From an uncultured Candidatus Saccharibacteria bacterium (GTDB taxonomy: Bacteria > Patescibacteriota > Minisyncoccia > Phycocordibacterales > CAIRYW01): a stretch of DNA of 64,000 bases. The number at the start of each line of letters is the position of its first letter. The stretch's first letter is position 1. The DNA lies in assembly GCA_964386665.1 (NCBI GenBank), contig CAYLQP010000001.1:48111-112110 (forward strand), in the 5' to 3' direction. Positions 1 through 64,000 of the stretch are shown here, in pieces. A program made the translations under genes and the position numbers. The notes under the pieces are model-generated. The model saw nothing but the letters and a program-made list of their open reading frames with translations, did not search any database and had not been told where the DNA came from.

Positions 1-85
1 TACACAATCGATCCTGAAACTAAAATGTTCTTTTTTTTCATTTGTATAATAGTAACATAATTTGTATAAAAAAACCGTCGGTGGA

Positions 86-496
86 TTACCGAGCGGCAGG
101 TTTATCAAGAGGAAAGAACATCATTGAAAAACTGGTTGTTGCCCCAAATGTGGAACATATCTTGAGAAGCTCCTTCCAACTAGACCAACTAGAGTTTTCT
201 GTAGACTGCTCTTCAATGATATTTTCCCAAAAAGTGAGAGAGCAGAACGCACATAGAACAGTCAGTACTAAAGTTAGTATATTCCACTGAATATACACTA
301 GTGCGATTTTCCACCACTGGTATTCATCTATTTGCCATCCGAGAAGGAGAGGAAAAGTGGCTAAAATCAGCACACCTCCTAAGTGGTAAAAATTACAGAA
401 CCACCTGAATGTTCTGATTGTCAGATTAACTCCTATTTCGCAAAGGAAATAAAGAATTAGGATGGGCCAAGTTACTGCGAATGTGCTCGGTGTCAT
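86..496 (-). CDS. hypothetical integral membrane protein (about 4 predicted TM segments)
   Basis: 136-aa ORF with strongly hydrophobic composition. The overlapping plus-strand ORF 42..290 looks less protein-like. No recognisable family. Confidence 0.35.
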   Translation of the reverse strand: MTPSTFAVTWPILILYFLCEIGVNLTIRTFRWFCNFYHLGGVLILATFPLLLGWQIDEYQWWKIALVYIQWNILTLVLTVLCAFCSLTFWENIIEEQSTENSSWSSWKELLKICSTFGATTSFSMMFFPLDKPAAR

Positions 497-544
497 TTGG
501 TTTCGGTTGGATTATTGTCCGTAGAGGATAATAGCATATTTTAC

Positions 545-585
545 AAAAAAACATATTCTCTCGGTGAGAATATGTCTTTTACTTT
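545..585. terminator. bidirectional intrinsic terminator (hairpin 551-575 acatattct/agaatatgt) after ahcY
   Basis: 9-bp perfect stem flanked by an A-run upstream and a T-run downstream. It sits 50 bp beyond the ahcY stop, between convergent genes. Confidence 0.5.
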
Positions 586-623
586 AATTACTGATTCTTG
601 AGGTTTAGGCTAACATCTAACAG

Positions 624-1892
<1,269 letters not shown>

Positions 1893-1938
1893 TTATTAGA
1901 GTAATGCTTTGAATCCTAACATATTTATCGATTAACCT

Positions 1939-2760
1939 CTACTTGAGATAGAGATTAATCTTACGTTTATGTTCTTCGTAGGTTTGTGAGCAGTAGATTT
2001 TTTTGTCTTTGTGGAAGTAGAAGAGACATTTGGTTTTAAGTGGGGTAAGCGCCGCTTCGATTGAAGCAAGACCTGGGTTAGCAATCGGGCTTGGTGGCAG
2101 TCCTACGTTTGTGTATGTGTTGTAAGGGGATTCGATTTGTTTATCGCTTGGAGTAACGTGCGGCCACCATTTGTTTTCTTCTGTTCCTTTTGCGTATTGT
2201 AGTGTTGCGTCCATTTGAAGCTTCATACCAAGATACAGTCGGTTCCAGATAACACCAGAAATGAGTCTCATATCGCTTTTGCCTCCTGTTTCTCTTTGGA
2301 TGATTGATGCAATAGTAAGTATTGATTCAAAATTCACATTTTTTTTGAGAGCTTCAGTCTTTAGATCTTCGAGTGTTGTATCAAATTTTTCTGCCATTTG
2401 GTTGCGCATGTCTGTTCCTGTGATTGTCTTGGACACAAGATAGACATCAGGGAAGTATTTACCTTCGTGTTTTCGATCTCGTAAGTAGTCGTATGCAAAG
2501 AAGTCTGATTTTTCTTTTTCATCCCACCCAAATCTTTTTTCAAAAATTGAGGCAATTTGTTCTTTACGATACCCTTCAGGAATCTTGACGTATGCAACTG
2601 TTGGGTTGGCAAGTGCTTCGTAGAATTCAAGATGTCGGAGATTATCGAATGCATCAAGAACGGTTGCTCCGATAGATTTGTTTTCTGCGTTTGAAATATA
2701 GAAACTATGAAAGACAATAACAGAGAAAATAATTAGCAAAAAAGTAAATATGCGTTTCAT
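1939..2760 (-). CDS. mltG: endolytic murein transglycosylase MltG (YceG-like)
   Basis: 273 aa. N-terminal signal/TM segment, YceG-like domain, and the conserved YNTY..GLPP.PI.NPG motif near the C-terminus. Confidence 0.85.
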   Translation of the reverse strand: MKRIFTFLLIIFSVIVFHSFYISNAENKSIGATVLDAFDNLRHLEFYEALANPTVAYVKIPEGYRKEQIASIFEKRFGWDEKEKSDFFAYDYLRDRKHEGKYFPDVYLVSKTITGTDMRNQMAEKFDTTLEDLKTEALKKNVNFESILTIASIIQRETGGKSDMRLISGVIWNRLYLGMKLQMDATLQYAKGTEENKWWPHVTPSDKQIESPYNTYTNVGLPPSPIANPGLASIEAALTPLKTKCLFYFHKDKKIYCSQTYEEHKRKINLYLK

Positions 2761-2890
2761 CTTTCTATTCTAACAAGTATTTCAAAAAAATACATACCTA
2801 TGATATATTGATGAGAAATTAGGGGTGAGGCTTTAGGGATGAACAAAAAAAGCTAATGCCTAATTAACTTATAATCAATAAATAATATAT

Positions 2891-3124
2891 ATGGGATTTG
2901 GAAATTTTGTAATGAAAAAAGTGCTTGCTTCGAAACTTAAAGATGTTCCTAAAGAACAACAAGAGATGATTTTTGCGATGATCGAAAAGAACCCGGAGTT
3001 GTTCCAAAAAATTGCACTTGAAGCACAAGAAAAAATAAAAGGAGGTATGGATCAAATGGCTGCAATGCAACAAGTGATGATGAAGTATCAAAACGAGCTT
3101 AAGGAAGCAATGGGGAAGAAGTAA
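2891..3124 (+). CDS. small helical hypothetical protein (Lys/Glu/Met-rich)
   Basis: 77-aa ORF (alternative start at 2912). A weak hairpin plus T-run lies downstream at 3145-3180. No family recognised. Confidence 0.3.
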   Translation: MGFGNFVMKKVLASKLKDVPKEQQEMIFAMIEKNPELFQKIALEAQEKIKGGMDQMAAMQQVMMKYQNELKEAMGKK

Positions 3125-3198
3125 TAAGAAAATATTTTTTATAAAAATACCCCTATCGTGAATAGAACACAGGGGCTTTTGGTTTCTAGGTGGTGGGT

Positions 3199-3456
3199 TT
3201 AGGATTCATCATCATCATCGTCACTTATCCCTCCCCATGCCATAAAGAGGGCGAACAGAACCACACTTCCAATCAAAGAAAATGCGCAGATGTGGGGAGA
3301 GTAGCTAGTAACTACTACTTCCTTCACGTGCTCTTGGTAGACTCTGACCCAACCAAGGATCACAAGAACACCAAGGATGATGATGGCTAGAAGAAGTTTC
3401 CAGAATGGTTTCATTTTTTTTGGCTTTGTGAAAAAGGGACTTTTTATAACTGACAA
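3199..3456 (-). CDS. small membrane protein with poly-Asp C-terminal tail
   Basis: Two hydrophobic helices followed by DDDDDES. The likely true start is the ATG at 3414 (MKPFWK...), giving 71 aa. Confidence 0.4.
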   Translation of the reverse strand: MSVIKSPFFTKPKKMKPFWKLLLAIIILGVLVILGWVRVYQEHVKEVVVTSYSPHICAFSLIGSVVLFALFMAWGGISDDDDDES

Positions 3457-3717
3457 TAAACATATAAGAATATTTACATACTGTCAAGATTGTGCTATAC
3501 TCGAAAGACGTGTAGAATCACGCGTACATAGGCCTTGATTGAGTTTCGGATGCAAGCTGAAAAAAGAGATCCTTCTTGTCTGTCGGAAGCAAGAAGATTA
3601 ATAACAAGCTTTATAAGAATCTTGCACATCTTACCCTAAAGCAAAAATATACGTCCCCTCATTTTATGTGGGCGCTTTTTTGTTTTTATGATGTTTGAGA
3701 GTTAATTTTAATACGTT

Positions 3718-6700
3718 ATGTCGAAAGTGAAACACCACACCCTCGCACATTCTTCAACACTTGGAGAATCTGCAAACACAAAGAATAAGAAGTATTTTGC
3801 GAAGTACAAAGAGCCTCTTGCACCACTTCCAAACTTAATTGAAGGTCAGTTGAATTCTTTTAAATGGCTTGTAAAAGCAGGTTTAAAAGAAGTGTTTGAT
3901 GAATATACTAAGATTGCGGACTATTCAGGAAAGAAATTTGAATTTTCTTTTGGGTCTTTTGAGCTTGGAACCCCTAAGTACGACGCTCGCTTTGCAATGG
4001 AAAACAAAATCAACTTTGAGGCTCCTCTTAAGGTGATGGTGAAGTTAAAGAACAAGATTCTTTCGACTGAAAAAGAACAAGAAGTGTTTCTTGCTGATTT
4101 CCCAGTTATGACTGAGAACGGAACATTTATCATCAATGGTATTGAGCGAGTAATTGTTCCACAGCTTGCGCGATCATTTGGAGTTTTCTTTACTTCAAGT
4201 GAATCAAAAGGAATAAACTTGTTTGGAGCAAAGGTGATTCCGGCACGAGGGGCATGGGTAGAGATTGAAACTGATTCCGATGGAGCGCTTTATGTTCGAA
4301 TCGATCGAAAGCGAAAATTCCCAGTTTCTCTTCTTCTTCGAGCGTTTGGGGCAAAAGATAACGAAGCGATGCTTAGTGCATTTAATGGAGAACCGCAAGC
4401 AAAGAAGTATATGGAAGCAACTCTTGCTAAAGATTCATTCAAAACAGCAGAAGAATCATTTATGGAAATCCATAAACGACTTCGAGATGGGGATCTTGCA
4501 AATGCAGACAATGCAAAAGAATTCGTAACAGGACTCTTTGATGGAGAGCGATACGACCTTTCTCCTGTTGGGCGACACCGATTCAATAAACGATTTAACA
4601 AAAGCATGGATCCAAAGGAGCTTGCACGTAAAACGCTTTCTTTGGACGATCTTAATACTATTATTATTCACTTGGCGCACCTTAACTCTGATGTTGATGC
4701 GATTCCAGATGATATTGACCACCTTGGAAGTAGACGAGTTCGATATGTTGGAGAACTTATCCAGCAAAAACTTCGTGTTGGTATGACACAAATCAAACGA
4801 AACATTCAAAACCGAATGTCGACTATTGATACTGATGCAACTCTTCCTGTGCAGTTTATTTCTCCACGACCGATGCAAGCTCGAATCAAAGAGTTCTTCA
4901 CAACCAACCAGCTTTCTCAGTTTATGCAACAAGAAAACGTGTTGACTGAGCTCGAGCATCTTCGAACAGTTTCAGCTCTTGGTCCTGGAGGACTTACTCG
5001 AGAACGAGCGGGACTTGAAGTGCGAGATGTGCACGCTTCTCACTACGGAAGAATTTGTCCAATCCATACTCCAGAAGGTCCAAACATTGGACTTGTGCTT
5101 CACCTTGCTTCATATGCAAAGATAAACGACTTTGGAATGATTGAAGCTCCATTTGCGAAAGTAAAGAATGGAAAAATCACAAAAGAGGTTGAATATATGA
5201 ACGCACTCGAAGAAGAAAACTATATTATCGCCCACGCGGGAACAAATTATGATAAATCTGGAAACATCGTTGGTGAAGTAGTAGAGGTTCGAGTGAAGGG
5301 TCGTCCGATGATGGTTGCCCGAGACCAAGTACAATATATCGACGTTGCAACTAACGAAGCATTCTCTATTGCAACTTCAATGATTCCATTCCTTAACCAC
5401 GATGAGGCAAACCGAGCATTGATGGCAAGTAATATGCAGAAACAAGCAACTCCTTGTGTGATTGCTGAGGCACCTCTTGTTGCAACTGGTGTTGAACGAC
5501 AAGCGGCAAACGATATTTGTCGAGTGATTCAAGCTACTGAAGATGGTGTGGTGACATATGTTGACGGAAAGAAAATCAAAGTTAAATACGGAAAAACAGA
5601 AACAGAATATTTGCTTTCTCAATTCTCTCGAACAAACCAATTTACTGCGTTCCATCAACGTCCACAAGTTCGTGTTGGAGATGAGGTGAAGGCGGGAACT
5701 GTACTTGCAGATGCATCAACAACTGTGAATGGTGAAATGGCGCTTGGGCAAAACTGTCTTGTTGCCTTTATGACATGGCAAGGTCAAAACTATGAAGATG
5801 CGATTGTGCTTTCTCAAAGACTTGTAAAAGATAGTAAATTTACTTCTATTCATATTGAAGAGTTTGTTGTAAACGTACGTGACACAAAACTAGGGCCTGA
5901 AATTACTACTCACGATATTCCAAACGTAGGAGAAAACAAACTCAAAAACCTTGATGAAGACGGAATCATCCGAATTGGTGCTGAAGTGCGTCCTGGAGAT
6001 ATCCTTGTTGGAAAAATTACTCCAAAAGGTGAAACTCAACTTACTCCAGAAGAAAGACTACTTCGATCTATCTTTGGTGAAAAATCTCGAGATGTAAAAG
6101 ATTCTTCAAAGAGAATGGAAAACGGAAAACGTGGACGAATTATTTCTGTAAAAGTATTTTCACGAGAAAAAGGAGATAAGCTCGAAAGTGGAATTATCAA
6201 GCGAATTCACATTGAAGTAGCGCAACTTCGAAACGTATCAGTGGGAGACAAACTTGCTGGACGACACGGAAACAAAGGAGTTATCTCTGTTGTACTTCCT
6301 GAAGAAGATATGCCATATATGCCAGATGGAACTCCAGTTGATGTAGTACTTACTCCGCTTGGTGTACCTTCACGTATGAACCTCGGACAGATTCTTGAAC
6401 TTCACCTCGGACTTGCAGCTCATTCACTTGATTATCAAGCGATTGTACCACCGTTTGCTGGAGCAACAGATGTTGAAATCAAGGATGAACTTAAGAAGGC
6501 TGGATTTAATGAAAACGGAAAGATGACGCTCTTTGATGGACGAACCGGAGAAGCGTTCGAGCAAGATATTTCTGTTGGATATATGTATATCTTGAAGCTT
6601 CATCACATGGTGGAAGACAAGATTCATATGCGATCAATTGGACCTTACTCTCTTATTACTCAACAACCACTTGGAGGAAAAGCTCAAGGTGGAGGACAGC

Positions 6701-6966
6701 GATTTGGAGAAATGGAAGTGTGGGCCCTGTTGGGACACGGTGTGGCATATATGCTTCGAGAAATGCTTACAGTAAAATCTGATGATATTGCGGGACGATC
6801 AGCAACGTTTGATTCTATTGTACGAGGAGAGCGAATCAAGGCACCAAACTCACCTGCATCATTTAATGTATTGCTTGCAAACATTAGAGGATTGGGACTT
6901 GATATTAGTTTAGATCGGTCGAATTCTATTAACGGAGAACAAGATGACGCACCTACAACTGTGTAG
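3718..6966 (+). CDS. rpoB: DNA-directed RNA polymerase subunit beta
   Basis: 1082 aa. Conserved RpoB blocks across the whole length. Shorter than E. coli RpoB (lineage-specific insertions absent). Confidence 0.97.
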   Translation: MSKVKHHTLAHSSTLGESANTKNKKYFAKYKEPLAPLPNLIEGQLNSFKWLVKAGLKEVFDEYTKIADYSGKKFEFSFGSFELGTPKYDARFAMENKINFEAPLKVMVKLKNKILSTEKEQEVFLADFPVMTENGTFIINGIERVIVPQLARSFGVFFTSSESKGINLFGAKVIPARGAWVEIETDSDGALYVRIDRKRKFPVSLLLRAFGAKDNEAMLSAFNGEPQAKKYMEATLAKDSFKTAEESFMEIHKRLRDGDLANADNAKEFVTGLFDGERYDLSPVGRHRFNKRFNKSMDPKELARKTLSLDDLNTIIIHLAHLNSDVDAIPDDIDHLGSRRVRYVGELIQQKLRVGMTQIKRNIQNRMSTIDTDATLPVQFISPRPMQARIKEFFTTNQLSQFMQQENVLTELEHLRTVSALGPGGLTRERAGLEVRDVHASHYGRICPIHTPEGPNIGLVLHLASYAKINDFGMIEAPFAKVKNGKITKEVEYMNALEEENYIIAHAGTNYDKSGNIVGEVVEVRVKGRPMMVARDQVQYIDVATNEAFSIATSMIPFLNHDEANRALMASNMQKQATPCVIAEAPLVATGVERQAANDICRVIQATEDGVVTYVDGKKIKVKYGKTETEYLLSQFSRTNQFTAFHQRPQVRVGDEVKAGTVLADASTTVNGEMALGQNCLVAFMTWQGQNYEDAIVLSQRLVKDSKFTSIHIEEFVVNVRDTKLGPEITTHDIPNVGENKLKNLDEDGIIRIGAEVRPGDILVGKITPKGETQLTPEERLLRSIFGEKSRDVKDSSKRMENGKRGRIISVKVFSREKGDKLESGIIKRIHIEVAQLRNVSVGDKLAGRHGNKGVISVVLPEEDMPYMPDGTPVDVVLTPLGVPSRMNLGQILELHLGLAAHSLDYQAIVPPFAGATDVEIKDELKKAGFNENGKMTLFDGRTGEAFEQDISVGYMYILKLHHMVEDKIHMRSIGPYSLITQQPLGGKAQGGGQRFGEMEVWALLGHGVAYMLREMLTVKSDDIAGRSATFDSIVRGERIKAPNSPASFNVLLANIRGLGLDISLDRSNSINGEQDDAPTTV

Positions 6967-7005
6967 TTTGTATCATCTATCTTTACATCTTTAATTTAAA
7001 ACACT

Positions 7006-10000
7006 ATGTATAAAAAAAGAGAAAGAAATCAATTTGATGAAATTTCAATCAAAGTTGCATCCCCTGATAGAATTCGAGAATGGTCATTTGGAGAAGTAAC
7101 AAAACCTGAGACGATGAACTATCGAACTCAGCGAAGTGAAAAGAACGGTCTGTTCGATGAAAAAATCTTTGGACCTGACAAAGACTTCGAATGTTACTGT
7201 GGAAAGTATAAAGGAATCCGATACAAAGGAATTATTTGTGAAAAATGTGGTGTTGAAATCACACGATCAGTTGTACGACGAGAAAGAATGGGGCATATTG
7301 AACTTGCAACTCCTGTTGCACATATATGGTTTCTTAGATCTATGCCTTCTCGAATCAGCCTTCTTCTTGGACTTCAATCAAGTGAAGTAGAAAAAGTAGT
7401 GTACTTTGCTGGGTATTTGATCACAAAGGTAAACGAAGGAGAACGAGAACGAGTGCTCAATGACTTGGATTCAGAATTTAAAGCAAAGATTAAAACAGTT
7501 ACTGATGACAAGACTAAAGATGCGATTCGAGATCTTCTTGTTACTACAAAAAATGAAATCGAAAGTATCAAAGCTGGAAAAGTACTTGATGAAGTAAAGT
7601 ATCACAAATTCTCAATTAAATACGGAACAATCTTTGAGGCGTCAATTGGAGCTGAGGCGATTTACAATATCTTCAAGACAATTGATCTCAAGAAGTTAAC
7701 AGAAACTCTTGAGGCAGACCTTGAAAAGGCAAGTTCACTTGATAAAGAAAAAATTAACAAACGACTTGGAATTGTAAAATCAATGCTTGAGTCTGGTATT
7801 CGACCTGAATGGATGTTTTTGACTGCGATTCCTGTGATTCCTGCAGCACTTCGTCCTATGGTTGCTCTTGATGGAGGACGTCACGCTACTTCAGATGTAA
7901 ACGATCTTTACCGACGAGTGATCAATCGAAACAACCGATTGAAGAAACTCAAAGAAATATTTGCACCAGATGTAATCCTTCGAAACGAAAAACGAATCTT
8001 GCAAGAAGCAGTTGATGCGCTTGTTGATAACTCTATTCGACACGGAAACGCTTCATTTGCAGGAGTAAATCAAGCACAACGACGACCGCTTAAATCGCTT
8101 GCTGATAACCTCAAAGGAAAACGAGGATTGTTTAGACAAAACCTTCTTGGAAAACGAGTAGACTACTCTGGACGATCGGTGATTGTAGTAGGTCCTGAAC
8201 TTGATCTTGCTGAATGTGGACTTCCAAAACATATGGCTCTTGAATTATTCAGACCGTTTGTAATTTCTCAAATTCTTGCAAAAGAGCTCGCGTATAACAT
8301 TCGAGGAGCATCAAAACTTATTGATGAAGGAATTCCTGAGGTATGGGCAATTCTTGAAAAAGTAATTCAAGGAAAATACGTTCTTCTTAACCGAGCACCA
8401 ACACTTCACCGACTAGGTATTCAAGCTTTCAAACCTATCCTTATTGAAGGAAATGCGATTCGAGTTCACCCACTTGTGTGTGCGGCGTTTAACGCGGACT
8501 TCGACGGAGACCAAATGGCGGTTCACGTACCTCTTTCTGAAGAAGCACAAACAGAAGCACGGGAGATTATGGCATCTGATAAAAACATCTTGAAACCAGG
8601 AAGTGGAAACCTTATTGCTTCAGTTGATCGACTCGATATGGTACTTGGATGTTTCTGGATGACATCAGTGATTGCAGGAGAAAAAGGAGAAGGAAAAATA
8701 TTTGGCTCTACTTCAGATGCGGTGCTTGCTCATTCATTTGGTGAACTTTCTTTCCGAGCAAAGATTACAGTTCTCCCTGGAGCGGAAGAGAAGTTTAAGG
8801 AATTTGAAGGAAAAGCGTTTGAAACTTCGCTTGGACGACTTCTCTTTAATGAACTCTTGCCAGAAGATTACACATTTATCAACAAAGAGGTGGATAAAAA
8901 AGTAATGGCAGGAATTATGTCTGAACTTACTTCTAAATACGGAATCGAAAAACTTCCAATCACTCTTGACCGAATCAAGAACTTTGGTTTCAAATACGCA
9001 ACAGTATCTGGAGTAACATGGGGAATTGATGATATTCAAGTGCCACAAGAAAAATACACAATCATTGACGGTGCAAAGAAAAAATCAGAAGAAGTAGTAA
9101 GTCAATATAACGATGGACTTCTTTCAGAAGATGAACGCAACCGAAAAAATATTGAAATCTGGCACGCAGTGAAAGCGCAAGTAGAAAAAACAGTTCTTGA
9201 AAGTCTTGATAAGCAAGGATCGGTGTATACAATGTGGAAATCTGGAGCTCGAGGATCTGCATCTCAAATTACGCAAATGGCAGGTATGAAAGGACTTATT
9301 CAAAACGCGACTGGAGAAACACTTGAACTTCCAATCCTTTCATCAACAAAAGAAGGATTTAACCCAATTGAATACTTCGTAAACACTCACGGTTCTCGAA
9401 AAGGTCTTACGGACACTGCCCTTAACACCGCAAAAGCTGGATACCTTACTCGACGACTCTTCGTATCTGCACAAGATGTGATTATCACAGAAATGGATTG
9501 TGGAACTAAAGAAGGTATTATGCTCCGAAAGGAAACTGCTTCTGGAATCGAAACTCCAATTTCAAAGATTGTGAAAGGGCGAGTATTGGCAACTGACGTA
9601 ACAACAAAAGATGGTTCTGTATTATTCAAGAAAAACCATATGCTTACAAACGAAGATGCACTTGCACTTGAAAAAGCTGGTGTAGAAGAAGCATTTGTTC
9701 GAAGTCCTTTGACTTGTAAAACACTTCGAGGAATGTGTGCACATTGTTACGGATTAGATCTTGGAAAAAACAAACTAATTGACTTGGGAGAAGCAGTGGG
9801 AACAGTTGCTGCTCAAGCGATTGGAGAACCTGGAACGCAGCTTACAATGAACACAAAGCACGCCGGAGGAGCATCGTCAGCTGGAGGAGACGTTACACAA
9901 GGACTTCCTCGAGTAGAAGAAGTATTTGAAAAACGAGCACCAAAAAATCCTGCTGCAGTTGCAACATATGATGGAGTTGTTACAGAAATTAAAGAAGAAG

Positions 10001-10680
10001 GAAAATACAAACTTATTGCGATTGCTCCAGATTCAGGAGAAAAATCAAAATCAAAAGCCAAGAAAGATGCGTACGTATATGAAGTGTATCGAGGACGTGT
10101 ACCTTTGGTGAAGGTGGGAGAATCAGTTACAAAAGGACAAGTTCTTACTGATGGATCAGTAAATATTGATGACCTATTCAAATATGCTGGTAAAGAGGTG
10201 ACTGGAGAATATATTATTTCTGAAATTAAGAAACTGTATGAACTTCAAGGAGAGCCGGTAAACCGAAAACACATTGAACTTATTGTTAAGCAAATGTTCT
10301 CTCGGGTGAAAATTAAGTCAGCAGGAGGAACTGTGTTTGCAGTAGGAGATGTGGTGGAATGGCAAGAATTCTTCGACCAAAACGAAAAAGCAAAGAAAGA
10401 AGGTCTTGAAGAATCGAAGTCAGAATCAATCGCACTTGGAATCACTGAAGTATCACTTTCACGAAAGAGTTTCCTTTCTGCGGCATCATTCCAACACACA
10501 ACTCGAGTACTTATTTCTTCAGCAGTGGAAGGATCAAAAGATACACTTACAGGACTTATGGAAAACGTTATCCTTGGACGACTTATTCCAGCAGGAAGTG
10601 GATTTAAAGGAAGTCAAAAAGCAGAAATCATCTCAAAGCTTCAAGAAACATTTGAAGATAACACAGAATCAAATTATTAA
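7006..10680 (+). CDS. rpoC: DNA-directed RNA polymerase subunit beta-prime
   Basis: 1224 aa. N-terminal zinc-binding Cys cluster (CYCGKYKG...CEKCGVE), the NADFDGD catalytic motif, the bridge helix and the trigger loop are all present. Confidence 0.97.
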
Positions 10681-10729
10681 TAACTATGGGAACAAGGAGA
10701 AGTATGTCACTTCTCCTTTACCATAATCT

Positions 10730-12421
10730 ATGTCATCTACAACAGAGAAAATAAAAGATCGGTTATCGATTGTCGACGTTCTCTCAAGTTACATTACGAT
10801 AGAAAAAGCTGGGGGAAGTCTCAAAGCACGGTGTCCTTTTCACAACGAAAAGACCCCTTCCTTTTTCATCTCGCCTGAGCGTAATACATACTATTGTTTT
10901 GGATGTGGAGTAAAAGGAGATATCTTTTCTTTTGTGCAAGAATTCGAACATTTGGATTTCTTGGGTGCATTGAAACTACTTGCAGAGCGTGCAGGAGTAG
11001 AAATAGAATCCTTCAAAGGAGGAGAGTTAGATACAAAAAAAAGAGTATTTGATTGTCTTGAAGAGGCAACAGTATTTTTTCAACAAAAACTTAAGGGTCA
11101 AACCGAAGCGCTCTTGTATCTAAAAAAACGAAGTCTTTCTATTGAAACTGTTCGCGATTGGCGTATAGGATTTGCTCCTGATGACTGGTATATACTTGGA
11201 GATCACTTAAAACAAAAAGGATTTACAGAAAAAGAAATCGAAAATGCCGGACTTATCAAACAAGGTGAAAAGGGGAGACCATACGCACGGTTTCGTGGAC
11301 GAATAATGTTTCCTATCTTTGATGGTTCGGGACGGGTGGTTGCATTTTCAGGAAGAATCTTGTCAAAGACGAGCGAAGAAGCAAAATATATTAACTCACC
11401 AGAAACACCTGTATTTGAAAAATCAAAAGTGTTGTTTGGATACCATAAGGCAAAAAAAGGAATACGTGAAAAAGGATTTGCTCTCTTGGTAGAAGGACAA
11501 ATGGATTTACTCTTAAGTCACGAAAAAGGGTTCGACAACACACTTGCTTCTTCAGGAACTGCGTTTACTTTCGAACAAGCTGAGATTATTAAGCGGCTCA
11601 CTGACGTGCTTTATATTGCGTACGATGCAGATAAAGCGGGACAAAATGCTGCCTTCCGGGCGTGGATCTTGGCACTTAAAGCAGGTCTTGAAGTGAAAGC
11701 AGTGTACTTGCCCGATGGACTTGATCCAGCTGATGCAATTGCCCGTGACCCACAGATTTGGGTTGATGCTGTCTCAAACGCAAAACATATTATTGAGTAT
11801 TATATCGAACTGCTTGATGGAGATGATAAAAAAAGAAATAACGAAATCTTGCGTGAAAAAATCTTCCCGCTTGTAAAGTCTCTTGCTAGTTCAATAGATG
11901 AAGCAAGATGGCTTCAGGTAGTTTCTGGGAAAACAGGTCTCCCTGAAAGTGCTCTTCGTCAGGAGTTAGCAAAGATAAAAGAAATGTCTTTCGATGGAGA
12001 GGAGCATATAGCCCATACACCACAAAAAACAACTATCGATATTCCTGCAAAAAAAGCATTGATGCTCTTGTGGATTTTGAAGGAAAAGCAAAGTGAAGCG
12101 TATGAAAGCTTCAAAGAAAAACTCAGTGATCTTTTACCTCATTTAGAGACGCTTGAGGCAGAGTTACAAAAAGAAAAAGAAGCACTTTTGTTTGAAGCTC
12201 AGATGCATTACGCAAATTCTCCCAATATGAATCAGTTACTCAAGGAGACTTTGTATCTACTTGAGGAAGATGGCTTAAAGCAAAAGTTTGCAGAATCAAT
12301 GGAAAAACTAAAGAGAGCCGAAAATGTTCAGGATACAGAATCTATCGAAAGAGAAACAAAACGATGTCACGATCTATCACTTCTTTTATCAACATTACGC
12401 CAAAAATATTTTAATAACTAA
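10730..12421 (+). CDS. dnaG: DNA primase
   Basis: 563 aa. Zinc-ribbon CPFHNEKTPSF...CFGCG followed by a TOPRIM core (EGQMD). Starts 49 bp after the rpoC stop. Confidence 0.9.
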   Translation: MSSTTEKIKDRLSIVDVLSSYITIEKAGGSLKARCPFHNEKTPSFFISPERNTYYCFGCGVKGDIFSFVQEFEHLDFLGALKLLAERAGVEIESFKGGELDTKKRVFDCLEEATVFFQQKLKGQTEALLYLKKRSLSIETVRDWRIGFAPDDWYILGDHLKQKGFTEKEIENAGLIKQGEKGRPYARFRGRIMFPIFDGSGRVVAFSGRILSKTSEEAKYINSPETPVFEKSKVLFGYHKAKKGIREKGFALLVEGQMDLLLSHEKGFDNTLASSGTAFTFEQAEIIKRLTDVLYIAYDADKAGQNAAFRAWILALKAGLEVKAVYLPDGLDPADAIARDPQIWVDAVSNAKHIIEYYIELLDGDDKKRNNEILREKIFPLVKSLASSIDEARWLQVVSGKTGLPESALRQELAKIKEMSFDGEEHIAHTPQKTTIDIPAKKALMLLWILKEKQSEAYESFKEKLSDLLPHLETLEAELQKEKEALLFEAQMHYANSPNMNQLLKETLYLLEEDGLKQKFAESMEKLKRAENVQDTESIERETKRCHDLSLLLSTLRQKYFNN

Positions 12422-12432
12422 TTTGAAACACC

Positions 12433-13725
12433 ATGAAAAACAAAAAAACTAAAGTTCAAAAGAAACCAAAAGCCAAAGTAACTTCAAAACCAAAAATCAA
12501 ACCAAAAAAAGTTGCGTCAAAACCAAAGAAAGTTGTTACGAAGGCAAAAAAAGTTGCGTCAAAACCAAAGAAGGTGGTCTCAAAACCAAAAAAAGAAGTA
12601 AAGTTAAAAACCAAAAAGACTGTCGTTTCATCTCCAAAAAATACAAAAAAATCTTCTGATCTCTTGGCGGGAGCAGAACGGATTTTGCTTAAAGGAAAAG
12701 ATAGGGGGTTTGTGACATATGACGAGATTCTTAAAGAATTCCCACATATCGAAGATGATGTGATGTTTCTGGATGAATTATACGAAAAACTCCAAAGTGC
12801 CGGAGTAGATATCCTTGAAGGAGGAGGACTTCTTGAAGTACATACAGATGAAGATGATTTTCTAAAAAAATATGGATACGGAGGAAAAAGTGAAAACTAC
12901 GACTCAATCCAAATGTATCTGAAAGAAATCGGTCAGTACCCACTCATTCATGCATCGGCTGAAAAGGACTTGGCACGTCGAATTGGTGCAGGAGACGAAG
13001 AAGCAAAAAACTTGCTTGCAAAAGCAAACCTTCGACTTGTGGTTTCGATTGCAAAGAAATATGTAGGACGATCTCCTGATCTCACACTTCTTGACCTTAT
13101 TCAAGAAGGAAACCTTGGGCTCTTTAAGGCGGTAGATAAATTTGACTGGTCAAAAGGATTTAAGTTTTCAACATATGCGACGTGGTGGATTAGACAATCA
13201 ATCACACGTGCACTTGCAGACCAATCACGAACAATTCGAGTTCCTGTGCATATGGTTGAAACAATTGCAAAATACAAACAAGTCGTACGACGACTCTCTC
13301 AAGATCTCGGACGTGATCCACTTCCAGATGAGATTGCGGTTGAAATGGGACTTGATGTTGATAAGGTGTACCAAATCGAAAAGATTGATCAAACTACCGT
13401 ATCTCTTGATACGCCTGTTGGAGATGAAGGAGACAAGGAATCAACATATGGAGACTTTATTGCAGATGATAAGATTCCATCTCCAGATCAAGATTCTGCA
13501 CATCGGATTTTGGGAGACCAAGTGCGTGAAATCCTTGATGATCTATCTGAGAAGGAGCGAAGAATCCTTGAAATGCGTCACGGACTTGTTGATGGGATCC
13601 AACATACACTTGAAGAAGTAGGAAAGATGTTTAATGTGACTCGAGAACGAATTCGACAAATCGAAGCAAAAGCACTTGAAAAGATTCGAACTCACGAAAA
13701 AGTAGGAAGATTAAAAAATTATTAA
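12433..13725 (+). CDS. rpoD: RNA polymerase sigma-70 (primary sigma factor) with a Lys-rich KPKK-repeat N-terminal extension
   Basis: Regions 1.2, 2, 3 and 4 are recognisable ([23 protein letters not shown], and the region-4 [23 protein letters not shown]). The first ~65 aa are [11 protein letters not shown] repeats. Starts 11 bp after dnaG. Confidence 0.9.
12460..12625 (+). repeat. tandem coding repeats encoding (V/A)SKPKK(V) units
   Basis: A near-identical ~27-nt unit (gttgcgtcaaaaccaaagaa...) is iterated about five times at the 5' end of rpoD. Confidence 0.6.
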
Positions 13726-13731
13726 AACAAA

Positions 13732-13764
13732 AGCCCGTTCGCCTCTGGTGGACGGGCTTTTGCA
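13732..13764 (+). terminator. intrinsic terminator after rpoD
   Basis: agcccgt...acgggct hairpin followed by TTTTGCAATT. Confidence 0.5.
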
Positions 13765-13794
13765 ATTAGCAAATTTTAGGTGTAAATTTAGTGT

Positions 13795-14739
13795 ATGAAA
13801 CACATAAAACTGTTTAAAGATTTGACCAAAAACGATGCTCATATTGCAGGTGGGAAAGGGGCTAGTCTTGGTGAGATGACAAATGCGGGTATCCCGGTCC
13901 CAGGAGGGTTTGTGATCACAAGTGAATCTTTTGAATTTTTCTTATCCCAAAATGATTTAACTCAAGAAATTGAAGCGATTCTAAAGAAAGTGAATCATAA
14001 AGAAATGGAATCAGTAGAAAGAGCAAGTGAGAATATAAAAGAACTTATTTTAAAAGCGACACTGCCAAAAGAAATGCAAAAAGAGATAAAAACAAACTTT
14101 GCAAAACTTAAGGCAAAATTTGTGGCAGTGAGAAGTTCTGCAACTGCTGAGGATGGGGTAGAGCATGCGTGGGCAGGACAACTCGATAGTTTTTTAAATA
14201 CTACTACGAAGAATTTGGAAGAAAATGTGAAGCGATGTTTTGCGTCACTCTTTACTCCGCGAGCAATCTTTTATCGATTTGAAAAAGGTCTAAATAAAAG
14301 TCATATATCAGTTGCGGTTGTTGTTCAAAAGATGATCCAAAGTGAAAAGTCTGGAATTGCTTTTTCGGTGCATCCTGTGACAGAAGATAGAAATCAAATG
14401 ATTATAGAAGGTTCGTGGGGACTTGGTGAGGCGATTGTTTCTGGGCAGATTACACCAGATTCGTATGTGATCGAGAAAGATACAAATACAATTATTGATA
14501 CAAATGTCGCCGAAAAGGCCAGAGGCCTTTTCGGCGACAACAAAGGCAAAAATGTGTGGAAAAACATTCCAAACAAAAAGGCAAACGAACAATGTCTCTC
14601 TGGAAAAGAAGTGATTGCTCTAGGAGAAATCATAAAACGAATAGAAAAGCATTACGGATTTCCTTGTGATATCGAATGGGCGTATGAAAAGAAAAAGTTT
14701 TTTATTGTACAAAGTAGACCTATTACTACGCTAAAATGA
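13795..14739 (+). CDS. PEP synthase / pyruvate-phosphate dikinase-family ATP-binding (PPDK_N, ATP-grasp-like) domain protein, stand-alone
   Basis: 314 aa. Matches PPDK_N blocks: GGKGASLGEM..GIPVPGGFVIT, AVRSSATAEDG..AGQLDSFLN, SGIAFSVHPVT, IEGSWGLGEAIVSGQITPD, and the IEWAY..FIVQSRPIT C-terminus. It ends right after this domain and carries no His-swivel or PEP-binding domain. Confidence 0.75.
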   Translation: MKHIKLFKDLTKNDAHIAGGKGASLGEMTNAGIPVPGGFVITSESFEFFLSQNDLTQEIEAILKKVNHKEMESVERASENIKELILKATLPKEMQKEIKTNFAKLKAKFVAVRSSATAEDGVEHAWAGQLDSFLNTTTKNLEENVKRCFASLFTPRAIFYRFEKGLNKSHISVAVVVQKMIQSEKSGIAFSVHPVTEDRNQMIIEGSWGLGEAIVSGQITPDSYVIEKDTNTIIDTNVAEKARGLFGDNKGKNVWKNIPNKKANEQCLSGKEVIALGEIIKRIEKHYGFPCDIEWAYEKKKFFIVQSRPITTLK

Positions 14740-14757
14740 ATATCAAATTAAAATTAT

Positions 14758-15537
14758 ATGCAAGAATTTAATTTTATAAGACATGCTGAAAAAATGAATG
14801 AAGGTGAGGAAAGGTGTGCACTGAATGAATCTGGATTAACTTTATCACAACAGGAAAAATGGACGAACGCTGTAGACAGATTGAATCTCGAAGATCCACA
14901 AATTAGATTCGAAGCTTTACCTAAGATTGAGGAATTGGCAAAGATTATATGTGAAAAATTACCAGACAGAGCTCTTCTTATTTTTAATTCAACAGACACA
15001 CCTCGCACTAAATTGACTGCTGATTTTTTATCTACTTCTGTTATTGAAGATGCAAAAAAACAAGGTAAAGATATAAGAGTTGCTTTTATATGGGAACCAA
15101 AAGATAAAGCTAAAGAAGACGGTTCTCTAATGAGGGTTTCAGAGAGTGTTGGAACACCAACGATGTTAAGACTTATGCAAGAGGTGGAAGAAAGTAATGA
15201 TGATAGTTTAGAAAGATATCTAACTTCAGGTAAAGGAGGATTTGCGCACCCAAAAGAGGATGAGTTGGTTATGAAAGCTGTTAACAGTGATCTTGCTAGA
15301 GGAGAGAATTCTCTTTTCAGAAAAAGGGCTCAAGTATTAAGAGTACAGGCGGATCGTATAAAAGAGAAATTTACTGAAAAAGATTTACCACTATATTTTT
15401 TTGGCATTGGTCATCATGGAAGTCTTGTAGCACTTGATGTTGCTTTTAATGAACGTACGCATTATGATTCAGTAGATCAAATACCACAGCCACTAAGTGT
15501 ATGGAGTGCTAATTTAAATACAGAAAATGAAAGCTAA
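14758..15537 (+). CDS. histidine-phosphatase-superfamily-like protein (noncanonical RHAEK signature)
   Basis: 259 aa. Has FNFIRHAEK near the N-terminus, an LT..Q.EKW element, and a C-terminal GIGHHGSLVALD block that resembles the second catalytic His region of PGM/SixA-type enzymes. The assignment is tentative. Confidence 0.4.
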   Translation: MQEFNFIRHAEKMNEGEERCALNESGLTLSQQEKWTNAVDRLNLEDPQIRFEALPKIEELAKIICEKLPDRALLIFNSTDTPRTKLTADFLSTSVIEDAKKQGKDIRVAFIWEPKDKAKEDGSLMRVSESVGTPTMLRLMQEVEESNDDSLERYLTSGKGGFAHPKEDELVMKAVNSDLARGENSLFRKRAQVLRVQADRIKEKFTEKDLPLYFFGIGHHGSLVALDVAFNERTHYDSVDQIPQPLSVWSANLNTENES

Positions 15538-16555
15538 ATTAATAAAAACTTTTACTCGAGAATTTCCTCTTATACATGTTCAAATATGGGGAAGGAGATA
15601 TGCAACAGAATTTCTTGGTGAAAAGTTACCTAATGTTCCGATCCATGTCTTTTTTTTGAAAGATGGGCTGGTTACCGGTTACAAAAACACTCCAAGTCAG
15701 TCTGAGGTTATTAACCCAATTATTCGAAGTAAATTGGATAATGATCCAGATTTTATTAAAAAATATGTAAGTAATAAATCTGATCTTCTAGAAAAACTAT
15801 TTAAAATAAACGAAAACAGTAACTTGTCGCTCGAAAATTTTAAAAAGTATCTTTTAGATCTTTTTGAATATTGGCATATTCATTACATTGCTCAATTTTT
15901 ACCTCTTGATGAAAATAGGTTTACAAAAGAAGAGCGTGACTATGCAATGGATCTAAGAAAAAAAATAGAAAAAGCAATTCATAATTCTTGGAATTCTTTA
16001 GTGCCTATTCTCAAAAAACTTTTTCCTGATTTAGGTGAACTAGTAACATACATTGAATTGGATGAGTTGCTGAAATCAAAAATACCAGATAAATCAGAAC
16101 TTGAAAAAAGAGCAAAAGACGGCGTGTTTGTTTATAATGGTGATGTTGTCAATAAAGAACAGTTAAGTGAATTAGAAGAAAAAAATAATTTTGAAGTTGA
16201 GTGGAATAATATGGTTGATGAAGCAAAAGAAATAACAGGACAGATTGTGTACCCTGGAAAAGTAACTGGCAACGTTAGAGTTATCTTAAAAAAAGATGAT
16301 GTGGTTAACTTTAAAGACGGAGAGGTCCTTGTTTCTTATATGACGATGCCTGCTTTTATCTTTGCTATACAAAAAGCTTCCGCTTTCGTGACCGACGAGG
16401 GAGGAATCACCTGTCACGCCGCCATCGTCGCCCGCGAACTCAAAAAACCCTGTATCATCGGCACCAAAATCGCAACAAAAGTGTTGAAGGATGGAGATTT
16501 GGTGGAGGTGGATGCGGAGAAGGGGGTAGTTAAGATACTTAAAAGAGTAAATTAA
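15527..16555 (+). CDS. PEP-utilizing-enzyme mobile (phosphohistidine swivel) domain protein with a ~250-aa N-terminal domain of unknown function
   Basis: The C-terminal 80 aa match the PEP-utilizers domain (GEVLVSYMTMPAFIFAIQKASAFVTDEGGITCHAAIVARELKKPCIIGTKIA...DGDLVEVDAEKGVV). Overlaps the previous gene by 11 nt, suggesting translational coupling. Confidence 0.7.
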   Translation: MKAKLIKTFTREFPLIHVQIWGRRYATEFLGEKLPNVPIHVFFLKDGLVTGYKNTPSQSEVINPIIRSKLDNDPDFIKKYVSNKSDLLEKLFKINENSNLSLENFKKYLLDLFEYWHIHYIAQFLPLDENRFTKEERDYAMDLRKKIEKAIHNSWNSLVPILKKLFPDLGELVTYIELDELLKSKIPDKSELEKRAKDGVFVYNGDVVNKEQLSELEEKNNFEVEWNNMVDEAKEITGQIVYPGKVTGNVRVILKKDDVVNFKDGEVLVSYMTMPAFIFAIQKASAFVTDEGGITCHAAIVARELKKPCIIGTKIATKVLKDGDLVEVDAEKGVVKILKRVN

Positions 16556-16572
16556 TATATAAAATCAAAACA

Positions 16573-17325
16573 ATGAATCCAGAAGCATTACCGAGTGAAG
16601 AAGAACAATTTAGAACCAGAGTAGTGTTAGATTTCTTTAGGCATGATGAAAAAGATTTAAACAACACAGAACCTAAAAAAACAGATGAGGAAGTGGAGCT
16701 GACTCCTAAAGGAAGACATGATGCAAGAGTGCATGGAAAACTAGCTGATATTAAGTTTGCCATAGCAACCGCAACAGATAGGGTTCGAGCACAACAGACG
16801 GCAGGATATCATATGGCGGGTATGGTTGATGGGGTAACAGGAGATGAAACATCAGAAGAATTAGAACAAAAAATAAATAAAGGGACTAAGTATGGCAGTA
16901 AAACAAGGATTGATGGTAGATTAAATACATATTCAAATCAAATATCAAATATTGCAACAATTGTTTTAAAGTATATAGAAGTTGCAAAAAACTTTGATAG
17001 ATTATATGAATCTACAGAGGTTTCTAAGAGAGAAACTAATGAACTACAGAGATTTTTTGGATCACACCAAGGGGTAACTGAGCCTTTTCTTGCCAAACTT
17101 ATAGAGATGAGGAGAGGTGTTGAAGAAAAAGATAAGTTTTTAAGTATGTTGAATAAGGGTGGTTTTGATTTTTCGGAAGGGTTTAAAATAATGATACTAA
17201 ACACAGACAATGAATCTGAACCAAAAATTCAGATAAGCTACAAAAAAGAAAAGAACGGAGAAGTTTTTGAATTTGACGAGGAAATAACAGTAGATGAAAT
17301 TAAGGAGTTGTCCTTGAAAGAGTAA
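16573..17325 (+). CDS. histidine-phosphatase-superfamily-like protein, paralogous in motif layout to 14758..15537
   Basis: 250 aa. Has VVLDFFRHDEKD, then LTPKGRHDARVHGK (the LT..G..QA-like block), then a late GSHQG motif. Tentative. Confidence 0.4.
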   Translation: MNPEALPSEEEQFRTRVVLDFFRHDEKDLNNTEPKKTDEEVELTPKGRHDARVHGKLADIKFAIATATDRVRAQQTAGYHMAGMVDGVTGDETSEELEQKINKGTKYGSKTRIDGRLNTYSNQISNIATIVLKYIEVAKNFDRLYESTEVSKRETNELQRFFGSHQGVTEPFLAKLIEMRRGVEEKDKFLSMLNKGGFDFSEGFKIMILNTDNESEPKIQISYKKEKNGEVFEFDEEITVDEIKELSLKE

Positions 17326-17542
17326 AATGGATCTAAGTATATTTTTCCGAATTTAAACAAGATGTTTTTGTAAAGAAATCATCTTGTTGTTTGTTGTAAG
17401 GTTGTATTTAGGTAGTTTGTTTTACTCGACTTTAGCTTTTTGATATATCCACAGGTCGTAAAAGACCTTCTATAAAGCCAGTTTTTTGCTCTTGACTTTG
17501 AAAAAATTTACAAAAAATAAGATTTGTTTTGAAGCACTAAAA

Positions 17543-17577
17543 AAGTGTGTAAAAGAGCTATACACTTGGTTTTTTTT
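17543..17577 (+). terminator. terminator-like or attenuator hairpin in the long leader upstream of nrdB
   Basis: aagtgtgta / tatacactt stem followed by GG and an 8-T run. It lies about 220 bp after the previous gene and about 55 bp before the nrdB start. Confidence 0.4.
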
Positions 17578-17632
17578 AAAGTAAAATTATAAGTCCAAGA
17601 CAAATTATTTATTAACATAATCAAAATTCCCT

Positions 17633-18901
17633 ATGGCAATTGAACTCATCATAAAAAGAAATGGATCCGTTGTTAATTTTGATCGGTCACACATTGAGAT
17701 TGCTCTTTCAAAAGCATTCAAGGCAACCGAAGTGGATGTTACTCCCGAAAAAATAGTTGAGATTACTGATCTCGTAATTGTGAAGCTTCGAGAACGATTT
17801 GGAAATAGTGTTCCAACAGTTGAAGGAGTTCAAGATTTCGTAGAAATTGCCCTGATGGAATCAGGTTTTCATACTACCGCAAAAGCGTATATCTTGTATC
17901 GACAGGAACACGCGGAACTTCGAAAGCGAGACATATTCAAAAAGCGTTTGGCACTCAAACCTTACGAATACCCAGAGCTTCTTGAATATGTTGATGGTAT
18001 CAGACATTCATATTGGCTTCACACTGAGTTTAACTTCACTTCAGATATTCACGACTATATGGTGAACACAACATCGCTTGAAAAAAATGCACTAAAAAAC
18101 GCTATGCTTGCGATTGCTCAAGTGGAAGTGTCGGTTAAAACATTTTGGGGAGATATTTACAAAAAGATTCCTAAACCAGAAGTTGGTGCGGTAGGGGCAA
18201 CCTTTTCAGAAAGTGAAGTGCGCCATCAAGATGCGTATGCACACCTTATCGAAATCCTCGGGCTCAATCACGAGTTTGAAAGGATTAAAGAAATTCCAGC
18301 AATCATAAGTCGGATTAACTACATCGACAAAGCAATTGCAAACGCTCACTCAGATCACCACAAGGAATACTCAAAAACACTTCTTTTGTTCTCTCTTTTT
18401 ATTGAACACGTTTCGCTCTTTTCTCAGTTTCTTATTATTATGTCTTTCAATAAACACAAGGGGCTCTTTCGAGGGGTATCAAACGTTATTGAGGCAACGT
18501 CAAAAGAAGAACAGATTCACGGACTTTTTGGAATCGATCTTCTTAGAATCATCAAATCAGAATACCCACAATGGTTTACGGAGGAGTATAATGAAACAGT
18601 GCTTGAACTTTGTCGTGAAGCATACGAAGCCGAAAAAGAGATTGTTGATTGGATATTTGAAAAAGGGGAGCTTGATTTCTTACCAAAACAAACTGTGCTC
18701 GAGTTTATAAAGAATCGTTTCAATAATTCTCTGCAATCACTTGATTTACCAAAAATCTTTGAAATAAACCAAGAAATACTTGAACAGACAGATTGGTTTG
18801 ATGACGAGATTATGACAACCAAACATCTTGATTTCTTTGTAAAGCGTTCTGTGAATTATAATAAAAGAGTAGAAAGTATCACAGGAGAAGATTTGTTTTA
18901 A
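17633..18901 (+). CDS. nrdB: class I ribonucleotide reductase small (radical-generating) subunit with an N-terminal ATP-cone
   Basis: 422 aa. Residues 1-95 match the ATP-cone (IIKRNGSVVNFDRSHIEIALSKAF...AYILYRQE). The rest is the ferritin-like R2 core (EVRHQDAY, FIEHVSLFSQF). Confidence 0.85.
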   Translation: MAIELIIKRNGSVVNFDRSHIEIALSKAFKATEVDVTPEKIVEITDLVIVKLRERFGNSVPTVEGVQDFVEIALMESGFHTTAKAYILYRQEHAELRKRDIFKKRLALKPYEYPELLEYVDGIRHSYWLHTEFNFTSDIHDYMVNTTSLEKNALKNAMLAIAQVEVSVKTFWGDIYKKIPKPEVGAVGATFSESEVRHQDAYAHLIEILGLNHEFERIKEIPAIISRINYIDKAIANAHSDHHKEYSKTLLLFSLFIEHVSLFSQFLIIMSFNKHKGLFRGVSNVIEATSKEEQIHGLFGIDLLRIIKSEYPQWFTEEYNETVLELCREAYEAEKEIVDWIFEKGELDFLPKQTVLEFIKNRFNNSLQSLDLPKIFEINQEILEQTDWFDDEIMTTKHLDFFVKRSVNYNKRVESITGEDLF

Positions 18902-18928
18902 TTATTAAAAGTTTTAATTACCCAAAAA

Positions 18929-20602
18929 ATGTATTGGCTCAACGAAAATAGTAGAAAGTTTCTTGCGAAAGATTATCTGATGAATGGTCAGGCGGCAGAG
19001 GATCGAATCCGTGATATTGCAAACACTGCAGAAAAGATCCTTGGGATTCCTGGATATGCTGATAAGTTTTATGGGTATATGGAAAAAGGGTATTACTCAC
19101 TTTCAACACCGGTCTGGGTAAACTTCGGAGTAGAAAAAGGACTTCCTATTAGTTGTTTTGGTTCATACATTGGAGATACGATGGGAGATATCCTTTATAG
19201 TAATGCTGAAGTAGGAATGATGAGTAAAAAAGGAGGAGGAACATCAGGGTATTTTGGAGACTTGCGAGCACGTGGTTCATCGATTACAAACAATGGTTCA
19301 TCATCAGGACCAGTTCACTTTATGGAGTTGTTTGATGTGATGGCAAATATTGTAAGCCAAGGTTCAACTCGAAGAGGACATTTTTCACCATATCTTCCAG
19401 TTGAGCATCCCGATATCGAAGAGTTTCTTGATATTGGAACAGAAGGGAACAAGATCCAAGGTCTTACTCACGCAGTGACTGTGACAAACAAATGGCTTGA
19501 AGAAATGGTTGCAGGAGACGAAAAGAAACGTGCAATCTGGGCCAAGATTCTTAAACGACGAACAGAAATGGGGTATCCGTATATTATGTTTGCTGACAAT
19601 ATGAATAATGGAACAGTAGATGTGTATAAGGATAAGGGACATAAGATTTTGGGAAGTAATCTTTGTAGTGAAATTGCCCTTCCTTCAAGTGTGGATTGGT
19701 CATTTGTATGTTGTCTTTCTTCAATCAACCTGATGCACTTCGATGCATGGAAAGATACTGATGCGGTTGAAACGCTCGTCTACTTCCTTGATGCAGTGAT
19801 GGAAGAGTTTATTCTCAAACTTGAAGGTTACCGAGATAGTGAAAACAGAGAACGAAGAAATGAATTTATTTTCTTGGAACGAGCATACAACTTTGCAAAA
19901 CAAAACCGAGCTCTTGGACTTGGAGCACTTGGACTCCACTCACTATTCCAAAGCAAGATGTATGCGTTTGAAAGTGCGGAAGCTCAGAAACTCAATGTGG
20001 AAATCTTCAAATTCATTCACGAACGAGCTTACAAAGCATCAAAGGAACTTGCAGAAAAATTCGGCGAACCAGAAGTTCTCAAGGGATACGGCAGACGAAA
20101 TACAACACTTATGGCAGTTGCTCCAAACACTTCTTCAGCATTTATCTTGGGACAAGTATCTCAAGGGATAGAACCAATCTGGTCAAACTGTTACGTAAAA
20201 GATATCGAAAAGATGAAAGTAACTATCAAGAACCCTTTCCTTGAAAAACTTCTTGAAGAAAAAGGTCAAAACACAAAAGAAGTGTGGCAAACTATTCGAG
20301 ACAGAGATGGTTCAGTTCAACACCTCGACTTCCTGTCAACAGAAGAAAGAATTATTTTCCAAACATTTGCTGAGATCGACCAATACGCGGTGATCGACCA
20401 AGCAGCGGCACGACAAAAGTATATTGACCAAAGTCAATCACTTAACCTTATGATTAATCCGAAAACTACTTCAGCAAAAGAAATCAATGCACTCTATATG
20501 GATGCGTGGAAACAAGGGGTAAAGACGCTCTACTATCAGCACAGTATGAATGCAGCCCAAGTACTCAACCGAAAGAAGGTGTGTATTGCGTGCGAAGCGT
20601 AA
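18929..20602 (+). CDS. nrdA: class I ribonucleotide reductase catalytic subunit, short form lacking an ATP-cone
   Basis: 557 aa. Active-site NLCSEI motif and a C-terminal CIAC redox pair. No N-terminal ATP-cone. Confidence 0.9.
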   Translation: MYWLNENSRKFLAKDYLMNGQAAEDRIRDIANTAEKILGIPGYADKFYGYMEKGYYSLSTPVWVNFGVEKGLPISCFGSYIGDTMGDILYSNAEVGMMSKKGGGTSGYFGDLRARGSSITNNGSSSGPVHFMELFDVMANIVSQGSTRRGHFSPYLPVEHPDIEEFLDIGTEGNKIQGLTHAVTVTNKWLEEMVAGDEKKRAIWAKILKRRTEMGYPYIMFADNMNNGTVDVYKDKGHKILGSNLCSEIALPSSVDWSFVCCLSSINLMHFDAWKDTDAVETLVYFLDAVMEEFILKLEGYRDSENRERRNEFIFLERAYNFAKQNRALGLGALGLHSLFQSKMYAFESAEAQKLNVEIFKFIHERAYKASKELAEKFGEPEVLKGYGRRNTTLMAVAPNTSSAFILGQVSQGIEPIWSNCYVKDIEKMKVTIKNPFLEKLLEEKGQNTKEVWQTIRDRDGSVQHLDFLSTEERIIFQTFAEIDQYAVIDQAAARQKYIDQSQSLNLMINPKTTSAKEINALYMDAWKQGVKTLYYQHSMNAAQVLNRKKVCIACEA

Positions 20603-20612
20603 GTAACAAAAA

Positions 20613-20646
20613 AGCCCCTCGCGTTTGACGCGAGGGGCTTTTTTGT
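20613..20646 (+). terminator. strong intrinsic terminator after nrdA
   Basis: agcccctcgcg-tttga-cgcgaggggct (11-bp GC-rich stem) followed by TTTTTTGTTT. Confidence 0.8.
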
Positions 20647-20921
20647 TTCATTATAATTTTGCACTTTTGTTTTATAAAAAGAGGAGTAGAATTAATTTTT
20701 GGAAGATTAAACCAACTTCCTGTCACCATGCAAAGCTCTGTTCCATGCAATTGTTCTGGTCCATGCGGGGGTCAAAATGATCATAAGTTGACAGTACAGT
20801 ATGGAGGATGGCAAGTAGTTCCTCAAAAAGCAAGGCTAAGAAAAAAGCCTCCAGTTTACTGCTTTATCAAGCAAAAAGTGTAAGCGAAGCCCTCTCAGGC
20901 GACGCTTTTTTTATCTCAAAA

Positions 20922-21467
20922 ATGTATACAAAAGAAATAATTCAACAAATCAAAAAAGGAGAAATCGCTGTTATACCGACTGACACAATTTTTGGTATTG
21001 TTTGTAGTGCATTACACAAGAAATCAGTCGAAAAAATCTACACACTAAAAAAAAGAAACGAAGGTAAACCCGTTATTATTTTGATCTCAAGTATCAATGA
21101 TATAAAGAAATTTAGTGTCACTCTATCTAAACAACAAATAACCAATCTAAAAAAACACTGGCCCGGCAAAGTAAGTATTATCCTTCCTTGCAAAGACAAG
21201 ACATTTGAGTATCTCCATCGAGGCACAAACACTCTTGCGTTTCGTTTGCCCAAGAAACAAGATCTTATAGATCTACTCAAAAAAACAGGTCCACTTATCG
21301 CGCCAAGTGCCAATCCAGAAGGGCTCTTACCCGCTACAAACATCACAGAAGCAAAAGAATACTTCGGTGACAGTGTTTCTATCTATCAATCAGGTAAGGT
21401 ATCAAAAAAAGCATCAAAGATAATCAAATATGAAGAAAATGGAGAAGTACAAATTATCCGAGCCTAA
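20922..21467 (+). CDS. tsaC: L-threonylcarbamoyladenylate synthase (YrdC/TsaC family, stand-alone YrdC domain)
   Basis: 181 aa from the in-frame ATG at 20922. YrdC-like blocks (VIPTDTIFGIVCSA, KPVIILISS, LIAPSANPEG). The upstream part of the track ORF (from 20808) is low-complexity and probably untranslated. Confidence 0.8.
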   Translation: MYTKEIIQQIKKGEIAVIPTDTIFGIVCSALHKKSVEKIYTLKKRNEGKPVIILISSINDIKKFSVTLSKQQITNLKKHWPGKVSIILPCKDKTFEYLHRGTNTLAFRLPKKQDLIDLLKKTGPLIAPSANPEGLLPATNITEAKEYFGDSVSIYQSGKVSKKASKIIKYEENGEVQIIRA

Positions 21468-21515
21468 TGCTCCTTTAGTTGAAAACAAAAAGACTTTTTG
21501 CTAGTATGGGTAAAT

Positions 21516-22223
21516 ATGAAAACAAAAAAACCAACAGGTAAGTCTGCTCCCATTGTTATTTCTGTTGGAGGGTCTCTTATTGTTCCAGACGCTATAAATA
21601 GCGTTTTTTTGCGGGACTTGAAGCACCTTTTGCTCGAAGGGATAAAAGAAGGTAAACGGTACATCATTATTTGTGGTGGAGGTAAGATTTGCCGACGATA
21701 TCAAGATGTAGCACAAGACATCACCAAGCTTCGTCACGAAGATGTTGATTGGCTCGGGATTCACGCAACCAGACTTAATGCGCAACTTGTTAAAACTATT
21801 CTTTTGCCACACGCTGAAGAAATAATTGTTCATGATCCATTCGACAAGAAAATACAGTTTGAAAAACCAATTCTCGTGGCAGCAGGATGGAAACCAGGAT
21901 GGAGTACTGACTTTGATGCGGTGTGTCTTGCGAAACGATACAAAGCAAAGAAACTCATTAATCTCTCAAACATTGACTATGTCTATACAGCAGATCCTCG
22001 CACAAATCCAGATGCTACAAAAATAGAAAAAATCTCTTGGAAAGCATTTCGAAGGCTCATTCCTAAAAAATGGGATCCAGGACTTTCGAGCCCTTTTGAT
22101 CCAATTGCAAGTAAAGAAGCTGAAAGCCTCGGACTTGAAGTAGCGATCATCAATGGAACACGACTTGACCAAATCAACTCATTTGTTTCTGGAGAACAAT
22201 TTGTCGGATCAAAGATTGGGTAG
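21516..22223 (+). CDS. pyrH: uridylate kinase (UMP kinase, amino-acid-kinase fold; archaeal-like short form)
   Basis: Has IVISVGGSLIV and IIICGGG motifs. The track ORF begins at a TTG (21498), and the first ATG is at 21516. Confidence 0.8.
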   Translation: MKTKKPTGKSAPIVISVGGSLIVPDAINSVFLRDLKHLLLEGIKEGKRYIIICGGGKICRRYQDVAQDITKLRHEDVDWLGIHATRLNAQLVKTILLPHAEEIIVHDPFDKKIQFEKPILVAAGWKPGWSTDFDAVCLAKRYKAKKLINLSNIDYVYTADPRTNPDATKIEKISWKAFRRLIPKKWDPGLSSPFDPIASKEAESLGLEVAIINGTRLDQINSFVSGEQFVGSKIG

Positions 22224-22279
22224 AATCCATCTCAAATATATTTATTGAGAATTTGTATCAGAGTGCTACAATAGAGTCT

Positions 22280-23707
22280 ATGCAAACAACGTATTATCCA
22301 ACTATAGGACTAGAAATTCACGCCGAACTTACTACCAAAAGTAAGATGTTTTGTGGATGCAAAAATGATCCCGATGAAACAACTCCAAACGCCAATGTTT
22401 GTCCTGTGTGTATGGGTCATCCTGGAACACTCCCGTATCCGAATTTCGAGGCGATAAAACACGTTCTTAAAGTAGGAATCGCGCTCGATGGAACCCTTGC
22501 GGACTTTACTGAATTCGATCGAAAAAATTATTTCTATCCTGATATTCCAAAAGGGTATCAGATTAGCCAAGCTAAGTATCCGTTTGTCACAGGGGGGAAT
22601 CTTGAGGGAGTTGCAATCACTCGTGTGCATCTCGAAGAAGATACAGCAAAAAGTGGTCACGAAACAGGGGATTATTCTCTTGTAGATTTTAATCGATCAA
22701 GCCTTCCTCTTATGGAGCTTGTGACAGAGCCTGTGATTCATGATGCAAAGACAGCAGGAAACTTCGCGCGAGAACTTCAGCTTCTGTTACGGTATCTTGG
22801 AGCAAGTGAAGCTAATATGGAAAAAGGTCAGATGCGAGTGGAAGCAAATATTTCTATTTCTCCCGAAGAAGGAAAGTTAGGAACAAAAGTAGAAGTAAAA
22901 AACCTGAACTCGTTTCGCTCAGTTGAACGGGCGATTGAATACGAAATTGAACGACACAAAGCACTTCTTGAAGCAGGAGAAGAAATCAAGCAAGAAACAC
23001 GTGGGTTTGATGAAACCACAGGTAAGACGTTCTCACAGCGAAGCAAAGAAGATGCGCACGATTATCGATATTTCCCAGAACCAGATATACCAAAGATGTA
23101 TATTTCAGAAATTCCCGAATTTGAACTTGAGACACTCAAAAAAGAAATGCCAGAACTACCCAAAGAAAAACGAGTTCGATATGCAAATGAGTACAAAATA
23201 AAGTCAGACGACATAGAAGTGTTTGTTCAAAACCCTACTCTTGCCACCTTCTTTGAGCGAGCGATTAGTAACTTCTGTGATGATACCTCTTGTATTCAAC
23301 TTGCTTCAAACTATATGATTTCGGATTTGATGGGATTGATGAAAGCAGAAGGAAGGGAAGATGTCGGGGCACTGTTTCCTAGTTCGTTTGGTGAGCTTAT
23401 GCTTCTGCTTAAGGAAGGCAAGATCTCAAGTCGTGGAGCCAAAGACCTACTTGCACTTATGTACAAAGAAGGAGGAGAAAACCCAGAGAAGATTGCAGAA
23501 GAGAAAGGTTGGATTCTCAAAGATGATCCAGAATTACTCAAAAGAATACTTGTAGACATAATGTCAAAAAACCAAAAGAGTGTTGAAGAATATCGAAGTG
23601 GAAAAGAAAACGCACTCAATGCGCTCATTGGCCAAGCTATGAAAGAAAGCAAAGGTGCCTTTAGTCCACAGACAATCAAAGAAGGATTGATCGAAATTTT
23701 GAAATAA
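22280..23707 (+). CDS. gatB: aspartyl/glutamyl-tRNA(Asn/Gln) amidotransferase subunit B
   Basis: YYPTIGLEIHAELTTKSKMFCGC...CPVCMGHPGTLP, plus a C-terminal GatB/YqeY domain. Confidence 0.92.
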   Translation: MQTTYYPTIGLEIHAELTTKSKMFCGCKNDPDETTPNANVCPVCMGHPGTLPYPNFEAIKHVLKVGIALDGTLADFTEFDRKNYFYPDIPKGYQISQAKYPFVTGGNLEGVAITRVHLEEDTAKSGHETGDYSLVDFNRSSLPLMELVTEPVIHDAKTAGNFARELQLLLRYLGASEANMEKGQMRVEANISISPEEGKLGTKVEVKNLNSFRSVERAIEYEIERHKALLEAGEEIKQETRGFDETTGKTFSQRSKEDAHDYRYFPEPDIPKMYISEIPEFELETLKKEMPELPKEKRVRYANEYKIKSDDIEVFVQNPTLATFFERAISNFCDDTSCIQLASNYMISDLMGLMKAEGREDVGALFPSSFGELMLLLKEGKISSRGAKDLLALMYKEGGENPEKIAEEKGWILKDDPELLKRILVDIMSKNQKSVEEYRSGKENALNALIGQAMKESKGAFSPQTIKEGLIEILK

Positions 23708-23708
23708 A

Positions 23709-23740
23709 AAAAACAACGAACAGGGGGGGTTCGTTGTGAG
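23709..23740. terminator. bidirectional terminator between gatB (+) and purH-N (-)
   Basis: caacgaac-aggggggg-ttcgttg hairpin with an A-run on one side. It sits between convergent genes. Confidence 0.45.
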
Positions 23741-23742
23741 TT

Positions 23743-24354
23743 CTAGTCTGCTTTAGGACTCTTTTTCCCATTCAGAAACTCAAAGATCGCGAGGTCGTAG
23801 CTGCTGGTACGCTCGAACACGTGGATTGCGAGGCGCTCGCGGGTTTCAAACTTCGTTGCGCCACCGTTCGACCGCATTTCTTCGAGTACCACGGCGTAGT
23901 CCGCAGGGTCCGTGACGATGGTCACGGACTGGTAGTTTTTTGACGCAGCACGTAGCATGGCCGGACCACCGACATCAATGTTCTCAATCGCATCCTCCAG
24001 TGTCACGCCATCCTTCGCCACGGTCTGCTCGAAGGGATAGAGGTTTACAATGAGCAGATCAATCGGCAGTACGTCGTGCTCCTTAGCCTGCTCCACGTGT
24101 TGGGCGTTTTCCCGCTGATAGAGTAAGCCGCCATGGACCTTCGGGTGCAGGGTCTTCACCCGACCGTCGAAACATTCTGGGTAGCCGGTGAAATCCGCTA
24201 CTTCGATCACTGGAATACCCAGCTTCCGTATAAATGCCGCGCTGCCGCCCGTGGAGATGATTTCTACTCCCATTGCGTGCAGTCCTTGTACCAAGGTTTC
24301 CAGCCCGTTCTTGTTTGATACCGATATGAGTGCTCGCGTGATTTTTGGGTCCAT
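23743..24354 (-). CDS. purH: stand-alone IMP cyclohydrolase (PurH N-terminal MGS-like domain only), GC-anomalous
   Basis: Strong match to the PurH N-domain (ALISVSNKNGL..STGGSAAFIRKLGIPVIEVADFTGYPECFDGRVKTLHPKVHGGLL..NLYPFEQTV..IENIDVGGPAMLRAASKNY). No AICAR transformylase domain follows. The coding body is about 58% GC against about 38% for its neighbours. The ATG at 24354 (MDPKIT) is preferred over the track start at 24441. Confidence 0.75.
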   Translation of the reverse strand: MDPKITRALISVSNKNGLETLVQGLHAMGVEIISTGGSAAFIRKLGIPVIEVADFTGYPECFDGRVKTLHPKVHGGLLYQRENAQHVEQAKEHDVLPIDLLIVNLYPFEQTVAKDGVTLEDAIENIDVGGPAMLRAASKNYQSVTIVTDPADYAVVLEEMRSNGGATKFETRERLAIHVFERTSSYDLAIFEFLNGKKSPKAD

Positions 24355-24435
24355 TTTCAGGATGTGTTTGATTTGAAGTTTCCCTAACAGATGTGAAAGG
24401 GCGACTATTCCACACATTAACAAATCAGATTTTTT

Positions 24436-24466
24436 TTGCAACTTTTTGAAAAAGGTATGATATAAT
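24436..24466 (+). promoter_or_regulatory. candidate sigma-70 promoter for gap (TTGCAA -35, extended TGaTATAAT -10)
   Basis: TATAAT at 24461-24466 with TG at 24458-24459. The ATG follows at 24475. Confidence 0.35.
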
Positions 24467-24474
24467 TATTCGAA

Positions 24475-25692
24475 ATGATGACACAAAAGAAAATTAAAGT
24501 TGCAATCAATGGAGCAGGACGAATTGGCCGAGCGTTTTATAAGATTGCAGCAAGTATTGATCAAATGGAAATCGTTGCAATCAATGATTTGGGAGACATC
24601 GAAAACATTGCATACTTAATGAAGTTTGATAGTGCATATGGCAAGAGCGGATTTTCGGTTGATGTATGTGATGACAAAAAGTCGTTGATGCTTGGAGGAA
24701 AAAAAGTTCACTTCTTTAGTGAAAAAGAACCAAAAAATCTTCCTTGGAAAGATCTCGGTATTGATGTAGTAGTAGAGTCAACTGGGTTTTTTACTTCATA
24801 CGAAAAATCAAAAGGACACCTCGAAGCCGGAGCAAAGCGAGTAGTGATTTCTGCTCCCGCCAAAGACGAAGTAGGAAGTGCTTTCCAAACTCCTACAATC
24901 CTTATTGGTATCAATGAAGGGGACTTTGTAAAGGCGCCTGTTACTTCAAATGCAAGTTGTACAACCAATGCTTCAAGTCCTGTAATGGCAATTCTTGATG
25001 AAGTAATAGGTATCGAAAAAGCGATTCTTTCAACTGTTCACGGATACACTGCAAGTCAGTCACTTGTAGACAGTCCAAGCAAAAAAGATTGGAAAGAAGG
25101 CCGAGCAGCTGGCCAAAACATTGTTCCTACATCAACTGGTGCGGCCCTTGCAGTAGCAAAAGCACTTCCACAACTAGAAGGTAAGTTTGATGGTATCTCA
25201 ATGCGAGTTCCTGTGATTGCTGGATCTATTGCTGATATCACATTTATTGCAAAACGACCAACAAGTGTTGAAGAGGTAAATCAGATTTTGCTCACTGCCT
25301 CACAAGATGATCGATGGCGAGATGTCTTTTCTTGCACAAATGATCCTTTGGTTTCTTCTGATATTGTTGGATCAATCTTTGCTTCTATTGCCGACCTTAA
25401 CCTGACTCGTGTTGTTGATCGAACTTTGGTGAAAGTTTGTGCTTGGTATGACAACGAGATCGGCTATACTCACGCACTTGTTATGCACGTACTTAAAGCG
25501 GCACAAGTAGTTATCGAGGAGCACTCTGAATTTAGTAAGAATCTTATTGAAGCTCATTCTGATGAGGAAACACAAACACAGTCTCCTGTAAGTGTTGCAC
25601 CAGAACCTCAAGTGGCTCCTATCGTAGTAGAAAAAGAAGAGAAAGAAGCTGATGAGGATATGGGACCTCCGCCAATTCCTCGATATGTATAA
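24475..25692 (+). CDS. gap: glyceraldehyde-3-phosphate dehydrogenase (type I) with a ~70-aa acidic/Pro-rich C-terminal extension
   Basis: NGAGRIGR Rossmann motif and catalytic SNASCTTN. After residue ~335 the sequence turns into an E/P/V-rich low-complexity tail. Confidence 0.9.
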   Translation: MMTQKKIKVAINGAGRIGRAFYKIAASIDQMEIVAINDLGDIENIAYLMKFDSAYGKSGFSVDVCDDKKSLMLGGKKVHFFSEKEPKNLPWKDLGIDVVVESTGFFTSYEKSKGHLEAGAKRVVISAPAKDEVGSAFQTPTILIGINEGDFVKAPVTSNASCTTNASSPVMAILDEVIGIEKAILSTVHGYTASQSLVDSPSKKDWKEGRAAGQNIVPTSTGAALAVAKALPQLEGKFDGISMRVPVIAGSIADITFIAKRPTSVEEVNQILLTASQDDRWRDVFSCTNDPLVSSDIVGSIFASIADLNLTRVVDRTLVKVCAWYDNEIGYTHALVMHVLKAAQVVIEEHSEFSKNLIEAHSDEETQTQSPVSVAPEPQVAPIVVEKEEKEADEDMGPPPIPRYV

Positions 25693-25695
25693 TGT

Positions 25696-26169
25696 ATGAA
25701 CCTGATTTATATTGCATCTGACCACGCAGGATTTGGGCTCAAAGAAGAGTTAAAAGTTTTTCTTGAGACACTTGGATATCAAGTAATTGATAAGGGTCCT
25801 TTTATGCTTAATCCAGAAGATGATTATCCAGAACTTGTATTACCTGTCGCACTTGAAGTTGCAAAAGATTCAAATGCGAAAGGGATTGTTATTGGTGGAA
25901 GTGGACAAGGGGAAGCTATGGTGTGTAACCGACTTAGGGGGGTGCGTGCAGTGGTGTTTAATGGACAATATGAACCAAAAGATGGACGGACTGTTCCAAA
26001 CGAGATTCGAGTTTCTCGGGAACACAATGATGCAAATATTCTTTCTCTTGGTGCTCGGTTTATAAATACACAAGAGGCAAAAATTGCAGTTAATGTGTGG
26101 CTTGGTACAAAGTTTTCGGGAGACGAAAGGCATGTGAGGAGAATTAAAAAGATAGATGAAATTTTATGA
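25696..26169 (+). CDS. rpiB: ribose-5-phosphate isomerase B (RpiB/LacAB family)
   Basis: IYIASDHAGFGLKEEL, GIVIGGSGQGEAMVCNR. Confidence 0.85.
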   Translation: MNLIYIASDHAGFGLKEELKVFLETLGYQVIDKGPFMLNPEDDYPELVLPVALEVAKDSNAKGIVIGGSGQGEAMVCNRLRGVRAVVFNGQYEPKDGRTVPNEIRVSREHNDANILSLGARFINTQEAKIAVNVWLGTKFSGDERHVRRIKKIDEIL

Positions 26170-26957
26170 TTGAGATAATTAATAAGAGTTATCAAAAATC
26201 AAAATTGATCTGGGAGTCCCGTATCCTGGTAATTTTATTCCTATGTTTAGTGACTTACAAGTATTCTTTTTTTATGTTTTGTGGTGTGGGTTATGAACCA
26301 TCTTTTATCCCATCAATTTGTTATATTTTTTATATCTTGTACATTCTTATTCCTTTGAATGTTATATTAATAATTATTAATATATTCAGCAAACGATTTG
26401 TAAAAATAAGTTTTTATTATGTAGGATTCTTTTTGTTTTTTATGTCTTTAATATTTCCTCTTGTTGGTAAATTTTGGGATCAGTATAAATATTATAAAGG
26501 TTATGATAGTGAACTTGAGCAAAGTATTGTCGAATATAAGAATTCAATTGATAATTATTTTATTTTAAATCAACGTGACGAATCTAAGGTCACTGAATGT
26601 ACAATTTATCATTTTTCCCAAATTAATAACTTTAAAGAATTGCATAAGGTATTAAATTTTGATATATGTGGCATCAAATATTTTTTTGATCCAAATCGTT
26701 CGGACCAAAGCATAACTTATGATCTTTTAAAAAAGGACAGACCTAAACTGAGGGGGTTTCCTCATAAAACTCAGGGTAGCTATATTTACGGGATAGACAT
26801 TTTCCGAACGAAATTTAAAGTCTATCTTTTTCCTAAAATTATTAACAGATCAGGAATGAATCTAATTTATCAACAGGGGATTATTGAAAGTATTTTTGTT
26901 GATGAAAAATGGGTTGATTTCAGATCTTATGCTTTAGAGAATTTAAAAGAAAAATAA
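26166..26957 (+). CDS. hypothetical membrane protein, strongly AT-rich orphan
   Basis: 263 aa. Three or four N-terminal TM helices and a soluble Tyr/Lys/Asn-rich C-terminal half. Codon usage is far more AT-biased than the flanking rpiB and rpe. Confidence 0.5.
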   Translation: MIEIINKSYQKSKLIWESRILVILFLCLVTYKYSFFMFCGVGYEPSFIPSICYIFYILYILIPLNVILIIINIFSKRFVKISFYYVGFFLFFMSLIFPLVGKFWDQYKYYKGYDSELEQSIVEYKNSIDNYFILNQRDESKVTECTIYHFSQINNFKELHKVLNFDICGIKYFFDPNRSDQSITYDLLKKDRPKLRGFPHKTQGSYIYGIDIFRTKFKVYLFPKIINRSGMNLIYQQGIIESIFVDEKWVDFRSYALENLKEK

Positions 26958-26962
26958 AATTT

Positions 26963-27646
26963 ATGGAAATTATACCTGCAATACTTGTTACAACGTTTAG
27001 AGAACTTGAAGAAAAGGTAGAGTCAATCAAAGGTCTTGCACCATTTTGTCAAATCGATGTGACTGATGGTAAGTTTGCTGGTCGTCCGTCTTGGCCTCTT
27101 GTAAAACCAGATAAAAACTTCGAGTCTATTTTGCTTCAAGAGAGAGGGATGCCGTTTTGGGAAGAGATTGATTTCGAGATTGATTTGATGGTAGAACATC
27201 CATTTGCACTTGCACGAGATTTTATTGCAGCGGGTGCATCACGACTCATTTTTCACGCTGATACTGTTCGTCTCGAAGAAGACAAAATGCTTTTGGATCA
27301 ACTCAAAAGTGAAGGGCTTGTGGAGATTGGGATTGCGGTCCGGTCTTCTACTTCTCCCGAACTGATTAAAGAGCTTTTAGAGTTCGCTGATTTTTTCCAA
27401 GTGATGACAATTGATCCAATTGGGGTTCAAGGTTCACCTTTTGATGAGAAGGCGATTGAAACAATAAGGCTTATACGAAGCTGGATTCCAAATGCAATTA
27501 TTGCCTGCGATGGAGCAATGCAACCAGAAACAATCGAGCTTTGTATGAACGCTGGAGCAACTCGGTTTTCGGTTGGATCGTATATTTTCAAATCTGAAAA
27601 TCCTCGTATGATGCTTGAGGATTTGAATAGTATTGTAGAAGAGTAG
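26963..27646 (+). CDS. rpe: ribulose-phosphate 3-epimerase-like TIM-barrel protein (divergent)
   Basis: QIDVTDGKFAG, DLMVEHP, MTIDPIGVQGSPF and ACDGAM...AGATRFSVGSYIF align with Rpe sequence blocks. Confidence 0.65.
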   Translation: MEIIPAILVTTFRELEEKVESIKGLAPFCQIDVTDGKFAGRPSWPLVKPDKNFESILLQERGMPFWEEIDFEIDLMVEHPFALARDFIAAGASRLIFHADTVRLEEDKMLLDQLKSEGLVEIGIAVRSSTSPELIKELLEFADFFQVMTIDPIGVQGSPFDEKAIETIRLIRSWIPNAIIACDGAMQPETIELCMNAGATRFSVGSYIFKSENPRMMLEDLNSIVEE

Positions 27647-27682
27647 AACATTTTTTATATTGTCTATGATATAATTTGTGTA

Positions 27683-28552
27683 ATGAATTCTTTAGACGAT
27701 AAAAAAATAAAATTCTTAGAAGAAAAAGCGAATGATATCCGTCAGTCGATTATTGAAATGCTTTTGGAAGCGGGTTCAGGACATACAGCAGGACCACTTG
27801 GTATGACGGATATATTTACGGCACTTTTTTTTCATACACTCAAACATACGCCATCAGATCCAACCTGGCAAGAAAGAGATAGAGTCGTACTTTCAAACGG
27901 CCATATTTGCCCAGTGTATTATGCAACACTTGCTCATGCGGGATATTTCGCCATAGAAGAACTTAAGACACTTCGCAAATTTGGAAGCAGACTTCAGGGT
28001 CATCCACACCGAGAATTTTTGCCGATAGTTGAAACTTCTTCGGGTCCTCTTGGAAGTGGACTTTCTCAAGCAGTCGGGATGGCACTTGCTGATCGAATCG
28101 ATAATGGACGCAGTTCCAGTAAGCAATTTTATTGTTTTCTTGGTGATGGGGAACTTGATGAAGGTCAAAATTGGGAAGCACTCCTTCTTGCAGGAAAAGA
28201 AAAACTTCAAAACCTCACACTTATTGTTGACCGTAATAATATCCAAATTGATGGATTTACAGAAGATGTGATGCCACTTAACCCACTGGATAAAAAGTTT
28301 GAAGCGTTTAATTTCCATGTGCAGGTGATTGATGGGCACAATTTTGAGCAGATTATCGGGGCGTTTGGGCAAGCACAATCAGTGTTTGATAAACCATCGG
28401 TGATTATTGCCAATACGATTCCTGGAAAAGGAGTAAAAGAGTTTGAAAGAAATTTCGAGTATCACGGGTTTATGAAAAACAAAGAAGAGGGTATAAAAGC
28501 ACTTGATGAACTACGAACACTCGGAGGAAAGATTGAAGGAGAACATAAATAA
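27683..28552 (+). CDS. tkt: transketolase, N-terminal (thiamine-diphosphate-binding) subunit of a split enzyme
   Basis: GSGHTAGPLGMTDIF, GHP, GPLGSGLSQAVGMALA, GDGELDEGQNWEA. Confidence 0.9.
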   Translation: MNSLDDKKIKFLEEKANDIRQSIIEMLLEAGSGHTAGPLGMTDIFTALFFHTLKHTPSDPTWQERDRVVLSNGHICPVYYATLAHAGYFAIEELKTLRKFGSRLQGHPHREFLPIVETSSGPLGSGLSQAVGMALADRIDNGRSSSKQFYCFLGDGELDEGQNWEALLLAGKEKLQNLTLIVDRNNIQIDGFTEDVMPLNPLDKKFEAFNFHVQVIDGHNFEQIIGAFGQAQSVFDKPSVIIANTIPGKGVKEFERNFEYHGFMKNKEEGIKALDELRTLGGKIEGEHK

Positions 28553-28585
28553 AAAAACTCTTCGAGTGGCTACGAAGAGGTGTTA
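28551..28585. terminator. bidirectional terminator between tktN (+) and the Cys-rich ORF (-)
   Basis: ctcttcg-agtggcta-cgaagag hairpin with an A-run 5' and T-rich sequence on the opposite strand. Confidence 0.5.
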
Positions 28586-28971
28586 GGGTTGTGCTTAGGG
28601 CAGAAGCATTGTCCAGACGGTGTGAACAAAATCCAACCTTTAGGATTTGGTTGGTCTGGTTTTCCAGTTAAGACTTGTTCTGCTGTGGTAGAACAATTAG
28701 GTGCATCGCATTGCCAGATTTTGACATCGAATACACCTCTATCAGGATTACTTATAGCCATTCTTTCCAAATCATCCCCGGTGGAAAAAATATCTTTGAC
28801 AGACCGGTGCGTAGGACACAGGGCAATTCTTCCTGACGTCTGTGTGCTACAGTTTGGCCTTGAGACTATGGAACAAGCCATCCATTCGGGACCAGCTGTG
28901 TGCGTACCAATTTGAATTATTGCTGGGCAATTAGGTACACTACAACACAGTTTTTTAATTTGTTGAATCAT
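28570..28971 (-). CDS. Cys-rich hypothetical protein with duplicated PNC...CP[TK]H motifs (putative zinc-binding)
   Basis: 133 aa with 12 Cys. Two half-repeats each carry PNC(P/S) and CP(T/K)H. Local GC is about 45%, above the host. The opposite-strand ORF 28580..28915 is less plausible. Confidence 0.4.
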   Translation of the reverse strand: MIQQIKKLCCSVPNCPAIIQIGTHTAGPEWMACSIVSRPNCSTQTSGRIALCPTHRSVKDIFSTGDDLERMAISNPDRGVFDVKIWQCDAPNCSTTAEQVLTGKPDQPNPKGWILFTPSGQCFCPKHNPNTSS

Positions 28972-29025
28972 GTTTTTTATCCCTTTCCATCACCAAATTT
29001 AACACAAATGCGCAAAAAAACAATC

Positions 29026-29053
29026 CTTGAATCACTTTGGAAATAGGCTATAA
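29026..29053 (+). promoter_or_regulatory. candidate promoter TTGAAT-N16-TATAAT giving a near-leaderless transcript for the MazG-like gene
   Basis: -35 at 29026-29031 and -10 at 29048-29053. The ATG at 29061 is 8 nt downstream of the -10. Confidence 0.4.
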
Positions 29054-29060
29054 TTTGAGT

Positions 29061-29438
29061 ATGAATCAATTGCAACAAAAAATATTAAAGTATATGAAAG
29101 CACGAAATTGGGACAAACTTCCTCCCGCTGACTTGGCAAAATCAATTTCAATTGAGGCAGCAGAACTTCTCGAACACTTCCAATGGCAAAACTTTTCGCC
29201 CGAAGAAATAAAAAAAGACAAAGAAAAGTATCAAGAAATCAAAGATGAAATGGGTGACATTATGATTTATTGTAGTGAGTTCGCTACCCGACTTGGTTTT
29301 GATCTTGAAACAGTTGCTAAAGCAAAATTAAAAAAAGCTGAAAAGAAATACCCTGCAAAGTTATTCAAGAACAGTAAAGACCCTCACGGAACAGGGGTAT
29401 ATCTTCAAATCAAAAAAGCCTATCGCGCAAAAAAATGA
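29061..29438 (+). CDS. MazG-like nucleotide pyrophosphohydrolase domain protein
   Basis: 125 aa from the ATG at 29061. Has the EAAELLEHFQW and EMGDIMIY helices typical of MazG/dCTPase-type all-alpha NTP pyrophosphatases. Confidence 0.65.
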   Translation: MNQLQQKILKYMKARNWDKLPPADLAKSISIEAAELLEHFQWQNFSPEEIKKDKEKYQEIKDEMGDIMIYCSEFATRLGFDLETVAKAKLKKAEKKYPAKLFKNSKDPHGTGVYLQIKKAYRAKK

Positions 29439-29767
29439 TTACGTACGAAGATTTTAGCAAAGTTGAAATCAAAGTAGGGCAGATAGTTGCTGTTGACGAT
29501 TTTCCTGAAGCTCGAAAACCTGCTTACAAACTGACTATCGATTTTGGAGAAGAGATAGGAATAAAGAAATCTTCTGCTCAAATCACTGATCATTACACAA
29601 AAGAAAGTTTGATGGGCAAACAAGTGCTTTGTGTGACAAACTTTCCTCCGAAACAAGTTGGACCATTTATTTCTGAAGTCTTAACACTTGGGCTCCCAGA
29701 CGCGGAAGGCAAAGTAGTACTCATTTCTCCTGACAAGGAAGTTCCGCTTGGAAAAAATATTTTTTAA
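29435..29767 (+). CDS. tRNA-binding domain protein (CsaA/Trbp111/EMAP-II-like OB fold)
   Basis: EDFSKVEIKVGQIVAV..FPEARKPAYKLTIDFG...QVLCVTNFPPKQVG. ATGA overlap with the upstream gene. Confidence 0.75.
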   Translation: MITYEDFSKVEIKVGQIVAVDDFPEARKPAYKLTIDFGEEIGIKKSSAQITDHYTKESLMGKQVLCVTNFPPKQVGPFISEVLTLGLPDAEGKVVLISPDKEVPLGKNIF

Positions 29768-29797
29768 TCTAGATTGGAAGTGATATAATCATAATGA

Positions 29798-30787
29798 ATG
29801 ATTGAGAAAACTTTAAATCCAAAAATATTTGATACAGATGTTGAACAAGTGCCTATTAGGCGCGGATTTGGCGAAGGTCTTGTTATAGCAGCCGAAAAAG
29901 ACGGTAACGTTGTGGCGCTTTGTGCTGACCTCACCGATTCAACTCAAATGAAAGTGTTTCGTGATATGTTTCCAGATCGATTTATTGAAATAGGGATTGC
30001 AGAACAGAACCTCGCATCAGTTGCAAGTGGAATGGCAGCAATGGGGAAGGTGCCTGTCATTTCTTCTTATGCAATGTTTTCTCCTGGGCGAAACTGGGAG
30101 CAGATTCGAACTACAATCTGTTACAACAACCAGAAGGTGATTATTGCAGGAAGTCACGCGGGTGTTTCGGTAGGCCCTGATGGAGGAACACATCAGGCTC
30201 TCGAAGATATTGCTCTTATGAATGTAATTCCAAATATGACGGTTGTAAGTCCTTGTGATACCATCGAGGCTAAGAAAGCTATCATTGCCTTGCTTGGAGA
30301 CGATGTCAAAACTCCTGCATACATCCGTCTTGCACGTGAAAAAACTCCTGTTATTACAACAGAAGGGTCTCCATTTAAACTTGGGAAAGCAAAACTTCTT
30401 TTCGACAATGGTCATGCAGAGGTAGTGGTGTTTGCGTGTGGGGCACTCGTGCATAAAGCACTTGTCGTTGCGAGTGAATTACAAAAAGAAGGACGATTAG
30501 TGAATGTAGTAAATGTACACACCATCAAACCTCTCGATGTGGATATGGTTGTTGATCAAGCTCGGATTTGTGGAGCAGTTGTTGTAGTAGAAGAACATCA
30601 AAAGTTCGGTGGACTTGGAAGTGTGATAGCAGAGTGTTTAAGTGAGAAATTTCCAGTGCCAATTGAATTTGTTGCGGTAAATGACAGGTTCGGACAATCG
30701 GGCACACCTGATGAACTTATCAAAGAATATAATCTTGATGAAGAAGATATCAAAAAAGCGATAGAAAAAGTGGTGGGAAGGAAGTAG
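29798..30787 (+). CDS. tkt: transketolase, C-terminal (pyrimidine-binding plus C-terminal domain) subunit
   Basis: IAEQNLASVASGMA, GSHAGVSVGPDGGTHQALEDIALM. An extended -10 (TGaTATAAT) lies at 29781-29789, 9 nt before the ATG. Confidence 0.9.
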   Translation: MIEKTLNPKIFDTDVEQVPIRRGFGEGLVIAAEKDGNVVALCADLTDSTQMKVFRDMFPDRFIEIGIAEQNLASVASGMAAMGKVPVISSYAMFSPGRNWEQIRTTICYNNQKVIIAGSHAGVSVGPDGGTHQALEDIALMNVIPNMTVVSPCDTIEAKKAIIALLGDDVKTPAYIRLAREKTPVITTEGSPFKLGKAKLLFDNGHAEVVVFACGALVHKALVVASELQKEGRLVNVVNVHTIKPLDVDMVVDQARICGAVVVVEEHQKFGGLGSVIAECLSEKFPVPIEFVAVNDRFGQSGTPDELIKEYNLDEEDIKKAIEKVVGRK

Positions 30788-30788
30788 T

Positions 30789-31169
30789 TTACTTACTAAA
30801 ATGCTCTTGTACAAGTCTATTGTATTCTTGCTCGAGTAAATCACGGACTGTTGAAGGAATTGAGTTAAACGTTGACTTTAGATCTTGCAATGTTCTACCA
30901 TCTTGTCTTAAACCTGTTAAATATTGTTCAGCTCCAACTCTTTCTTCATGTTCTTCATTGGCAAGACGTTCAAGCCATTTTTCGGCAGAGAGCTCAGCTA
31001 CCTTCTGAGCAAAATACTCTTTTGCAGCAGCAGCGTCTCCCCAATCCAGTGTCTGACTGGCACTTCTGTTGTCAATAAAGTCATTTAACGCTGTTGTGAC
31101 TGCTTGCGCAGCAAGTTGTTCAGGGCTAAGTACTCTTGATTTTTCAAAATTGTCTCCTGGTCCAATCAT
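30789..31169 (-). CDS. hypothetical alpha-helical protein
   Basis: 126-aa ORF immediately downstream of, and overlapping by 1 nt with, the sugar kinase gene on the same strand. Confidence 0.45.
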   Translation of the reverse strand: MIGPGDNFEKSRVLSPEQLAAQAVTTALNDFIDNRSASQTLDWGDAAAAKEYFAQKVAELSAEKWLERLANEEHEERVGAEQYLTGLRQDGRTLQDLKSTFNSIPSTVRDLLEQEYNRLVQEHFSK

Positions 31170-32176
31170 TATAGTGTCTTTACTTTATAATTTGCTGGTG
31201 CTTTTTCTAAGAATGCTTTTACTTCTTCTTGGGTGAGAAGTCCTTTTTGGGCCCCAAGTTGTTGAACAACATATGTGGAATTGATCCCTGCCCAGAGAAG
31301 CGCTTCTTCGAGTGGTTTTCCAAGTATAAGAGCAGTTGTTACTGTAGATGCAAATGCATCACCTGCTCCAGTTCGCTCAAAAGGTGGTTTTGGATCTGGG
31401 TAAGGAGGCACAAACATACTATGTGTTCCATCCCACGCATAAGCGCCGTTTGGACCATCTGTGAGGATGACGTGTTTTGGACCAAGTGCGGCGATTTTTT
31501 GCATAAGGAGGGCAATGTTCGTTTCTTTTGTATCAAGGATGGTTTGAGCTTCTTCTTTGTTGCAGAAGAACAGAAACGTGTTCGCATAGATATCTTTTAG
31601 TTTGTCTTTTCCAAAACGGATCTGATATGTTCCTGGTTGGAAGACGAGCTTTTTGTCTGGATGTTCTTTAAGGAAACTTCCAAGAGCTCCGTGGAATTCA
31701 AGCGAGTTTTCTCCAAGTGATGAAAGATAAATCCATGGGATGTTGCTGATGTCAGGAAGAAGATAATCATACACTTCGTGTTTGATAAGGATGGTTCGAT
31801 CAGCTCCATACCATAAAACGTAGTGGTAGTTTGTTTTCTTGTCTTTGTTTTTTGTGATGTATGTTGTTAAGACCTTCTCTGATTTGAAGTGGTTGAGACA
31901 ATCTGTGGCGTATGCGTCATCACCGAGGTTTGTATAAATCCCTGCCTTAACTCCAAGTCTACTCATTGAGACTGCGGCGTTCGCGCTATTACCAACTCCG
32001 TTAATTACTTCAACGGATTCAAAGGGGATCTTGTCACCGTATTTCATACAAATCTCGCAGGCAGTGTTGTCGAGCTTGCAAGTGATGTGAGCTTCTTTTA
32101 ATTTGATAAATGCATCAATAACTGTATCTCCAATAGTGATTACTTCGCACACTTCTTTTTTGAATATATTTAACAT
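31169..32176 (-). CDS. PfkB-family carbohydrate kinase (ribokinase/fructokinase-like)
   Basis: TGAGDAF anion-hole motif near the C-terminus and an ITIGD N-terminus. The ATG at 32176 is preceded by TATAAT. The track start at 32206 is a TTG that overlaps a terminator hairpin. Confidence 0.8.
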   Translation of the reverse strand: MLNIFKKEVCEVITIGDTVIDAFIKLKEAHITCKLDNTACEICMKYGDKIPFESVEVINGVGNSANAAVSMSRLGVKAGIYTNLGDDAYATDCLNHFKSEKVLTTYITKNKDKKTNYHYVLWYGADRTILIKHEVYDYLLPDISNIPWIYLSSLGENSLEFHGALGSFLKEHPDKKLVFQPGTYQIRFGKDKLKDIYANTFLFFCNKEEAQTILDTKETNIALLMQKIAALGPKHVILTDGPNGAYAWDGTHSMFVPPYPDPKPPFERTGAGDAFASTVTTALILGKPLEEALLWAGINSTYVVQQLGAQKGLLTQEEVKAFLEKAPANYKVKTL

Positions 32177-32193
32177 AGAAGTATTATATAAAA

Positions 32194-32222
32194 AAAGCCC
32201 CTTCAAGAGAAGGGGGGGGGTT
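32194..32222 (-). terminator. minus-strand intrinsic terminator immediately upstream of the pfkB promoter
   Basis: ccccccctt-ctcttg-aaggggc followed by TTTTTTT on the minus strand. No annotated minus-strand gene lies upstream of it. Confidence 0.4.
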
Positions 32223-32481
32223 ATCTCGCCAGTAACCGCACTACCACTGAGGTGAGTAATGGTAGTAGTATTGGTGAGGAAAACATCGCTGTGATGATAA
32301 TTTTCTCAAAGGTGTCTACTGACAACACCATTGGGATTATTTGCGTGATGGTTTTCATAGCTAATAAAAATATACCACATCTCGTTTATCTGTCCATAAT
32401 TTACACAGTGCATAATTATCGGATGTTTTTATTGTGTGATGAAGGTTTTTGATTTTTTGTTTAAGTGGTAGAATAATCTGT

Positions 32482-33330
32482 ATGAAATCATTAAAACAAT
32501 ACATTATTGAAGCAAAAGAAAAAGGAGTGGCTGTTGGACACTTCAATATTTCCAATATGGAGGGTTTCCACGCGGTAACTGAAGTGGCCAAGGAAATGAA
32601 TCTGCCTGTGATCATTGGACTTTCTGAAGGAGAAAGAGATTTCTTTGGTGTTAAGGAAGCATCCGTACTCGTGAAAGAAAAGCGAGATGAAGGGTTACCA
32701 GTTTTTCTTAATGCTGATCATACATATAGTTTTGAAAGAGTGAAAGAAGCAATAGATGCAGGATTCGATGCAGTGATATTTGATGGGGCAAAACTTTCGC
32801 TTGAAGAAAATATCGCAGAGACTCGTAAGTGTGTTGAGTATGCAAAAAACTGCGGAAGAGAAGTATTGGTAGAAGCGGAGCTTGGATACATTGGTCAGTC
32901 GTCAAAGATTCTTGATGGAGTTCCTGAAGGAGTGGAGGTAACAACAGTTGAAGATGCAAAAAGATTTGTACAAGAAACCGGAGTTGATTTGTTTGCACCC
33001 GCGGTAGGGAATATTCACGGAATGCTCAAAGATGTTCCTGATCCAGAACTCAACATCGAAAGAATCAAGGAGATCAGTGATGTGACGGGCCTTCCTCTTG
33101 TACTTCACGGAGCCAGTGGAAACAGCAAAGAAGATGTTCAAAACGCAATCAAAAATGGTGTGGCGATAGTACACATCAATACAGAAGTGCGGGTTGCCTT
33201 CAAAGAAGGTCTTACTGATGCACTAGCAGACAATCCAAATGAAGTGGCGCCGTATAAGTACCTCAAAGAAGGTGTTGAAGCAATGAAAGAGGTTGTAAGA
33301 GAAAAACTCATTATTTTTAATATGAAATAA
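32482..33330 (+). CDS. fba: class II fructose-bisphosphate aldolase
   Basis: GVAVGHFNISNMEG, NADHTYSFE, GYIGQ, VLHGASG. Confidence 0.85.
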   Translation: MKSLKQYIIEAKEKGVAVGHFNISNMEGFHAVTEVAKEMNLPVIIGLSEGERDFFGVKEASVLVKEKRDEGLPVFLNADHTYSFERVKEAIDAGFDAVIFDGAKLSLEENIAETRKCVEYAKNCGREVLVEAELGYIGQSSKILDGVPEGVEVTTVEDAKRFVQETGVDLFAPAVGNIHGMLKDVPDPELNIERIKEISDVTGLPLVLHGASGNSKEDVQNAIKNGVAIVHINTEVRVAFKEGLTDALADNPNEVAPYKYLKEGVEAMKEVVREKLIIFNMK

Positions 33331-33418
33331 TTTTTGTATTAAAGAAAAAAAGGTTATAATGTAGTCAAATTAGTAGCGGTCTCCAAAGGCTGATAAGTAT
33401 TGTAATTGATTTTTAAAT

Positions 33419-36400
33419 ATGAAACAAAAAATTATTAAATTTGGTTTATTTTTTTCGGTATCCGCCTGTCTTTTGTTGTTACTGTTTGTTTTTTCAAAAA
33501 AAGAACCTGTGTATGCGACTTGTTCACCTACATCTTTAACAGGAAGTCCTCAAGCCGCATCGTATGCAAATGGTAAGGTTTTTATCACTAGAGGAGTTAC
33601 AAAGCTCGTTACAAGTTTTGATGTTACTACTGATACCGCATCAACTACAAATGCCGTGCTTGCTCCACATAGTATGTTTTCACTCACACAAAACAATTTA
33701 GTCAAAGATGACAATATGTTCTTGTGGATGGATGATGGTAGTGGTGAAGGATATGCTGTTGTAAATACAATTACGGGTCAGATTGTTGCAACGTCTACAA
33801 ATACAAATTTCAACAACAGTAAAGATGGTATTGTGGTGGGAGATAAGTACTATCAGGTAGCCCGAAATAATACAAATAACCTTGGTGTTGTAAGTGCTGT
33901 GACAACAAATACATTATATTTCAGAACTGTTAGTGCAAACCCAGAAAAAATACTTTCAAATGCTGCTGGTACAAAACTGTACGTAATCTCATCAAGCTTA
34001 ACATCAGGAAAGGTTACTGTGGTTGATGCAACAACTGATACGGTAGGAGCTACTATTCCTGTAGGAGGAATTTTAACAAATACTTCACAGGGTGCCATAC
34101 TTGGTAATTATCTTTATGTGCCAAACTCAAACTCAAACACAGTTTCTATTATTGATCTTACGACTGAGGCCGTTGTAGCAACTACTACAGTTGGAGCAAC
34201 TCCAAAATACATATCAACTTCAGGAACAAAAGTATATATTGCAAGTACTGGAAACAATACTGTTTCTGTAATTGATCAGTCTATCTCTGTTTCAGCAGTA
34301 CAGACAAGTATTTCACTTACAAATACTCCTATTTTTATGATGTCGGTGGCTTCAAATTCAAAGATATATGTTTCGACTGGTTCGTTTGGTATTAAGGTGA
34401 TTAGTCCTTCAACAGATACTGTTACTAAAACAATTACTGGGGGTATTGGAGCGGTTAATTCTGCAACAGAAGCACCCAACGGAAAACTGTACACAGTGGC
34501 ATCTGCTTCCGGAATTATTTCTGTAATTGATACTGTGCTTGATACAAATTTATCAAATTGTGGAGATACTGCGGGAGCTGATATTGTTCCACCACAACTT
34601 GTTTCTTTTACTTCAACTACTGCAAACGCTGTATATGCAAATGGCTCAACAATAAATATTACCGCGACTTTCAACGAAGCTCTTGCGGTTGCTTCGACTA
34701 TGACTGTTTCACTTAATACTGGCGCAACAGTCGTATTAAACAGTGTGAGTGGTATGAGTTTATCAGGTACTTATACTGTAACTCCAGGACAAAACACATC
34801 TGACCTTACTGTCTCATCTATAGTTTCGCATCTTGTTAAGGATGCAGATGACAATACGACTGCAACGTATCTAGTACCTGCATCACCTAATAATATTGCG
34901 GACACTTCGAATATTATTGTTGATACAACACCACCTTCTAATTACAGTATATCGATCGATCCAACATCTCTTACTCCCACTGATTTTACTGACCCTGTTT
35001 TCACGTTTTCGGCAATTGACTCTTCGGGTGGGATTACATACGCTCTTTCATTAAATGGAGGTGGGTTCTCAACAACCACAAGTCCTTTTAGTGCCACTGG
35101 GATTGATTCTACCGTCGTAAACACACTCATTATACAAGCTTGTGATGTTGCTGCTAACTGTTCTACATACACTTCATATTTTTATCCAGCAATTATCATA
35201 CATCCATCTGCTGTCACTTCTAGTTCAACAATTTCTGTTACGTTTGATATTATTGAACCTAGTACAAGTGCGTTTAATTTACAAATTGCAGATGCCTATC
35301 TCGATGGTATTCTCACATCAATTACGTGCGAACCTGTTATAAATGGTACTTCAAAAACATCAACCTGTACGTTAGTGGGTGGTATCCCAGCTCCATCAGA
35401 TCATTCAAATGATGGAACCCATACACTTGTTGTTTCTGCAACAAGTACAGCGTCAGTTTTAGGAAGAGCTTCACAAGGTTTTACTATTGATACTATTTCT
35501 CCTTCAATTACTTCAGTAACTACATCAGTTGCAAACGGTTCGTATATACTTGGCAATAGTATACCAATTACAATTGCACTTGATGAACCTGTTGTAAATG
35601 GATCACAAGTAACTCTTACATTTGATACGGGAAAAACTCTTACTTTTACGTGTGCAACTTCAACCTGTACTTCATTGACTGCTACTTATGTGGTTGGCGC
35701 AAATGAAGATACAGATGATCTTACGGTAAGTTCTCTTTCGGGAGCGACTTTGGCAGATGTGGTTGGAAATGCAAGTAGCAGTCCTATGATTCCTGACGGA
35801 TCTAATCTTGGTGATTTGTCTACAATTTCTATTGATACTCTACCTTCTTCAACTCTCGGTATGCCTGATCTTACTACTGCAACAGATAGTGGAATTTCTA
35901 CCACTGATAATTTTACAGGGGTGGATAATGTTGAACTCACAGGTGTTTGTATTGATGGTGATACTGTTGAGTTATTTAAAGATGGGGTTTTGGATCAGAC
36001 AGTTGTATGTACAAGTTCAGCTTATTCTTTTTTCTCACTTCTTCCAACAGAGGGCTCTTATGACTTTAAAGTACGTGCGATTGATCCACAAAATAACACA
36101 TCAAGTTTTTCTGCGTCCTTGGTTGTCACTTATGACATAAGTGCCCCAACTCTTTCATCATTAACTTCTACTACTGCAGATGGAAGATATAGTTCTGGTT
36201 CGAATATTAATATTACTGCTACTTTCAGTGAACAGATTAGTACAGGTTCAACAATGTCGGTTACTTTAGATACAGGAGATGTTATTGTTCTTTCAAATAT
36301 TTCTGGAAATACCCTTACAGGAACATACAGTGTAAGTGAAGAAGATTCATCTCTTGATCTTACTGTCATTTCAATTGTTTCAGTGAACGTAACTAATCTT

Positions 36401-37189
36401 GCACTAAACACTGCCACAACCTATGCGCTTCCTGTTGCACCAAACAATATTGCAGATTCATCTCAGATTGTTATCTTTATAAATACATCTTCAAGAAGCG
36501 GGGGAAGTAGACCAAAAAATAATAATCCTGTTCCAGCTACACTACCAGTAAACTTTGTAAGTTCATCTACTAATCCTATGCCACAGAATCCAAATAATTT
36601 TGGATTAAATCCAGTTGCTTGTGAAAACTACATTAAGTCATATATACGACTTGGTGCAAATAATGATGTAGAAGACGTAAAAAAACTTGAGACATTTCTA
36701 AATACATATGAAGGAATGAAATTGCCTGTAGATGGAGTATTTAGTAAAGCAGATGAAGATGCGGTAAGAATTTTTCAAGAGCGTTATACTGAAGTGCTTA
36801 GTTTTTGGAACCTCTTAAAACCAACCGGGTATGTATATATTAGTACTCAAAAAGCGATCAACAGGATTTACTGTGAGAAGACTCATAATATGACTTGTCC
36901 TTACTTTTTTGATTTTGCAAAGCAGGGAGATCAGGGTGTTGGAGTTACAAAAATAAAAGCGTTCTTGAATAATACTCAAAACGAGAAATTATCTTTGACA
37001 GATAAATTTGATACTGAGACAACCCAGGCTGTGATTCGATTCCAATCAAAATTCAAAGATAGGGTGCTCACTCCTTGGAAACTTGCTCAACCTACTGGAC
37101 TCTGGTATCAATCAACACGGAAAAAGGCGAATGATGTTATTGGGTGCTTTGCACCACAGAGATTAGATAATGGTGTAATTTTGGATTAA
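33419..37189 (+). CDS. large cell-surface protein: signal/TM segment, YVTN-type beta-propeller repeats, three Ig-like repeat modules, two C-terminal peptidoglycan-binding (PG_binding_1-like) domains
   Basis: 1256 aa, T/S/N-rich. Has repeated ..KLYV/..VSVIDL beta-propeller blades. There are three ~100-aa modules (ANAVYANGSTINITATFNEA... / ANGSYILGNSIPITIALDEP... / ADGRYSSGSNINITATFSEQ...). The C-terminus has two ..LQ..L....DG.F...T..AV..FQ repeats. Confidence 0.8.
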   Translation: MKQKIIKFGLFFSVSACLLLLLFVFSKKEPVYATCSPTSLTGSPQAASYANGKVFITRGVTKLVTSFDVTTDTASTTNAVLAPHSMFSLTQNNLVKDDNMFLWMDDGSGEGYAVVNTITGQIVATSTNTNFNNSKDGIVVGDKYYQVARNNTNNLGVVSAVTTNTLYFRTVSANPEKILSNAAGTKLYVISSSLTSGKVTVVDATTDTVGATIPVGGILTNTSQGAILGNYLYVPNSNSNTVSIIDLTTEAVVATTTVGATPKYISTSGTKVYIASTGNNTVSVIDQSISVSAVQTSISLTNTPIFMMSVASNSKIYVSTGSFGIKVISPSTDTVTKTITGGIGAVNSATEAPNGKLYTVASASGIISVIDTVLDTNLSNCGDTAGADIVPPQLVSFTSTTANAVYANGSTINITATFNEALAVASTMTVSLNTGATVVLNSVSGMSLSGTYTVTPGQNTSDLTVSSIVSHLVKDADDNTTATYLVPASPNNIADTSNIIVDTTPPSNYSISIDPTSLTPTDFTDPVFTFSAIDSSGGITYALSLNGGGFSTTTSPFSATGIDSTVVNTLIIQACDVAANCSTYTSYFYPAIIIHPSAVTSSSTISVTFDIIEPSTSAFNLQIADAYLDGILTSITCEPVINGTSKTSTCTLVGGIPAPSDHSNDGTHTLVVSATSTASVLGRASQGFTIDTISPSITSVTTSVANGSYILGNSIPITIALDEPVVNGSQVTLTFDTGKTLTFTCATSTCTSLTATYVVGANEDTDDLTVSSLSGATLADVVGNASSSPMIPDGSNLGDLSTISIDTLPSSTLGMPDLTTATDSGISTTDNFTGVDNVELTGVCIDGDTVELFKDGVLDQTVVCTSSAYSFFSLLPTEGSYDFKVRAIDPQNNTSSFSASLVVTYDISAPTLSSLTSTTADGRYSSGSNINITATFSEQISTGSTMSVTLDTGDVIVLSNISGNTLTGTYSVSEEDSSLDLTVISIVSVNVTNLALNTATTYALPVAPNNIADSSQIVIFINTSSRSGGSRPKNNNPVPATLPVNFVSSSTNPMPQNPNNFGLNPVACENYIKSYIRLGANNDVEDVKKLETFLNTYEGMKLPVDGVFSKADEDAVRIFQERYTEVLSFWNLLKPTGYVYISTQKAINRIYCEKTHNMTCPYFFDFAKQGDQGVGVTKIKAFLNNTQNEKLSLTDKFDTETTQAVIRFQSKFKDRVLTPWKLAQPTGLWYQSTRKKANDVIGCFAPQRLDNGVILD

Positions 37190-37208
37190 TTTGAGTAATG
37201 TTAACAAA

Positions 37209-37250
37209 ACCATCCCTTTTAAAGATAAAGAGGGATGGTTTTTGTTTTTT
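37209..37250 (+). terminator. intrinsic terminator after the surface-protein gene
   Basis: accatccct...agggatggt hairpin followed by TTTTTGTTTTTTT. Confidence 0.7.
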
Positions 37251-37251
37251 T

Positions 37252-37277
37252 ATAAAAAAACAGGTCATTGACCTGTT
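37252..37277 (-). terminator. minus-strand terminator overlapping the stop of ORF 37265..37600
   Basis: aacaggtca-ttg-acctgtt hairpin followed on the minus strand by a T-run. Confidence 0.5.
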
Positions 37278-37600
37278 AGTAAAGATGCTTCTGTGACGAG
37301 TATCCTGTGGATTTGATGGGCAAGGTCTCTTGTGGAGGCGATAGAATTGTCATCAAATTCGATCATCCATCGAAACCATTTTCTTCTTAGCTTAACTACT
37401 CCGACACCGGTCTCAAAGTGTTGAAGAGGTGCAGTGACGACTAAAGTGAGCACCTTTCTGTCTTCAAGTTCTCGGGTTATCATTTCAATCCAAAGTTTTT
37501 TCCCATCATTGATTTGTTCGAGAAGCCGAGGGAACCTCTTTCGAAGCCTTATCCTCACAAATGCTAGACAAAAGACTGTCTGTTTAAATGGTTCGAACAT
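37265..37600 (-). CDS. hypothetical protein
   Basis: 111-aa ORF bracketed by its own terminator. No family recognised. Confidence 0.4.
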   Translation of the reverse strand: MFEPFKQTVFCLAFVRIRLRKRFPRLLEQINDGKKLWIEMITRELEDRKVLTLVVTAPLQHFETGVGVVKLRRKWFRWMIEFDDNSIASTRDLAHQIHRILVTEASLLTGQ

Positions 37601-37671
37601 AACTAATGATAAAGACTACTCTTTAGGGGTGTTTTGTCAATGTGATTAAAGCATTGTATACTGGTAAGATT

Positions 37672-40284
37672 ATGGAAAAAAAGACCAATAAACATATCTG
37701 TAAACTCCCTAAGGATATGGAGAAAATCGTCGTAAAAGGGGCCAGGACGCATAATCTGAAGGATATTACTGTTGAGATGCCTCGAGGCAAAATGATCGCT
37801 GTAACAGGTCTTTCTGGCTCAGGAAAGAGCTCTTTTGCCTTTGATACGGTGTTTGCTGAAGGACAACGACGTTATGTAGAGTCACTCTCAAGTTATGCAA
37901 GGCAGTTTCTTCGCCAGATGCAAAAACCAGATGTAGACGAGATTACTGGTCTTTCGCCGGCTATTTCTATCGACCAAAAATCACGGTCAAATAATCCGCG
38001 TTCAACTGTTGCAACGATTACCGAGATTTATGATTATCTTCGAATTTTGTTTGCACGAATCGGTAAACCACATTGTCTTACCTGTGGACGAGAAATAAAA
38101 AAGCTCTCAAAAGAAGAAATCATTGAAACGATTTTGCATACTGTTTCTTCAATCAAAACAGAAGGGAAATCAAAAAAAGTAATGGGGGTAGAAGTTGATG
38201 ATTTGAAATTCCAGATTTTCTCACCCATCGTAATGGGGCGAAAAGGTGAATACTATCAGATGCTCTATGATCTTTTGGGTAAGGGGTTCGAGCGAGTGCT
38301 TGTTGATGGGGTAGAACACTCTCTTCGAGAAAGAATTGAGATTTCCAAAACTCACAAACACGATATTGATGTGCTTGTTGATGAGTTTTATTTTTCTGAA
38401 CTTAAAGATCAGACAGCTGGGTTCAAAGAACGTCTCAGTGAATCAATCGAAAAGGCACTTGAACAATCTGATGGGTTGTTACGGATCAAAACTCCTGAAC
38501 ATAATCATTTGATTTCATCAAAGTTTATGTGTCCGTATGACGGGTTTTCGTTTCCAGAGGTGGAACCAAGACTCTTTTCGTTTAACTCACCTTATGGTGC
38601 TTGTGGCGAATGTAATGGACTTGGAACACGAGAGTTTTTCGTCAACGAAGCGTGCAAAGTGTGTCTTGGTAAACGGCTTCGACCTGAAGCGCTTAGTGTA
38701 TTTCTTGAAGGGAAGAAAAATATTCTTGATGTAAGTAGTCTTTCAATTACGGAAGCAGAAAAGTTTTTCTCTGGGCTTTCACTTTCAGAAAAGGAACAAG
38801 AAATTTCAAAGGTGGTGATCAAAGAAATTCTTGCACGACTTAAGTTTATGATTGATGTCGGGATTGATTATCTCACCCTTGATCGTCGGGCAAATACGCT
38901 TTCGGGTGGAGAAGCACAACGAATTCGTCTTGCATCGCAACTCGGAAGTGGGCTTGTGGGAGCGCTCTATGTGCTTGATGAGCCAACAATCGGGCTCCAT
39001 CAAAAGGACAATGATAGACTGATTAAAACACTTCTTAATCTCCGAGATCTTGGTAACACAATTCTTGTGGTTGAACACGATGAAGATACGATGTATGCGT
39101 CTGACTTTTTGATTGAGATTGGTCCGCGTGCAGGGGTGCACGGAGGGGAAGTGATTGTGTCGGGTTTTATGGAGGATTTACTCACCGCCAAAAAAAATGA
39201 ATCAGGATCACTCACACTTGCATATTTGCGTGAAGAAGAAAAAATTGACGTACCAGAAAAACGTCGTACACAAGACAAAGGTAAAATAAAGATTGCTGGA
39301 GGAAGTGTGTTTAATATCAAAAACTTAAATGTTGAGATTCCTCTTGGGCGACTCGTGACAGTCACTGGAGTGTCTGGAAGTGGAAAGAGTTCGTTTGTAT
39401 ATGAAATATTGCACAAGAACCTTGAGGCGCGTCTTGAACGAACTAAACGAACAGCACAAATATACAACGCGACGCGGTTTGAGGGGACAGAATATCTTGG
39501 TCGTTCAATCTTGATTGATCAGTCACCAATTGGACGAACTCCACGAAGTAACCCTGCAACCTATACAGGTGCGTGGACACATATTCGAGATATGTTTGCT
39601 GCAACTGCTGAAGCAAGAGTGCGTGGATGGGGTGCTGGACGATTTAGTTTTAACCGCAAAGGTGGGCGATGTGAGACGTGTGAAGGAAATGGTGTGATTG
39701 AGGTGGAAATGCATTTCTTGCCAACTGTGTATGTGACGTGTGATGTGTGTGGAGGGAAGCGATTTATGAAAGAAACTCTGGAGATCAAATACAAAAAGAA
39801 AAGTATTTATGATATTTTGAAAATGACAGTTGAGGAAGCGTTACGCTTCTTTGAAGATATCCCCTCTATTTATGACCGACTTAAAACACTTGATGAAGTA
39901 GGGCTTGGATATTTGGAGCTTGGTCAAAGTGCAACGACCCTTTCAGGAGGAGAGGCACAACGAGTGAAGATCTCAAGTGAGTTATATCGAACCCATACTC
40001 AAAAGACTATATATCTTCTTGATGAGCCAACGGTGGGGCTTCATTATGAAGATGTGAAGAGACTTATCGAAATCCTTCAGAGACTGGTAAACAAGGGTAA
40101 TACAGTAATAGTAATCGAACATAATCTTGATTTGATTAAATGTTCAGATTATATTATTGATATAGGACCATTTGGTGGAGAAAAAGGTGGTCAAATAGTT
40201 GCCAAAGGAACCCCAGAAGAAGTGGCGAATAACAAGAATTCTTTTACGGGGGAGTATTTGAGGAAGGTGTTGAGGAGAAAATAG
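37672..40284 (+). CDS. uvrA: excinuclease ABC subunit A
   Basis: Two ABC ATPase modules (GLSGSGKSS, GVSGSGKSS), zinc-finger Cys clusters and the signature LSGGEAQR repeated twice. 871 aa from the ATG at 37672. Confidence 0.92.
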   Translation: MEKKTNKHICKLPKDMEKIVVKGARTHNLKDITVEMPRGKMIAVTGLSGSGKSSFAFDTVFAEGQRRYVESLSSYARQFLRQMQKPDVDEITGLSPAISIDQKSRSNNPRSTVATITEIYDYLRILFARIGKPHCLTCGREIKKLSKEEIIETILHTVSSIKTEGKSKKVMGVEVDDLKFQIFSPIVMGRKGEYYQMLYDLLGKGFERVLVDGVEHSLRERIEISKTHKHDIDVLVDEFYFSELKDQTAGFKERLSESIEKALEQSDGLLRIKTPEHNHLISSKFMCPYDGFSFPEVEPRLFSFNSPYGACGECNGLGTREFFVNEACKVCLGKRLRPEALSVFLEGKKNILDVSSLSITEAEKFFSGLSLSEKEQEISKVVIKEILARLKFMIDVGIDYLTLDRRANTLSGGEAQRIRLASQLGSGLVGALYVLDEPTIGLHQKDNDRLIKTLLNLRDLGNTILVVEHDEDTMYASDFLIEIGPRAGVHGGEVIVSGFMEDLLTAKKNESGSLTLAYLREEEKIDVPEKRRTQDKGKIKIAGGSVFNIKNLNVEIPLGRLVTVTGVSGSGKSSFVYEILHKNLEARLERTKRTAQIYNATRFEGTEYLGRSILIDQSPIGRTPRSNPATYTGAWTHIRDMFAATAEARVRGWGAGRFSFNRKGGRCETCEGNGVIEVEMHFLPTVYVTCDVCGGKRFMKETLEIKYKKKSIYDILKMTVEEALRFFEDIPSIYDRLKTLDEVGLGYLELGQSATTLSGGEAQRVKISSELYRTHTQKTIYLLDEPTVGLHYEDVKRLIEILQRLVNKGNTVIVIEHNLDLIKCSDYIIDIGPFGGEKGGQIVAKGTPEEVANNKNSFTGEYLRKVLRRK

Positions 40285-40485
40285 TAATAAAAAATAGATC
40301 CTTTTTAAAAGAGTGGGCATCTTCATTCTTTTCAAGAAATTTTTAGATAAAAAAAAGAAGTTTGATTTACAAACTTCATTCTAAAAAGAACACCTTTGGT
40401 GCAGCGGCGATCGTGTAGACGACGATAAGCACCCATACGGAGATAAAAAAAGGATCATGCATAGAAAGAAAATACCACAAAACTC

Positions 40486-41721
40486 ATGAATTTGCAAAGC
40501 TTTCAAAAGACCAAATTACCTGATGCACCTGGAGTGTATTTCTTTTTAAATGCGCAAAAAAAACCTCTCTACATTGGTAAAGCAACCAGTCTCAAAGATC
40601 GGGTGAAAAGTTATTTTGCAAAAGACATTGAAATGGTTCGTAGTCCCTTGATCGCAAAGATGGTTCTCGAAGCAAAAAATATAGAAGTGAAAGAAACAAA
40701 ATCCGTTCTTGAGGCGCTTCTTCTTGAAGCTGATTTAATAAAGAAATTCAAACCAAAATATAATACAAAAGAAAAAGATGACAAAAGTTTTAATTGCATT
40801 GTCATAACAGAAGAAGCGTTTCCACAACTGCTCATTATTCGTAAAAAAGACATTGACTTCAAAACACTAAAAGCTAATAGCCAAAAGCTAAAGGCTATCT
40901 ATGGTCCATTTACAAACGGGGGTCAACTGCGAGTTGCTTTGCGTTTGATACAAAAGATCTTTCCATTTCGAGATGAGAAGTGTCATCTCGATTCAAAGCG
41001 TCCTTGTTTTAACTTCACACTCGGGCTTTGTCCTGGTACATGTGTTGGCAAAGTAACAAAACAAGAATATGCACAGACCATCAAACAAATAACAAAGTTA
41101 CTTTCAGGAAATATTTCTGGTGTAGCAGCTGATATGACCAAAGAGATGAATACAAAAGCAAAAGAACAGAAGTTTGAAGAAGCCAAGAAACTCCGAGATA
41201 AGATATATGCCCTTGAACATATCAACGATATTTCACTCATTAAAGAAGAGGTAAAAGAGGATGTGTCAAAGAAAAAATTCCGGATTGAAAGTTTTGATAT
41301 TGCTCATATGATGGGTAAGGATATGGTTGGGGCGATGGTGGTAATGGAAGATGGGGAACTTTATAAAAAAGAATACAAAAAGTTTATTATAAAAACCTGT
41401 GATAATGCTAATGATCCAAAAGCACTCCGTGAAGTGCTTACAAGGCGGTTTAACCATCCAGAATGGACATTTCCAGATATGCTTGTGGTGGATGGTGGAA
41501 CAGCTCAAGTAAATGTTGCGTATGAAATAGTTCACACTCTCGGTCTGACGATTCCTGTTGTTGCGGTGGTAAAAGATAATCATCATAAGGCAAAAGGGAT
41601 TCTAGGAAGAGAGGATTTGGTCAAAAAATACAAAAAAGAAATCATACGTATTAATGCAGAGGTGCATCGTGTTGCGATTGGTTTTCATAAGCAAAGACGA
41701 AAAAAGAGTTTTCTTCCTTAG
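40486..41721 (+). CDS. uvrC: excinuclease ABC subunit C, lacking the C-terminal HhH domain
   Basis: GIY-YIG domain (GVYFFLN..KPLYIGKAT), UVR domain and the RNase-H-like endonuclease domain (FDIAHMMG). It ends at 411 aa, where the (HhH)2 domain would begin. Confidence 0.88.
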   Translation: MNLQSFQKTKLPDAPGVYFFLNAQKKPLYIGKATSLKDRVKSYFAKDIEMVRSPLIAKMVLEAKNIEVKETKSVLEALLLEADLIKKFKPKYNTKEKDDKSFNCIVITEEAFPQLLIIRKKDIDFKTLKANSQKLKAIYGPFTNGGQLRVALRLIQKIFPFRDEKCHLDSKRPCFNFTLGLCPGTCVGKVTKQEYAQTIKQITKLLSGNISGVAADMTKEMNTKAKEQKFEEAKKLRDKIYALEHINDISLIKEEVKEDVSKKKFRIESFDIAHMMGKDMVGAMVVMEDGELYKKEYKKFIIKTCDNANDPKALREVLTRRFNHPEWTFPDMLVVDGGTAQVNVAYEIVHTLGLTIPVVAVVKDNHHKAKGILGREDLVKKYKKEIIRINAEVHRVAIGFHKQRRKKSFLP

Positions 41722-41738
41722 TGTGTTATTATATAAAA

Positions 41739-42740
41739 ATGAATCTCAAACAAATAAGACGGTATTTTAAGAATAAAAAAACTTCATTATTACTATTGTT
41801 GTTGCTTGTTATTGTCCTATTGTTACAAATATTTTTACAACAAAAAGATGACTATAAAGGCGAATTTAGTCTCGTGGATCACACAAAACGGTTTTCAGTT
41901 GTGGTTCTTCCTGATACACAGAAGTATGCAAAAGATTTCCCTGATATTTTTTGTAAACAAACACAGTGGATTGTTGAAAACAAAGAAAAACTTAATATTG
42001 TACTTGTAAGTCAGCTTGGAGATATAGTAGATAGTGGGGCAAAATCAAAAAAAGAATGGGAAGTAGCAGTTAATTGTATGAGTAAGCTTCAAGGAGTGGT
42101 TCCGTGGGCAGTGCTTCCTGGAAATCATGATACAAATGTGGTAAGTAATAACCAGTCTGGATTTGGCTTTTATGATACATATTTCCCTAAGAGCTTATTT
42201 GGTAATATGAGTTGGTACAAAGAAGGATTTAGAAATAATCAAAATAGTTTTGTAAGTGTCGATGTGCTTGGAGTAAAACTAGGACTCGTAAGTCTCTCTA
42301 TTGAACCTGATGATGAGGTGCTGAAGTGGGCAAGTGGAGTGGTGGAGAAAAACAAAGATCATCTCTTTATTCTTTCTACTCATAAATATCTTGTTGATGA
42401 AGAAGGTCAAAGAGACGAAGGGCTTGATTTTAGTAACAACGGCAATGATGGTGAAGCGATTTGGCAAAAGCTCGTAAAGAAAAATTGCGAAGTAAGATTG
42501 GTTCTTTCTGGACATTTTCACAAAACAGATGGAGAAGATGTTCGAATAGATAAAAACGATTGTGGAGAAGATGTTACGCAAACAATTCAAGATTATCAAG
42601 CTCGTGAACTTGGTGGTAACGGAAGACTTCGTGTGTATATATTTACACCAAAAGCAAAGAGTGTAGAAGTAAAGACGTATTCACCATATACCGATACCTT
42701 TGAAATCGATGCTGATAGTGAGTTTGAGTTTATTTATTGA
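41739..42740 (+). CDS. calcineurin-like metallophosphoesterase with N-terminal TM anchor
   Basis: GDIVD, LPGNHD and GHFH metallophosphatase motifs. N-terminal poly-Leu hydrophobic segment. Confidence 0.7.
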   Translation: MNLKQIRRYFKNKKTSLLLLLLLVIVLLLQIFLQQKDDYKGEFSLVDHTKRFSVVVLPDTQKYAKDFPDIFCKQTQWIVENKEKLNIVLVSQLGDIVDSGAKSKKEWEVAVNCMSKLQGVVPWAVLPGNHDTNVVSNNQSGFGFYDTYFPKSLFGNMSWYKEGFRNNQNSFVSVDVLGVKLGLVSLSIEPDDEVLKWASGVVEKNKDHLFILSTHKYLVDEEGQRDEGLDFSNNGNDGEAIWQKLVKKNCEVRLVLSGHFHKTDGEDVRIDKNDCGEDVTQTIQDYQARELGGNGRLRVYIFTPKAKSVEVKTYSPYTDTFEIDADSEFEFIY

Positions 42741-42800
42741 CTTTTATAATTTTTTCTGTTTAAATTTAATCGGGTCTAAACCAAACCCGATCTTTGATTT

Positions 42801-43169
42801 ATGAGAAAAATAACGTTTCTTCTTGGTGCTATCTTTGGGATGGCCCTTATTTTGATTTGTGTTTGGGTAGGACAAAGGCTGCAGGTTCCTGACTCGGCAA
42901 ATCATGCAGGGGTAGTGTTTCGGACACATTATGCCCAGTATGTTCCTGACGGAAAAGGGGGTGAGGAAATGTTGGTGATAGCGATTGATGAGAGAAAGAT
43001 CGCTGACCTGCCTTTCAGTAAGGTAGAACCGTATCTAGTTTTTCGGGTAAGCCACCCCGAAGGAACTGACCACGGATACCCGCCGTTGCGATTCACTTTC
43101 AGTGATAAGGGAGAGTTGATTACTCACAAGTACGCCAGTACTTGGGGAGAACAATCTCTGTACCCTTGA
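42801..43169 (+). CDS. hypothetical secreted/membrane-anchored protein
   Basis: 122 aa. N-terminal hydrophobic helix. GC is elevated relative to neighbours. A weak hairpin plus T-run follows at 43185-43215. Confidence 0.45.
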   Translation: MRKITFLLGAIFGMALILICVWVGQRLQVPDSANHAGVVFRTHYAQYVPDGKGGEEMLVIAIDERKIADLPFSKVEPYLVFRVSHPEGTDHGYPPLRFTFSDKGELITHKYASTWGEQSLYP

Positions 43170-43291
43170 CAGTTTGTTTCTTTTTTATGCCTGTGTTCTC
43201 GAGAGAGTACAGGTATTTTTATATATTAGATTCGATATAATACTTGTTCTTCATACCCACAAACCAGGTGTTGGTAGACCAGGTATATCAT

Positions 43292-43513
43292 TTAATTCGC
43301 AAGCACTACTACCTTTTCTCCATCGATTTCGGCAACTCCACCTTCGATTTCGATCGATTCACTTAGAGTTTTTATAAGGCCTTTTTGGAGGATGGTGATA
43401 ACGGGAATGTGATGTGGAAGAATAGTGATTTCTCCATCTTTTGCAGGCAAAGAGACTTGAGAGACTTCTCCTTCAAATTTTGTACCATCAAGTGTGTAAA
43501 TTTTTAATTGCAT
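43292..43513 (-). CDS. atpC: F1 ATP synthase epsilon subunit, N-terminal beta-sandwich only (C-terminal helices absent)
   Basis: 73 aa. Matches the epsilon N-domain (LKIYTLDG...GEITILP.H.P). Last gene of the atp operon. Confidence 0.75.
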   Translation of the reverse strand: MQLKIYTLDGTKFEGEVSQVSLPAKDGEITILPHHIPVITILQKGLIKTLSESIEIEGGVAEIDGEKVVVLAN

Positions 43514-43516
43514 AGA

Positions 43517-44914
<1,398 letters not shown>

Positions 44915-44929
44915 TTATTTAATAATTTT

Positions 44930-45859
44930 TTATTCTTGTGCTGCTAATGCTTCCTTTCCACTTACGATTTCAATCAACTCTTTGGTAATTTGTGCCTGAC
45001 GTTCTTTGTTGTACTTGATAGTAAGCTTTCCGATCATTTCTTTGGCGTTGGTTGAAGCGTTTTTCATCGCTACCATTCGAGCGGCGTGCTCCGACGCATT
45101 CGCTTCAAGGATGGAATGGAACATTTCGAGTGTTACTAGAGAAGGAACAAGCTCTTCTATTATTGCTTCTGGCGTAGGCTCAAATTTGTATTCACTTTTT
45201 CCTTGGAGATGAATGTGTTTGAACTCAGAAAAGCGTCCTGTTTCAGGAATAATGTTTTCGATTACTTGAATAAGTGTTTTTTCGTTGAGCGGGAGGAGGG
45301 GACGGTGAACAACTTCTTGTTTGAGAGCAGAGATGAAGTTTGTGTAGATCACATCTATCTTATCGAATTGTTTGCTTACAAATAAGTCGATTATAAAATC
45401 AGTAATAGGGGAAGCTTTTGAGAGAGATGCGAGATCTCCTGCACCTTCAAAGCTTTTTACTATATTGAATCCTCGTCGTTCAAAAAACTCTTTTGCTTTT
45501 TTTCCAATAGCAACTACTGAAACAGTATCTTTGTGTGCTTCTGCAAACTGCCCAGCTTTCTTGAGAACATTTGAGTTAAATGATCCAGCGAGTCCTTTAT
45601 CTGAAGAAATCACCACAAGAAGTTGTTTCTTTATGTCTCGCATTTCAAAAAGTGGGGAAGCGAGTTTTACTTTTTTTCCGATTGATTTCTCGATTTTCTT
45701 CAAGATATGAAGAGCGTAGAGTGCATACAGTCGTCCTTTGATAGCAGCGGCTTCACTCTTTCGCATCTTCACAGCAGAAACCGCCTCCATCGCTTTTGTG
45801 ATTTGCTGGATGTTTTTGGTTGTCTTTATTCGTGCTTTTATTGCTCTTCCGCCGGCCAT
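44930..45859 (-). CDS. atpG: F1 ATP synthase gamma subunit
   Basis: 309 aa. Conserved gamma N-terminal (IKTTKNIQQITKAMEAVSA) and C-terminal helices. Confidence 0.9.
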   Translation of the reverse strand: MAGGRAIKARIKTTKNIQQITKAMEAVSAVKMRKSEAAAIKGRLYALYALHILKKIEKSIGKKVKLASPLFEMRDIKKQLLVVISSDKGLAGSFNSNVLKKAGQFAEAHKDTVSVVAIGKKAKEFFERRGFNIVKSFEGAGDLASLSKASPITDFIIDLFVSKQFDKIDVIYTNFISALKQEVVHRPLLPLNEKTLIQVIENIIPETGRFSEFKHIHLQGKSEYKFEPTPEAIIEELVPSLVTLEMFHSILEANASEHAARMVAMKNASTNAKEMIGKLTIKYNKERQAQITKELIEIVSGKEALAAQE

Positions 45860-45888
45860 TTTTTATAAGAATTAGGGAATAATGAATA

Positions 45889-47412
45889 TTATTTTTTAAA
45901 ATAATTATCCCGGAAATCTACAATCGCAAGTTTGAGTGCTTCTTCGGTTTCCGCCGAAAATTCTTTTGAATCTCGAACAGTTTCGAGAAGTTTTGCATGT
46001 CGGTCGTTGAGGAAGGCAATAAACTCATTTTGGAATTTGCTGATATCGGTAACTGAAACTGTATCAAGGTAACCGTTTCCTGTTGCGTAGATAACAATAG
46101 CAATTTCGTAGAATGTTTTTGTTGCAAATTGTGGTTGCTTCAAAAGTTCAGTCATTCGTCGTCCTCGATCGAGTTGTTTTCGTGTTGTTTCGTCGAGATC
46201 TGAACCAAATTGTGCAAACGCTTCAAGTGAACGGAATTGTGCAAGGTCGAGTCGCATTTTTCCTGCTACTTTTTTCATTGCTTTTGTTTGGGCACTTGAA
46301 CCTACTCGAGAAACCGAAAGTCCGGCATTGATCGCAGGTCGAAGTCCTTTGTAGAAGAGGTCTGTTTCGAGGAAGATTTGTCCGTCAGTGATTGAGATAA
46401 CGTTTGTTGGAATATAGGCAGAGATGTCTCCGAGTTGAGTTTCGATGATTGGAAGAGCTGTGATTGATCCTCCACCGAACTCACTGTTAAGGCGACCCGC
46501 TCGTTCGAGAAGTCGTGAGTGGAGATAGAATACGTCTCCTGGGTAGGCTTCTCGTCCTGGTGGACGCTTGAGGAGAAGTGAGATTTGTCGGTATGCCCAC
46601 GCATGCTTTGAAAGATCATCGTATACTACGAGTACGTCTTTTCCTTGGTCCATAAAAAATTCTGCAATCGAACATCCTGTAAACGGTGCAAGGTATTGAA
46701 GAGATGCACTGTCAGAGGCTCCAGCAGATACGACGATAGTGTAATCCATCGCGCCTTCTTTCTTGAGTCGTTCTACAATTTGAGCTACTTTTGATTCTTT
46801 TTGTCCGATTGCGACATATACACAAATAGGAGGATTTTTTTCTTTCTTTTGGTGAATGATAGTGTCGATTGCAATTGCTGTTTTTCCAGTTTGTCGGTCT
46901 CCAATGATAAGTTGTCGTTGTCCTCGTCCAATAGGGATCATCGCATCAACTGCTGTGATACCAGTGTGAAGTGGTTGGTTTACTGACTCTCGAGTGATTA
47001 CTCCAGGAGCAATTTTTTCGAGAGGGTAAATCTTGCCGTTTGTGATTGGCTTGCCACCATCTTTTGGAATTCCAAGACCATCAACAACTCTTCCAAGAAG
47101 ATCATCTGAAGCAGTGATTGAAAGAATCTTTCCTGTGTTGGTTACTTTTGACCCTTCAACGATGTTCATTGGATCTCCAAGAACAATCGCTCCTACAAGG
47201 TCTTCTTCAAGGTTAAGTGCCACTCCCATTATTTTTTCACCTTTGCGATCTTCGAACTCAAGCATTTCAGAGTATCGAACTTGAGCAAGTCCAGAAACTC
47301 CCGCAACACCATCGGCGATCTTTGCCACACTTCCACTGTGACTTACTTTTGGATCTGTTTTGAGCAGACTGATTTCTTTTTTTAGTTCTTCGATGATGTT
47401 GTCTTTGTTCAT
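45889..47412 (-). CDS. atpA: F1 ATP synthase alpha subunit
   Basis: Walker A GDRQTGKT. 507 aa. Confidence 0.97.
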   Translation of the reverse strand: MNKDNIIEELKKEISLLKTDPKVSHSGSVAKIADGVAGVSGLAQVRYSEMLEFEDRKGEKIMGVALNLEEDLVGAIVLGDPMNIVEGSKVTNTGKILSITASDDLLGRVVDGLGIPKDGGKPITNGKIYPLEKIAPGVITRESVNQPLHTGITAVDAMIPIGRGQRQLIIGDRQTGKTAIAIDTIIHQKKEKNPPICVYVAIGQKESKVAQIVERLKKEGAMDYTIVVSAGASDSASLQYLAPFTGCSIAEFFMDQGKDVLVVYDDLSKHAWAYRQISLLLKRPPGREAYPGDVFYLHSRLLERAGRLNSEFGGGSITALPIIETQLGDISAYIPTNVISITDGQIFLETDLFYKGLRPAINAGLSVSRVGSSAQTKAMKKVAGKMRLDLAQFRSLEAFAQFGSDLDETTRKQLDRGRRMTELLKQPQFATKTFYEIAIVIYATGNGYLDTVSVTDISKFQNEFIAFLNDRHAKLLETVRDSKEFSAETEEALKLAIVDFRDNYFKK

Positions 47413-47431
47413 AATGTTGCAATTAGTGATA

Positions 47432-47806
47432 TTAATAATGTGATTTGAGTGACCTTACTTTTGTGACAAGCGAATTGTCGATGAATAATCCTTCTGTTTC
47501 TATGGTGATTCCTCCAATTAGATGAGGAGCTTTTTTTACCTTAAGGTTTACTTTTTTACCTTGAAGTGTTTTTGGAAAGTTGACTTCTTCACCTGAAGCG
47601 GTAGAGAGCACCACATCCATTTCGTTGTGTTTGGTGTTCCATTTTTTACTAAACGTTTTGATGATTTGTCCAAGTTTTGAAACTTTGTTTCCTTTTGTAA
47701 TAAGTGTTGCAAAAGCAGAAATAATGCTTTCTTGTTCTTCTTTTGAAGTTGCGTTTGAAAGCTTGTTTACGAGAAGTTCACTTATTTTTTTTGCGGAAAT
47801 GCTCAT
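47432..47806 (-). CDS. atpH: F1 ATP synthase delta (OSCP) subunit, short form
   Basis: 124 aa. The C-terminal region resembles the OSCP C-domain (GGI.IE.G...D.S). Its position between atpF and atpA supports the call. Confidence 0.7.
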   Translation of the reverse strand: MSISAKKISELLVNKLSNATSKEEQESIISAFATLITKGNKVSKLGQIIKTFSKKWNTKHNEMDVVLSTASGEEVNFPKTLQGKKVNLKVKKAPHLIGGITIETEGLFIDNSLVTKVRSLKSHY

Positions 47807-47810
47807 AAGG

Positions 47811-48320
47811 TTAGTTTTGTGATTTAGATATCTCTGCGAGTGCTTCAGTAGCTATCTTTGCTTCAACTTCTGGTGTTACGTATTTACCAATAGTTTTTTC
47901 AATTCCAACAGACACGAGAGTAGAAATCTCTTTTTTGATATCTTTGTAGAGGATTTCTCGTTCCTCTTCGAGTTTCTTTTTGGTTTCTGTGATCAGTTTT
48001 TCAGCCTCAAAGCTTGCTTGTGCGTGAAGTTTATCAGATGACTCTTTAGCAGCCTTTTGAGATGCTTCGAGCATTTTTTGACCTTCTTCTCGTGCTTCTT
48101 TGAGAATCTGTTCTTTGCTTGCTTCGATTTCTGCGAGTCTTTTGCTTATGTTTGCTCCTGCGGTGTCTGATTCTTCTTGTTTTTTTACTCGTGCATCAAG
48201 AGAGATAATTGCTGGTTTAATAGCAAATTTATACAACACAAAAGCGACGATAGAAAAGTTAACTACCTGCGCTAAAAGTGAGTGCCAGTGAACACCAAGT
48301 GAAGAGAGGATCTCTGACAT
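47811..48320 (-). CDS. atpF: Fo ATP synthase b subunit
   Basis: One N-terminal TM helix followed by a long charged coiled coil. Confidence 0.8.
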   Translation of the reverse strand: MSEILSSLGVHWHSLLAQVVNFSIVAFVLYKFAIKPAIISLDARVKKQEESDTAGANISKRLAEIEASKEQILKEAREEGQKMLEASQKAAKESSDKLHAQASFEAEKLITETKKKLEEEREILYKDIKKEISTLVSVGIEKTIGKYVTPEVEAKIATEALAEISKSQN

Positions 48321-48326
48321 TTGGGT

Positions 48327-48554
48327 TTAGATAAAGAGAATAATGAGGGCAACAACAAGTGCGTATACTGCGATCGCTTCCGTAAAGGCAATAGCAAGAA
48401 TCATTGATGATTGAACTTTTGAAGCTCCTTCTGGATTTCGTCCAATTGCTTCCATTGCTTTACTTGCAAGGTATCCAATACTGATTGCTGGACCAAACGC
48501 TCCAAGACCGATTGCTAATGCTGCTGCGAATACTTTCAAACTTTCTAGTTCCAT
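48327..48554 (-). CDS. atpE: Fo ATP synthase c subunit
   Basis: 75-aa hairpin proteolipid with a conserved carboxylate in helix 2 (AFTEAIAVY). Confidence 0.9.
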   Translation of the reverse strand: MELESLKVFAAALAIGLGAFGPAISIGYLASKAMEAIGRNPEGASKVQSSMILAIAFTEAIAVYALVVALIILFI

Positions 48555-48701
48555 TTTTTTGAAAAATTAATAATAATACGCCTATAAAAAGGCTTTTGGC
48601 AATTCTACCAAAATATCAATTTATTACAAGTTATAAGCCTATTGACTTATTTTATTAGTATGCTACTATCTTGTTAGTTTTTTGCAATTTGCTTGCTGGT
48701 A

Positions 48702-48815
48702 GGGGTGCGCAGAGATAGTCTGTGCAAAGTCAGTCAGTTGGGGGTTTCTGGCCAACCTTCACAGTCGCTCTGCGCACCCCTCACCCAAAATCAAAACTCG
48801 GACACATGCGTGTGC
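48702..48815 (-). promoter_or_regulatory. structured intergenic RNA element between atpB and atpE: 14-bp closing stem enclosing ~50 nt, plus an adjacent terminator-like hairpin
   Basis: aggggtgcgcagag...ctctgcgcacccct (48702-48778) and ctcggacacatgcgtgtgccgag (48791-48813) with T-runs on both strands. Local GC is well above the surroundings. Confidence 0.45.
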
Positions 48816-48860
48816 CGAGTTTTCTGCTTTTTATACCTAAACTTAATATACCGTCCGAAA

Positions 48861-49748
48861 CTAGTGTTCTTCGTGTTTGTGCGTTGCGCTGGCAAAAAAC
48901 ATAGTTGCGAGCACTGAGATAACAAGCGCTTGAATAAATCCAACAAAGAGTTCAAGACCAAGGAATGGAATAGGAATGATAAATGGTGCCAAGAATGAAA
49001 CAATAAGCATTAATACGCTTCCAGCAAATATGTTCCCAAATAATCGGAAAGTAAGTGAAATAACTCGAGAGATTTCTCCAATAAGCTCAAGAATACCTAC
49101 AAATGAACCCATAGGATTCTTGAAAGGGTTTACAAGGAATTTACCGAGATGGTGTTTTGGACCAATTGTTTTGAATCCGACAATATGTGACCCAAGGACA
49201 ATAATGATTGCAAAGACAAGGGTCATATTGATGTCAGAGTTTACAGTTCTAAAGAGGGGTAAAAACCTTCCGTGAGCTTCTTCTGCGTGTGCCTCCGCTT
49301 CAGTAGATACTTCTTCTGTATGACCTTCGGTTTCTGTGTGTGCTACTGGTTCTGCTTCGAGAGGAGCAGTTTCTTCTGTTTGTGTTGTATGACTTTCTTC
49401 TACAAGATGAGATTTTTCGTTTGAATATACACCGATTGTCTCAACTCCTGGAAGTGTTCCTGCCCAGTTTGAAGTCAAAACATAAAAGAAGATAGTGATA
49501 ACGATAGGAAGGAATTTCCGCACGGTTTCTTTGTTTCCGGCAAATGCAGACATAAAGTCAATAAAGCCAGTCAAAATCCCCTCAAGAGCAAAAGCAAGCT
49601 TACCGTTAGGGTATTTTTTCATATGTCTTCCAACAAACAGTGATGCGCACACAATAAACAAAACGACAAACCAAGAAGTAAAAATGGTGTTTGTGATATG
49701 AAATCCAAAGATATCAAAAAGATGTTCTGCGCCGATTGAAATATGCAT
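48861..49748 (-). CDS. atpB: Fo ATP synthase a subunit with a His/Glu/Thr-rich insertion in a loop
   Basis: Conserved C-terminal helices with the R (LTFRLFGNIFAG). A ~55-aa insertion (SHLVEESHTTQTEETAPLEAEPVAHTETEGHTEEVSTEAEAHAEEAHG) follows the first helical hairpin. Confidence 0.85.
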   Translation of the reverse strand: MHISIGAEHLFDIFGFHITNTIFTSWFVVLFIVCASLFVGRHMKKYPNGKLAFALEGILTGFIDFMSAFAGNKETVRKFLPIVITIFFYVLTSNWAGTLPGVETIGVYSNEKSHLVEESHTTQTEETAPLEAEPVAHTETEGHTEEVSTEAEAHAEEAHGRFLPLFRTVNSDINMTLVFAIIIVLGSHIVGFKTIGPKHHLGKFLVNPFKNPMGSFVGILELIGEISRVISLTFRLFGNIFAGSVLMLIVSFLAPFIIPIPFLGLELFVGFIQALVISVLATMFFASATHKHEEH

Positions 49749-49791
49749 AATGTAAAGTCAAAAGTTAAAAATCAAAATTCAAAGCTAATAA

Positions 49792-49992
49792 TTATGGGTT
49801 AAATTCCTTTATTTTCTTTTTAATTGCGAAGATGGTTGAAATGAGTGAGAGTAAGAGACCTCCGATGATACCAAAGGGTTTTGTATCAAACTTGTGATCA
49901 ACCCAGATGCCTGCAAGTAAACAGATGACAAGAGGGATAACAATAAAAGTTCCCAGTTCATAAGCAAACGATATAAGTTCAGATTTGAACAT
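49792..49992 (-). CDS. atpZ: AtpZ/AtpI-like small membrane protein preceding the atp operon
   Basis: 66 aa from the ATG at 49992 (MFKSE...). Two TM helices with a G.W.D..F.T.P motif typical of ATPase_gene1 family proteins. The track ORF extends to 50079. Confidence 0.5.
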   Translation of the reverse strand: MFKSELISFAYELGTFIVIPLVICLLAGIWVDHKFDTKPFGIIGGLLLSLISTIFAIKKKIKEFNP

Positions 49993-50140
49993 GGTTGATT
50001 GTTTACTGTCTTGTATTTGTGGGTTTTTGTCTTCTTCTGTCACAGGCCACAGTATAGTCAAAAAATGGTATTTTCGCAAATTTAAAGCAAATCAAAGACA
50101 GGGTAGAATGTCCTATTATTGAACCAGGGGTCCAACCCCT

Positions 50141-50164
50141 GGTTGGGGTTTTTGGTAAACGAAC
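50141..50164. repeat. direct repeat copy 1 (GTCCAACCCCTGGTTGGGGTTTTT), left boundary of a GC-rich island
   Basis: Near-identical to 51403-51425. Contains a small ccaacc/ggttgg hairpin. Confidence 0.6.
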
Positions 50165-50234
50165 CTAAATGTAATATTAAAAAAATCCCGCATTCATTAC
50201 TAAAAAACGGGAATTGGAGTTATCACTTTTCTCA

Positions 50235-50420
50235 TCAAGAACTGAAGCGTGGTTTGGACAAAAACCCAGGGTCTTCAGTAGCTAATTGTGCCGCGATGTC
50301 AATCAGTTCCTCAAGGTATTCCTCCAGTGTCATTGGAGGACTCGATTTTGCCGCTTTTTCAGTCAGTACCTCTTTCAGTTCCGGATCGAGTTCCAGAGTA
50401 ATTGTTCTGTTTTTAGACAT
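50235..50420 (-). CDS. ribbon-helix-helix (CopG/Arc/MetJ-like) DNA-binding protein, antitoxin-like
   Basis: 61 aa from the ATG at 50420. MSKNRTITLELDPELKEVLTEKAAK...LEEYLEELIDIAA fits the RHH beta-strand plus two-helix pattern. GC is about 50%. Confidence 0.55.
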   Translation of the reverse strand: MSKNRTITLELDPELKEVLTEKAAKSSPPMTLEEYLEELIDIAAQLATEDPGFLSKPRFSS

Positions 50421-50514
50421 GTTGAGATTTAGTTTGAAACAAAAAAAAGAAGTTGATAAGGCTTTTAGTAACATATTACATAAAATAAAAAAGTCAATAG
50501 TAAATTAGTATTGA

Positions 50515-50543
50515 TTGACGATATATATTGCATATGTTATAAT
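50515..50543 (+). promoter_or_regulatory. near-consensus sigma-70 promoter TTGACG-N17-TATAAT inside the island
   Basis: -35 at 50515-50520 and -10 at 50538-50543, upstream of the 50593 ORF. Confidence 0.5.
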
Positions 50544-50592
50544 GTTTTCTAGATAGATTGTGATGTATGTCATCACCCAATCTGTTTCGTAA

Positions 50593-50943
50593 GTGCTCAA
50601 TGAAGCGCTGGCAGACGGGGTGTCACATACACCACTCCATATGGTCTTTACAGATCCAACAGGTGTCGAACTACCTAAACTGTTCGAGCTTGGCACGGTC
50701 AGGGTTCTCTCAGGGGTCTCTGAAACATTGTCGCAAGAAGAAGTAAAAGAGGTTCTTGCCCAACATCAGTCGGGCGACTGGGGATACCTTTGCCCGGAAG
50801 ATAAGGTGGCAAATGATCTCGCTCTCCAAGAAGAAGGGCAATTGCGCTCGATCTACTACGGGAACGGAGGCACTACCAGGCTCCAAATCATCACCGAGGC
50901 GGATCGATCGGTAACGACCGTTCTTCTCCCGGAGGAATACTGA
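50593..50943 (+). CDS. hypothetical protein (GC-rich island)
   Basis: 116-aa ORF at about 52% GC. It has a conserved-looking C-terminus (ITEADRSVTTVLLPEEY), but I cannot place it in a named family. Confidence 0.5.
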   Translation: MLNEALADGVSHTPLHMVFTDPTGVELPKLFELGTVRVLSGVSETLSQEEVKEVLAQHQSGDWGYLCPEDKVANDLALQEEGQLRSIYYGNGGTTRLQIITEADRSVTTVLLPEEY

Positions 50944-50947
50944 TGCC

Positions 50948-51328
50948 ATGAAGAACCTCGATATCAGCCAGTTGGTGTTGATCGGAAGCGTTGTCTTACT
51001 CTTCCTCGTGATGCTCATCAGGACGAGCATTGAGGCATGGAGAAACAGGAAGACTCCCGCACACAAAGCAGCTCTGCGCAGGCAGAGACAAATCAGACGG
51101 GAGATGCTCGCCAAGCAAGAAGAGCAAATCGCTCAGGAAATGGAAGAGCGGCTCAAAAAGAGCCGCCGGCAAGAGCAGGTAGCACCTCCTCCTGTCACAC
51201 GACCTCCTGATTCTCACGAACTCCTCAGAGAGATTCATCGTCAGGTCCTGGAAGCAGGAATTCGACGGATGTCTCAAAGAAGATCTACCGAGGAAGTTGG
51301 TCGTCGGTTCAAACCGGGTAACTCATAG
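50948..51328 (+). CDS. hypothetical membrane-anchored protein with Arg/Gln/Glu-rich charged region (GC-rich island)
   Basis: 126 aa. One N-terminal TM helix followed by a highly charged helix and a Pro-rich stretch. A hairpin plus T-run terminator follows at ~51340-51375. Confidence 0.45.
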   Translation: MKNLDISQLVLIGSVVLLFLVMLIRTSIEAWRNRKTPAHKAALRRQRQIRREMLAKQEEQIAQEMEERLKKSRRQEQVAPPPVTRPPDSHELLREIHRQVLEAGIRRMSQRRSTEEVGRRFKPGNS

Positions 51329-51402
51329 AGCGATCTGAATAACTACAGCCGTTTCTCCATTCGTGGGGGAACGGTTTTTTAATTTAAAATTTTAAGAAAG
51401 GA

Positions 51403-51425
51403 GTCCAACCCTTGGTTGGGGTTTT
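51403..51425. repeat. direct repeat copy 2 (GTCCAACCCTTGGTTGGGGTTTT), right boundary of the GC-rich island
   Basis: 22/23 identity with 50141-50164. Confidence 0.6.
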
Positions 51426-51473
51426 AAAAAACTGAATTTGTTTTTTCTCTTAAAAATCTGTAATATGTTGCCT

Positions 51474-52166
51474 ATGTTTGCAGTTATATTAGCAGCAGGG
51501 AAAGGAACACGAATGGGGGAACTCTCAAAGGAGACTCCGAAGCCAATGCTTCCGGTGCTTGGGAAGACGCTTTTGGAGCACAAGCTCGATATGTTACCAG
51601 AACAAATTACTGATGTGATTATTGTGGTTGGATACTTAAAAGACAAAATCGTGGAAGTGTTGGGAGACAACTATGGAGGAAGAAAGATTTCTTATGTGAT
51701 CCAAGAAGAACTGAGAGGAACAGCAGATGCGTTGTTTAAATGCAAAGACATACTCAAAGATGAGAAAAAGTTTCTTGTAATGATGGGAGATGATATTTAT
51801 TGCAAAGAAGATATGGAAGAATGTTTGCAATATGATTATTCTATCTTGATCCGTGAGACAGCGAGTCTGAAAGGTAAGGCAAAGGTAATGTTTGATGAGA
51901 GTGGGCATATAAAAGATATTTTAGAAAAGTATCCTACAGAGGAAGCGGGTTTTATTTGTACAGGATTATATACTATTTCTTCAAAAATTTTTGAATATCA
52001 AATGGTGGGTATTCCAGGGGGAGAAGTTGGGTTGCCACAAACGCTTCTTTCAATGAAAAAGGACTTCAATATAAAAGCTGTTCAATCGAGGTTTTGGCTC
52101 CAAATCACTGCTCCAGAAGATTTGGTGATGGCGGAGACGTTTTTGAAGATTGATAAAACAGAGTAG
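51474..52166 (+). CDS. sugar-phosphate nucleotidyltransferase (NTP_transferase family, G1P thymidylyl/uridylyltransferase-like)
   Basis: MFAVILAAGKGTRM N-terminus and DDIY/GTADAL blocks. The track ORF starts at a TTG (51438). The ATGs at 51465 and 51474 are both preceded by a TAATAT -10-like element. Confidence 0.75.
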   Translation: MFAVILAAGKGTRMGELSKETPKPMLPVLGKTLLEHKLDMLPEQITDVIIVVGYLKDKIVEVLGDNYGGRKISYVIQEELRGTADALFKCKDILKDEKKFLVMMGDDIYCKEDMEECLQYDYSILIRETASLKGKAKVMFDESGHIKDILEKYPTEEAGFICTGLYTISSKIFEYQMVGIPGGEVGLPQTLLSMKKDFNIKAVQSRFWLQITAPEDLVMAETFLKIDKTE

Positions 52167-52444
52167 GGAGTAAAGATAAAAGACTAAAAACCAAAGAGGA
52201 GAAGGGGAAAGCGCGCAGGACCAAAGGCCCTGCGCGCTTGAAAATGGTCTGAGAGAGAGGGTGCTGAACAGAGTTATGTGGTTCAAGCACTGGATCACGC
52301 GACTGCGGAGTTGTTATGACCCCTCTCGTCTCTCAGCCATCTGCCGACAACACCTGGCTTCTTCACGGTGCTGAGTATTGAGGGCAGAAAAGAAAAATCT
52401 AAAATAATTTTATTGTTTTTGTATTAAAAGTCAAATCTGTACAA

Positions 52445-52680
52445 AACTGAAAGGTCCCCGCAAGCTGCGCTTGCGGGGACCTTGAAATATTCACCTGAGA
52501 GAGCTGTGCTAGGAGCAAGTTCGCACAGCCTTCAACTTTATCCTGTGTGTCTGGGTCCGCCAGACTTACGGATAAGGGTTTAGGCACTCTCTCAGGCTTA
52601 TTTTGGCCACTACGGAGAAGGTCCAGGAATCCTTCGGGTTCATCCTGGGCATTGTGTGGCGCAAATCAAAGAAATTGACT
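52445..52680 (-). ncRNA. candidate structured ncRNA, paralog 1 (own promoter TTGACT-N16-TAATAT at 52687-52714; terminator hairpin 52453-52479)
   Basis: GC-rich (~55%) and ORF-free. A 10-bp closing helix (cctgagagag/ctctctcagg) encloses internal hairpins. The 5' leader and 3' terminator are conserved with paralog 2, while the core differs. Confidence 0.5.
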
Positions 52681-52725
52681 GACCCTCATATTACTCACAA
52701 TCCTCTTGAAGTCAAATCTGTACAA

Positions 52726-52989
52726 AACTGAAAAGTCCCCCGCAAGCGCAGCTTGCGGGGGACTTTGAAATACCGACCTGGAGGGGTAGCAAGGTGTAGG
52801 GGCACCGAGTAAGGTTCTACACCTCCTCTGACCAACTGTGTGCTCCAGTTGTCCGCGGGACCACAGGTGGTCGTTAAGGGATGCTTCCCTCCAGGTAGTT
52901 TTGCTCACATGTGGCGCAGTTCCAAGTCCGAAGTAGTGTGTGTAACAGCCTTGGAGAACATACGTGAGACAAATCAAAGAAATTGACTG
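52726..52989 (-). ncRNA. candidate structured ncRNA, paralog 2 (promoter TTGACT-N16-TAATAT at 52996-53023 overlapping the cysS stop; terminator hairpin 52734-52762)
   Basis: Same architecture as paralog 1. Its closing helix is acctggaggg/ccctccaggt, which covaries with paralog 1's helix at the equivalent position. Confidence 0.5.
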
Positions 52990-53019
52990 ACTCCCATATT
53001 ACTTATAATCCTCTTGAAG

Positions 53020-54402
53020 TCAAATCTTCGTCACTACTTGTTCATCTCCTTGGTCTTTGACTTCAAAACCTTGCTCACGAATAAGAGTTCGTAGATGGTC
53101 TGATGTGTGGAAGTCTTTTTTATCTCGAGCTTCTTTTCTTTGGTGAAGGAGCATTGTCACTTCTGCTGGGACATTTACTTTTTCTACAACCACTTGTTCA
53201 AGTCCAAATCCAAAGACACTATCCATTCGAAGAAGTGTCGCTTTTTTGTCTTCATTGGTTATGTTGGTGTCTTTGATAAGTTCCCAAAGGAGCACAAGTG
53301 CCTTTGGAGTGTCTAAGTCGTCATTTACCGCTTGATCAAACTTTTCGATATAGTCGAAATGGATACTTCCAGAAGTTGTAGTGAGAAGTAGGAAATGATC
53401 TCGCAGTTTGCGCCACGCTGTTTCACTCGCTTGAAGTGCAATAAGTGAATAATCCACTCGAGTTGAATATCTGCTTTGTAAATACCACATTCGTACTCCC
53501 ATCGGACTGATTCCTTGTGTGTATATATAATCAAGAGACAAGAAGTTTTCGCCGGACTTTGCCATCTTTTCGCCTGTGATAGTGATATGGTTATTATGAA
53601 CCCAGTATCGTGCAAGTATCTTGTCTGTTGCTGCCTTACTCTGAGCTATTTCGTTGTTGTGGTGAACTGGAATATGGTCAATACCACCTGTGTGGATATC
53701 AAACTCACTTCCAAGATACTTCATACTCATAGCTGAGCATTCGATATGCCATCCTGGAAATCCGCATCCAAATGGTGCATCAAATCCAAGACCTTCTTTA
53801 TCTGCAAATTTCCAAAGCGCGAAATCTTCAGGGTTGTGTTTTTCGGGATTGATACCGATTCGTGAATGATCGGTATTTGCAGTCATTCCTCCAAGGATGC
53901 CGTATTCAGGATCTTTTGAAGTATCGAAGTAGAGCCCATCACCTGTTTTGTACACAAACCCTTTTTGATCGAGAGTTTTTATCAGTTCTATCTGGTCAGC
54001 TATGTGTTCACTTGCAAAGGTAAACTTGGTAGGCAACACACAGTTAAGTAAAAGAAAATCTTTTTTAAATGCTTCAAAATATGTCTTTGAAACTTCTTTA
54101 AGAGACTCAAGTGACATTTCTTTGCCTTCACGTTTGATTGCTTTGACCATCTTGTCTTCACCGTCATCTGCATCACTTGTGAGATGTCCAATATCGGTCA
54201 CATTGATAATATGTGTGACATCGAACCCATTGTAGAGAAGTACACGTTTGAGTGTATCAGCGAAAAAGTACGCACGAAGGTTTCCGATATGGGCAAAATT
54301 GTAGACCGTTGGTCCACAGGTATACATTGTCACTTTGTGTGCAACAAGAGGGGTAAATATTTCTTTTGTTTTGTGTAAGGTGTTAAAAAGTTTTATGTCC
54401 AT
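53020..54402 (-). CDS. cysS: cysteine--tRNA ligase
   Basis: HIGH-type motif (CGPTVYNFAHIGN), KMAKSG (the KMSKS equivalent), and Zn-binding Cys residues. Confidence 0.93.
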   Translation of the reverse strand: MDIKLFNTLHKTKEIFTPLVAHKVTMYTCGPTVYNFAHIGNLRAYFFADTLKRVLLYNGFDVTHIINVTDIGHLTSDADDGEDKMVKAIKREGKEMSLESLKEVSKTYFEAFKKDFLLLNCVLPTKFTFASEHIADQIELIKTLDQKGFVYKTGDGLYFDTSKDPEYGILGGMTANTDHSRIGINPEKHNPEDFALWKFADKEGLGFDAPFGCGFPGWHIECSAMSMKYLGSEFDIHTGGIDHIPVHHNNEIAQSKAATDKILARYWVHNNHITITGEKMAKSGENFLSLDYIYTQGISPMGVRMWYLQSRYSTRVDYSLIALQASETAWRKLRDHFLLLTTTSGSIHFDYIEKFDQAVNDDLDTPKALVLLWELIKDTNITNEDKKATLLRMDSVFGFGLEQVVVEKVNVPAEVTMLLHQRKEARDKKDFHTSDHLRTLIREQGFEVKDQGDEQVVTKI

Positions 54403-54454
54403 ATGTATTATAGATATAGTATATAGCGGATTATGATTTTCGTATAGATTAAGG

Positions 54455-54460
54455 TATAAT
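54455..54460 (+). promoter_or_regulatory. TATAAT -10 element 7 nt upstream of the MFP gene ATG (leaderless-type arrangement)
   Basis: aaggTATAATagcgcctATG. Confidence 0.3.
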
Positions 54461-54467
54461 AGCGCCT

Positions 54468-55931
54468 ATGAAATCTCACATTACATCGATAATTGCATTT
54501 TTAAAAAGAAAAAAGTTTTGGGTTCTTGGAGTACTTGTTATTGTTCTATTTTTTGTTTTTGGGGGAGATTCAAAGGAATCTGACCAAACACACACAGTTG
54601 CGCGAGGTGAATTCATAAAATCTGTTTCAGTCTCTGGAAAGGTGGTGGCAACAGAGCGGGTTGATATGTCATTTGATGCATCAGGAACGGTTGGTTTCGT
54701 GTATAAAAAGGTAGGGGATATGGTCAAAAAAGGCGAAACAATCGTTGCTCTTGATTCAAGTGAACTTGGAGCGCAAAGACAAAAGGCGGTTGCAGAATTG
54801 ATGTCGAAGGAAGCTGAACTTGCAAAATTCAAATCAGGAACAAGTGAAAATACAGCAATTCAAACCAATAAAAGACAAGTGGTAAACAGTATTTTTGATG
54901 CGTATACAAACGCTGATGATGCGGTACGAAACAAAGTTGATCAGTTTTATGATAATGGGCGAGAAAGTAATCCTGAAATCAAATATACATTTACAAATTA
55001 TTTCGACACTAAGACAAAGCTGAATAATGAACGAGAGGTTGTAGAAAACGTGTTGCGTGTATGGCAGACAGACATTTCAAATTTAACTATAGAAAATTAT
55101 ACCGAGAATATACTTGATAAAGCATATTCAAACTTACTGACAGTAAAACGTTTCCTTGATAACGTTTCATTCGCAGTAAACTCATTTGAAGAAAGTAATG
55201 TGCTCACGCGTACAATGATTGAAAAGTATCGTAGCGACATAGCAACAGGACGAAGTAATGTAAACAGTTCAATGTCGAGTTTGGCAAGTATTTCTGATGA
55301 TTTACGAGATTCAATATCAGACATCCCTGTGTATGAAGCAAATGTGAGGTCAGCTCGAGCAGAAGTAGCACGAGTTGATGCGGAAATAGCAAAAACACGA
55401 ATTGTTGCTCCATTTGACGGAATAGTAGCCCTTCAAGATGGTAAAAAGGGTGAAGCAATAGGGCAGAATACTGAAATCGTCTCAGTAATTAGCCCTGATT
55501 TCGAGATAGAAGTATTTGTTCCTGAGGTAAGTGTTGCAGGGGTTTTGCTTGGCAACAAAGCTGAGGTACGTCTCGATGCTTTTGAGGGTAAGAATAATTT
55601 TGTTGGAGAAGTGATTCATATTGATCCAGCTGAAACGGAAAAAGATGGTGTCTCAAATTATAAGGTTAAAATAAAACTACTTGAAGTTAATACACACGTA
55701 CTTCCAGGTATGACAACAGATGTGATTATTGAGAAAGAACGTCGAGAAGGAGTACTTGCTATTCCTTTGAAGTTTATAATTCCTGGTACAAAAAAAGTTC
55801 TTATACAGAAAAACAAAAAAGAACAAGAAGAGCGAGCAATTGTGTTGGGCGAAAATGATGGACGCGGTAATGTAGAGGTGCTTGAAGGGTTATCTGAAGG
55901 TGAAGTACTTACACTTCCTGCCCTAAAATAA
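54468..55931 (+). CDS. HlyD/MacA-family periplasmic adaptor (membrane fusion protein)
   Basis: N-terminal TM anchor, a biotinyl/lipoyl-like hairpin, a coiled coil, and C-terminal beta-barrel blocks typical of MFPs. Confidence 0.8.
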   Translation: MKSHITSIIAFLKRKKFWVLGVLVIVLFFVFGGDSKESDQTHTVARGEFIKSVSVSGKVVATERVDMSFDASGTVGFVYKKVGDMVKKGETIVALDSSELGAQRQKAVAELMSKEAELAKFKSGTSENTAIQTNKRQVVNSIFDAYTNADDAVRNKVDQFYDNGRESNPEIKYTFTNYFDTKTKLNNEREVVENVLRVWQTDISNLTIENYTENILDKAYSNLLTVKRFLDNVSFAVNSFEESNVLTRTMIEKYRSDIATGRSNVNSSMSSLASISDDLRDSISDIPVYEANVRSARAEVARVDAEIAKTRIVAPFDGIVALQDGKKGEAIGQNTEIVSVISPDFEIEVFVPEVSVAGVLLGNKAEVRLDAFEGKNNFVGEVIHIDPAETEKDGVSNYKVKIKLLEVNTHVLPGMTTDVIIEKERREGVLAIPLKFIIPGTKKVLIQKNKKEQEERAIVLGENDGRGNVEVLEGLSEGEVLTLPALK

Positions 55932-55940
55932 ATTTGCTCG

Positions 55941-57215
55941 ATGAAACAAATTCAAACCAGAATAAAAAAAATGCTTGAACGAGTACGAATTGGTTGGTTT
56001 TTGGCCTTTCGACAAATAAAACGTGCTAACAAGTGGACAACGATTTTGATTGTTGCAGTTATGGTACTCACGTTTTTGAATTTGGTTGTTGTTTCTGGGA
56101 TTTTGGTTGGACTGATTGAAGGGGCTGTGCAAGCGAACAAAGAATATTATACAAGCGATATTCTTATCTCTAAGCTTCCTAAAAAAGAATACATAGAACA
56201 AAGTAGTCAGATAATTGATATTGTGAACGCTCAAGAGGAAATCGAAAAGATTTCTGCAAGGTATCTTGAATCAGGGACTGTTGAGGCAAACTATCAAATT
56301 GCTGCAAAAGAAGAAGAGATTGATACTGCGTCAGGTCCTTTTGCGGGGATTGATCCATCATCTGAAGAATCTCTCACCAATATCTCAAAATTTATTATTG
56401 AAGGAGAATATTTAGATGAAAATGATTTTGATCAAGTTCTTATAGGAGCGTATATGCTCAAAAAATATTTTCCTGTAGAGTCTCCTGGGTTTTCTACTCT
56501 TGATAATGTTGAGGTGGGAGATAAGGTGCGAATTACTGTTGCAGGTATTACTCGAGAAGTAAAAATAAAAGGCATCGTAAAATCAAAAGTAGATGAGCTT
56601 TCTTATAGACTCTTTTTTCCTGAAAAACAATTCCGTAGTCTTATAGGACGAACAGATTATAATGTCGATGAAATTTCAATCAAACTCAAAAAAGGGATTG
56701 ATCCAGTTGTAGTAAAAGAAGCACTTCTTCGAAGTGGAGTGGGGACATATGCTCGTGTACAAACATTTGAGGAAGCTCAGCCAAAATTCCTCAAAGATAT
56801 CAAAGCAACTTTTGCACTCCTTGGTAATGCAATCGGGTCTATTGGACTTGCGGTTGCATCGATTACCATCTTCATCGTTATCTTCATTAATGCAATTACG
56901 CGTCGAAAATATATTGGAATTATGAAAGGGATTGGGATTAATGGAAAAGTCATTGAAACGTCTTATATGTTTCAATCTATCTTTTATGCTTTGTGCGGTT
57001 CTGTAATAGGGGTTGTGATTGTGTACGCTTTTCTTGTACCTGTGTTTGAAGCTCATCCAATTAACTTTCCGTTTTCGGATGGAATTCTTGTAGCAACAGT
57101 TGCAGGTACAACCACAAAAGTCGTTATTTTGATGATTACGACAATTATTGCTGGGTATATTCCAGCGCGAATGATTGTTCGTAAGAATACATTAGATGCA
57201 ATTTTAGGACGATAA
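55941..57215 (+). CDS. ABC transporter permease, FtsX/MacB-like
   Basis: One N-terminal TM, a large extracytoplasmic domain, and three C-terminal TM helices (FtsX topology). Confidence 0.8.
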   Translation: MKQIQTRIKKMLERVRIGWFLAFRQIKRANKWTTILIVAVMVLTFLNLVVVSGILVGLIEGAVQANKEYYTSDILISKLPKKEYIEQSSQIIDIVNAQEEIEKISARYLESGTVEANYQIAAKEEEIDTASGPFAGIDPSSEESLTNISKFIIEGEYLDENDFDQVLIGAYMLKKYFPVESPGFSTLDNVEVGDKVRITVAGITREVKIKGIVKSKVDELSYRLFFPEKQFRSLIGRTDYNVDEISIKLKKGIDPVVVKEALLRSGVGTYARVQTFEEAQPKFLKDIKATFALLGNAIGSIGLAVASITIFIVIFINAITRRKYIGIMKGIGINGKVIETSYMFQSIFYALCGSVIGVVIVYAFLVPVFEAHPINFPFSDGILVATVAGTTTKVVILMITTIIAGYIPARMIVRKNTLDAILGR

Positions 57216-57225
57216 TAAAAAAAAG

Positions 57226-57888
57226 ATGATTGAAGTAAAAAATCTAGTAAAAACATTCGTAGATGGAGACAAAGAAACTCACGTACTGAAAGGAGTTAAT
57301 TTTGTCGCGAAACAAGGGGAATTCCTTGCAATTATGGGAAGAAGTGGTGCAGGGAAATCTACCTTTATGTATCAGTTGTCTCTGCTCGACACGCCAACAA
57401 GTGGGGAAATTTTTATTGAAGGAGTAGATACTCACAATATGGATGAAGACAAAAAAACAGAGTTTCGGTTGAACAATTTAGGGTATGTATTTCAAGATTA
57501 TGCACTCCTTCCAGATCTCACTGCTATTGAAAACGTGGCTCTCCCAATGCTTATGCAGGGCAAAGATAAGGCTCACGCATACAAAGAGGCCGAAATTTCG
57601 CTTACAAAAGTAGGGCTTGGACACCGGCTTGAAAACCTTCCTTCGAAACTTTCGGGAGGAGAACAACAACGTGTTTCGATTGCTCGAGCAATCGCTCACA
57701 AACCAAAAATCCTTTTTGCAGATGAACCAACCGCAAACCTTGACCGAGCATCTTCAGAAACAGTGTTAAATATTTTTAAAGAATTACACAAAGAAGGTCA
57801 AACAATTATTATGGTGACTCACGAAGAAGAATATGGTCGTGTTGCAGATAGGATTGTAAAGTTGGATGATGGGAGAATAGTAAATTAG
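57226..57888 (+). CDS. ABC transporter ATP-binding protein (MacB/LolD-like)
   Basis: Walker A GRSGAGKST, signature LSGGEQQR, Walker B ILFADEPT. Confidence 0.9.
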   Translation: MIEVKNLVKTFVDGDKETHVLKGVNFVAKQGEFLAIMGRSGAGKSTFMYQLSLLDTPTSGEIFIEGVDTHNMDEDKKTEFRLNNLGYVFQDYALLPDLTAIENVALPMLMQGKDKAHAYKEAEISLTKVGLGHRLENLPSKLSGGEQQRVSIARAIAHKPKILFADEPTANLDRASSETVLNIFKELHKEGQTIIMVTHEEEYGRVADRIVKLDDGRIVN

Positions 57889-58016
57889 CTTCTAGCTTCT
57901 AGCTTTTAGTTGTTAGGTTTTAGTGATTAAAATTAATACTAGTGTATAAAAAAACTCCAACCACTGATTGAACATGGTGGGAGTATTGACTTAGAGAACT
58001 TGCCAAAAACCGGAGG

Positions 58017-58301
58017 TTATCCTTTAATGGGAAATCTTTCGAGGATAAGCCTGTTAAGTACCTCGATGCATTCAGCATTGTTTGGCAACTCAATAGCAAA
58101 AACTGTTTCTTGCTCTTCACCCCATACGGGATTAGATGTCGTTTGAAATGACTCATGAAACAGTTTTTTCAAACCATCCCACCCACCCATCGCCGCGACA
58201 TGCTCCTTGGGAACATACATAATGATTCTCCCAAGGTTTCTGGCCACGTTAAATGTCAGTGGCCCCGTATTTTCAGGATCAAATCTTCTTATTGGGTTCA
58301 T
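58017..58301 (-). CDS. hypothetical protein
   Basis: 94-aa ORF with a good upstream promoter (TTGACA-N17-TAAAAT at 58325-58353 on the minus strand). Confidence 0.45.
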   Translation of the reverse strand: MNPIRRFDPENTGPLTFNVARNLGRIIMYVPKEHVAAMGGWDGLKKLFHESFQTTSNPVWGEEQETVFAIELPNNAECIEVLNRLILERFPIKG

Positions 58302-58324
58302 TTGTGTTGGTTGTATCTTTTAAT

Positions 58325-58353
58325 ATTTTAACAATAATATATATATTTGTCAA
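58325..58353 (-). promoter_or_regulatory. candidate sigma-70 promoter TTGACA-N17-TAAAAT
   Basis: Exact -35 consensus. Located 24 nt upstream of the 58301 ATG. Confidence 0.45.
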
Positions 58354-58447
58354 TAATATGTAGTTCTCTTTATACTCCATAATTAAGCTCCGCTAGGCAA
58401 GACCTAGCGGAGGTATTGTTTTTAGAGATATTTTAATAAGAAACAAA

Positions 58448-58488
58448 AAACCACCACCGAAAATTCTCGGTGGTGGTTTTATGAAAGA
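58448..58488. terminator. bidirectional terminator after mscL
   Basis: ccaccaccga-aaattc-tcggtggtgg (10-bp stem) with an A-run on one side and a T-run on the other. Confidence 0.75.
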
Positions 58489-58492
58489 CTAC

Positions 58493-58801
58493 TTATGCTT
58501 GTGGAGCAGGAGCCGGCTTCTTGAGTAGTTTGTTAAGTGCCTTGATTGCAACAAATACTGAAAGCGCGATGATAACAAAGTTTACGAGTGAGTTAATGAA
58601 GCTTCCGATCTTGATTGCTCCAACTGTGATGGTACCGAAATCTGGTTGACCAAATACCATTGCAATTGCTTGCATAATCACATCATTTACAAGCGAGTTT
58701 ACGATATTGTTAAATGCAGTACCGATGACGATACCAACGGCAAGCTCGATAGCATTTCCTTTCACCGCAAATGCTTTAAATTCTTCAATGAAGTTTTTCA
58801 T
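58493..58801 (-). CDS. mscL: large-conductance mechanosensitive channel
   Basis: EFKAFAVKGNAIELAVGIVIG N-terminal consensus. 102 aa. Confidence 0.9.
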   Translation of the reverse strand: MKNFIEEFKAFAVKGNAIELAVGIVIGTAFNNIVNSLVNDVIMQAIAMVFGQPDFGTITVGAIKIGSFINSLVNFVIIALSVFVAIKALNKLLKKPAPAPQA

Positions 58802-59394
58802 TTTTGTTTCTTGTTATTAATAATTTCTTTTAATGCTGGAAGTATTGAGATAACAATAATCGCAATAATCACAGGGAGGAGATATCTGTCTGGATCTGGA
58901 ATAATGTTCCCGAACGCAAAGCCTCCAAGAATGAGTCCACATACCCATACAAATCCACCGATAACATTGTATCTCAAAAATGTTTTATATTCCATAGAGC
59001 CCACTCCTGCAATAATTGGGGTGAATGTTCGAACTATTGGCATAAAACGAGCGATGATAATTGCTTTTTTCCCATGCATTTCAAAAAACCTATGAGATTT
59101 CTCGACATGTTTTTTGTTCCAAAAGAAAGAATCTTCCTTCGTAAAGAGTTTTGGTCCCACTTTCTTACCAAACCAATACCCAACTGAGTCTCCAAGTACT
59201 GCTCCTAAGAAACAGAGAATAAGAAGTGGGATGAGTGGTATAAGTTCTTGAGAAGCAAGGAGTCCTGCGGTAAACAAAAGTGAATCTCCTGGAAGGAAAA
59301 AACCAAAGAAAAGTCCTGATTCTGCAAATATAATCAAAGGGGTTCCGATAAGACCAAGTGTTTCAACTAAAAATTTTGGATCGAGGTAGGACAT
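58798..59394 (-). CDS. DedA/VTT-domain membrane protein
   Basis: FLPGDSLL motif, the G..G...RF re-entrant loop region, and several TM helices. Confidence 0.85.
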   Translation of the reverse strand: MSYLDPKFLVETLGLIGTPLIIFAESGLFFGFFLPGDSLLFTAGLLASQELIPLIPLLILCFLGAVLGDSVGYWFGKKVGPKLFTKEDSFFWNKKHVEKSHRFFEMHGKKAIIIARFMPIVRTFTPIIAGVGSMEYKTFLRYNVIGGFVWVCGLILGGFAFGNIIPDPDRYLLPVIIAIIVISILPALKEIINNKKQK

Positions 59395-59406
59395 AAAAAG
59401 TTCTAA

Positions 59407-60378
59407 TTAATTTAGATGTTTAATGATCAAGTTAACTGTTTCATTTGGAGTTAGGTTCGAGTTGTTAATAACAAGATTATTTTTTAATGGAGCGGATGTT
59501 CGAAAATCATGTTTCTTTAAGTATTCTTTCATAATGGTTTGGTCGGTGAGTTTTTTATATTTTTTTCTTGAGTTGTCTGTAACACGTTTGAGGACTTTTT
59601 GGCTGTCTGCCTGAAGATGAATAAACAAGGCATTTTTTTTGTTTTTTAAAAATATTTTTTCTAATTTTTGCATGTATGCTGGATCACTTAAACCGGTAGG
59701 AGATATGTAATCATGAGAATAGCAATGGGTAATAATTATGTTTTGGTTGTTTCGTGAACAGAAATCATAAAATTCAAAGCGAATTTTTTCTATCATTTGA
59801 TTTGTTTCTATGGCACCGTGTTCAAATACACTTGTAACTAAATCATTGATAAGGTGATTGTGGGTCAACTTAAATCCTAGTTTTTTTGCAAGTAAAGTTC
59901 CTGTGGTTAGTTTTCCGACAGCCATTGTGCCATATAAGACAATAATATCGGTTTTCTTTTTTGATGTTTCTTTATTTATAATACTCGAATGAAATTTTTT
60001 TGGCATATAGCTTTTGATTCGTTTTATTTTAAATTCATATGTCTTGGCAAGTGGTTTGAGTGATACATAGAGTGCTTTTTGGTCATATCCAAGTGCTACA
60101 ATATCGGGTTTTAGCTTATTAAGTACGTTCCAACTCTCGATTTTTCTCTCTCCAATGAAGACTTTTGTTGCTATGCGAAGCTTTTCTACTTCTTTCTTTC
60201 GGATTTTTTCGGAATGTACTGGTTTCTGTCCTTTTAGGTAGATGACATTTTTGTTTGAAGATATTGAAACAAAGATATTGCCTAGCTTTTTTGCTTCGTT
60301 AAGGAAGTGAAGGTGTCCAGGATGGATTCCATCGAAGGTTCCGAAGAGTAATATTTTTTTTGTTGGTTGTTTTGTCAT
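59407..60378 (-). CDS. bifunctional nucleotidyltransferase (HxGH) / P-loop kinase, NadR-like (putative NMN adenylyltransferase plus ribosylnicotinamide kinase)
   Basis: N-terminal LLFGTFDGIHPGHLHFL (cytidylyltransferase-like HIGH motif). C-terminal IIVLYGTMAVGKLTTG P-loop. This domain order matches the catalytic part of NadR. Specificity is not established. Confidence 0.5.
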   Translation of the reverse strand: MTKQPTKKILLFGTFDGIHPGHLHFLNEAKKLGNIFVSISSNKNVIYLKGQKPVHSEKIRKKEVEKLRIATKVFIGERKIESWNVLNKLKPDIVALGYDQKALYVSLKPLAKTYEFKIKRIKSYMPKKFHSSIINKETSKKKTDIIVLYGTMAVGKLTTGTLLAKKLGFKLTHNHLINDLVTSVFEHGAIETNQMIEKIRFEFYDFCSRNNQNIIITHCYSHDYISPTGLSDPAYMQKLEKIFLKNKKNALFIHLQADSQKVLKRVTDNSRKKYKKLTDQTIMKEYLKKHDFRTSAPLKNNLVINNSNLTPNETVNLIIKHLN

Positions 60379-60546
60379 CGATAAGTTGCATTATACATCG
60401 ATATACTGTTGATATCCACTTTGCAATATCCTGCTTACTGATATAATAGATATATGAATGATTTAAGAAACAGCAAAAATGTTCGTCTTATTGTAATTAT
60501 TATTTTATTAGTAGTTGCATTTTATTTATATTTTAATTAAAAACTC

Positions 60547-60930
60547 ATGGATTTGAATAATCTGAAAGATACGGTGACCGAAAAAGTAAAAAGCAATTAC
60601 AAGCCAAACACCGCAAAGAAAAAAGTTCTTCTCGGAGTAATCGTAGTCTTGCTTGGAGCACTTGGTCTTGAAATGACAAACAATGACTTCGATGTAAACA
60701 AACTTATTGAGACGGGGTCATTATCAGAGTCGAGAGTGATGCGAGATAAGGCTGGAAACGTGGTTACCGAAGGAGGGAAGTTCGAAGATGAATATAACTG
60801 TGCGGATTTTGAAACACAAAGTGAAGCTCAAAATTTCTTTGAAAAGGCTGGGGGAGTTACAAAAGATTTCAACCGACTTGATGGAAACAAAGATGGGCAA
60901 GCTTGTGAGAGTTTGAAAAAAGGGAATTAG
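60547..60930 (+). CDS. membrane-anchored Excalibur (calcium-binding) domain protein
   Basis: N-terminal TM helix. C-terminal CADFETQSEAQNFFEKAGG...LDGNKDGQACE matches the Excalibur C.DF.....AQ...DRD.DG.ACE signature. Confidence 0.65.
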   Translation: MDLNNLKDTVTEKVKSNYKPNTAKKKVLLGVIVVLLGALGLEMTNNDFDVNKLIETGSLSESRVMRDKAGNVVTEGGKFEDEYNCADFETQSEAQNFFEKAGGVTKDFNRLDGNKDGQACESLKKGN

Positions 60931-61108
60931 ATAATAGATAGATTATAATTAATAACTAATACAAATATTATGGCAAAAAGATTAAGTACAGATATTAGAA
61001 ACAAAACATCACGATCTCGAAAGACAAAAAAACGACTTGCAGTTAAGCGAGAAAAGATCGCATCACGAAAAAAGAAATAAAACATTTTTTCGTTTTTTAT
61101 TCATATAG

Positions 61109-61723
61109 ATGATTTTCTTTCCTTCACAATATTCTTTTACACTTACATCAAAAAAATCGTTACATAAACGAGATGCGTCTTTGGTTGTTGCAAATAGTAT
61201 TGGGGAAGATACTCAAGGTGTTGATAACAATCGTCGAATGTTCTTCAAAGCTGCTTCTGTGGCAGGGCTTGGGCTTGTTGCGACCGCAGTCCTTCCGAAA
61301 TCTGCTAGTGCCTATATTGCCGGAGGAGCACCAACTTCAAATGTGGTAGGAGTAAAGGATGATGCGAACAATCGAATCAATCCTGCAACAGAGGAAACAG
61401 TCGCAGCGCTTCTTACTGGACAGGGTGTTACAAAACTTTCAATTAGTTTATCTTCTTCTGGGATCGTTCGTACTCCTGCTTCAGGAAAAAAGATTAGAGT
61501 ATATGCATCTCGATTTTCTCTCACTGCAGATGCGACATCTGTTTCGTTTCGTTTTACTGCTGGTGGAACTGATCACGAGAAATACGTATCACCTAAGACA
61601 GGTGGGCTTTATGGTGCAAACAATCATCCCAACTTCATTGAAGGAGGGGTTGATGAAGTGTTATACTGTGTGATAGCTGGAACAACGACCGTTCAAATTA
61701 ATATTGATTATTTAGAAGTTTAA
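61109..61723 (+). CDS. hypothetical secreted protein with twin-arginine-like signal (NRRMFFKAASVAGLGLVATAVLPKSASA)
   Basis: 204 aa. The RR motif is followed by a hydrophobic h-region and an ASA cleavage site. The mature part is T/S/G/A-rich. Confidence 0.5.
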   Translation: MIFFPSQYSFTLTSKKSLHKRDASLVVANSIGEDTQGVDNNRRMFFKAASVAGLGLVATAVLPKSASAYIAGGAPTSNVVGVKDDANNRINPATEETVAALLTGQGVTKLSISLSSSGIVRTPASGKKIRVYASRFSLTADATSVSFRFTAGGTDHEKYVSPKTGGLYGANNHPNFIEGGVDEVLYCVIAGTTTVQINIDYLEV

Positions 61724-61734
61724 TTTAAAGGATT

Positions 61735-64000
61735 ATGGCAAAACGAGTTACAGAGCATTTGTTCACAGGAGGAACAAGACACTATACAATCTATGATTCA
61801 ACAAAGACTACTTTGGGTTCTTTGATAAATCAATATACTGGAGCAGCTGCAACAGACAAATTTGCCGGTCCAATAAAAATTGGTGTTGCAAGACCAAACG
61901 AAACTTCAACAGCTATTCCGAGTACTTACCCCCACGCTTTTCGTTGGGCTGATAAAAAAGGTTTTTATTCAACAGGAACAGTTTCTGTTGCAGAAACTGT
62001 TGTAACTGGGTCTGGGACAGGTTGGCTTACTGATGGGGTGCCAATTGATGCTCGAATCGGATTCGGGACAACAGATCCTGAAGCAGTGACTACCTGGTAT
62101 TCTATCTCTGCAATTGCTTCTAATACATCTATTACACTTCAAACTTCTGCAGGAACAATCGCGGGAGGTACATCCTTTGTTATCAACAAAGAACGTCGGA
62201 TTGACTGGGTGTTCCTTGCTGATATAGCAACCGCAGCAACGACACGACGTACAAGCTTTTTTGAATTTGATCGAGATACGTCTGTCTTTACCTGGAAAGG
62301 ATTTATTACAACTACATTTCCATCTGCAACTAACCACACTATCGTTGGGATGCGGGCCGTGTATCAAACATATACAACAGGAACAGTTGGTGTTTCGACA
62401 GCGACTGTAACTGGTTCAGGAACCACGTGGTCTGCAAGTCGGATATTTATAGGTTCTCGAATTGGATTTGGTTCAACTGATCCTACCCAAATCTCTCAGT
62501 GGTATTATGTAAACGCTGTTGGATCAGATACCTCAATTACGATTCAAGTAAACCCAACAGCTTCAGGAACAGGAGGAACAGCAGCCAGTATAACAGTTAC
62601 AGCTGGTACGGCTTATGTGATTGAAGATTTGCGAATTTTACACGCAACCACAAACGCGACTGCTACAAACGGAGGGTTGTTTATGACTGGTGCGGTTTCT
62701 TATGCTGATTTTACAACTACAGGAACAACAATCGCTGCTGCAGCAACAACTGACAAAGTAAAAGCGTGTTACTGGCTTGCAGATGCGTCAACTGTTACTA
62801 ACGATGTGGCATCTGGTCTTGCTGTTGATGATCGTGATAGTTGGACACAACAGTATTGTTATATTATTGAGCGTCAGGCTGCAACTACTCCTGCTGTATA
62901 TAAATATAATTTTAGAGCGGCACTTACTTTGACAGCAGGAAAGGCAACAAACGCTTTTGTACTTGCAACAGGGATCCAAACAGTGACTGGTAACGTCTCT
63001 CAAACAAATAATGGCCGAATCGGAATCCTTGCTCACGGTCCAGGTTCTGGTATCAAATCTCTCTATTTTGCAACAACTACTCGTGTATATAGAGCGGCTC
63101 TTACTAACATTACAAGTGGTAATACCTCTTGGGTATCTGATGCAATGGTTGAAGTTCCTGCAGGAGGCACTGCAACTTATGGTGCTTCATCTGTGCTTAC
63201 ATCTGTAGAAGTTGCTGATCAGGTTGATCGTCTTATTATTACAACAACTGGTGCTGCAACTGCGCCAGGATCAAACAGAGCTCATATTACTCAATACAAC
63301 ACCACATCAAATCCGTTTGATCATCCATTTCTTGTTGATTCTCGACAAATTGATCAAAGTACTGCTGATTCAAGTTCGGTGCCTCATCCACAAACACAAG
63401 GAGGTATTATAAACGTCTGGTCAGAAGATGGACTTGCGTATCTTGCTCGTACAGGTACGTTATCTACAACAAACATTCTTTATGCAGTGCCTCTTGGAGC
63501 TGATTGGAATTATGCTGATGGAACTGTGAAGCAAAGATTATATACACCAGCATTAAGTACTCCAGATGCAACCAAGTTTTCTCGTGTGTATGTGAGCAAC
63601 CAATCATATCTTGGAGAAGATAATCTCACATTTCCAACAGAACCTTATCGGATTTATTATCGAACAGCAGGAATATCAGATGACTCAGGTAGTTGGACGC
63701 TTATCGATGCAACAGGAGATCTTTCAAGTGCTGTTGCAGCCACAGAAATTCAGTTTGCAATTGAGTTTCGAACGGCAGGAACATTTTGTTTGCCAAGTCG
63801 TATTTATAATATCGGATGTATTTATGAAGACGATACAACTGATAGTCACTATCAACCATCGGTTGCTCAATCAAATATTACAAGTAAATATTTTGCGTGG
63901 AGGTTCTCAACTGCCTTTGGAGGAACAGTGCCAACACTACGAATACGACTGTATAACGCAGTGAGTGGAGGACTCCTTCTTGATGATACAACAACAGCTT
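61735..64000 (+). CDS. large T/G/A-rich repeat protein, 5' partial (continues past the window end); absent from the supplied ORF track
   Basis: Frame 1 is open from the ATG at 61735 (preceded by an AAGGA RBS) to the end of the window, at least 755 aa. Internal ~70-aa repeats are present (GTVSVAETVVTGSGTGWL...RIGFGTTDPEAVTTWY / GTVGVSTATVTGSGTTWS...RIGFGSTDPTQISQWY). Confidence 0.6.
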   Translation, partial: MAKRVTEHLFTGGTRHYTIYDSTKTTLGSLINQYTGAAATDKFAGPIKIGVARPNETSTAIPSTYPHAFRWADKKGFYSTGTVSVAETVVTGSGTGWLTDGVPIDARIGFGTTDPEAVTTWYSISAIASNTSITLQTSAGTIAGGTSFVINKERRIDWVFLADIATAATTRRTSFFEFDRDTSVFTWKGFITTTFPSATNHTIVGMRAVYQTYTTGTVGVSTATVTGSGTTWSASRIFIGSRIGFGSTDPTQISQWYYVNAVGSDTSITIQVNPTASGTGGTAASITVTAGTAYVIEDLRILHATTNATATNGGLFMTGAVSYADFTTTGTTIAAAATTDKVKACYWLADASTVTNDVASGLAVDDRDSWTQQYCYIIERQAATTPAVYKYNFRAALTLTAGKATNAFVLATGIQTVTGNVSQTNNGRIGILAHGPGSGIKSLYFATTTRVYRAALTNITSGNTSWVSDAMVEVPAGGTATYGASSVLTSVEVADQVDRLIITTTGAATAPGSNRAHITQYNTTSNPFDHPFLVDSRQIDQSTADSSSVPHPQTQGGIINVWSEDGLAYLARTGTLSTTNILYAVPLGADWNYADGTVKQRLYTPALSTPDATKFSRVYVSNQSYLGEDNLTFPTEPYRIYYRTAGISDDSGSWTLIDATGDLSSAVAATEIQFAIEFRTAGTFCLPSRIYNIGCIYEDDTTDSHYQPSVAQSNITSKYFAWRFSTAFGGTVPTLRIRLYNAVSGGLLLDDTTTA

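Follow-up and report, generated by a model that had tools for sequence, protein, structure and literature searches.

The systems closest to the gene block described here are the characterised two-component dikinases PpsAB, CreHI and HpeHI (PMC12167813), namely the phenylphosphate synthase PpsAB of Thauera/Aromatoleum, CreHI of Corynebacterium and HpeHI of Rhodococcus, which have a separate ATP-grasp subunit, one for each swivel subunit, and belong to aromatic catabolism. The dikinase reaction of this class turns ATP, substrate and H2O into AMP, Pi and phospho-substrate and requires both subunits. In HpeHI the ATP-grasp subunit is HpeI, while HpeH has its substrate domain in front of a C-terminal swivel domain, and the T/SxxGGxxxH motif with its catalytic His has been described for HpeH, rifampin phosphotransferase (RPH) and PEP synthase (PEPS) alike; the genes of the two subunits are adjacent, and RPH is the single-chain relative (PMC12167813). 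In RPH (PDB 5FBS, 5HV1) and in the PRK06241/PigC/RedH class, the order is ATP-grasp domain, substrate domain and swivel. The swivel His domain also occurs in the PTS phosphorelay (Enzyme I, HPr/NPr, SixA), where SixA, an enzyme of the histidine phosphatase (HP) superfamily, acts on the phospho-His carrier NPr~P and dephosphorylates a PTS phosphocarrier (PMC7948535). The first-pass annotation of our locus had assumed that ATP-grasp and swivel domains always sit in one polypeptide, a premise to which PpsAB, CreHI and HpeHI are the counterexamples (PMC12167813).

The locus, from an ultra-small bacterium of the Patescibacteria type, is a block of four tightly packed, co-directional genes, g1 to g4 (Table 1), and the four ORFs proposed by the first-pass annotation were all confirmed in the window, by which we mean the whole 64-kb stretch of DNA analysed. 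Gaps of 18 nt and 17 nt separate g1 from g2 and g3 from g4, while g2 and g3 overlap by 11 nt. On the 5' side the block is preceded by rpoB, rpoC, dnaG and rpoD, and on the 3' side it is followed by nrdB and nrdA. Its GC content, 0.347, is lower than the window mean of 0.388, and since only 3% of the 3.5-kb windows are equally low, the AT-richness noticed at first sight is genuine but modest. The identical g1-g4 arrangement is found in two independent Logan assemblies (L001 and L002), and unrelated assemblies also carry orthologous split arrangements.

Table 1. Positions of the g1-g4 genes and of the two parts of g3 in the window
Feature	Position	Strand	Description
g1	13795..14739	+	314 aa; stand-alone ATP-grasp (PPDK_N) nucleotide-binding subunit
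g2	14758..15537	+	259 aa; divergent histidine-phosphatase-fold protein
g3, whole gene	15527-16555	+	342 aa; N-domain then swivel
g3 N-domain, residues 1-230	15527..16216	+	beta-strand and long-helix; proposed second-substrate-binding domain
g3 swivel (PEP-utilizers) phosphohistidine domain	16217..16555	+	His297 codon 16415-16417
g4	16573..17325	+	250 aa; histidine-phosphatase-superfamily (branch 1-like) protein

As for the ATP-grasp subunit, g1 matches Pfam PPDK_N with E=2.3e-101 over profile positions 3-312 of 328 and contains no other domain, so that its description as a stand-alone PPDK_N protein holds. In NCBIfam it best matches the N-terminal third of PEP synthase (PRK06464, 346 bits) and RPH (272 bits), all scores being far under the full-length cut-offs, and its alignment runs along the whole ATP-grasp domain of RPH. 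Orthologs in other cassettes are 58-90% identical, and a locus never has more than one copy, even beside up to 9-10 swivel genes. We propose that g1 is a shared ATP-dependent charger of swivel-domain proteins.

In g3, residues 262-333 of 342 match Pfam PEP-utilizers (E=3.6e-24) and carry GGITCHAAIVARE, which bears out the assignment of a swivel behind an N-terminal domain. The catalytic residue is His297 in T289-x-x-G-G-x-x-x-H297, which agrees with the T/SxxGGxxxH motif, and throughout 42 homologs the motif T289-D-E-G292-G293-I-T-C-H297 is invariant or nearly so, with no variation at all in T289, G292, G293 and H297. Among PDB sequences the swivel is closest to the archaeal PEP synthase 8a8e (profile E=1e-38) and then to RPH (9e-21); in fact PEP synthase (PpsA)/PPDK is the group with the highest sequence similarity for both g1 and the swivel, as seen also in the GGxTCHAAIVAR motif with its Thr next to the catalytic His. 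Unlike these enzymes, however, the present system has separate genes, lacks the PEP/pyruvate-binding TIM barrel and has an extra domain N-terminal to the swivel. The PEP_synth model of NCBIfam gives only 335 and 98 bits where 740 is required, g3 terminates with the swivel, and Pfam finds no PEP-utilizers_C domain in any of the four genes. A single PEP synthase gene disrupted by frameshifts, or else a chance cluster of unrelated genes, might be suspected, as PEP synthase models score best for g1 and the swivel and the g4 of the window has an internal deletion; but such an artefact is extremely improbable, considering that no TIM-barrel domain is left in g1-g4, that no PPDK_N or swivel gene other than g1 and g3 exists in the 64 kb, that the order of N-domain and swivel is the reverse of that in PEP synthase, that g2 sits between g1 and g3, and that each gene has full-length orthologs. 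With the same split conserved in many independent assemblies, no TIM barrel and the domain order of RPH, we rejected a broken PEP synthase.

A Pfam search of all four proteins, as suggested in the first-pass annotation, matched g1 and the g3 swivel, while the N-terminal ~230 aa of g3 and the whole of g2 were unmatched and g4 remained below threshold. The best structural matches of g3 are RPH, with alignments that reach well past the swivel domain, and we propose that the N-domain is a shortened relative of the rifampin-binding domain of RPH, binding the second substrate. It has ~230 aa compared with ~430 aa in RPH, to which it aligns only partially and with a large rmsd; hence its ligand could be a partner protein instead of a small molecule. 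A similar difference separates g3 from the HpeH type, which is larger (catalytic His581) and has a full RIF-binding-like domain (PMC12167813).

Since no solved structure is closer to g3 than RPH, the g1 alignment spans the full RPH ATP-grasp domain, and RPH stands in a broad family of small-molecule dikinases of which some act on antibiotics (PMC12167813), one may ask if the cassette is a phosphotransferase for rifamycin or another antibiotic placed beside the target genes rpoB and rpoC, the larger arrays described below then being antibiotic-inactivation batteries; the fusion of a detoxification-type methyltransferase to one g4-type protein would also fit. We regard this as very unlikely. Against the RPH equivalog NF041857, g1 and g3 score 272 and 57 bits where the cut-off is 999, and the N-domain has about half the required length, i.e. 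half the size of the rifampin-binding domain. Moreover, both g1 and the swivel are nearer in sequence to PEP synthase than to RPH, and DPANN-labelled archaeal MAGs have the same arrays. Examination of the gene neighbourhoods, likewise suggested at the outset, revealed that the split cassette is conserved elsewhere, but in unrelated surroundings, and that the adjacency to rpoBC was seen in this genome only; the proposed rifamycin link is therefore unsupported. Compared with RPH, then, the enzyme of the window is split, its substrate domain is shortened, and a conserved link to rpoB is absent.

The other two genes, g2 and g4, had been suspected to be HP-like, and both are members of the HP superfamily which keep the R-H...R...H catalytic set shared with branch 1 (dPGM, PhoE, CobC, SixA), rather than an unrelated family devoid of the catalytic His. 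They differ from branch 1 by scores below the Pfam gathering threshold, by RHA or RHD for the usual RHG, and by large family-specific insertions. In g2 the motifs are RHAEK and GIGHHGS, and the candidate catalytic residues are R8-H9, P82-R83, E113 and H219/H220; R8, H9, R83 and E113 are invariant in the family and H219 is 90% conserved, with the adjacent H220 present where H219 is missing, while E113 would be the acid residue as judged from spacing only. No match was found for g2 itself in Pfam, NCBIfam or PDB sequences, nor for its family profile in PDB sequences. It has the alpha/beta/alpha HP fold, with a large helical cap that is absent from SixA, and its motifs align with those of protein P0187, which passes the Pfam His_Phos_1 cut-off and so provides a transitive link; g2 itself does not reach the His_Phos_1 gathering score, and its membership holds at the level of the superfamily only. 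The g2 family is extremely rare, and in every context seen its gene overlaps a g3-type gene, the overlap of g2 stop and g3 start being 11 nt in every ortholog.

The motifs of g4 are RHDEK and GSHQG, and although the protein alone scores 20.8 bits with Pfam His_Phos_1, just under the cut-off of 21.7, its family profile matches PhoE (1EBB, E=9e-6) as well as some 20 further His_Phos_1 structures. Residues R23, H24, R72 and H165 do not vary among 25 homologs, of which 6 have a precomputed PF00300 match and one is named a histidine phosphatase family protein. Compared with every homolog, the g4 of the window has lost ~46 aa internally, a deletion that L001 and L002 share in identical form and that takes away the near-invariant segment FLVEESD present in 24 of 24 homologs; without this segment it may be inactive.

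Comparison across genomes places the block in a wider context. In Patescibacteria and in DPANN-labelled MAGs, a single g1 gene is accompanied by swivel genes, from 1 to 10 or more of them, often with HP-like genes interleaved. The swivel domains of these paralogs are 50-65% identical to each other, while their N-domains are highly diverse: clustering by N-domain sorts 125 swivel proteins into 52 groups, and the longer paralogs have N-domains that align with the substrate domains of RPH, PigC and RedH. The g1 and g3 types are directly adjacent in seven loci (L001, L003, L006, L008, L012, L014, L017), and in most loci examined they adjoin or lie within ~5 kb of each other. Furthermore, g1 is fused to g3-type modules in L065, L028, L019, L055 and L018. 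Rosetta-stone proteins of 673 aa (Parcubacteria, L065) and 688 aa (Saccharibacteria, L028) join g1 with both parts of g3 and thereby show the RPH domain order in one chain, and single ORFs of 1399, 1994 and 3761 aa combine g1 with 3-8 modules, the longest one containing eight. Such fusions would support functional coupling of g1 and g3 only, the dikinase chemistry being a matter apart.

In other genomes HP-like genes recur 9-18 nt from swivel genes, as expected if the cassette is a real functional unit; those of the A2 type occupy such a position at 6 of the 41 array loci and at 0 of the 36 PEPS-type loci. HP genes, present at only a minority of the unbiased array loci, are accessory. They are very diverse, and an array may contain several of them or, often, none: g3-type genes free of any HP gene, for example in L004, L008 and L010, are frequent. 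One array of Nealsonbacteria contains a canonical His_Phos_1 gene, and the array of L024 contains a phosphomutase of another family (PGM_PMM). The gene neighbourhoods gave no hint of the substrate, G6PD/6PGD or PGM being nearby in few loci only. Nor is there support for the symmetric scheme in which each half of the dikinase has an HP partner of its own, for g2 and g3 are a conserved pair whose genes overlap, g4-type genes come after different swivel paralogs, and a single g1 would be shared by one to many swivel genes. Altogether part of the first-pass interpretation is borne out: the domain assignments of g1 and g3, the HP identity and the functional unit stand, while the one-polypeptide premise, the symmetry and the rifamycin link are not supported.

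Considering all these results, we find it fairly probable that g1 and g3 form a split dikinase of the RPH/PpsAB/HpeHI class with a small-molecule substrate, and that g2 and g4 are HP-fold enzymes in the same pathway. In the mechanism that we infer, g1 would bind ATP; the swivel of g3 would dock on g1, where His297 accepts the beta-phosphate with release of AMP and Pi; and the swivel would then return to the N-domain of g3 itself, where the phosphate passes to the small-molecule substrate. The block would be the minimal form of a modular system in which a single ATP-grasp subunit serves swivel proteins that number from one to ten or more and all differ in their N-domains. The system departs from HpeHI, CreHI and PpsAB in several respects: a single g1 has from 1 to 10 or more swivel paralogs next to it, HP-fold genes are interleaved, the genomes are of the ultra-small symbiont type, and the g1 and swivel sequences are nearer to PEP synthase.

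In the split-dikinase reading, g2 would be translationally coupled to g3, and g2 and g4 would most likely be substrate-specific phosphohydrolases or mutases acting on the phosphorylated product or a precursor. A kinase and a phosphatase working on the same group would make a futile cycle, so that the scheme requires either an additional step or a phosphate at another position. Indirect evidence points to HP enzymes that are specific for small molecules rather than directed at the carrier, because g2 has its cap, the HP genes are diverse, and in one protein a g4-type domain is joined to a TPMT/TehB-like SAM methyltransferase. The opposite view, that g2 and g4 are SixA-like phosphohistidine phosphatases which brake the dikinase by resetting or regulating the phospho-swivel and do not act on a metabolite, has a precedent in the action of SixA on the PTS phosphocarrier (PMC7948535) and agrees with the tight linkage of HP and swivel genes. 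We hold it to be rather unlikely, because the SixA type is minimal (~160 aa) and capless whereas the g2 and g4 homologs have 250-300 aa with large insertions, and because a regulator of the conserved swivel is expected to be itself conserved and single-copy, which the HP genes are not; the methyltransferase fusion, of small-molecule type, also speaks against it.

Alternatively, as the first-pass annotation suggested, the phosphate could be relayed from ATP to His to His, from phospho-His297 of g3 to the catalytic His of g2 (H9) or g4 (H24), with the N-domain of g3 docking the HP protein, which would then be a terminal phosphotransferase or a "primed" mutase. HP enzymes use a phospho-His intermediate and can accept phosphate from phospho-His proteins, the invariable 11-nt overlap suggests that g2 and g3 are a stoichiometric pair, the N-domain is about half as large as known substrate domains, and the phosphomutase in the L024 array would be in keeping with the idea. 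This relay is nonetheless unlikely in our estimation: g3-type modules are widespread without g2, no HP domain fused to a swivel module exists among the 125 swivel proteins or the giant ORFs, the diversity of the HP genes beside a highly conserved swivel fits varied small-molecule substrates better than one protein, and a large cap such as that of g2 is typical of small-molecule HP enzymes. The likeness to the PTS has its limits as well, since the donor here would be ATP via the ATP-grasp domain and not PEP via a TIM barrel; Pfam and NCBIfam detected no Enzyme I C-domain, HPr or EII in g1-g4, and matches to PTS models are confined to the swivel.

To sum up, two-component dikinases were already known, and what is new here is one g1 with many swivel genes whose N-domains are diverse; in the literature we found no report of HP genes being associated with dikinase swivel genes in genomes. 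The g1-g4 block is the smallest version of a system in ultra-small bacteria and archaea that has itself apparently not been described. A bolder extension, which taken with all its layers we consider unlikely, would see in Patescibacteria and DPANN archaea an ATP-driven phosphotransfer network of three layers, in which one ATP-grasp protein charges many different swivel-His carriers, each carrier has its own recognition domain, and in some branches, e.g. g3/g2, a dedicated HP-fold protein takes the phosphate from the carrier His onto its own catalytic His. If true, such a hub-and-spoke system would be a PTS-like relay powered by ATP, and it would provide phosphorylation or mutase priming for scavenged metabolites where many ordinary kinases are missing.

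The four genes of the cassette, g1 to g4, were recovered with the same coordinates, lengths and forward strand as in the first-pass annotation, with 18 nt between g1 and g2, an 11-nt overlap of g2 and g3, and 17 nt between g3 and g4. The neighbours described there were likewise found, namely rpoB and rpoC, then dnaG and rpoD upstream (the last two as Pfam families in L001, a locus with cassette homologs), and nrdB and nrdA lie downstream. The AT-richness of the block is real but modest, with a GC content of 0.347 compared with a mean of 0.388 across the window, and only 3% of the 3.5-kb windows across the 64 kb have a GC content as low. Since terminator-like sites on the forward strand are absent within the cassette, and promoter-like as well as terminator-like sites show no enrichment over shuffles, the arrangement of g1 to g4 appears consistent with one operon. 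An Rfam scan of the whole 64 kb gave nothing at the gathering score and no tRNA, rRNA or riboswitch match, and PADLOC gave zero matches for anti-phage defence. Elsewhere in the window, the lowest-GC 1 kb (26001-27000, 0.284 against the same mean) overlaps the ORFs 26166-26957 and 25696-26169. Of the two ribonucleotide reductase genes (17633-18901 and 18929-20602), that for the small subunit NrdB bears an N-terminal ATP-cone, an unusual placement of this allosteric domain on the radical-generating subunit, and the large subunit, at 557 aa a short one, gave no ATP-cone match.

For g1 and g3, a two-component dikinase is the reading best supported by sequence. Protein g1 is a complete PPDK_N ATP-grasp domain with no other domain (Pfam E=2.3e-101), and its best NCBIfam matches are PEP synthase (346 bits) and rifampin phosphotransferase, RPH (272 bits), in each case to the N-terminal third, all scores staying well under the full-length cut-offs. 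The C-terminal part of g3 (residues 262-333, Pfam E=3.6e-24) is a PEP-utilizers phosphohistidine domain, the swivel, whose T289-DE-GG-ITC-H297 motif is invariant or nearly so among 42 homologs and fits the T/SxxGGxxxH signature known for HpeH, RPH and PEP synthase (PMC12167813). The first ~230 residues of g3 have no Pfam match; in the AF2 model (pLDDT 92.5) long helices come after a small beta-sheet in this N-domain, and the top Foldseek match for g3 is the rifampin phosphotransferase 5fbs (E=4.9e-13), with 257-272 aligned columns. Because RPH ranks first, the modelled N-domain is probably related to the substrate domain of RPH, in shortened form, with a match that covers it in part only. From these homologies we infer dikinase chemistry for the pair: ATP would be bound by g1, the phosphate would pass onto His297 of g3 with release of AMP and Pi, and the swivel would then carry it to a substrate held in the N-domain. 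The two-component dikinases HpeHI, CreHI and PpsAB, as well as RPH, follow the same scheme (PMC12167813).

The g1 coding sequence also holds a perfect 16-bp inverted repeat with a 3-nt loop (window 14505-14539, TGTCGCCGAAAAGGCC-AGA-GGCCTTTTCGGCGACA), which encodes VAEKARGLFGD and lies in a 57-nt segment with a folding energy of -30.5 kcal/mol. The hairpin is kept in the L006 and L014 orthologs by paired changes (GGCC/GGCC to GTCC/GGAC and to GACC/GGTC) and is not kept in more distant orthologs; the palindromic codons of AEK and LFG explain the repeat in part.

Could the cassette be a PEP synthase broken by a disruption or by the assembly, as the first-pass annotation itself allowed? This reading was ruled out, with PEP-utilizers_C unreported in all four proteins, and the 64 kb contain no other PPDK_N or swivel gene. 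In g3 the N-domain precedes the swivel, opposite to the order in PEP synthase, and g2 sits between the ATP-grasp half and the swivel half. Moreover, full-length orthologs exist for each cassette gene, and the split recurs in independent assemblies. The speculative link to the rifamycin target genes did not survive the neighbourhood check either, and a role in rifamycin resistance was rejected: rpoBC adjacency is not kept, and cassettes in other genomes adjoin quite different genes, for example queuosine/EVE genes, G6PD/6PGD, BacA/PAP2 or GroEL, so the place beside rpoBC seems incidental.

In other genomes each locus has one g1 gene, never more, alongside one to many swivel genes. A wider survey, in which GTDB species genomes were scanned by swivel-domain patterns and annotated with local HMMs (80 loci listed, so that frequencies are rough), added tandem arrays of 9-10 swivel genes (L030, L024), the Nealsonbacteria contig MHMM01000017 with more than 12 (L027/L032) and arrays in Woesearchaeota (L041). 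Taxon labels follow the records, and mis-binning may lie behind some of them, as it may for the array-bearing MAG contigs labelled Gammaproteobacteria, Planctomycetota or Methanosarcinales. The window itself was placed in Patescibacteria on the names carried by its homologs.

Cassette genes of the window, with representative arrays and fused forms at loci (L handles) of other genomes
Feature	Position	Strand	Content
g1	13795-14739	+	314 aa ORF
g2	14758-15537	+	259 aa ORF
g3	15527-16555	+	342 aa ORF
g4	16573-17325	+	250 aa ORF
L003			PPDK_N, six swivel genes, g2 ortholog, weakly g4-like gene
L012			four swivel genes, g2, g4-like gene, PPDK_N
L014			PPDK_N, three swivel genes, g4-type gene
L017			one PPDK_N among at least 10 swivel genes, plus g2 and further RH-motif ORFs
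L008 (contig labelled Nanoarchaeota)			PPDK_N, three swivel genes
L065 (Parcubacteria)			fused g1, g3 N-domain and swivel, 673 aa
L028 (Saccharibacteria)			fused g1, g3 N-domain and swivel, 688 aa
L055			fused g1 and 3 modules, 1399 aa
L019	7619-13603		fused g1 and 4 modules, 1994 aa
L018 (Woesearchaeota)	6881-18166		fused g1 and 8 modules, 3761 aa
L021	16-8814		giant single ORF, at least 2932 aa, one ATP-grasp then tandem N-domain and swivel modules

The fused forms provide Rosetta-stone evidence that g1 would work with g3 and with other swivel modules. The giant ORFs (L018, L021 and L019), from Woesearchaeota and other uncultured MAGs, have one ATP-grasp followed by 4-8 tandem modules. The N-domains are diverse, with 125 swivel proteins falling into 52 clusters, and those of longer paralogs align over 130-250 residues with the substrate domains of RPH, PigC and RedH; the swivel domains are conserved, being 50-65% identical. 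Just downstream of the L003 array lie toxin-antitoxin pairs (13559-14069 and 16049-16541, ParD/YoeB and PhdYeFM-type).

The remaining two genes, g2 and g4, belong to separate lineages of the histidine phosphatase (HP) fold. For g2 no match was found in Pfam, NCBIfam or PDB, and the family profile has no match in PDB either; since sequence searches of PDB gave nothing, the assignment needed a fold search and a transitive match, through P0187, a distant relative that clears the Pfam His_Phos_1 cut-off and whose alignment to the g2 family has a probability of 97.8%. Relatives are few, only 27 in a profile search across 1.84 billion representatives. Within the g2 family, R8, H9, R83 and E113 are invariant and H219/H220 nearly so. 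In the g4 family (25 homologs) R23, H24, R72 and H165 are invariant, and its profile matches PhoE (E=9e-6) and about 20 further branch-1 structures. The catalytic R-H residues are thus invariant in both families, contrary to the concern that these proteins might come from an unrelated family without a catalytic His. That g2 and g4 are paralogs was ruled out, as BLASTP and hhalign show no significant similarity past the RH motif. The g4 of the window lacks ~46 residues found in all 24 homologs, including the near-invariant FLVEESD segment, while its ORF is intact; the identical form in two other assemblies indicates a genuine deletion, and this copy may be impaired, inactive or altered. In L039 (6896-8554), directly downstream of a swivel gene, one ORF joins a g4-type HP domain (residues 7-306) to a TPMT/TehB-type class I SAM methyltransferase, which occupies residues ~340-495.

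Orthologs of g2 always immediately precede a swivel gene of the short type, whose start they overlap. The g4-type genes come after swivel genes of varied type, and no pairing with one swivel subfamily was found, their partners spanning different N-domain clusters. Among GTDB loci collected regardless of HP genes, HP genes of the A1/A2-type classes occur in 6 of 41 array-type loci and in 0 of 36 PEP-synthase-type loci (Fisher p=0.03, confounded by taxonomy), at 9-18 nt from the swivel gene in five loci and 752 nt in one. The Nealsonbacteria array includes a canonical His_Phos_1 gene (E=1e-11), and other arrays contain further RH-motif ORFs. Because HP genes are missing next to many g3-type genes, the HP proteins are best regarded, from gene context, as accessory to the dikinase system.

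As for what they do, we favour substrate-specific phosphohydrolases or mutases acting on small molecules of the same pathway, because g2 and g4 have large cap insertions absent from SixA, because HP genes vary widely against a conserved swivel domain, and because one HP protein is fused to a small-molecule-type methyltransferase. The His-to-His relay proposed in the first-pass annotation, from the phospho-His of g3 to the His of an HP protein, draws some support from the g2/g3 gene overlap and the small N-domain of g3, but g3 modules exist without g2 and no HP-swivel fusions were found. The HP proteins could possibly act as a SixA-like brake on the dikinase, with which the diversity of their genes fits poorly. 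Neighbouring genes give a weak hint of sugar-phosphate metabolism, with a PGM_PMM phosphomutase inside one swivel array (L024 6303-7634) and G6PD/6PGD near arrays in only 3 loci (L006 3980-6239, L016 11523-13847 and L042 1757-4189); this being too weak, the role was dropped as a claim. In L006 the 6PGD gene and the called PPDK_N gene overlap by ~60 nt. In two distant genomes (L004 5104-7930, L008 2737-3891), the PPDK_N and g3-type genes have saccharopine-dehydrogenase-like and Orn/DAP/Arg decarboxylase genes, both of polyamine type, between or next to them.

The split of ATP-grasp from swivel is not itself novel as first thought, for PpsAB, CreHI and HpeHI are already split. We found no description of these arrays in the literature, of which journal coverage was incomplete; the papers on HpeHI and SixA were the only pertinent ones. 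Four features nevertheless differ from every described system found: the short substrate domain; one ATP-grasp gene with many swivel genes, at times fused into giant proteins; the occurrence mainly in Patescibacteria and DPANN-labelled MAGs; and the recurrent company of HP-fold genes. This repeated pairing of dikinase swivel genes with HP-fold proteins appears to be a new association. Patescibacteria and DPANN genomes are ultra-small, with ~1000 genes, and yet in some of them 10-15 kb are spent on one ATP-grasp gene with up to at least 10 swivel paralogs, or on proteins of up to 3761 aa; so large a share of the genome implies that the function is important. Were every module to phosphorylate a compound of its own, scavenged or host-derived, this could account for the way in which metabolites are activated, trapped or detoxified with few conventional kinases. 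The recently recognised two-component dikinase subfamily, known from aromatic catabolism, would also gain a modular design in which one ATP-grasp protein serves many swivels.

Follow-up and report, generated by a model that had tools for sequence, protein, structure and literature searches.

In the 64-kb stretch of DNA analysed here (the window), we identified a gene whose sequence conservation suggests that it encodes a functional PurH2-type IMP cyclohydrolase in stand-alone form. In the explanation that we favour, held as a whole with moderate confidence, this functional PurH2 enzyme would descend from a GC-rich donor, have been inserted in inverted orientation into an older operon, and combine a selected catalytic core with a recombining C-terminal end, the erosion of its high GC content being offset over time.

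The domain content of the 203-aa protein agrees with this assignment. Pfam returned the MGS domain (PF02142, 79.4 bits with a cut-off of 24.1) and matched only positions 1-61 of the 311 positions of AICARFT_IMPCHas (PF01808), which bears out the original prediction of a stand-alone PurH N-domain. The NCBIfam PurH equivalog NF002049 aligned over positions 4-197 of 510 with 278.8 bits, a score that falls short of the cut-off for full-length proteins (402), as it should for a protein that corresponds to half of PurH. The partial coverage of both the Pfam and NCBIfam models thus indicates that the IMP cyclohydrolase half is present and that the transformylase half is absent. The ORF ends at 203 aa, with a terminator a few nucleotides past the stop codon (Table 1), and is not fused to an AICAR transformylase domain. 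A PDB search matched residues 5-195 to a solved PurH structure with E = 1.8e-64. A methylglyoxal synthase identity (enzymes of ~130-150 aa) was rejected, since NCBIfam returned only PurH equivalogs and the PDB matches were all PurH or ForH, and an assembly chimera or artefact was ruled out by the locus being 100% identical between two independent assemblies.

Table 1. Features of the cyclohydrolase cassette and its flanks (positions in the window)
Feature	Position	Strand	Remarks
Putative stand-alone IMP cyclohydrolase CDS (PurH2-type, 203 aa)	23743..24354	(-)	ATG at 24354, the start in all orthologs
Non-coding 5′ region	24355..24441	(-)	not part of the CDS, although the track ORF covers it and the 224-aa database model P0001 takes in part of it; GC 0.345; promoter/5′UTR blocks conserved in 7/7 syntenic lineages
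-35-like TTGCAA (candidate)	24441..24436	(-)	from conservation
TG-extended -10-like TAATGT (candidate)	24419..24414	(-)	from conservation
5′UTR block AGTCGCCCTTTCACATCTG, possible small hairpin	24406..24388	(-)	conserved in all 7 syntenic lineages
Extended -10 box TGATATAAT (candidate)	24458..24466	(+)	8 nt upstream of the gap ATG (24475); conserved in spacer alignment
Intrinsic terminator of the cyclohydrolase gene, with a stem of 9 bp (ACAACGAAC / GTTCGTTGT) and a T-run	23702..23737	(-)	in the 35 nt that separate the gene from the stop codon of convergent gatB
gatB, upstream gene of the interrupted operon, convergent with the cassette	22253..23707	(+)	
gap (GAPDH), which opens gap-rpiB-(orf)-rpe-tktN and borders the insertion site downstream	24475..25692	(+)	

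At the residue level, K67, Y106, D127 and K139 are invariant in all seven syntenic orthologs and in 68 full-length PurH proteins, and we take them to be the equivalents of K66, Y104, D125 and K137 of human ATIC. The same invariance was observed for S11-V12-S13-x-K15, S34-T35-G36-G37, R65 and T68, the last two presumably corresponding to the further ATIC ligand residues R64 and T67. The motifs SVS.K, STGG, GRVKTLHP, NLYPF and NIDxGGPAMLR are likewise kept in 7/7 orthologs, as in the 68 full-length proteins, the window protein carrying N14 in place of D, S38 in place of T and V128 in place of I. The gene evolves with a dN/dS of 0.07-0.15, indicating purifying selection, and a frameshift or stop was found in none of the seven orthologs. 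The predicted reaction is the closure of the purine ring, converting FAICAR to IMP and water. We infer this activity from the residue conservation together with the precedent of Archaeoglobus fulgidus AF1811, a stand-alone PurH2 that produces IMP from FAICAR and also complements E. coli (PMC6797443).

The base composition of the gene is sharply elevated, as originally predicted. GC3 reaches 0.652 in the CDS compared to 0.303 ± 0.056 in 49 other ORFs of the window (z = 6.3), with GC1 and GC2 in the ordinary range for the window; the gene lies ~16 GC points above the window, and its codon usage is of the kind that a GC-rich genome would show. Measured in 200-nt windows, GC amounts to 0.55-0.58 from 23800 to 24300, and the step coincides with the CDS boundaries, again in agreement with the prediction. 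The predicted value of about 58% GC holds for the central coding body, but not for the CDS as a whole (0.546, i.e. 54.6%), and the 5′ extension of the track ORF is indeed AT-rich (34.5% GC over 24355..24441). Three additional ORFs (24083..24415, 24133..24318 and 24188..24376), previously described as opposite-strand by-products of the high GC, are indeed by-products, since the alternative-frame ORFs vary in position and length among orthologs, and hence are not conserved, and since third positions are randomised between lineages; ORF 24083..24415, however, lies on the gene's own strand in another frame.

The cassette is found at the same site and in the same orientation in seven CPR lineages (the window, L003, L004, L005, L008/L013, L095 and L096), which share 65-73% amino acid identity in the cyclohydrolase, a 5′ spacer of 114-125 nt and homologous promoter, UTR and terminator sequences. 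It is absent in L247 and L248, where gap comes next after gatB, in the same orientation and at a distance of 7 and 41 nt, respectively; this direct adjacency shows that the cassette is an inserted, accessory element. L248 itself is placed inside the clade by gatB, tktN and rpe, with a GatB distance of 0.21 to the window. The cassette would accordingly have entered a CPR/Patescibacteria lineage by insertion into a gatB-gap-rpiB-rpe-tkt operon, where it lies inverted between gatB and gap. Distances between the cyclohydrolase (purHN) copies broadly parallel those of gatB, the pair formed by the window and its sister lineage L003 being the closest (dS of the gene ~1.2), followed by L004/L005 and, farthest, L008. 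A metagenome scan revealed no further syntenic copies among the matches listed, which were ordinary purH genes. There is some doubt about the taxon label: those GatB relatives that carry a name belong to Paceibacterota/Parcubacteria, and one syntenic MAG is labelled Saccharibacteria.

The cassette appears to be equipped with its own weak promoter, a conserved 5′UTR block and its own terminator. The promoter was deduced from conservation, as it was not called by the consensus scanner, whereas the terminator is represented by a homologous hairpin followed by T7-ATT in 7/7 lineages. A riboswitch in the 5′UTR was discarded: although the block is conserved in sequence, its predicted structure is limited to a weakly covarying 6-bp hairpin, and no Rfam family matched. 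On the gap side, a motif similar to the extended -10 box, TGTTATAAT, is located 9 nt before gap in the cassette-free locus of L248, and the gap mRNA, transcribed divergently from the cyclohydrolase gene, is probably leaderless or near-leaderless.

Regarding the donor clade, for which a BLASTP search had been proposed, the nearest sequence outside the syntenic group, and the closest non-CPR relative of the window protein, is a Verrucomicrobiota-like purH (69% identity); the best non-CPR identity for the L008 copy is 71%. A neighbour-joining tree gathers six CPR copies and L011 in one clade (86% bootstrap), with L008 outside the group of the other syntenic copies and with weak deeper nodes. L011 is an essentially full-length Verrucomicrobiota-type purH interrupted by a nonsense codon, and its sister contig L097, whose AICARFT part shares 76% identity with its counterpart in an Akkermansiaceae MAG, is disrupted differently. 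L011 was therefore rejected as a naturally split donor, and the two contigs argue only weakly for a donor gene that was already stand-alone. The GC content of the N-domain is in line with that of the genome in non-CPR genomes and lies ~9-20 points above the surroundings in CPR loci. At the nucleotide level, blastn against ~230 foreign purH loci detected nothing at ≥85% identity over ≥45 nt, the best match being 65-70%. Taken together, composition and relationships mark the gene as foreign, acquired by horizontal transfer from a GC-rich bacterium whose clade would, among those sampled, be nearest to the Verrucomicrobiota-like purH. The original prediction of horizontal acquisition is thus upheld by the atypical composition, the non-CPR nearest relatives and the accessory site, but the event is neither recent nor private, given that seven lineages share the cassette and that the nearest GC-rich homologue in a set of 5.8 billion proteins is only 69-71% identical. 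As to vehicles, a mobile element with att sites was dismissed, there being no significant flanking repeats and no tRNA in the window, and so was a phage, viral purH homologues being only 37-53% identical.

How the high GC content has persisted is the central difficulty raised by these data. All orthologs have a GC3 of 0.49-0.75, and the synonymous sites of the flanking genes are randomised between lineages. The 4-fold sites of the cyclohydrolase gene are randomised as well, yet retain a GC4 of 0.5-0.9, reaching 0.85-0.90 in the L008 copy. A two-state decay calibrated on the 4-fold sites of the flanks requires an ancestral GC4 of 1.2-1.7 for the window and 1.4-2.9 for L008, and values above 1 persist even when the upper confidence limit is used. 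Polarised changes between L095 and L096 comprise seven from GC to AT and none from AT to GC. Between these two lineages, identity is 95-98% in gap, gatB, the spacer and codons 1-133, and drops to ~40-60% from codon ~134 to the end and over the terminator. Each of the three sister pairs shows synonymous-divergence breakpoints (p<0.001, 0.014 and 0.037), GC3 is patchy within the gene in L003 and L095 (p = 0.0009 and 0.006), some segments have fully decayed to a GC3 of 0.20-0.24, GC3 is highest in the conserved core, and the 3′ third, the most recombining part, is the least GC-rich.

These results suggest a model in which the catalytic core is held by purifying selection and the C-terminal third is exchanged through recombination, the GC-richness being a signature of foreign origin that erodes under AT-biased mutation. 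Most likely, the erosion would be offset by a fresher pool of GC-rich sequence, from which all or part of the cassette would be replaced repeatedly. Such a pool is hypothetical, as none of 5.8 billion proteins is >73% identical to the cyclohydrolase. Replacement from non-CPR donors would, moreover, come without flanking homology, a point that counts against renewal, as do the failure to find a donor tract among the ~230 foreign loci and the fact that the part which recombines most is not the richest in GC.

Other histories of the GC excess have to be weighed against this model. A recent, private import by the present genome, the excess being that of a fresh and un-ameliorated transfer, would fit the GC3 outlier with its boundaries at the CDS, the codon usage of a GC-rich genome and the absence of the cassette in L247 and L248; this simple reading is nonetheless largely refuted by synteny, and we hold it to be highly improbable, because seven lineages, whose flanking genes have reached or nearly reached synonymous saturation, carry the cassette at the identical site and with homologous promoter, UTR and terminator, the gene is already shared with L003 at dS ~1.2, and the nearest GC-rich homologue is so distant. 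The single insertion site with homologous flanks, the parallel between purHN and gatB distances and the direction of the recent changes (GC to AT) would suit a single ancient transfer to the ancestor of the clade, followed by vertical descent with slow passive amelioration and secondary loss in L248. We consider this unlikely, however, as the decay model would demand a starting GC4 above 100%, randomised 4-fold sites have stayed GC-rich, and patchy GC3 and intragenic breakpoints point away from vertical descent. Somewhat less unlikely, although still not favoured, is a gene-specific force that keeps GC3 high at a near-stationary composition, either nucleotide or codon selection on the mRNA or DNA or GC-biased heteroduplex repair at a recombination hot spot. 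Every ortholog has kept its GC3 despite complete third-position turnover, the GC4 of L008 is extreme with a nearest GC-rich relative at only 71% identity, GC3 peaks in the conserved core and recombination in the gene is frequent, all of which such a force would explain; it would not explain the 7:0 ratio of GC to AT among recent substitutions, the low GC of the most recombining segment or the segments that have decayed fully, nor is it in line with mRNA folding no stronger than in synonymous shuffles in 4/5 orthologs, the absence of a conserved overlapping frame and a codon use unlike that of the highly expressed atpD.

A different objection is that the protein may no longer be an IMP cyclohydrolase, being either a decaying remnant or a nucleotide-binding or regulatory protein re-purposed in connection with the adjacent pentose-phosphate/glycolysis genes. 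No partner transformylase lies close by, transcription is divergent from gap-rpiB-rpe-tkt in all lineages, and the protein evolves 2-4x faster than its neighbours (72% identity between the window and L003, compared to 93% for GatB), with a C-terminal third (~residues 135-203, the helices after the catalytic core) that is hypervariable among orthologs. Against this, the residues invariant across the 68 canonical active sites are kept in 7/7 orthologs, the low dN/dS and the intact frames argue for a constrained protein, promoter and terminator of the cassette are both conserved, and the gene owes its position to insertion into an older operon and not to functional clustering. Loss or change of function therefore seems to us quite improbable.

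Several further sources of the GC-richness were considered and discarded: coding in an overlapping or antisense frame, since the alternative-frame ORFs vary among orthologs, the long codon-aligned antisense frames simply follow GC3 and are interrupted in the copy of the window, and third positions are randomised; a structured RNA inside the gene, without Rfam match and with an mRNA MFE z of ~0 relative to synonymous-codon shuffles in 4/5 orthologs; and translational selection, codon use being unlike that of atpD, rpoB and gap.

The locus constitutes a clean natural test case for the lifetime of a foreign base composition, since 9 to 20 GC points above the surroundings, beside saturated neighbours, are hard to square with the standard amelioration picture. 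With the Lawrence-Ochman description of amelioration the gene shares atypical codon usage, a foreign phylogeny, variable presence and AT-biased recent changes; it differs in that its composition has outlasted the synonymous saturation of its neighbours, is common to all orthologs and is not accompanied by mobile-element hallmarks.

CPR/Patescibacteria are believed to obtain nucleotides by relying on other cells, and the conversion of FAICAR to IMP is effectively irreversible. A Pfam survey of the other large ORFs recovered no pur gene in the 64-kb window, and tblastn with six AICARFT domains detected nothing in the window or in the syntenic loci. The original claims that the window lacks purine de novo genes and that the AICAR transformylase is missing therefore stand, the latter only within 64 kb here and within the roughly 3-20 kb loci of the relatives. 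By the same token, no source of FAICAR is visible in the 64 kb or in any syntenic locus, which is a point against our favoured explanation. In published Saccharibacteria genomes, complete purine synthesis has been reported as absent (PMC7786006), and our literature search found no paper linking purH or IMP cyclohydrolase to Saccharibacteria and a single co-mention with Patescibacteria. The enzyme would likely serve to salvage a formyl-AICAR-type intermediate, either imported or made in some other way, in an organism that lacks the de novo pathway. A conserved and selected enzyme for the final ring-closing step alone would point to a specific imported intermediate, and the conversion of FAICAR to IMP would offer a simple biochemical handle on nucleotide dependency. 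If, on the other hand, the rest of the genome holds a normal split purine pathway, the gene would amount to no more than an ordinary split purH of unusual composition. A joint reading, which we put forward tentatively and regard as unlikely, holds that AT-rich CPR genomes actively maintain the GC-richness of this one gene, either because an unsampled GC-rich reservoir repeatedly renews it in situ or because its composition is itself selected, and that the orphan last step cyclises a formyl-AICAR-type intermediate of the host or community in a bacterium without a de novo purine pathway; if true, the cassette would represent a metabolic tap on another organism's purine pathway.

Stand-alone PurH2 is an already known, active enzyme type, and the window protein can be compared with several known systems. 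The N-terminal IMPCH domain of bifunctional PurH/ATIC (PDB 9ou7, 4ehi, 3zzm, 1g8m and 1p4r) is 55-65% identical over residues 5-195 with all active-site residues present, the window protein differing by the missing AICAR transformylase domain and by its hypervariable, recombining residues ~135-203. ForH of formycin biosynthesis (PDB 6nko, 216 aa) is also a stand-alone PurH-N-like cyclohydrolase, but its match is weaker (98.7 bits versus 220 for PurH) and the window gene is not surrounded by a secondary-metabolite cluster. Similar in architecture are AF1811 and the ~199-aa IMP cyclohydrolases of Desulfobacterota, which consist of a lone MGS-like IMPCH domain of ~200 aa with the same catalytic motifs. 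Their hosts, in contrast, carry out de novo purine synthesis and encode the transformylase (PurH1 or PurP) elsewhere, and their gene matches its own genome in GC content, whereas the window gene is an accessory insert in a reduced CPR host. Stand-alone forms of ~199 aa are present in Desulfobacterota and Spirochaetes genomes, one of them being named 'IMP cyclohydrolase' by NCBI.

The track ORF (23743..24441, minus strand) opens with a TTG codon; the true start is the ATG at 24354, which yields a 203-aa product. Pfam places an MGS-like domain at residues 18-131 (79.4 bits) and matches the AICARFT_IMPCHas model at its first 61 of 311 positions only, the NCBIfam PurH equivalog is aligned over positions 4-197 of 510, and the top solved structures are bifunctional PurH enzymes with an alignment confined to their N-terminal 190-200 residues (E = 1.8e-64). 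Since these matches are all limited to the N-terminus of PurH, the protein is the IMP cyclohydrolase half of this enzyme and nothing else. Using six AICARFT domains as tblastn queries, no transformylase remnant was found in the 64 kb, and no purine de novo genes were present among the core genes of the window. The original prediction of a stand-alone PurH N-domain, in a window otherwise devoid of purine de novo genes, was borne out in both respects by the Pfam and NCBIfam matches, the gene survey and the tblastn search. A methylglyoxal synthase identity was ruled out by the NCBIfam result, as was a ForH-like identity (98.7 bits vs 220; biosynthetic cluster absent). All sequence-level membership tests agree in placing the protein in a kind already known, the stand-alone PurH2 IMP cyclohydrolases.

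Active-site motif positions at least 90% conserved in 68 canonical PurH sequences are all kept in the seven orthologs found at this locus; the motifs concerned are SVSxK, STGG, GRVKTLHPK, NLYPF and ENIDxGGPAMLRxxxKN. Residues K67, Y106, D127 and K139 correspond to human ATIC K66, Y104, D125 and K137. None of the seven genes contains a stop or frameshift, and dN/dS is 0.07-0.15 where computable. Stand-alone forms of ~199 aa occur in Desulfobacterales, Desulfobaccales, Desulfarculus, Desulfofustis and one spirochaete, one of them labelled 'IMP cyclohydrolase' by NCBI, and the stand-alone PurH2 of A. fulgidus (AF1811) is active (Km for FAICAR 7.8 uM) and able to complement E. coli (PMC6797443). 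Given the motif retention, the purifying dN/dS and this active precedent, conversion of FAICAR to IMP is the most likely activity. In contrast to known PurH2 enzymes, the host here is a reduced CPR bacterium in which a purine pathway is not visible: neither the 64 kb nor the ~3-20 kb loci of each relative hold a transformylase, and, according to PMC7786006, published Saccharibacteria genomes lack the capacity for de novo purine synthesis. Our literature search returned no paper pairing purH or IMP cyclohydrolase with Saccharibacteria, and one co-mention of 'Patescibacteria' and 'IMP cyclohydrolase'. Judged from the 64 kb, we hypothesize that the cyclohydrolase is an orphan enzyme.

The sharply raised GC content noted originally was confirmed: the CDS has 54.6% GC vs 38.8% for the window, and 200-nt windows reach 0.55-0.58 across 23800-24300, with 0.34-0.35 upstream and about 0.37-0.41 downstream. 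The earlier figure of 58% holds for the central body but not for the whole CDS, and 24083..24415, listed among spurious opposite-strand ORFs, lies on the gene's own strand. Third positions carry the excess (GC3 0.652 vs 0.303 +/- 0.056 in 49 other window ORFs, z = 6.3, with every other ORF at or below 0.47; z = 1.6 for GC1 and 0.2 for GC2). At 4-fold sites, the gene has C 0.31 and G 0.37 vs C 0.04-0.13 and G 0.07-0.21 in gatB, gap, tktN, rpoB and atpD. Two independent assemblies give a 100% identical locus.

The closest homologues (P0002, 73%; P0004, 66%; P0005, 67%; P0009, 65%; P0027; P0038) all reside on low-GC contigs (38-40%), between a convergent gatB and a divergent gap-rpiB-rpe-tktN. 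Gene orientation is identical in all seven lineages, the 5' spacer (114-125 nt) is alignable and contains a conserved promoter-like pair (TTGCAAA / TGTTAnTnT), and the 3' spacer carries a homologous hairpin followed by TTTTTTTAT. The seven copies represent one insertion, and the genes are orthologous. At two related loci, L248 and L247 (GatB 78% and 70% identical to that of the window), the cyclohydrolase gene is absent and gap follows gatB on the same strand after 41 and 7 nt, so that the ancestral state was a gatB-gap-rpiB-rpe-tkt operon; the cassette is an accessory element that was inserted into this conserved operon in inverted orientation. Distances in gatB, tktN and rpe put L248 nearer to the window lineage than the gene-bearing L008. 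Presence is polymorphic within the clade, through either loss in L248 or lateral spread.

Stand-alone cyclohydrolase genes were also seen on two other low-GC contigs, L093 (10001-10603; 38% GC), where the neighbours are FKBP and MarR, unlike the syntenic context, and L103 (43% GC), whose flanks contain no homologues of window genes. Their GC excess is milder (0.46 and 0.51), and there may have been more than one origin of this phenomenon.

Further elements of the flanks are listed in the table below. The AGTCGCCCTTTCACATCTG block is kept in spite of randomised synonymous sites in the neighbouring genes, matches no Rfam family and has only a weak predicted 6-bp hairpin; it could be an operator or small RNA element controlling the cyclohydrolase gene. 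The TGATATAAT box stands 8-9 nt ahead of the gap ATG in all seven lineages, and also occurs in L248 despite the missing cassette; its position almost against the start codon suggests a leaderless gap mRNA.

Coordinates of sequence elements at the cyclohydrolase locus (window positions unless a contig is named)
Feature	Coordinates	Strand	Remarks
5'UTR block AGTCGCCCTTTCACATCTG	24388..24406	-	in spacer 24355..24474; conserved in 7/7 syntenic lineages
Extended -10 box TGATATAAT	24458..24466	+	8 nt before gap ATG (24475); conserved
Intrinsic hairpin, 9 bp + T-run	23737..23713		few nt 3' of stop codon, in 35-nt gap to convergent gatB
Divergent patch, ~240 nt	L095:2992-3231 vs L096:1441-1674		last ~70 codons + terminator

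Beyond the syntenic group, the top matches are 60-69% identical and belong to Verrucomicrobiota (Akkermansiaceae, Verrucomicrobiaceae, Limisphaerales), Desulfobacterota and others. In a neighbour-joining tree (300 bootstraps), six CPR copies were united at 86% with the database protein P0015 and the copy of L011, a non-CPR contig of 62% GC; L008 and P0020 were placed elsewhere with weak support. On L097, a near-identical sister contig of L011, the sequence just downstream is an AICARFT part sharing 76% identity with the one in an Akkermansiaceae MAG, and the L011/L097 lineage is therefore Verrucomicrobiota-like. In that lineage the N-domain is native (GC3 0.72 vs 0.74 in a neighbouring gene) and, across 68 full-length and 7 stand-alone non-CPR genes, its GC tracks the genome, the excess being found in CPR loci only. 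From these sequence comparisons, a horizontal origin of the cyclohydrolase gene is well supported and a Verrucomicrobiota-like donor clade probable. The proposed horizontal acquisition stands as to foreign origin, given the relatives, the tree and the composition, but not as a private or simple recent import, the gene occupying the same site in seven lineages. In the L011/L097 lineage, purH is broken differently in two samples, by a TAC to TAG change in codon 202, which falls precisely on the domain junction (L011, 4289-4300), and by a deletion and frameshift just past the GDNPH motif (L097, 8440-8560); the lineage may be in the process of losing or splitting off its transformylase half.

GC3 is 0.49-0.75 in the seven orthologs vs 0.21-0.34 in flanking genes, even though the lineages are deeply separated: flank NG86 dS between the window and L004, L005 or L008 is mostly 1.3 to above 3, or not computable. 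As calibration for a two-state decay between GC and AT, we used 4-fold sites in gatB, gap, rpiB, rpe, tktN and tktC. The state correlation retained between deep lineages at these sites is 0-0.16, and an inherited compositional excess should therefore be down to 0-40%. Back-calculation gives the window copy an ancestral GC4 of 1.2-1.7 and L008 one of 1.4-2.9, even at the upper confidence limit, and values above 1 are impossible; the window/L003 sister pair alone requires about 0.9-1.1. Between deep lineages, 4-fold sites of the gene itself are likewise randomised, but their GC4 stays at 0.5-0.9. A single old transfer followed by passive amelioration does not fit these values. Simple recent transfers do not fit either, as the best GC-rich relatives among 5.8 billion proteins are just 69% (window protein) and 71% (L008) identical, with no fresh donor visible in that set. 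The anomaly is real: the foreign composition has lasted too long, and both orphan context and compositional anomaly are reproducible across lineages. While the enzyme type itself is known, these two aspects merit targeted follow-up. Three features are out of the ordinary: a reduced CPR host lacking a visible purine pathway, the status of the gene as an inverted accessory insert, and the long-lived foreign composition.

Decay toward AT acts on the gene: L095 and L096, two of the syntenic lineages, differ at 17 sites in its 5' two-thirds, and all seven polarisable changes are GC to AT. These two are 95-98% identical over gap, the spacer, codons 1-133 and gatB, and only about 40-60% identical from codon ~134 through the terminator, a clean recombinational replacement. 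Maximum-chi-square tests on synonymous differences in three sister pairs placed breakpoints at codon 128 (L095/L096, p<0.001), codon 164 (window/L003, p = 0.014) and codon 129 (L004/L005, p = 0.037). Every lineage shows a hypervariable C-terminal third (33-62% amino acid identity even among close relatives), and codons 46-135, comprising two catalytic-core segments, are 82-100% identical in the three pairs. GC3 is patchy inside the L003 (0.24-0.77, p = 0.0009) and L095 (0.20-0.78, p = 0.006) copies and uniformly high in the window copy and L008.

Taken together, the best reading is repeated renewal of the cassette, in which it would have been replaced several times, entirely or partly, by sequence from a fresher GC-rich pool, maybe higher-GC CPR relatives bearing the same cassette, with the sequence decaying toward AT between renewals. 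Mobile-element features, phage carriage and identifiable foreign tracts at the locus were not supported. The main rival is a gene-specific force maintaining GC. Plain GC-biased conversion is disfavoured because GC is lowest in the segment that recombines most; mRNA structure (z ~0 in four of five orthologs), overlapping genes and translational selection were likewise unsupported as causes.

The window also encodes rpoB, rpoC, dnaG, rpoD, ribonucleotide reductase, uvrA/C, cysS, AdoHcy hydrolase, an F-type ATP synthase operon and a glycolysis/pentose-phosphate set (PfkB kinase, class II aldolase, gap, rpiB, rpe, split transketolase). Since the named relatives of its GatB (62-68% identity) are Paceibacterota/Parcubacteria (Taylorbacteria, Lloydbacteria, Pacebacteria) and one syntenic MAG is named Candidatus Saccharibacteria, we place the host in CPR/Patescibacteria but in no particular class. 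A 263-aa ORF (26166..26957; GC only 26.5%; no Pfam match) separates rpiB from rpe. The window, L008 and L247 have a gene at this position, whereas L003, L005 and L248 have none there, a second insertion/deletion polymorphism of the same operon. Transketolase is divided into N and C genes (27683..30787) with three small genes between them (unknown, MazG-like, tRNA-binding). A second enzyme is likewise encoded in pieces, with separate ORFs at 13795..16555 for a PPDK-like ATP-grasp domain, an unknown product and a PEP-utilizers domain. The ribonucleotide reductase small subunit bears an N-terminal ATP-cone, an uncommon placement of this allosteric domain, and the adjoining large subunit is short (557 aa) with a weak N-terminal match (17633..18901 and 18929..20602). 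Finally, ~850 nt without a sizeable ORF (52170..53030; GC 0.45-0.55) consist of direct repeats (281-308 nt, 93-97% identical), each with a perfect 15-16-bp GC-rich hairpin (AAAGGTCCCCGCAAGC...GCTTGCGGGGACCTT); neither an Rfam family at gathering score nor a tRNA was detected, and the stretch may represent small-RNA genes in several copies or a recurring intergenic element.

Follow-up and report, generated by a model that had tools for sequence, protein, structure and literature searches.

A Saccharibacteria-like bacterium (Patescibacteria) carries in its core chromosome a cassette of two genes with a foreign, mobile-element origin (~50512-51383). The cassette lies between the atp operon and a nucleotidyltransferase gene, and the module that contains it is closely bracketed by a non-random direct repeat. 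All positions refer to the window, by which we mean the whole 64-kb stretch of DNA that was analysed. In the reading that we prefer, to which we assign a probability of roughly 55%, the cassette was acquired horizontally through one crossover at a short hairpin and is non-autonomous today. We regard the island as an ordinary, if clean, gene capture rather than a new type of system. It is a documented example of an ultrasmall Patescibacteria genome taking up mobile-element cargo, with clear boundaries, a synteny breakpoint and an apparent repeat scar, and few cases in Patescibacteria offer base-level resolution of such captures.

Architecture and composition of the island

The direct repeat has a core, GTCCAACCC[C/T]TGGTTGGGGTTTT, whose two copies are identical at 22 of 23 positions, and in the extended form AGG[G/A]GTCCAACCC[C/T]TGGTTGGGGTTTT the copies match at 25 of 27 (Table 1). 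None of 100 dinucleotide-preserving shuffles of the window yielded any match to the repeat, and a third copy was not found in the 64-kb window at up to 3 mismatches. The initial annotation had reported this repeat, which proved to be real, with its first copy at 50141-50164, 11 bases off the true position of 50130-50152. Searches with the 21-nt core returned no match in GTDB species representatives or IMG/VR and a single match in JGI metagenomes, which is a chance occurrence inside a 60% GC coding region. Additionally, related loci contain zero copies. The possibility that the 22-mer is a dispersed REP/terminator-like element was therefore not borne out, with two copies in 64 kb and one chance match in the collections, and identity as a DNA uptake sequence or REP was rejected because the copy number is too low.

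Both copies of the repeat fold, in agreement with the small hairpin described previously: copy 1 lies in a perfect 10-bp stem with a 3-nt loop that extends beyond the repeat, and copy 2 forms a stem of 7 pairs. Each copy stands just outside a terminator, with copy 1 ending 26 nt from that of the RHH-like ORF, on its outer side, and copy 2 starting 17 nt downstream of that of ORF3. An AT-rich inverted repeat inside the direct repeats (15/18) was considered as a pair of terminal inverted repeats and rejected, as it consists of the tails of the two outward-facing terminators. The dif core ATAA...TTATG is conserved in Proteobacteria, Firmicutes and Actinobacteria, within a 28-bp site made of two 11-bp arms and a 6-bp spacer. 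By inspection the repeat does not contain ATAA...TTATG, and a dif/Xer site of an IMEX or pdif module was considered unlikely on both size and sequence, with the qualification that this core comes from other phyla and may not be that of Patescibacteria.

Table 1. Features of the island and its flanks (window coordinates).
Feature	Position	Strand	Remarks
Direct repeat copy 1	50126..50152 (core 50130-50152)	+	within hairpin 50122-50144
Terminator-like hairpin TCCCG...CGGGA then U7	50179..50212	-	3' of RHH-like ORF
RHH-like ORF, 61 aa	50235..50420	-	pattern only; orphan, near-host composition
Promoter-like site of RHH-like ORF, TTGACT-16-TATGTT	50470..50497	-	9/12, consensus match only
Near-palindrome TCAATAGTAA-A-TTAGTATTGA, 21 bp	50494..50514	.	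90% complementary
sigma-70 promoter TTGACG-17-TATAAT	50515..50543	+	11/12 matches, extended -10 TG
5' leader hairpin, ~20 pairs	50560..50637	+	ends immediately before ORF2 ATG
ORF2, 100 aa	50641..50943	+	alternative starts GTG 50593 and 50620
ORF3, 126 aa	50948..51328	+	starts 4 nt after ORF2 stop
Intrinsic terminator, strong	51347..51382	+	13-pair stem + T-run
Direct repeat copy 2	51399..51425 (core 51403-51425)	+	7-pair hairpin

The module between the repeats consists of two divergent promoters and two terminators that face outward, and its GC-rich part is self-contained, with a promoter, a leader hairpin, ORF2, ORF3 and a terminator. The three ORFs and the near-consensus promoter that had been annotated are all present. 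Folding of the ORF3 terminator gave z = -4.3, with 0 of 200 shuffles folding equally well, and the terminator-like hairpin 3' of the RHH-like ORF gave an RNA fold z of -2.6, which 1 of 200 shuffles equalled. A near-palindrome lies between the two divergent -35 boxes and overlaps them, and is a candidate operator. An antisense ORF at 50710-51114 was rejected, since it is accounted for by sense-strand conservation in GC-rich DNA. No tRNA or Rfam family was found at the island site.

The base composition of the island is not uniform. The DNA between the repeats (50153-51402) is 45% GC overall. Within it, the stretch encoding ORF2 and ORF3 (50590-51340) reaches 52% GC versus 38.8% for the whole window, and the left 360 bp (50153-50512), with the RHH-like ORF and promoter, is 35% GC. 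Third-position GC content (GC3) gave the same picture: relative to 48 host genes (0.30 +/- 0.07), ORF2 (0.535) and ORF3 (0.559) are 3.5 and 3.9 sd higher, and the RHH-like ORF (0.40) is 1.5 sd higher. Thus, the GC-rich island of three genes described in the initial annotation holds for ORF2-ORF3 (~52%) and not for the RHH-like ORF and promoter region (35%, near host). The accompanying interpretation, a small integrated element or its remnant, holds in the same way for foreign mobile-element DNA bracketed by a repeat and fails for a uniform three-gene unit, as only ORF2-ORF3 are compositionally foreign. Elsewhere in the window, at 23743-24441, another GC-rich gene looks foreign and is not flanked by repeats, indicating that this genome also acquires foreign genes that leave no such scars, a point against the preferred reading.

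A homologous cassette was found in a metagenome contig, L023, that is 55-60% GC throughout, where it adjoins a CHC2/DnaG-type primase gene. The two cassettes have in common the promoter position (TTGACA...TACAAT in L023), the leader, ORF2, the 4-nt gap, ORF3 and the terminator, and they are 71% identical over 803 aligned columns, rising to 82-87% across 50781-51215. Homology is limited to ~50512-51383; the RHH gene and the direct repeat are absent from L023. The leader hairpin is retained with 2 compensatory pairs (z = -3.0 and -2.7, from two sequences only), and a pattern search for it in IMG/VR gave no match. A conserved upstream ORF in the leader was rejected because the reading frame is not the same in the window and in L023. 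The terminator of L023 is at the equivalent position with a different stem sequence. From this comparison omega is 0.29 for ORF2 and 0.38 for ORF3, values that indicate purifying selection on both genes. A DNA similarity search of plasmids and phages with the whole island gave no match.

The proteins encoded by the island

ORF2, which probably starts at ATG 50641 rather than GTG 50593, belongs on sequence grounds to a widespread mobile-element family. This family is large and unnamed, with ~90 residues and the motif GDWGxLCxED...IITEADRSVTTVLLPEEY, and we found homologues in 882 clusters at an E-value of 1e-3 or better. Among the matches listed, E-values range from 4e-25 to 4e-17 and identities from 45 to 67%. 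All 17 invariant columns of the family are present in the window protein, as is the invariant C-terminal motif ITEADRSVTTVLLPEEY. The AF2 model of ORF2 (pLDDT 89.6) has the order beta-alpha-alpha-alpha-beta-beta-beta. No match to ORF2 was found in Pfam, PHROGs or NCBIfam, comparison with the PDB by sequence, profile and Foldseek gave non-significant matches and no solved relative, and the papers searched gave no name for the family. Some RefSeq/GenBank records call its members 'type I restriction endonuclease subunit M', a misleading name.

The family was found on at least 169 sequenced plasmids, 72 of them conjugative and 34 mobilizable, where its genes often adjoin MobC/relaxase, ParB or methyltransferase genes. 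At loci of integrative conjugative elements (ICEs) there is a 4-nt overlap between the ORF2-family gene and the stop of the antirestriction gene ardC, within the local order relaxase, ParB_N, (DUF6117), ArdC and ORF2-family gene; two of these loci have an integrase. Type IV secretion genes adjoin the family at one locus. The family also occurs in 5 phage records, and a fold search of BFVD returned 2 phage protein models of the same fold, both from uncharacterised phage proteins. These contexts place the family in the establishment or leading region of conjugative plasmids and ICEs, with relaxase/MobC, large ParB-like and ardC genes. Such a location is seen for the family elsewhere and not for the window ORF2, which stands alone between housekeeping genes with no adjoining ardC, relaxase or ParB gene.

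Like the genes of leading regions (PMC7213743, PMC11541004), the ORF2 family accompanies ardC, large ParB-like, orphan methyltransferase and MobC/relaxase genes. Unlike them, the window ORF2 is chromosomal, stands behind a sigma-70 promoter of its own, has a membrane protein as partner and lies away from oriT and ardC. By these associations ORF2 would be an accessory establishment or anti-defence factor. More specifically, we tentatively entertain the possibility that this large unnamed family acts in mobile-element establishment and anti-defence, working with or parallel to ArdC, and that the window copy is a domesticated, stand-alone member. If so, the Saccharibacteria ORF2 could shield DNA taken up by a competent epibiont or interfere with a defence system. 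The family is a reasonable candidate for anti-defence or establishment screens and a testable lead.

ORF3 has one N-terminal transmembrane helix (residues 6-24) followed by a highly charged, Arg/Lys-rich tail, as judged by hydropathy and charge. Family searches gave sub-threshold matches only, and there was no match in IMG/VR. Its one homologue, P0122 (63%), likewise sits after the closest homologue of ORF2. ORF3 would be a lineage-specific single-pass membrane partner.

The third ORF had been annotated as an RHH/CopG regulator, an assignment that we found to be weak. Its score against Pfam RHH_1 (PF01402) is E = 0.044 at 14.2 bits, under the 20.5-bit cut-off, and among 5.8e9 clusters and 1.84e9 representatives the only match was the window's own protein. 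A single-sequence AF2 model (pLDDT 78.7) has an extended N-terminus and helices at residues 13-25 and 32-49; the PDB gave no match by sequence or fold, and no RHH match was among the Foldseek results. In its length of 61 aa, its extended N-terminal segment with two helices, and its position divergent from the candidate target genes with a palindrome between the promoters, the ORF resembles the CopG/Arc/MetJ ribbon-helix-helix repressors (PF01402). However, it differs from them in its sub-cut-off score, zero homologues and lack of a structural match. If the protein does bind DNA in the RHH manner, it would repress both divergent promoters via the palindrome between them.

Locus and assembly

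The neighbours that we scanned, UvrA, UvrC, the atp operon, the nucleotidyltransferase and HlyD/FtsX/ABC, are housekeeping genes, and CysS was identified by similarity to relatives. Scans of the island ORFs and of neighbouring ORFs within ~12 kb were negative for an integrase, recombinase, transposase or relaxase. Relatives of the nucleotidyltransferase locus retain synteny to CysS and have a different left side. There, left of the nucleotidyltransferase, they carry a divergent gene that by eye resembles DnaB. Not one of the genes upstream in the relatives is present anywhere in the window, and the atp operon is absent from the 2.4-10 kb of upstream sequence compared in the relatives. An empty site was not found, the relatives losing synteny exactly at the island position. 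Conservation of the island across relatives, which would have spoken against an integrated element, was not seen either: none of the three ORFs is present in the related Saccharibacteria/Patescibacteria loci. Look-ups of the exact proteins for ORF2, AtpI, AtpE and the nucleotidyltransferase returned identical, island-bearing or truncated contigs, or nothing, and neither an excised form nor a related element carrying the same repeat was found.

Both island junctions are reproduced in an independent assembly from another run, in which one contig (L001, 5498 bp, run SRR12762304) spans atp, the island and the nucleotidyltransferase with 100% identity to the window. A further contig (L002, run SRR12762291) spans both repeat copies plus flanks. 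Contigs from two other runs are broken close to the edges of the island (50054/50083, 50132 and 51489), and the contigs overlap at 50054-50083 by 30 nt (k-1). We discounted these breaks as evidence on the island because they fit generic strain-level fragmentation.

Origin of the island

In the preferred reading, the right-hand part (~50512-51383) arrived as a unit from the mobile element of a GC-richer bacterium, and the 23-27-bp repeat would be the scar left when a circular intermediate and a hairpin sequence in the chromosome underwent one reciprocal crossover. This crossover may have been site-specific or a short-homology integration of the Campbell type, and would yield attL-/attR-like copies. 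Saccharibacteria are naturally competent, which provides an entry route for foreign DNA (PMC10633639). Because a recombinase is absent, we regard the module as a non-autonomous remnant; with no recombinase nearby and no empty site seen, we infer mobility, past or present, from the repeat alone. The left repeat copy lies 360 bp away from the point where the demonstrably foreign DNA begins, and the RHH segment between them is host-like and homologue-free. Thus, the repeat-bounded unit is not the same as the transferred cassette. With a lower probability, the 1.27-kb unit bounded by the repeats could itself be a minimal mobile cassette of a new, hairpin-targeting kind.

Somewhat unlikely, in our estimate, is a capture of the cassette by itself, through illegitimate or transformation-mediated recombination beside a native RHH-like ORF, with hairpin copies that are native or locally duplicated and not att sites. 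The copies could then be insulating or terminator-like, or the product of a break-repair duplication at a fragile hairpin. The limits of the L023 homology, which leave out the RHH gene and the repeat, fit such a capture, as do the near-host composition of the RHH segment, the other foreign-looking gene without repeats, and the loss of synteny with all relatives at this site, suggesting DNA that is prone to rearrangement. Both repeat copies also follow a terminator-like pattern on the + strand, a hairpin and then a T-run. However, a terminator in copy 1 would read on the + strand, yet both flanking genes are on the - strand, and copy 2 comes after an already strong terminator. Furthermore, the repeat occurs only twice in 64 kb, a 25/27 duplication placed exactly outside both module terminators is unexpected from simple illegitimate capture, and related genomes contain no homologue of the RHH-like ORF. 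An assembly chimera, with a foreign contig fused into the bin through a short repeat common to both, is exceedingly improbable. The window is part of a metagenome-assembled genome and contigs from two other runs break near the island edges, but the contigs L001 and L002 span the locus as described above, the repeat, at 23-27 nt, falls short of the 31-mer that a contig overlap of 30 nt implies, and the RHH segment, which separates copy 1 from the cassette, shares the AT-rich composition of the host.

The remaining alternatives assign an active function to the repeat or to the encoded proteins. Integron attC sites are 57-141 bp long and contain four boxes (R''-L''-L'-R'), and integron cassettes carry a promoterless ORF. 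The repeat could serve as a hairpin recognised by a single-strand-specific enzyme, for instance a relaxase, an HUH Rep/TnpA or an integron-type integrase, such that the 1.27-kb unit moves as a single-stranded circle; we consider this improbable. A T-run follows the hairpin in each copy, GTCCAAC...GTTGGGG resembles by inspection the attC core pair RYYYAAC / GTTRRRY (7/7 and 6/7), and the cargo family stems from oriT-proximal regions of conjugative elements. Against this, no such enzyme is encoded by the ORFs scanned within ~12 kb, the L023 cassette ends without such a hairpin, the repeat pattern was not found in viral and plasmid-type contigs, and the repeat is only 23-27 nt long compared with the length of attC. 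An integron gene cassette with an attC site was rejected on this same difference in length, together with the cassette's own promoter and the lack of an integrase. It is more improbable still that the island is an addiction or toxin-antitoxin-like module that stabilises itself after insertion, in which the RHH protein would act as antitoxin or repressor and ORF2 as a RelE-like toxin. The small RHH-like ORF adjoins ORF2, and the strand order of the ORF2 model is accompanied by best, if non-significant, Foldseek PDB matches to HigB/RelE toxins; these matches have E-values of at least 0.18, probabilities of at most 0.23 and TM-scores of 0.3-0.4. Moreover, the RHH-like ORF is divergent from ORF2 with no co-directional two-gene operon, is conserved with ORF2 nowhere, and in the ICE loci examined the ORF2-family gene follows ardC with no antitoxin-like partner immediately upstream.

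Returning to integration by a single crossover, the island resembles a cis-mobilizable element (CIME) in that direct repeats bracket it, its cargo derives from conjugative elements, it has no integrase or transfer genes and it lies in the core chromosome. Unlike a CIME, it is very small (1.27 kb), lies at neither a tRNA nor another recognised hot spot of integration, and has an att-like sequence without a known matching ICE or IME, with a foreign origin demonstrable for only part of it. The island is also similar to the horizontally acquired islets of Patescibacteria (PMC12455944) and of competent Saccharibacteria (PMC10633639), being a GC-deviant foreign cassette among housekeeping genes in a reduced genome. 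In contrast to those islets, it is bracketed by a 25/27 direct repeat and its cargo is of the establishment type, not metabolic.

Layout and composition of the module

The GC-rich island between the atp operon and the nucleotidyltransferase gene is real and mostly as first described. The order of its parts from left to right (table) shows a compact, insulated module of two transcription units lying between the repeats. A GC content of 50–52% had been given for all ~1.25 kb between the repeat copies; this applies to the GC-rich stretch but not to the inter-repeat DNA as a whole, nor to the AT-richer part with the minus-strand ORF. The near-consensus promoter was found as annotated.

Position and composition of the parts of the module
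Feature	Position	Strand	GC (%)	GC3	Remarks
Whole window			38.8		
Host genes (n = 48)				0.30 ± 0.07	
Between repeat copies	50153-51402		45		
RHH ORF and its promoter	50153-50512		35		
GC-rich stretch	50590-51340		52		
Repeat copy 1	50130-50152				leftmost part of module
Terminator-like hairpin	50179-50212	minus			U7 tail; z = -2.6
RHH-like ORF	50235-50420	minus		0.40	61 aa
Promoter-like site of RHH ORF	50470-50497	minus			
Near-palindrome	50494-50514				21 bp
Near-consensus promoter	50515-50543	plus			TTGACG-17-TATAAT; extended -10 TG
Leader	50560-50637	plus			20-pair hairpin at this position; whole leader ~90 nt
ORF2	50641-50943	plus		0.535	
Gap ORF2 to ORF3					4 nt
ORF3	50948-51328	plus		0.559	
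Strong intrinsic terminator	51347-51382	plus			z = -4.3
Repeat copy 2	51403-51425				17 nt beyond terminator

The minus-strand ORF described as CopG/RHH-like is present, but its match to Pfam RHH_1 falls below threshold. A single-sequence model has an extended N-terminus and two helices, which is compatible with a ribbon-helix-helix fold without proving it. The ORF is an orphan; the only hit in either of two homology searches, which included a full HMMER search of 1.84 billion representatives, was the window's own protein. Its product may regulate both promoters through the near-palindrome. Tested as a toxin-antitoxin module, the unit did not qualify.

Origin of the ORF2-ORF3 cassette

We put the probability that ORF2 and ORF3 have a horizontal, mobile-element origin at roughly 0.9. 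The one homologue of ORF3 among 5.8 billion protein clusters is P0122 (63% identity); its gene lies 4 nt beyond the end of that for P0002, the closest ORF2 homologue (67%), on the metagenome contig L023. The GC content of L023 is 55–60% along the entire contig, and a divergent CHC2/DnaG-type primase gene adjoins its cassette. At the DNA level, homology extends from the promoter region through the terminator (~50512-51383), with 71% identity over 803 aligned columns. Across 50781-51215 identity reaches 82–87%; the ORF2 5′ half and the ORF3 3′ end are far less similar. Omega values of 0.29 for ORF2 and 0.38 for ORF3 indicate that both genes are under purifying selection. When window 50641-51328 was compared with L023 951-1629, dS was saturated in the same two outer segments and was 0.54 in the ORF2 3′ half and 0.27 in ORF3 codons 1–86. 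This unevenness suggests a recombinant mosaic, or else additional constraint at the nucleotide level over the ORF2/ORF3 junction.

In both cassettes, a leader hairpin of ~20 pairs (L023 872-949) ends directly before the ORF2 start codon. Comparison of these two, L023 being the sole other cassette known, revealed two compensatory pairs and invariant inner arms (CACCC..AUCUG / CAGAC..GGGGUG); the hairpin might control translation. No match to its pattern turned up in IMG/VR. L023 lacks both the RHH ORF and the repeat; it is a relative of the donor and not the donor itself. The host phylum is naturally competent (PMC10633639) and exchanges genes (PMC12455944).

Near its N-terminus, ORF3 has a single, strongly hydrophobic helix (residues 6–24); the remainder is Arg/Lys-rich and 40% charged. 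Its family matches were all sub-threshold; the GspM match, for example, scored 25 bits, short of the 60-bit cut-off.

The ORF2 family and its link to ardC

The main value of the finding is that it points to a large, uncharacterised protein family linked to ardC. ORF2 homologues of ~90 residues make up 882 protein clusters; no model for them exists in Pfam, NCBIfam or PHROGs, and a literature search found neither a named family nor an experiment on their function. Homologues and gene calls place the ORF2 start at ATG 50641. When 119 members are aligned, 17 columns are invariant, including those of GDWGxLCxED and a C-terminal ITEADRSVTTVLLPEEY. The AlphaFold2 model built from this alignment is confident (pLDDT 89.6) and has the order beta-alpha-alpha-alpha-beta-beta-beta. 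No solved structure matched it significantly, the best being HigB/RelE (E ≥ 0.18, TM-scores 0.3–0.4), and its matches in BFVD were uncharacterised phage proteins only.

In integrative conjugative element (ICE) loci, there is a 4-nt overlap between the ORF2-family gene and the stop of ardC (encoding ArdcN plus MPTase-PolyVal domains), in the order TrwC relaxase, ParB_N, (DUF6117), ArdC, ORF2-family gene; two of these loci have integrases. In one other locus, the neighbours are type IV secretion genes and a gene for an Mrr-type nuclease. The family also occurs in 169 records of sequenced plasmids (72 conjugative, 34 mobilizable), often near MobC/relaxase, large ParB, methyltransferase or zincin (ArdC-like) genes, and in five phage records. 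Because ArdC is an antirestriction protein acting in the recipient cell (PMC7213743) and anti-defence genes are enriched in plasmid leading regions (PMC11541004), we infer that ORF2 is an establishment or anti-defence accessory. Plasmid records in RefSeq and GenBank label some family members of 82–106 residues "type I restriction endonuclease subunit M" (for example NZ_CP150912.1 82692-83012 and CP076121.1 49965-50213), which looks like a propagated misnomer.

The direct repeat and its chromosomal surroundings

The island lies in core chromosome. To its left is the minus-strand atp operon, with an AtpI-like gene at 49792-50079, and to its right the plus-strand nucleotidyltransferase gene (51474-52166) and CysS, recognised through similarity to relatives. 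UvrA, UvrC, phosphoesterase and HlyD/FtsX/ABC transporter genes lie further away, and no recombinase was detected among the surrounding genes. The closest nucleotidyltransferase relatives (69–79% identity) are from Candidatus Saccharibacteria/Patescibacteria metagenome-assembled genomes. These keep the nucleotidyltransferase-CysS pair but have a different gene to its left, and none of their upstream genes was found anywhere in the window; the island thus sits at a synteny breakpoint. Logan assemblies of other runs are 100% identical to the window, and one contig covers the atp operon, island and nucleotidyltransferase gene, which, as an independent assembly, argues against a chimera.

The 22-bp direct repeat reported by the initial annotation, GTCCAACCC[C/T]TGGTTGGGGTTTT, is present with 22/23 positions identical and copy 2 correctly placed, but copy 1 had been put 11 bases too high. 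It extends to AGG[G/A]GTCC...TTTT (25/27 identical, starting at 50126 and 51399), and dinucleotide-preserving shuffles gave no such match (0/100). Each copy forms a hairpin, as had been noted: copy 1 a 10-bp stem at 50122-50144 that extends beyond the repeat itself, copy 2 a 7-pair stem. The rival possibility of a dispersed REP/terminator-like element was not borne out: the window holds two copies and no third even with 3 mismatches tolerated, related loci hold none, and the 21-nt core has no match in GTDB representatives or IMG/VR and one chance match in JGI metagenomes, inside a 60% GC coding region. As far as testable, the repeat is not dispersed; it failed a membership test for REP elements and is wrongly placed and oriented for terminating the neighbouring genes.

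Such a repeat would be the scar left if a circular intermediate had recombined with a chromosomal sequence by one crossover, and we give this origin about even odds. The copies sit just outside both terminators of the module, which fits a scar, and the two mismatches would be consistent with the exchange having taken place in the repeat's right half. A length of 23–27 bp falls within the att core range; it is also in the range of minimal homology for general recombination. Three points speak against a scar. Searches turned up no empty site, circular form or cognate element, in a setting where the relatives' loci differ left of the nucleotidyltransferase gene; the repeats enclose more than the demonstrably foreign cassette; and direct repeats do not flank the other foreign-looking gene in the window. 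Of the proposed small integrated element or remnant, the foreign ORF2-ORF3 and the bracketing repeat stand; no recombinase was detected nearby. The nearest known kind is the cis-mobilizable element (CIME), a decayed att-flanked element without recombination genes (PMC5704250). The present unit is likewise repeat-flanked without such genes, and carries a putative establishment-type gene of conjugative elements. An integron cassette was ruled out by inspection (repeat length, the cassette's own promoter, no integrase), as was a dif/Xer site, by inspection alone.

That other gene (23743-24441, minus strand, 52% GC, GC3 0.62), between gatB and the GAPDH gene, encodes an IMP-cyclohydrolase-like product with an MGS domain and the N-terminal part of AICARFT_IMPCHas, and looks horizontally acquired.

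Some contigs (L002, L036, L037) end near the island edges. In run SRR12762291, the overlap of two contigs (50054-50083) is exactly 30 nt long, and the contig with the island stops at 51489. Run SRR12762303 has a contig that stops at 50132, within the hairpin loop of copy 1. Strain heterogeneity or merely low coverage could account for this.

The ATP synthase a subunit (48861-49748) carries an acidic, His/Thr/Glu-rich insertion of ~45 residues (...HTTQTEETAPLEAEPVAHTETEGHTEEVSTEAEAHAEEAHG...), with short internal direct repeats in its DNA at 49277-49355. Between the convergent nucleotidyltransferase and CysS genes lies an 850-bp ORF-free spacer (52167-53019, ~50% GC) with three tandem structured-RNA-like units (52246-52340, 52494-52597 and 52776-52896; RNAfold z -3.1, -5.4 and -4.4), each closed by a covarying helix CUGAG(A/G)...(C/U)CUCAG. 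A perfect 15–16-bp hairpin (AAGGTCCCCGCAAGC / GCTTGCGGGGACCTT) stands ahead of units 2 and 3. The two genes abut in three relatives' loci (L013, L015, L016), and the closest relative (L011) has one such unit in the same position (z = -5.1). The units have no Rfam match and may represent a small RNA family, hitherto undescribed, in this Saccharibacteria clade.
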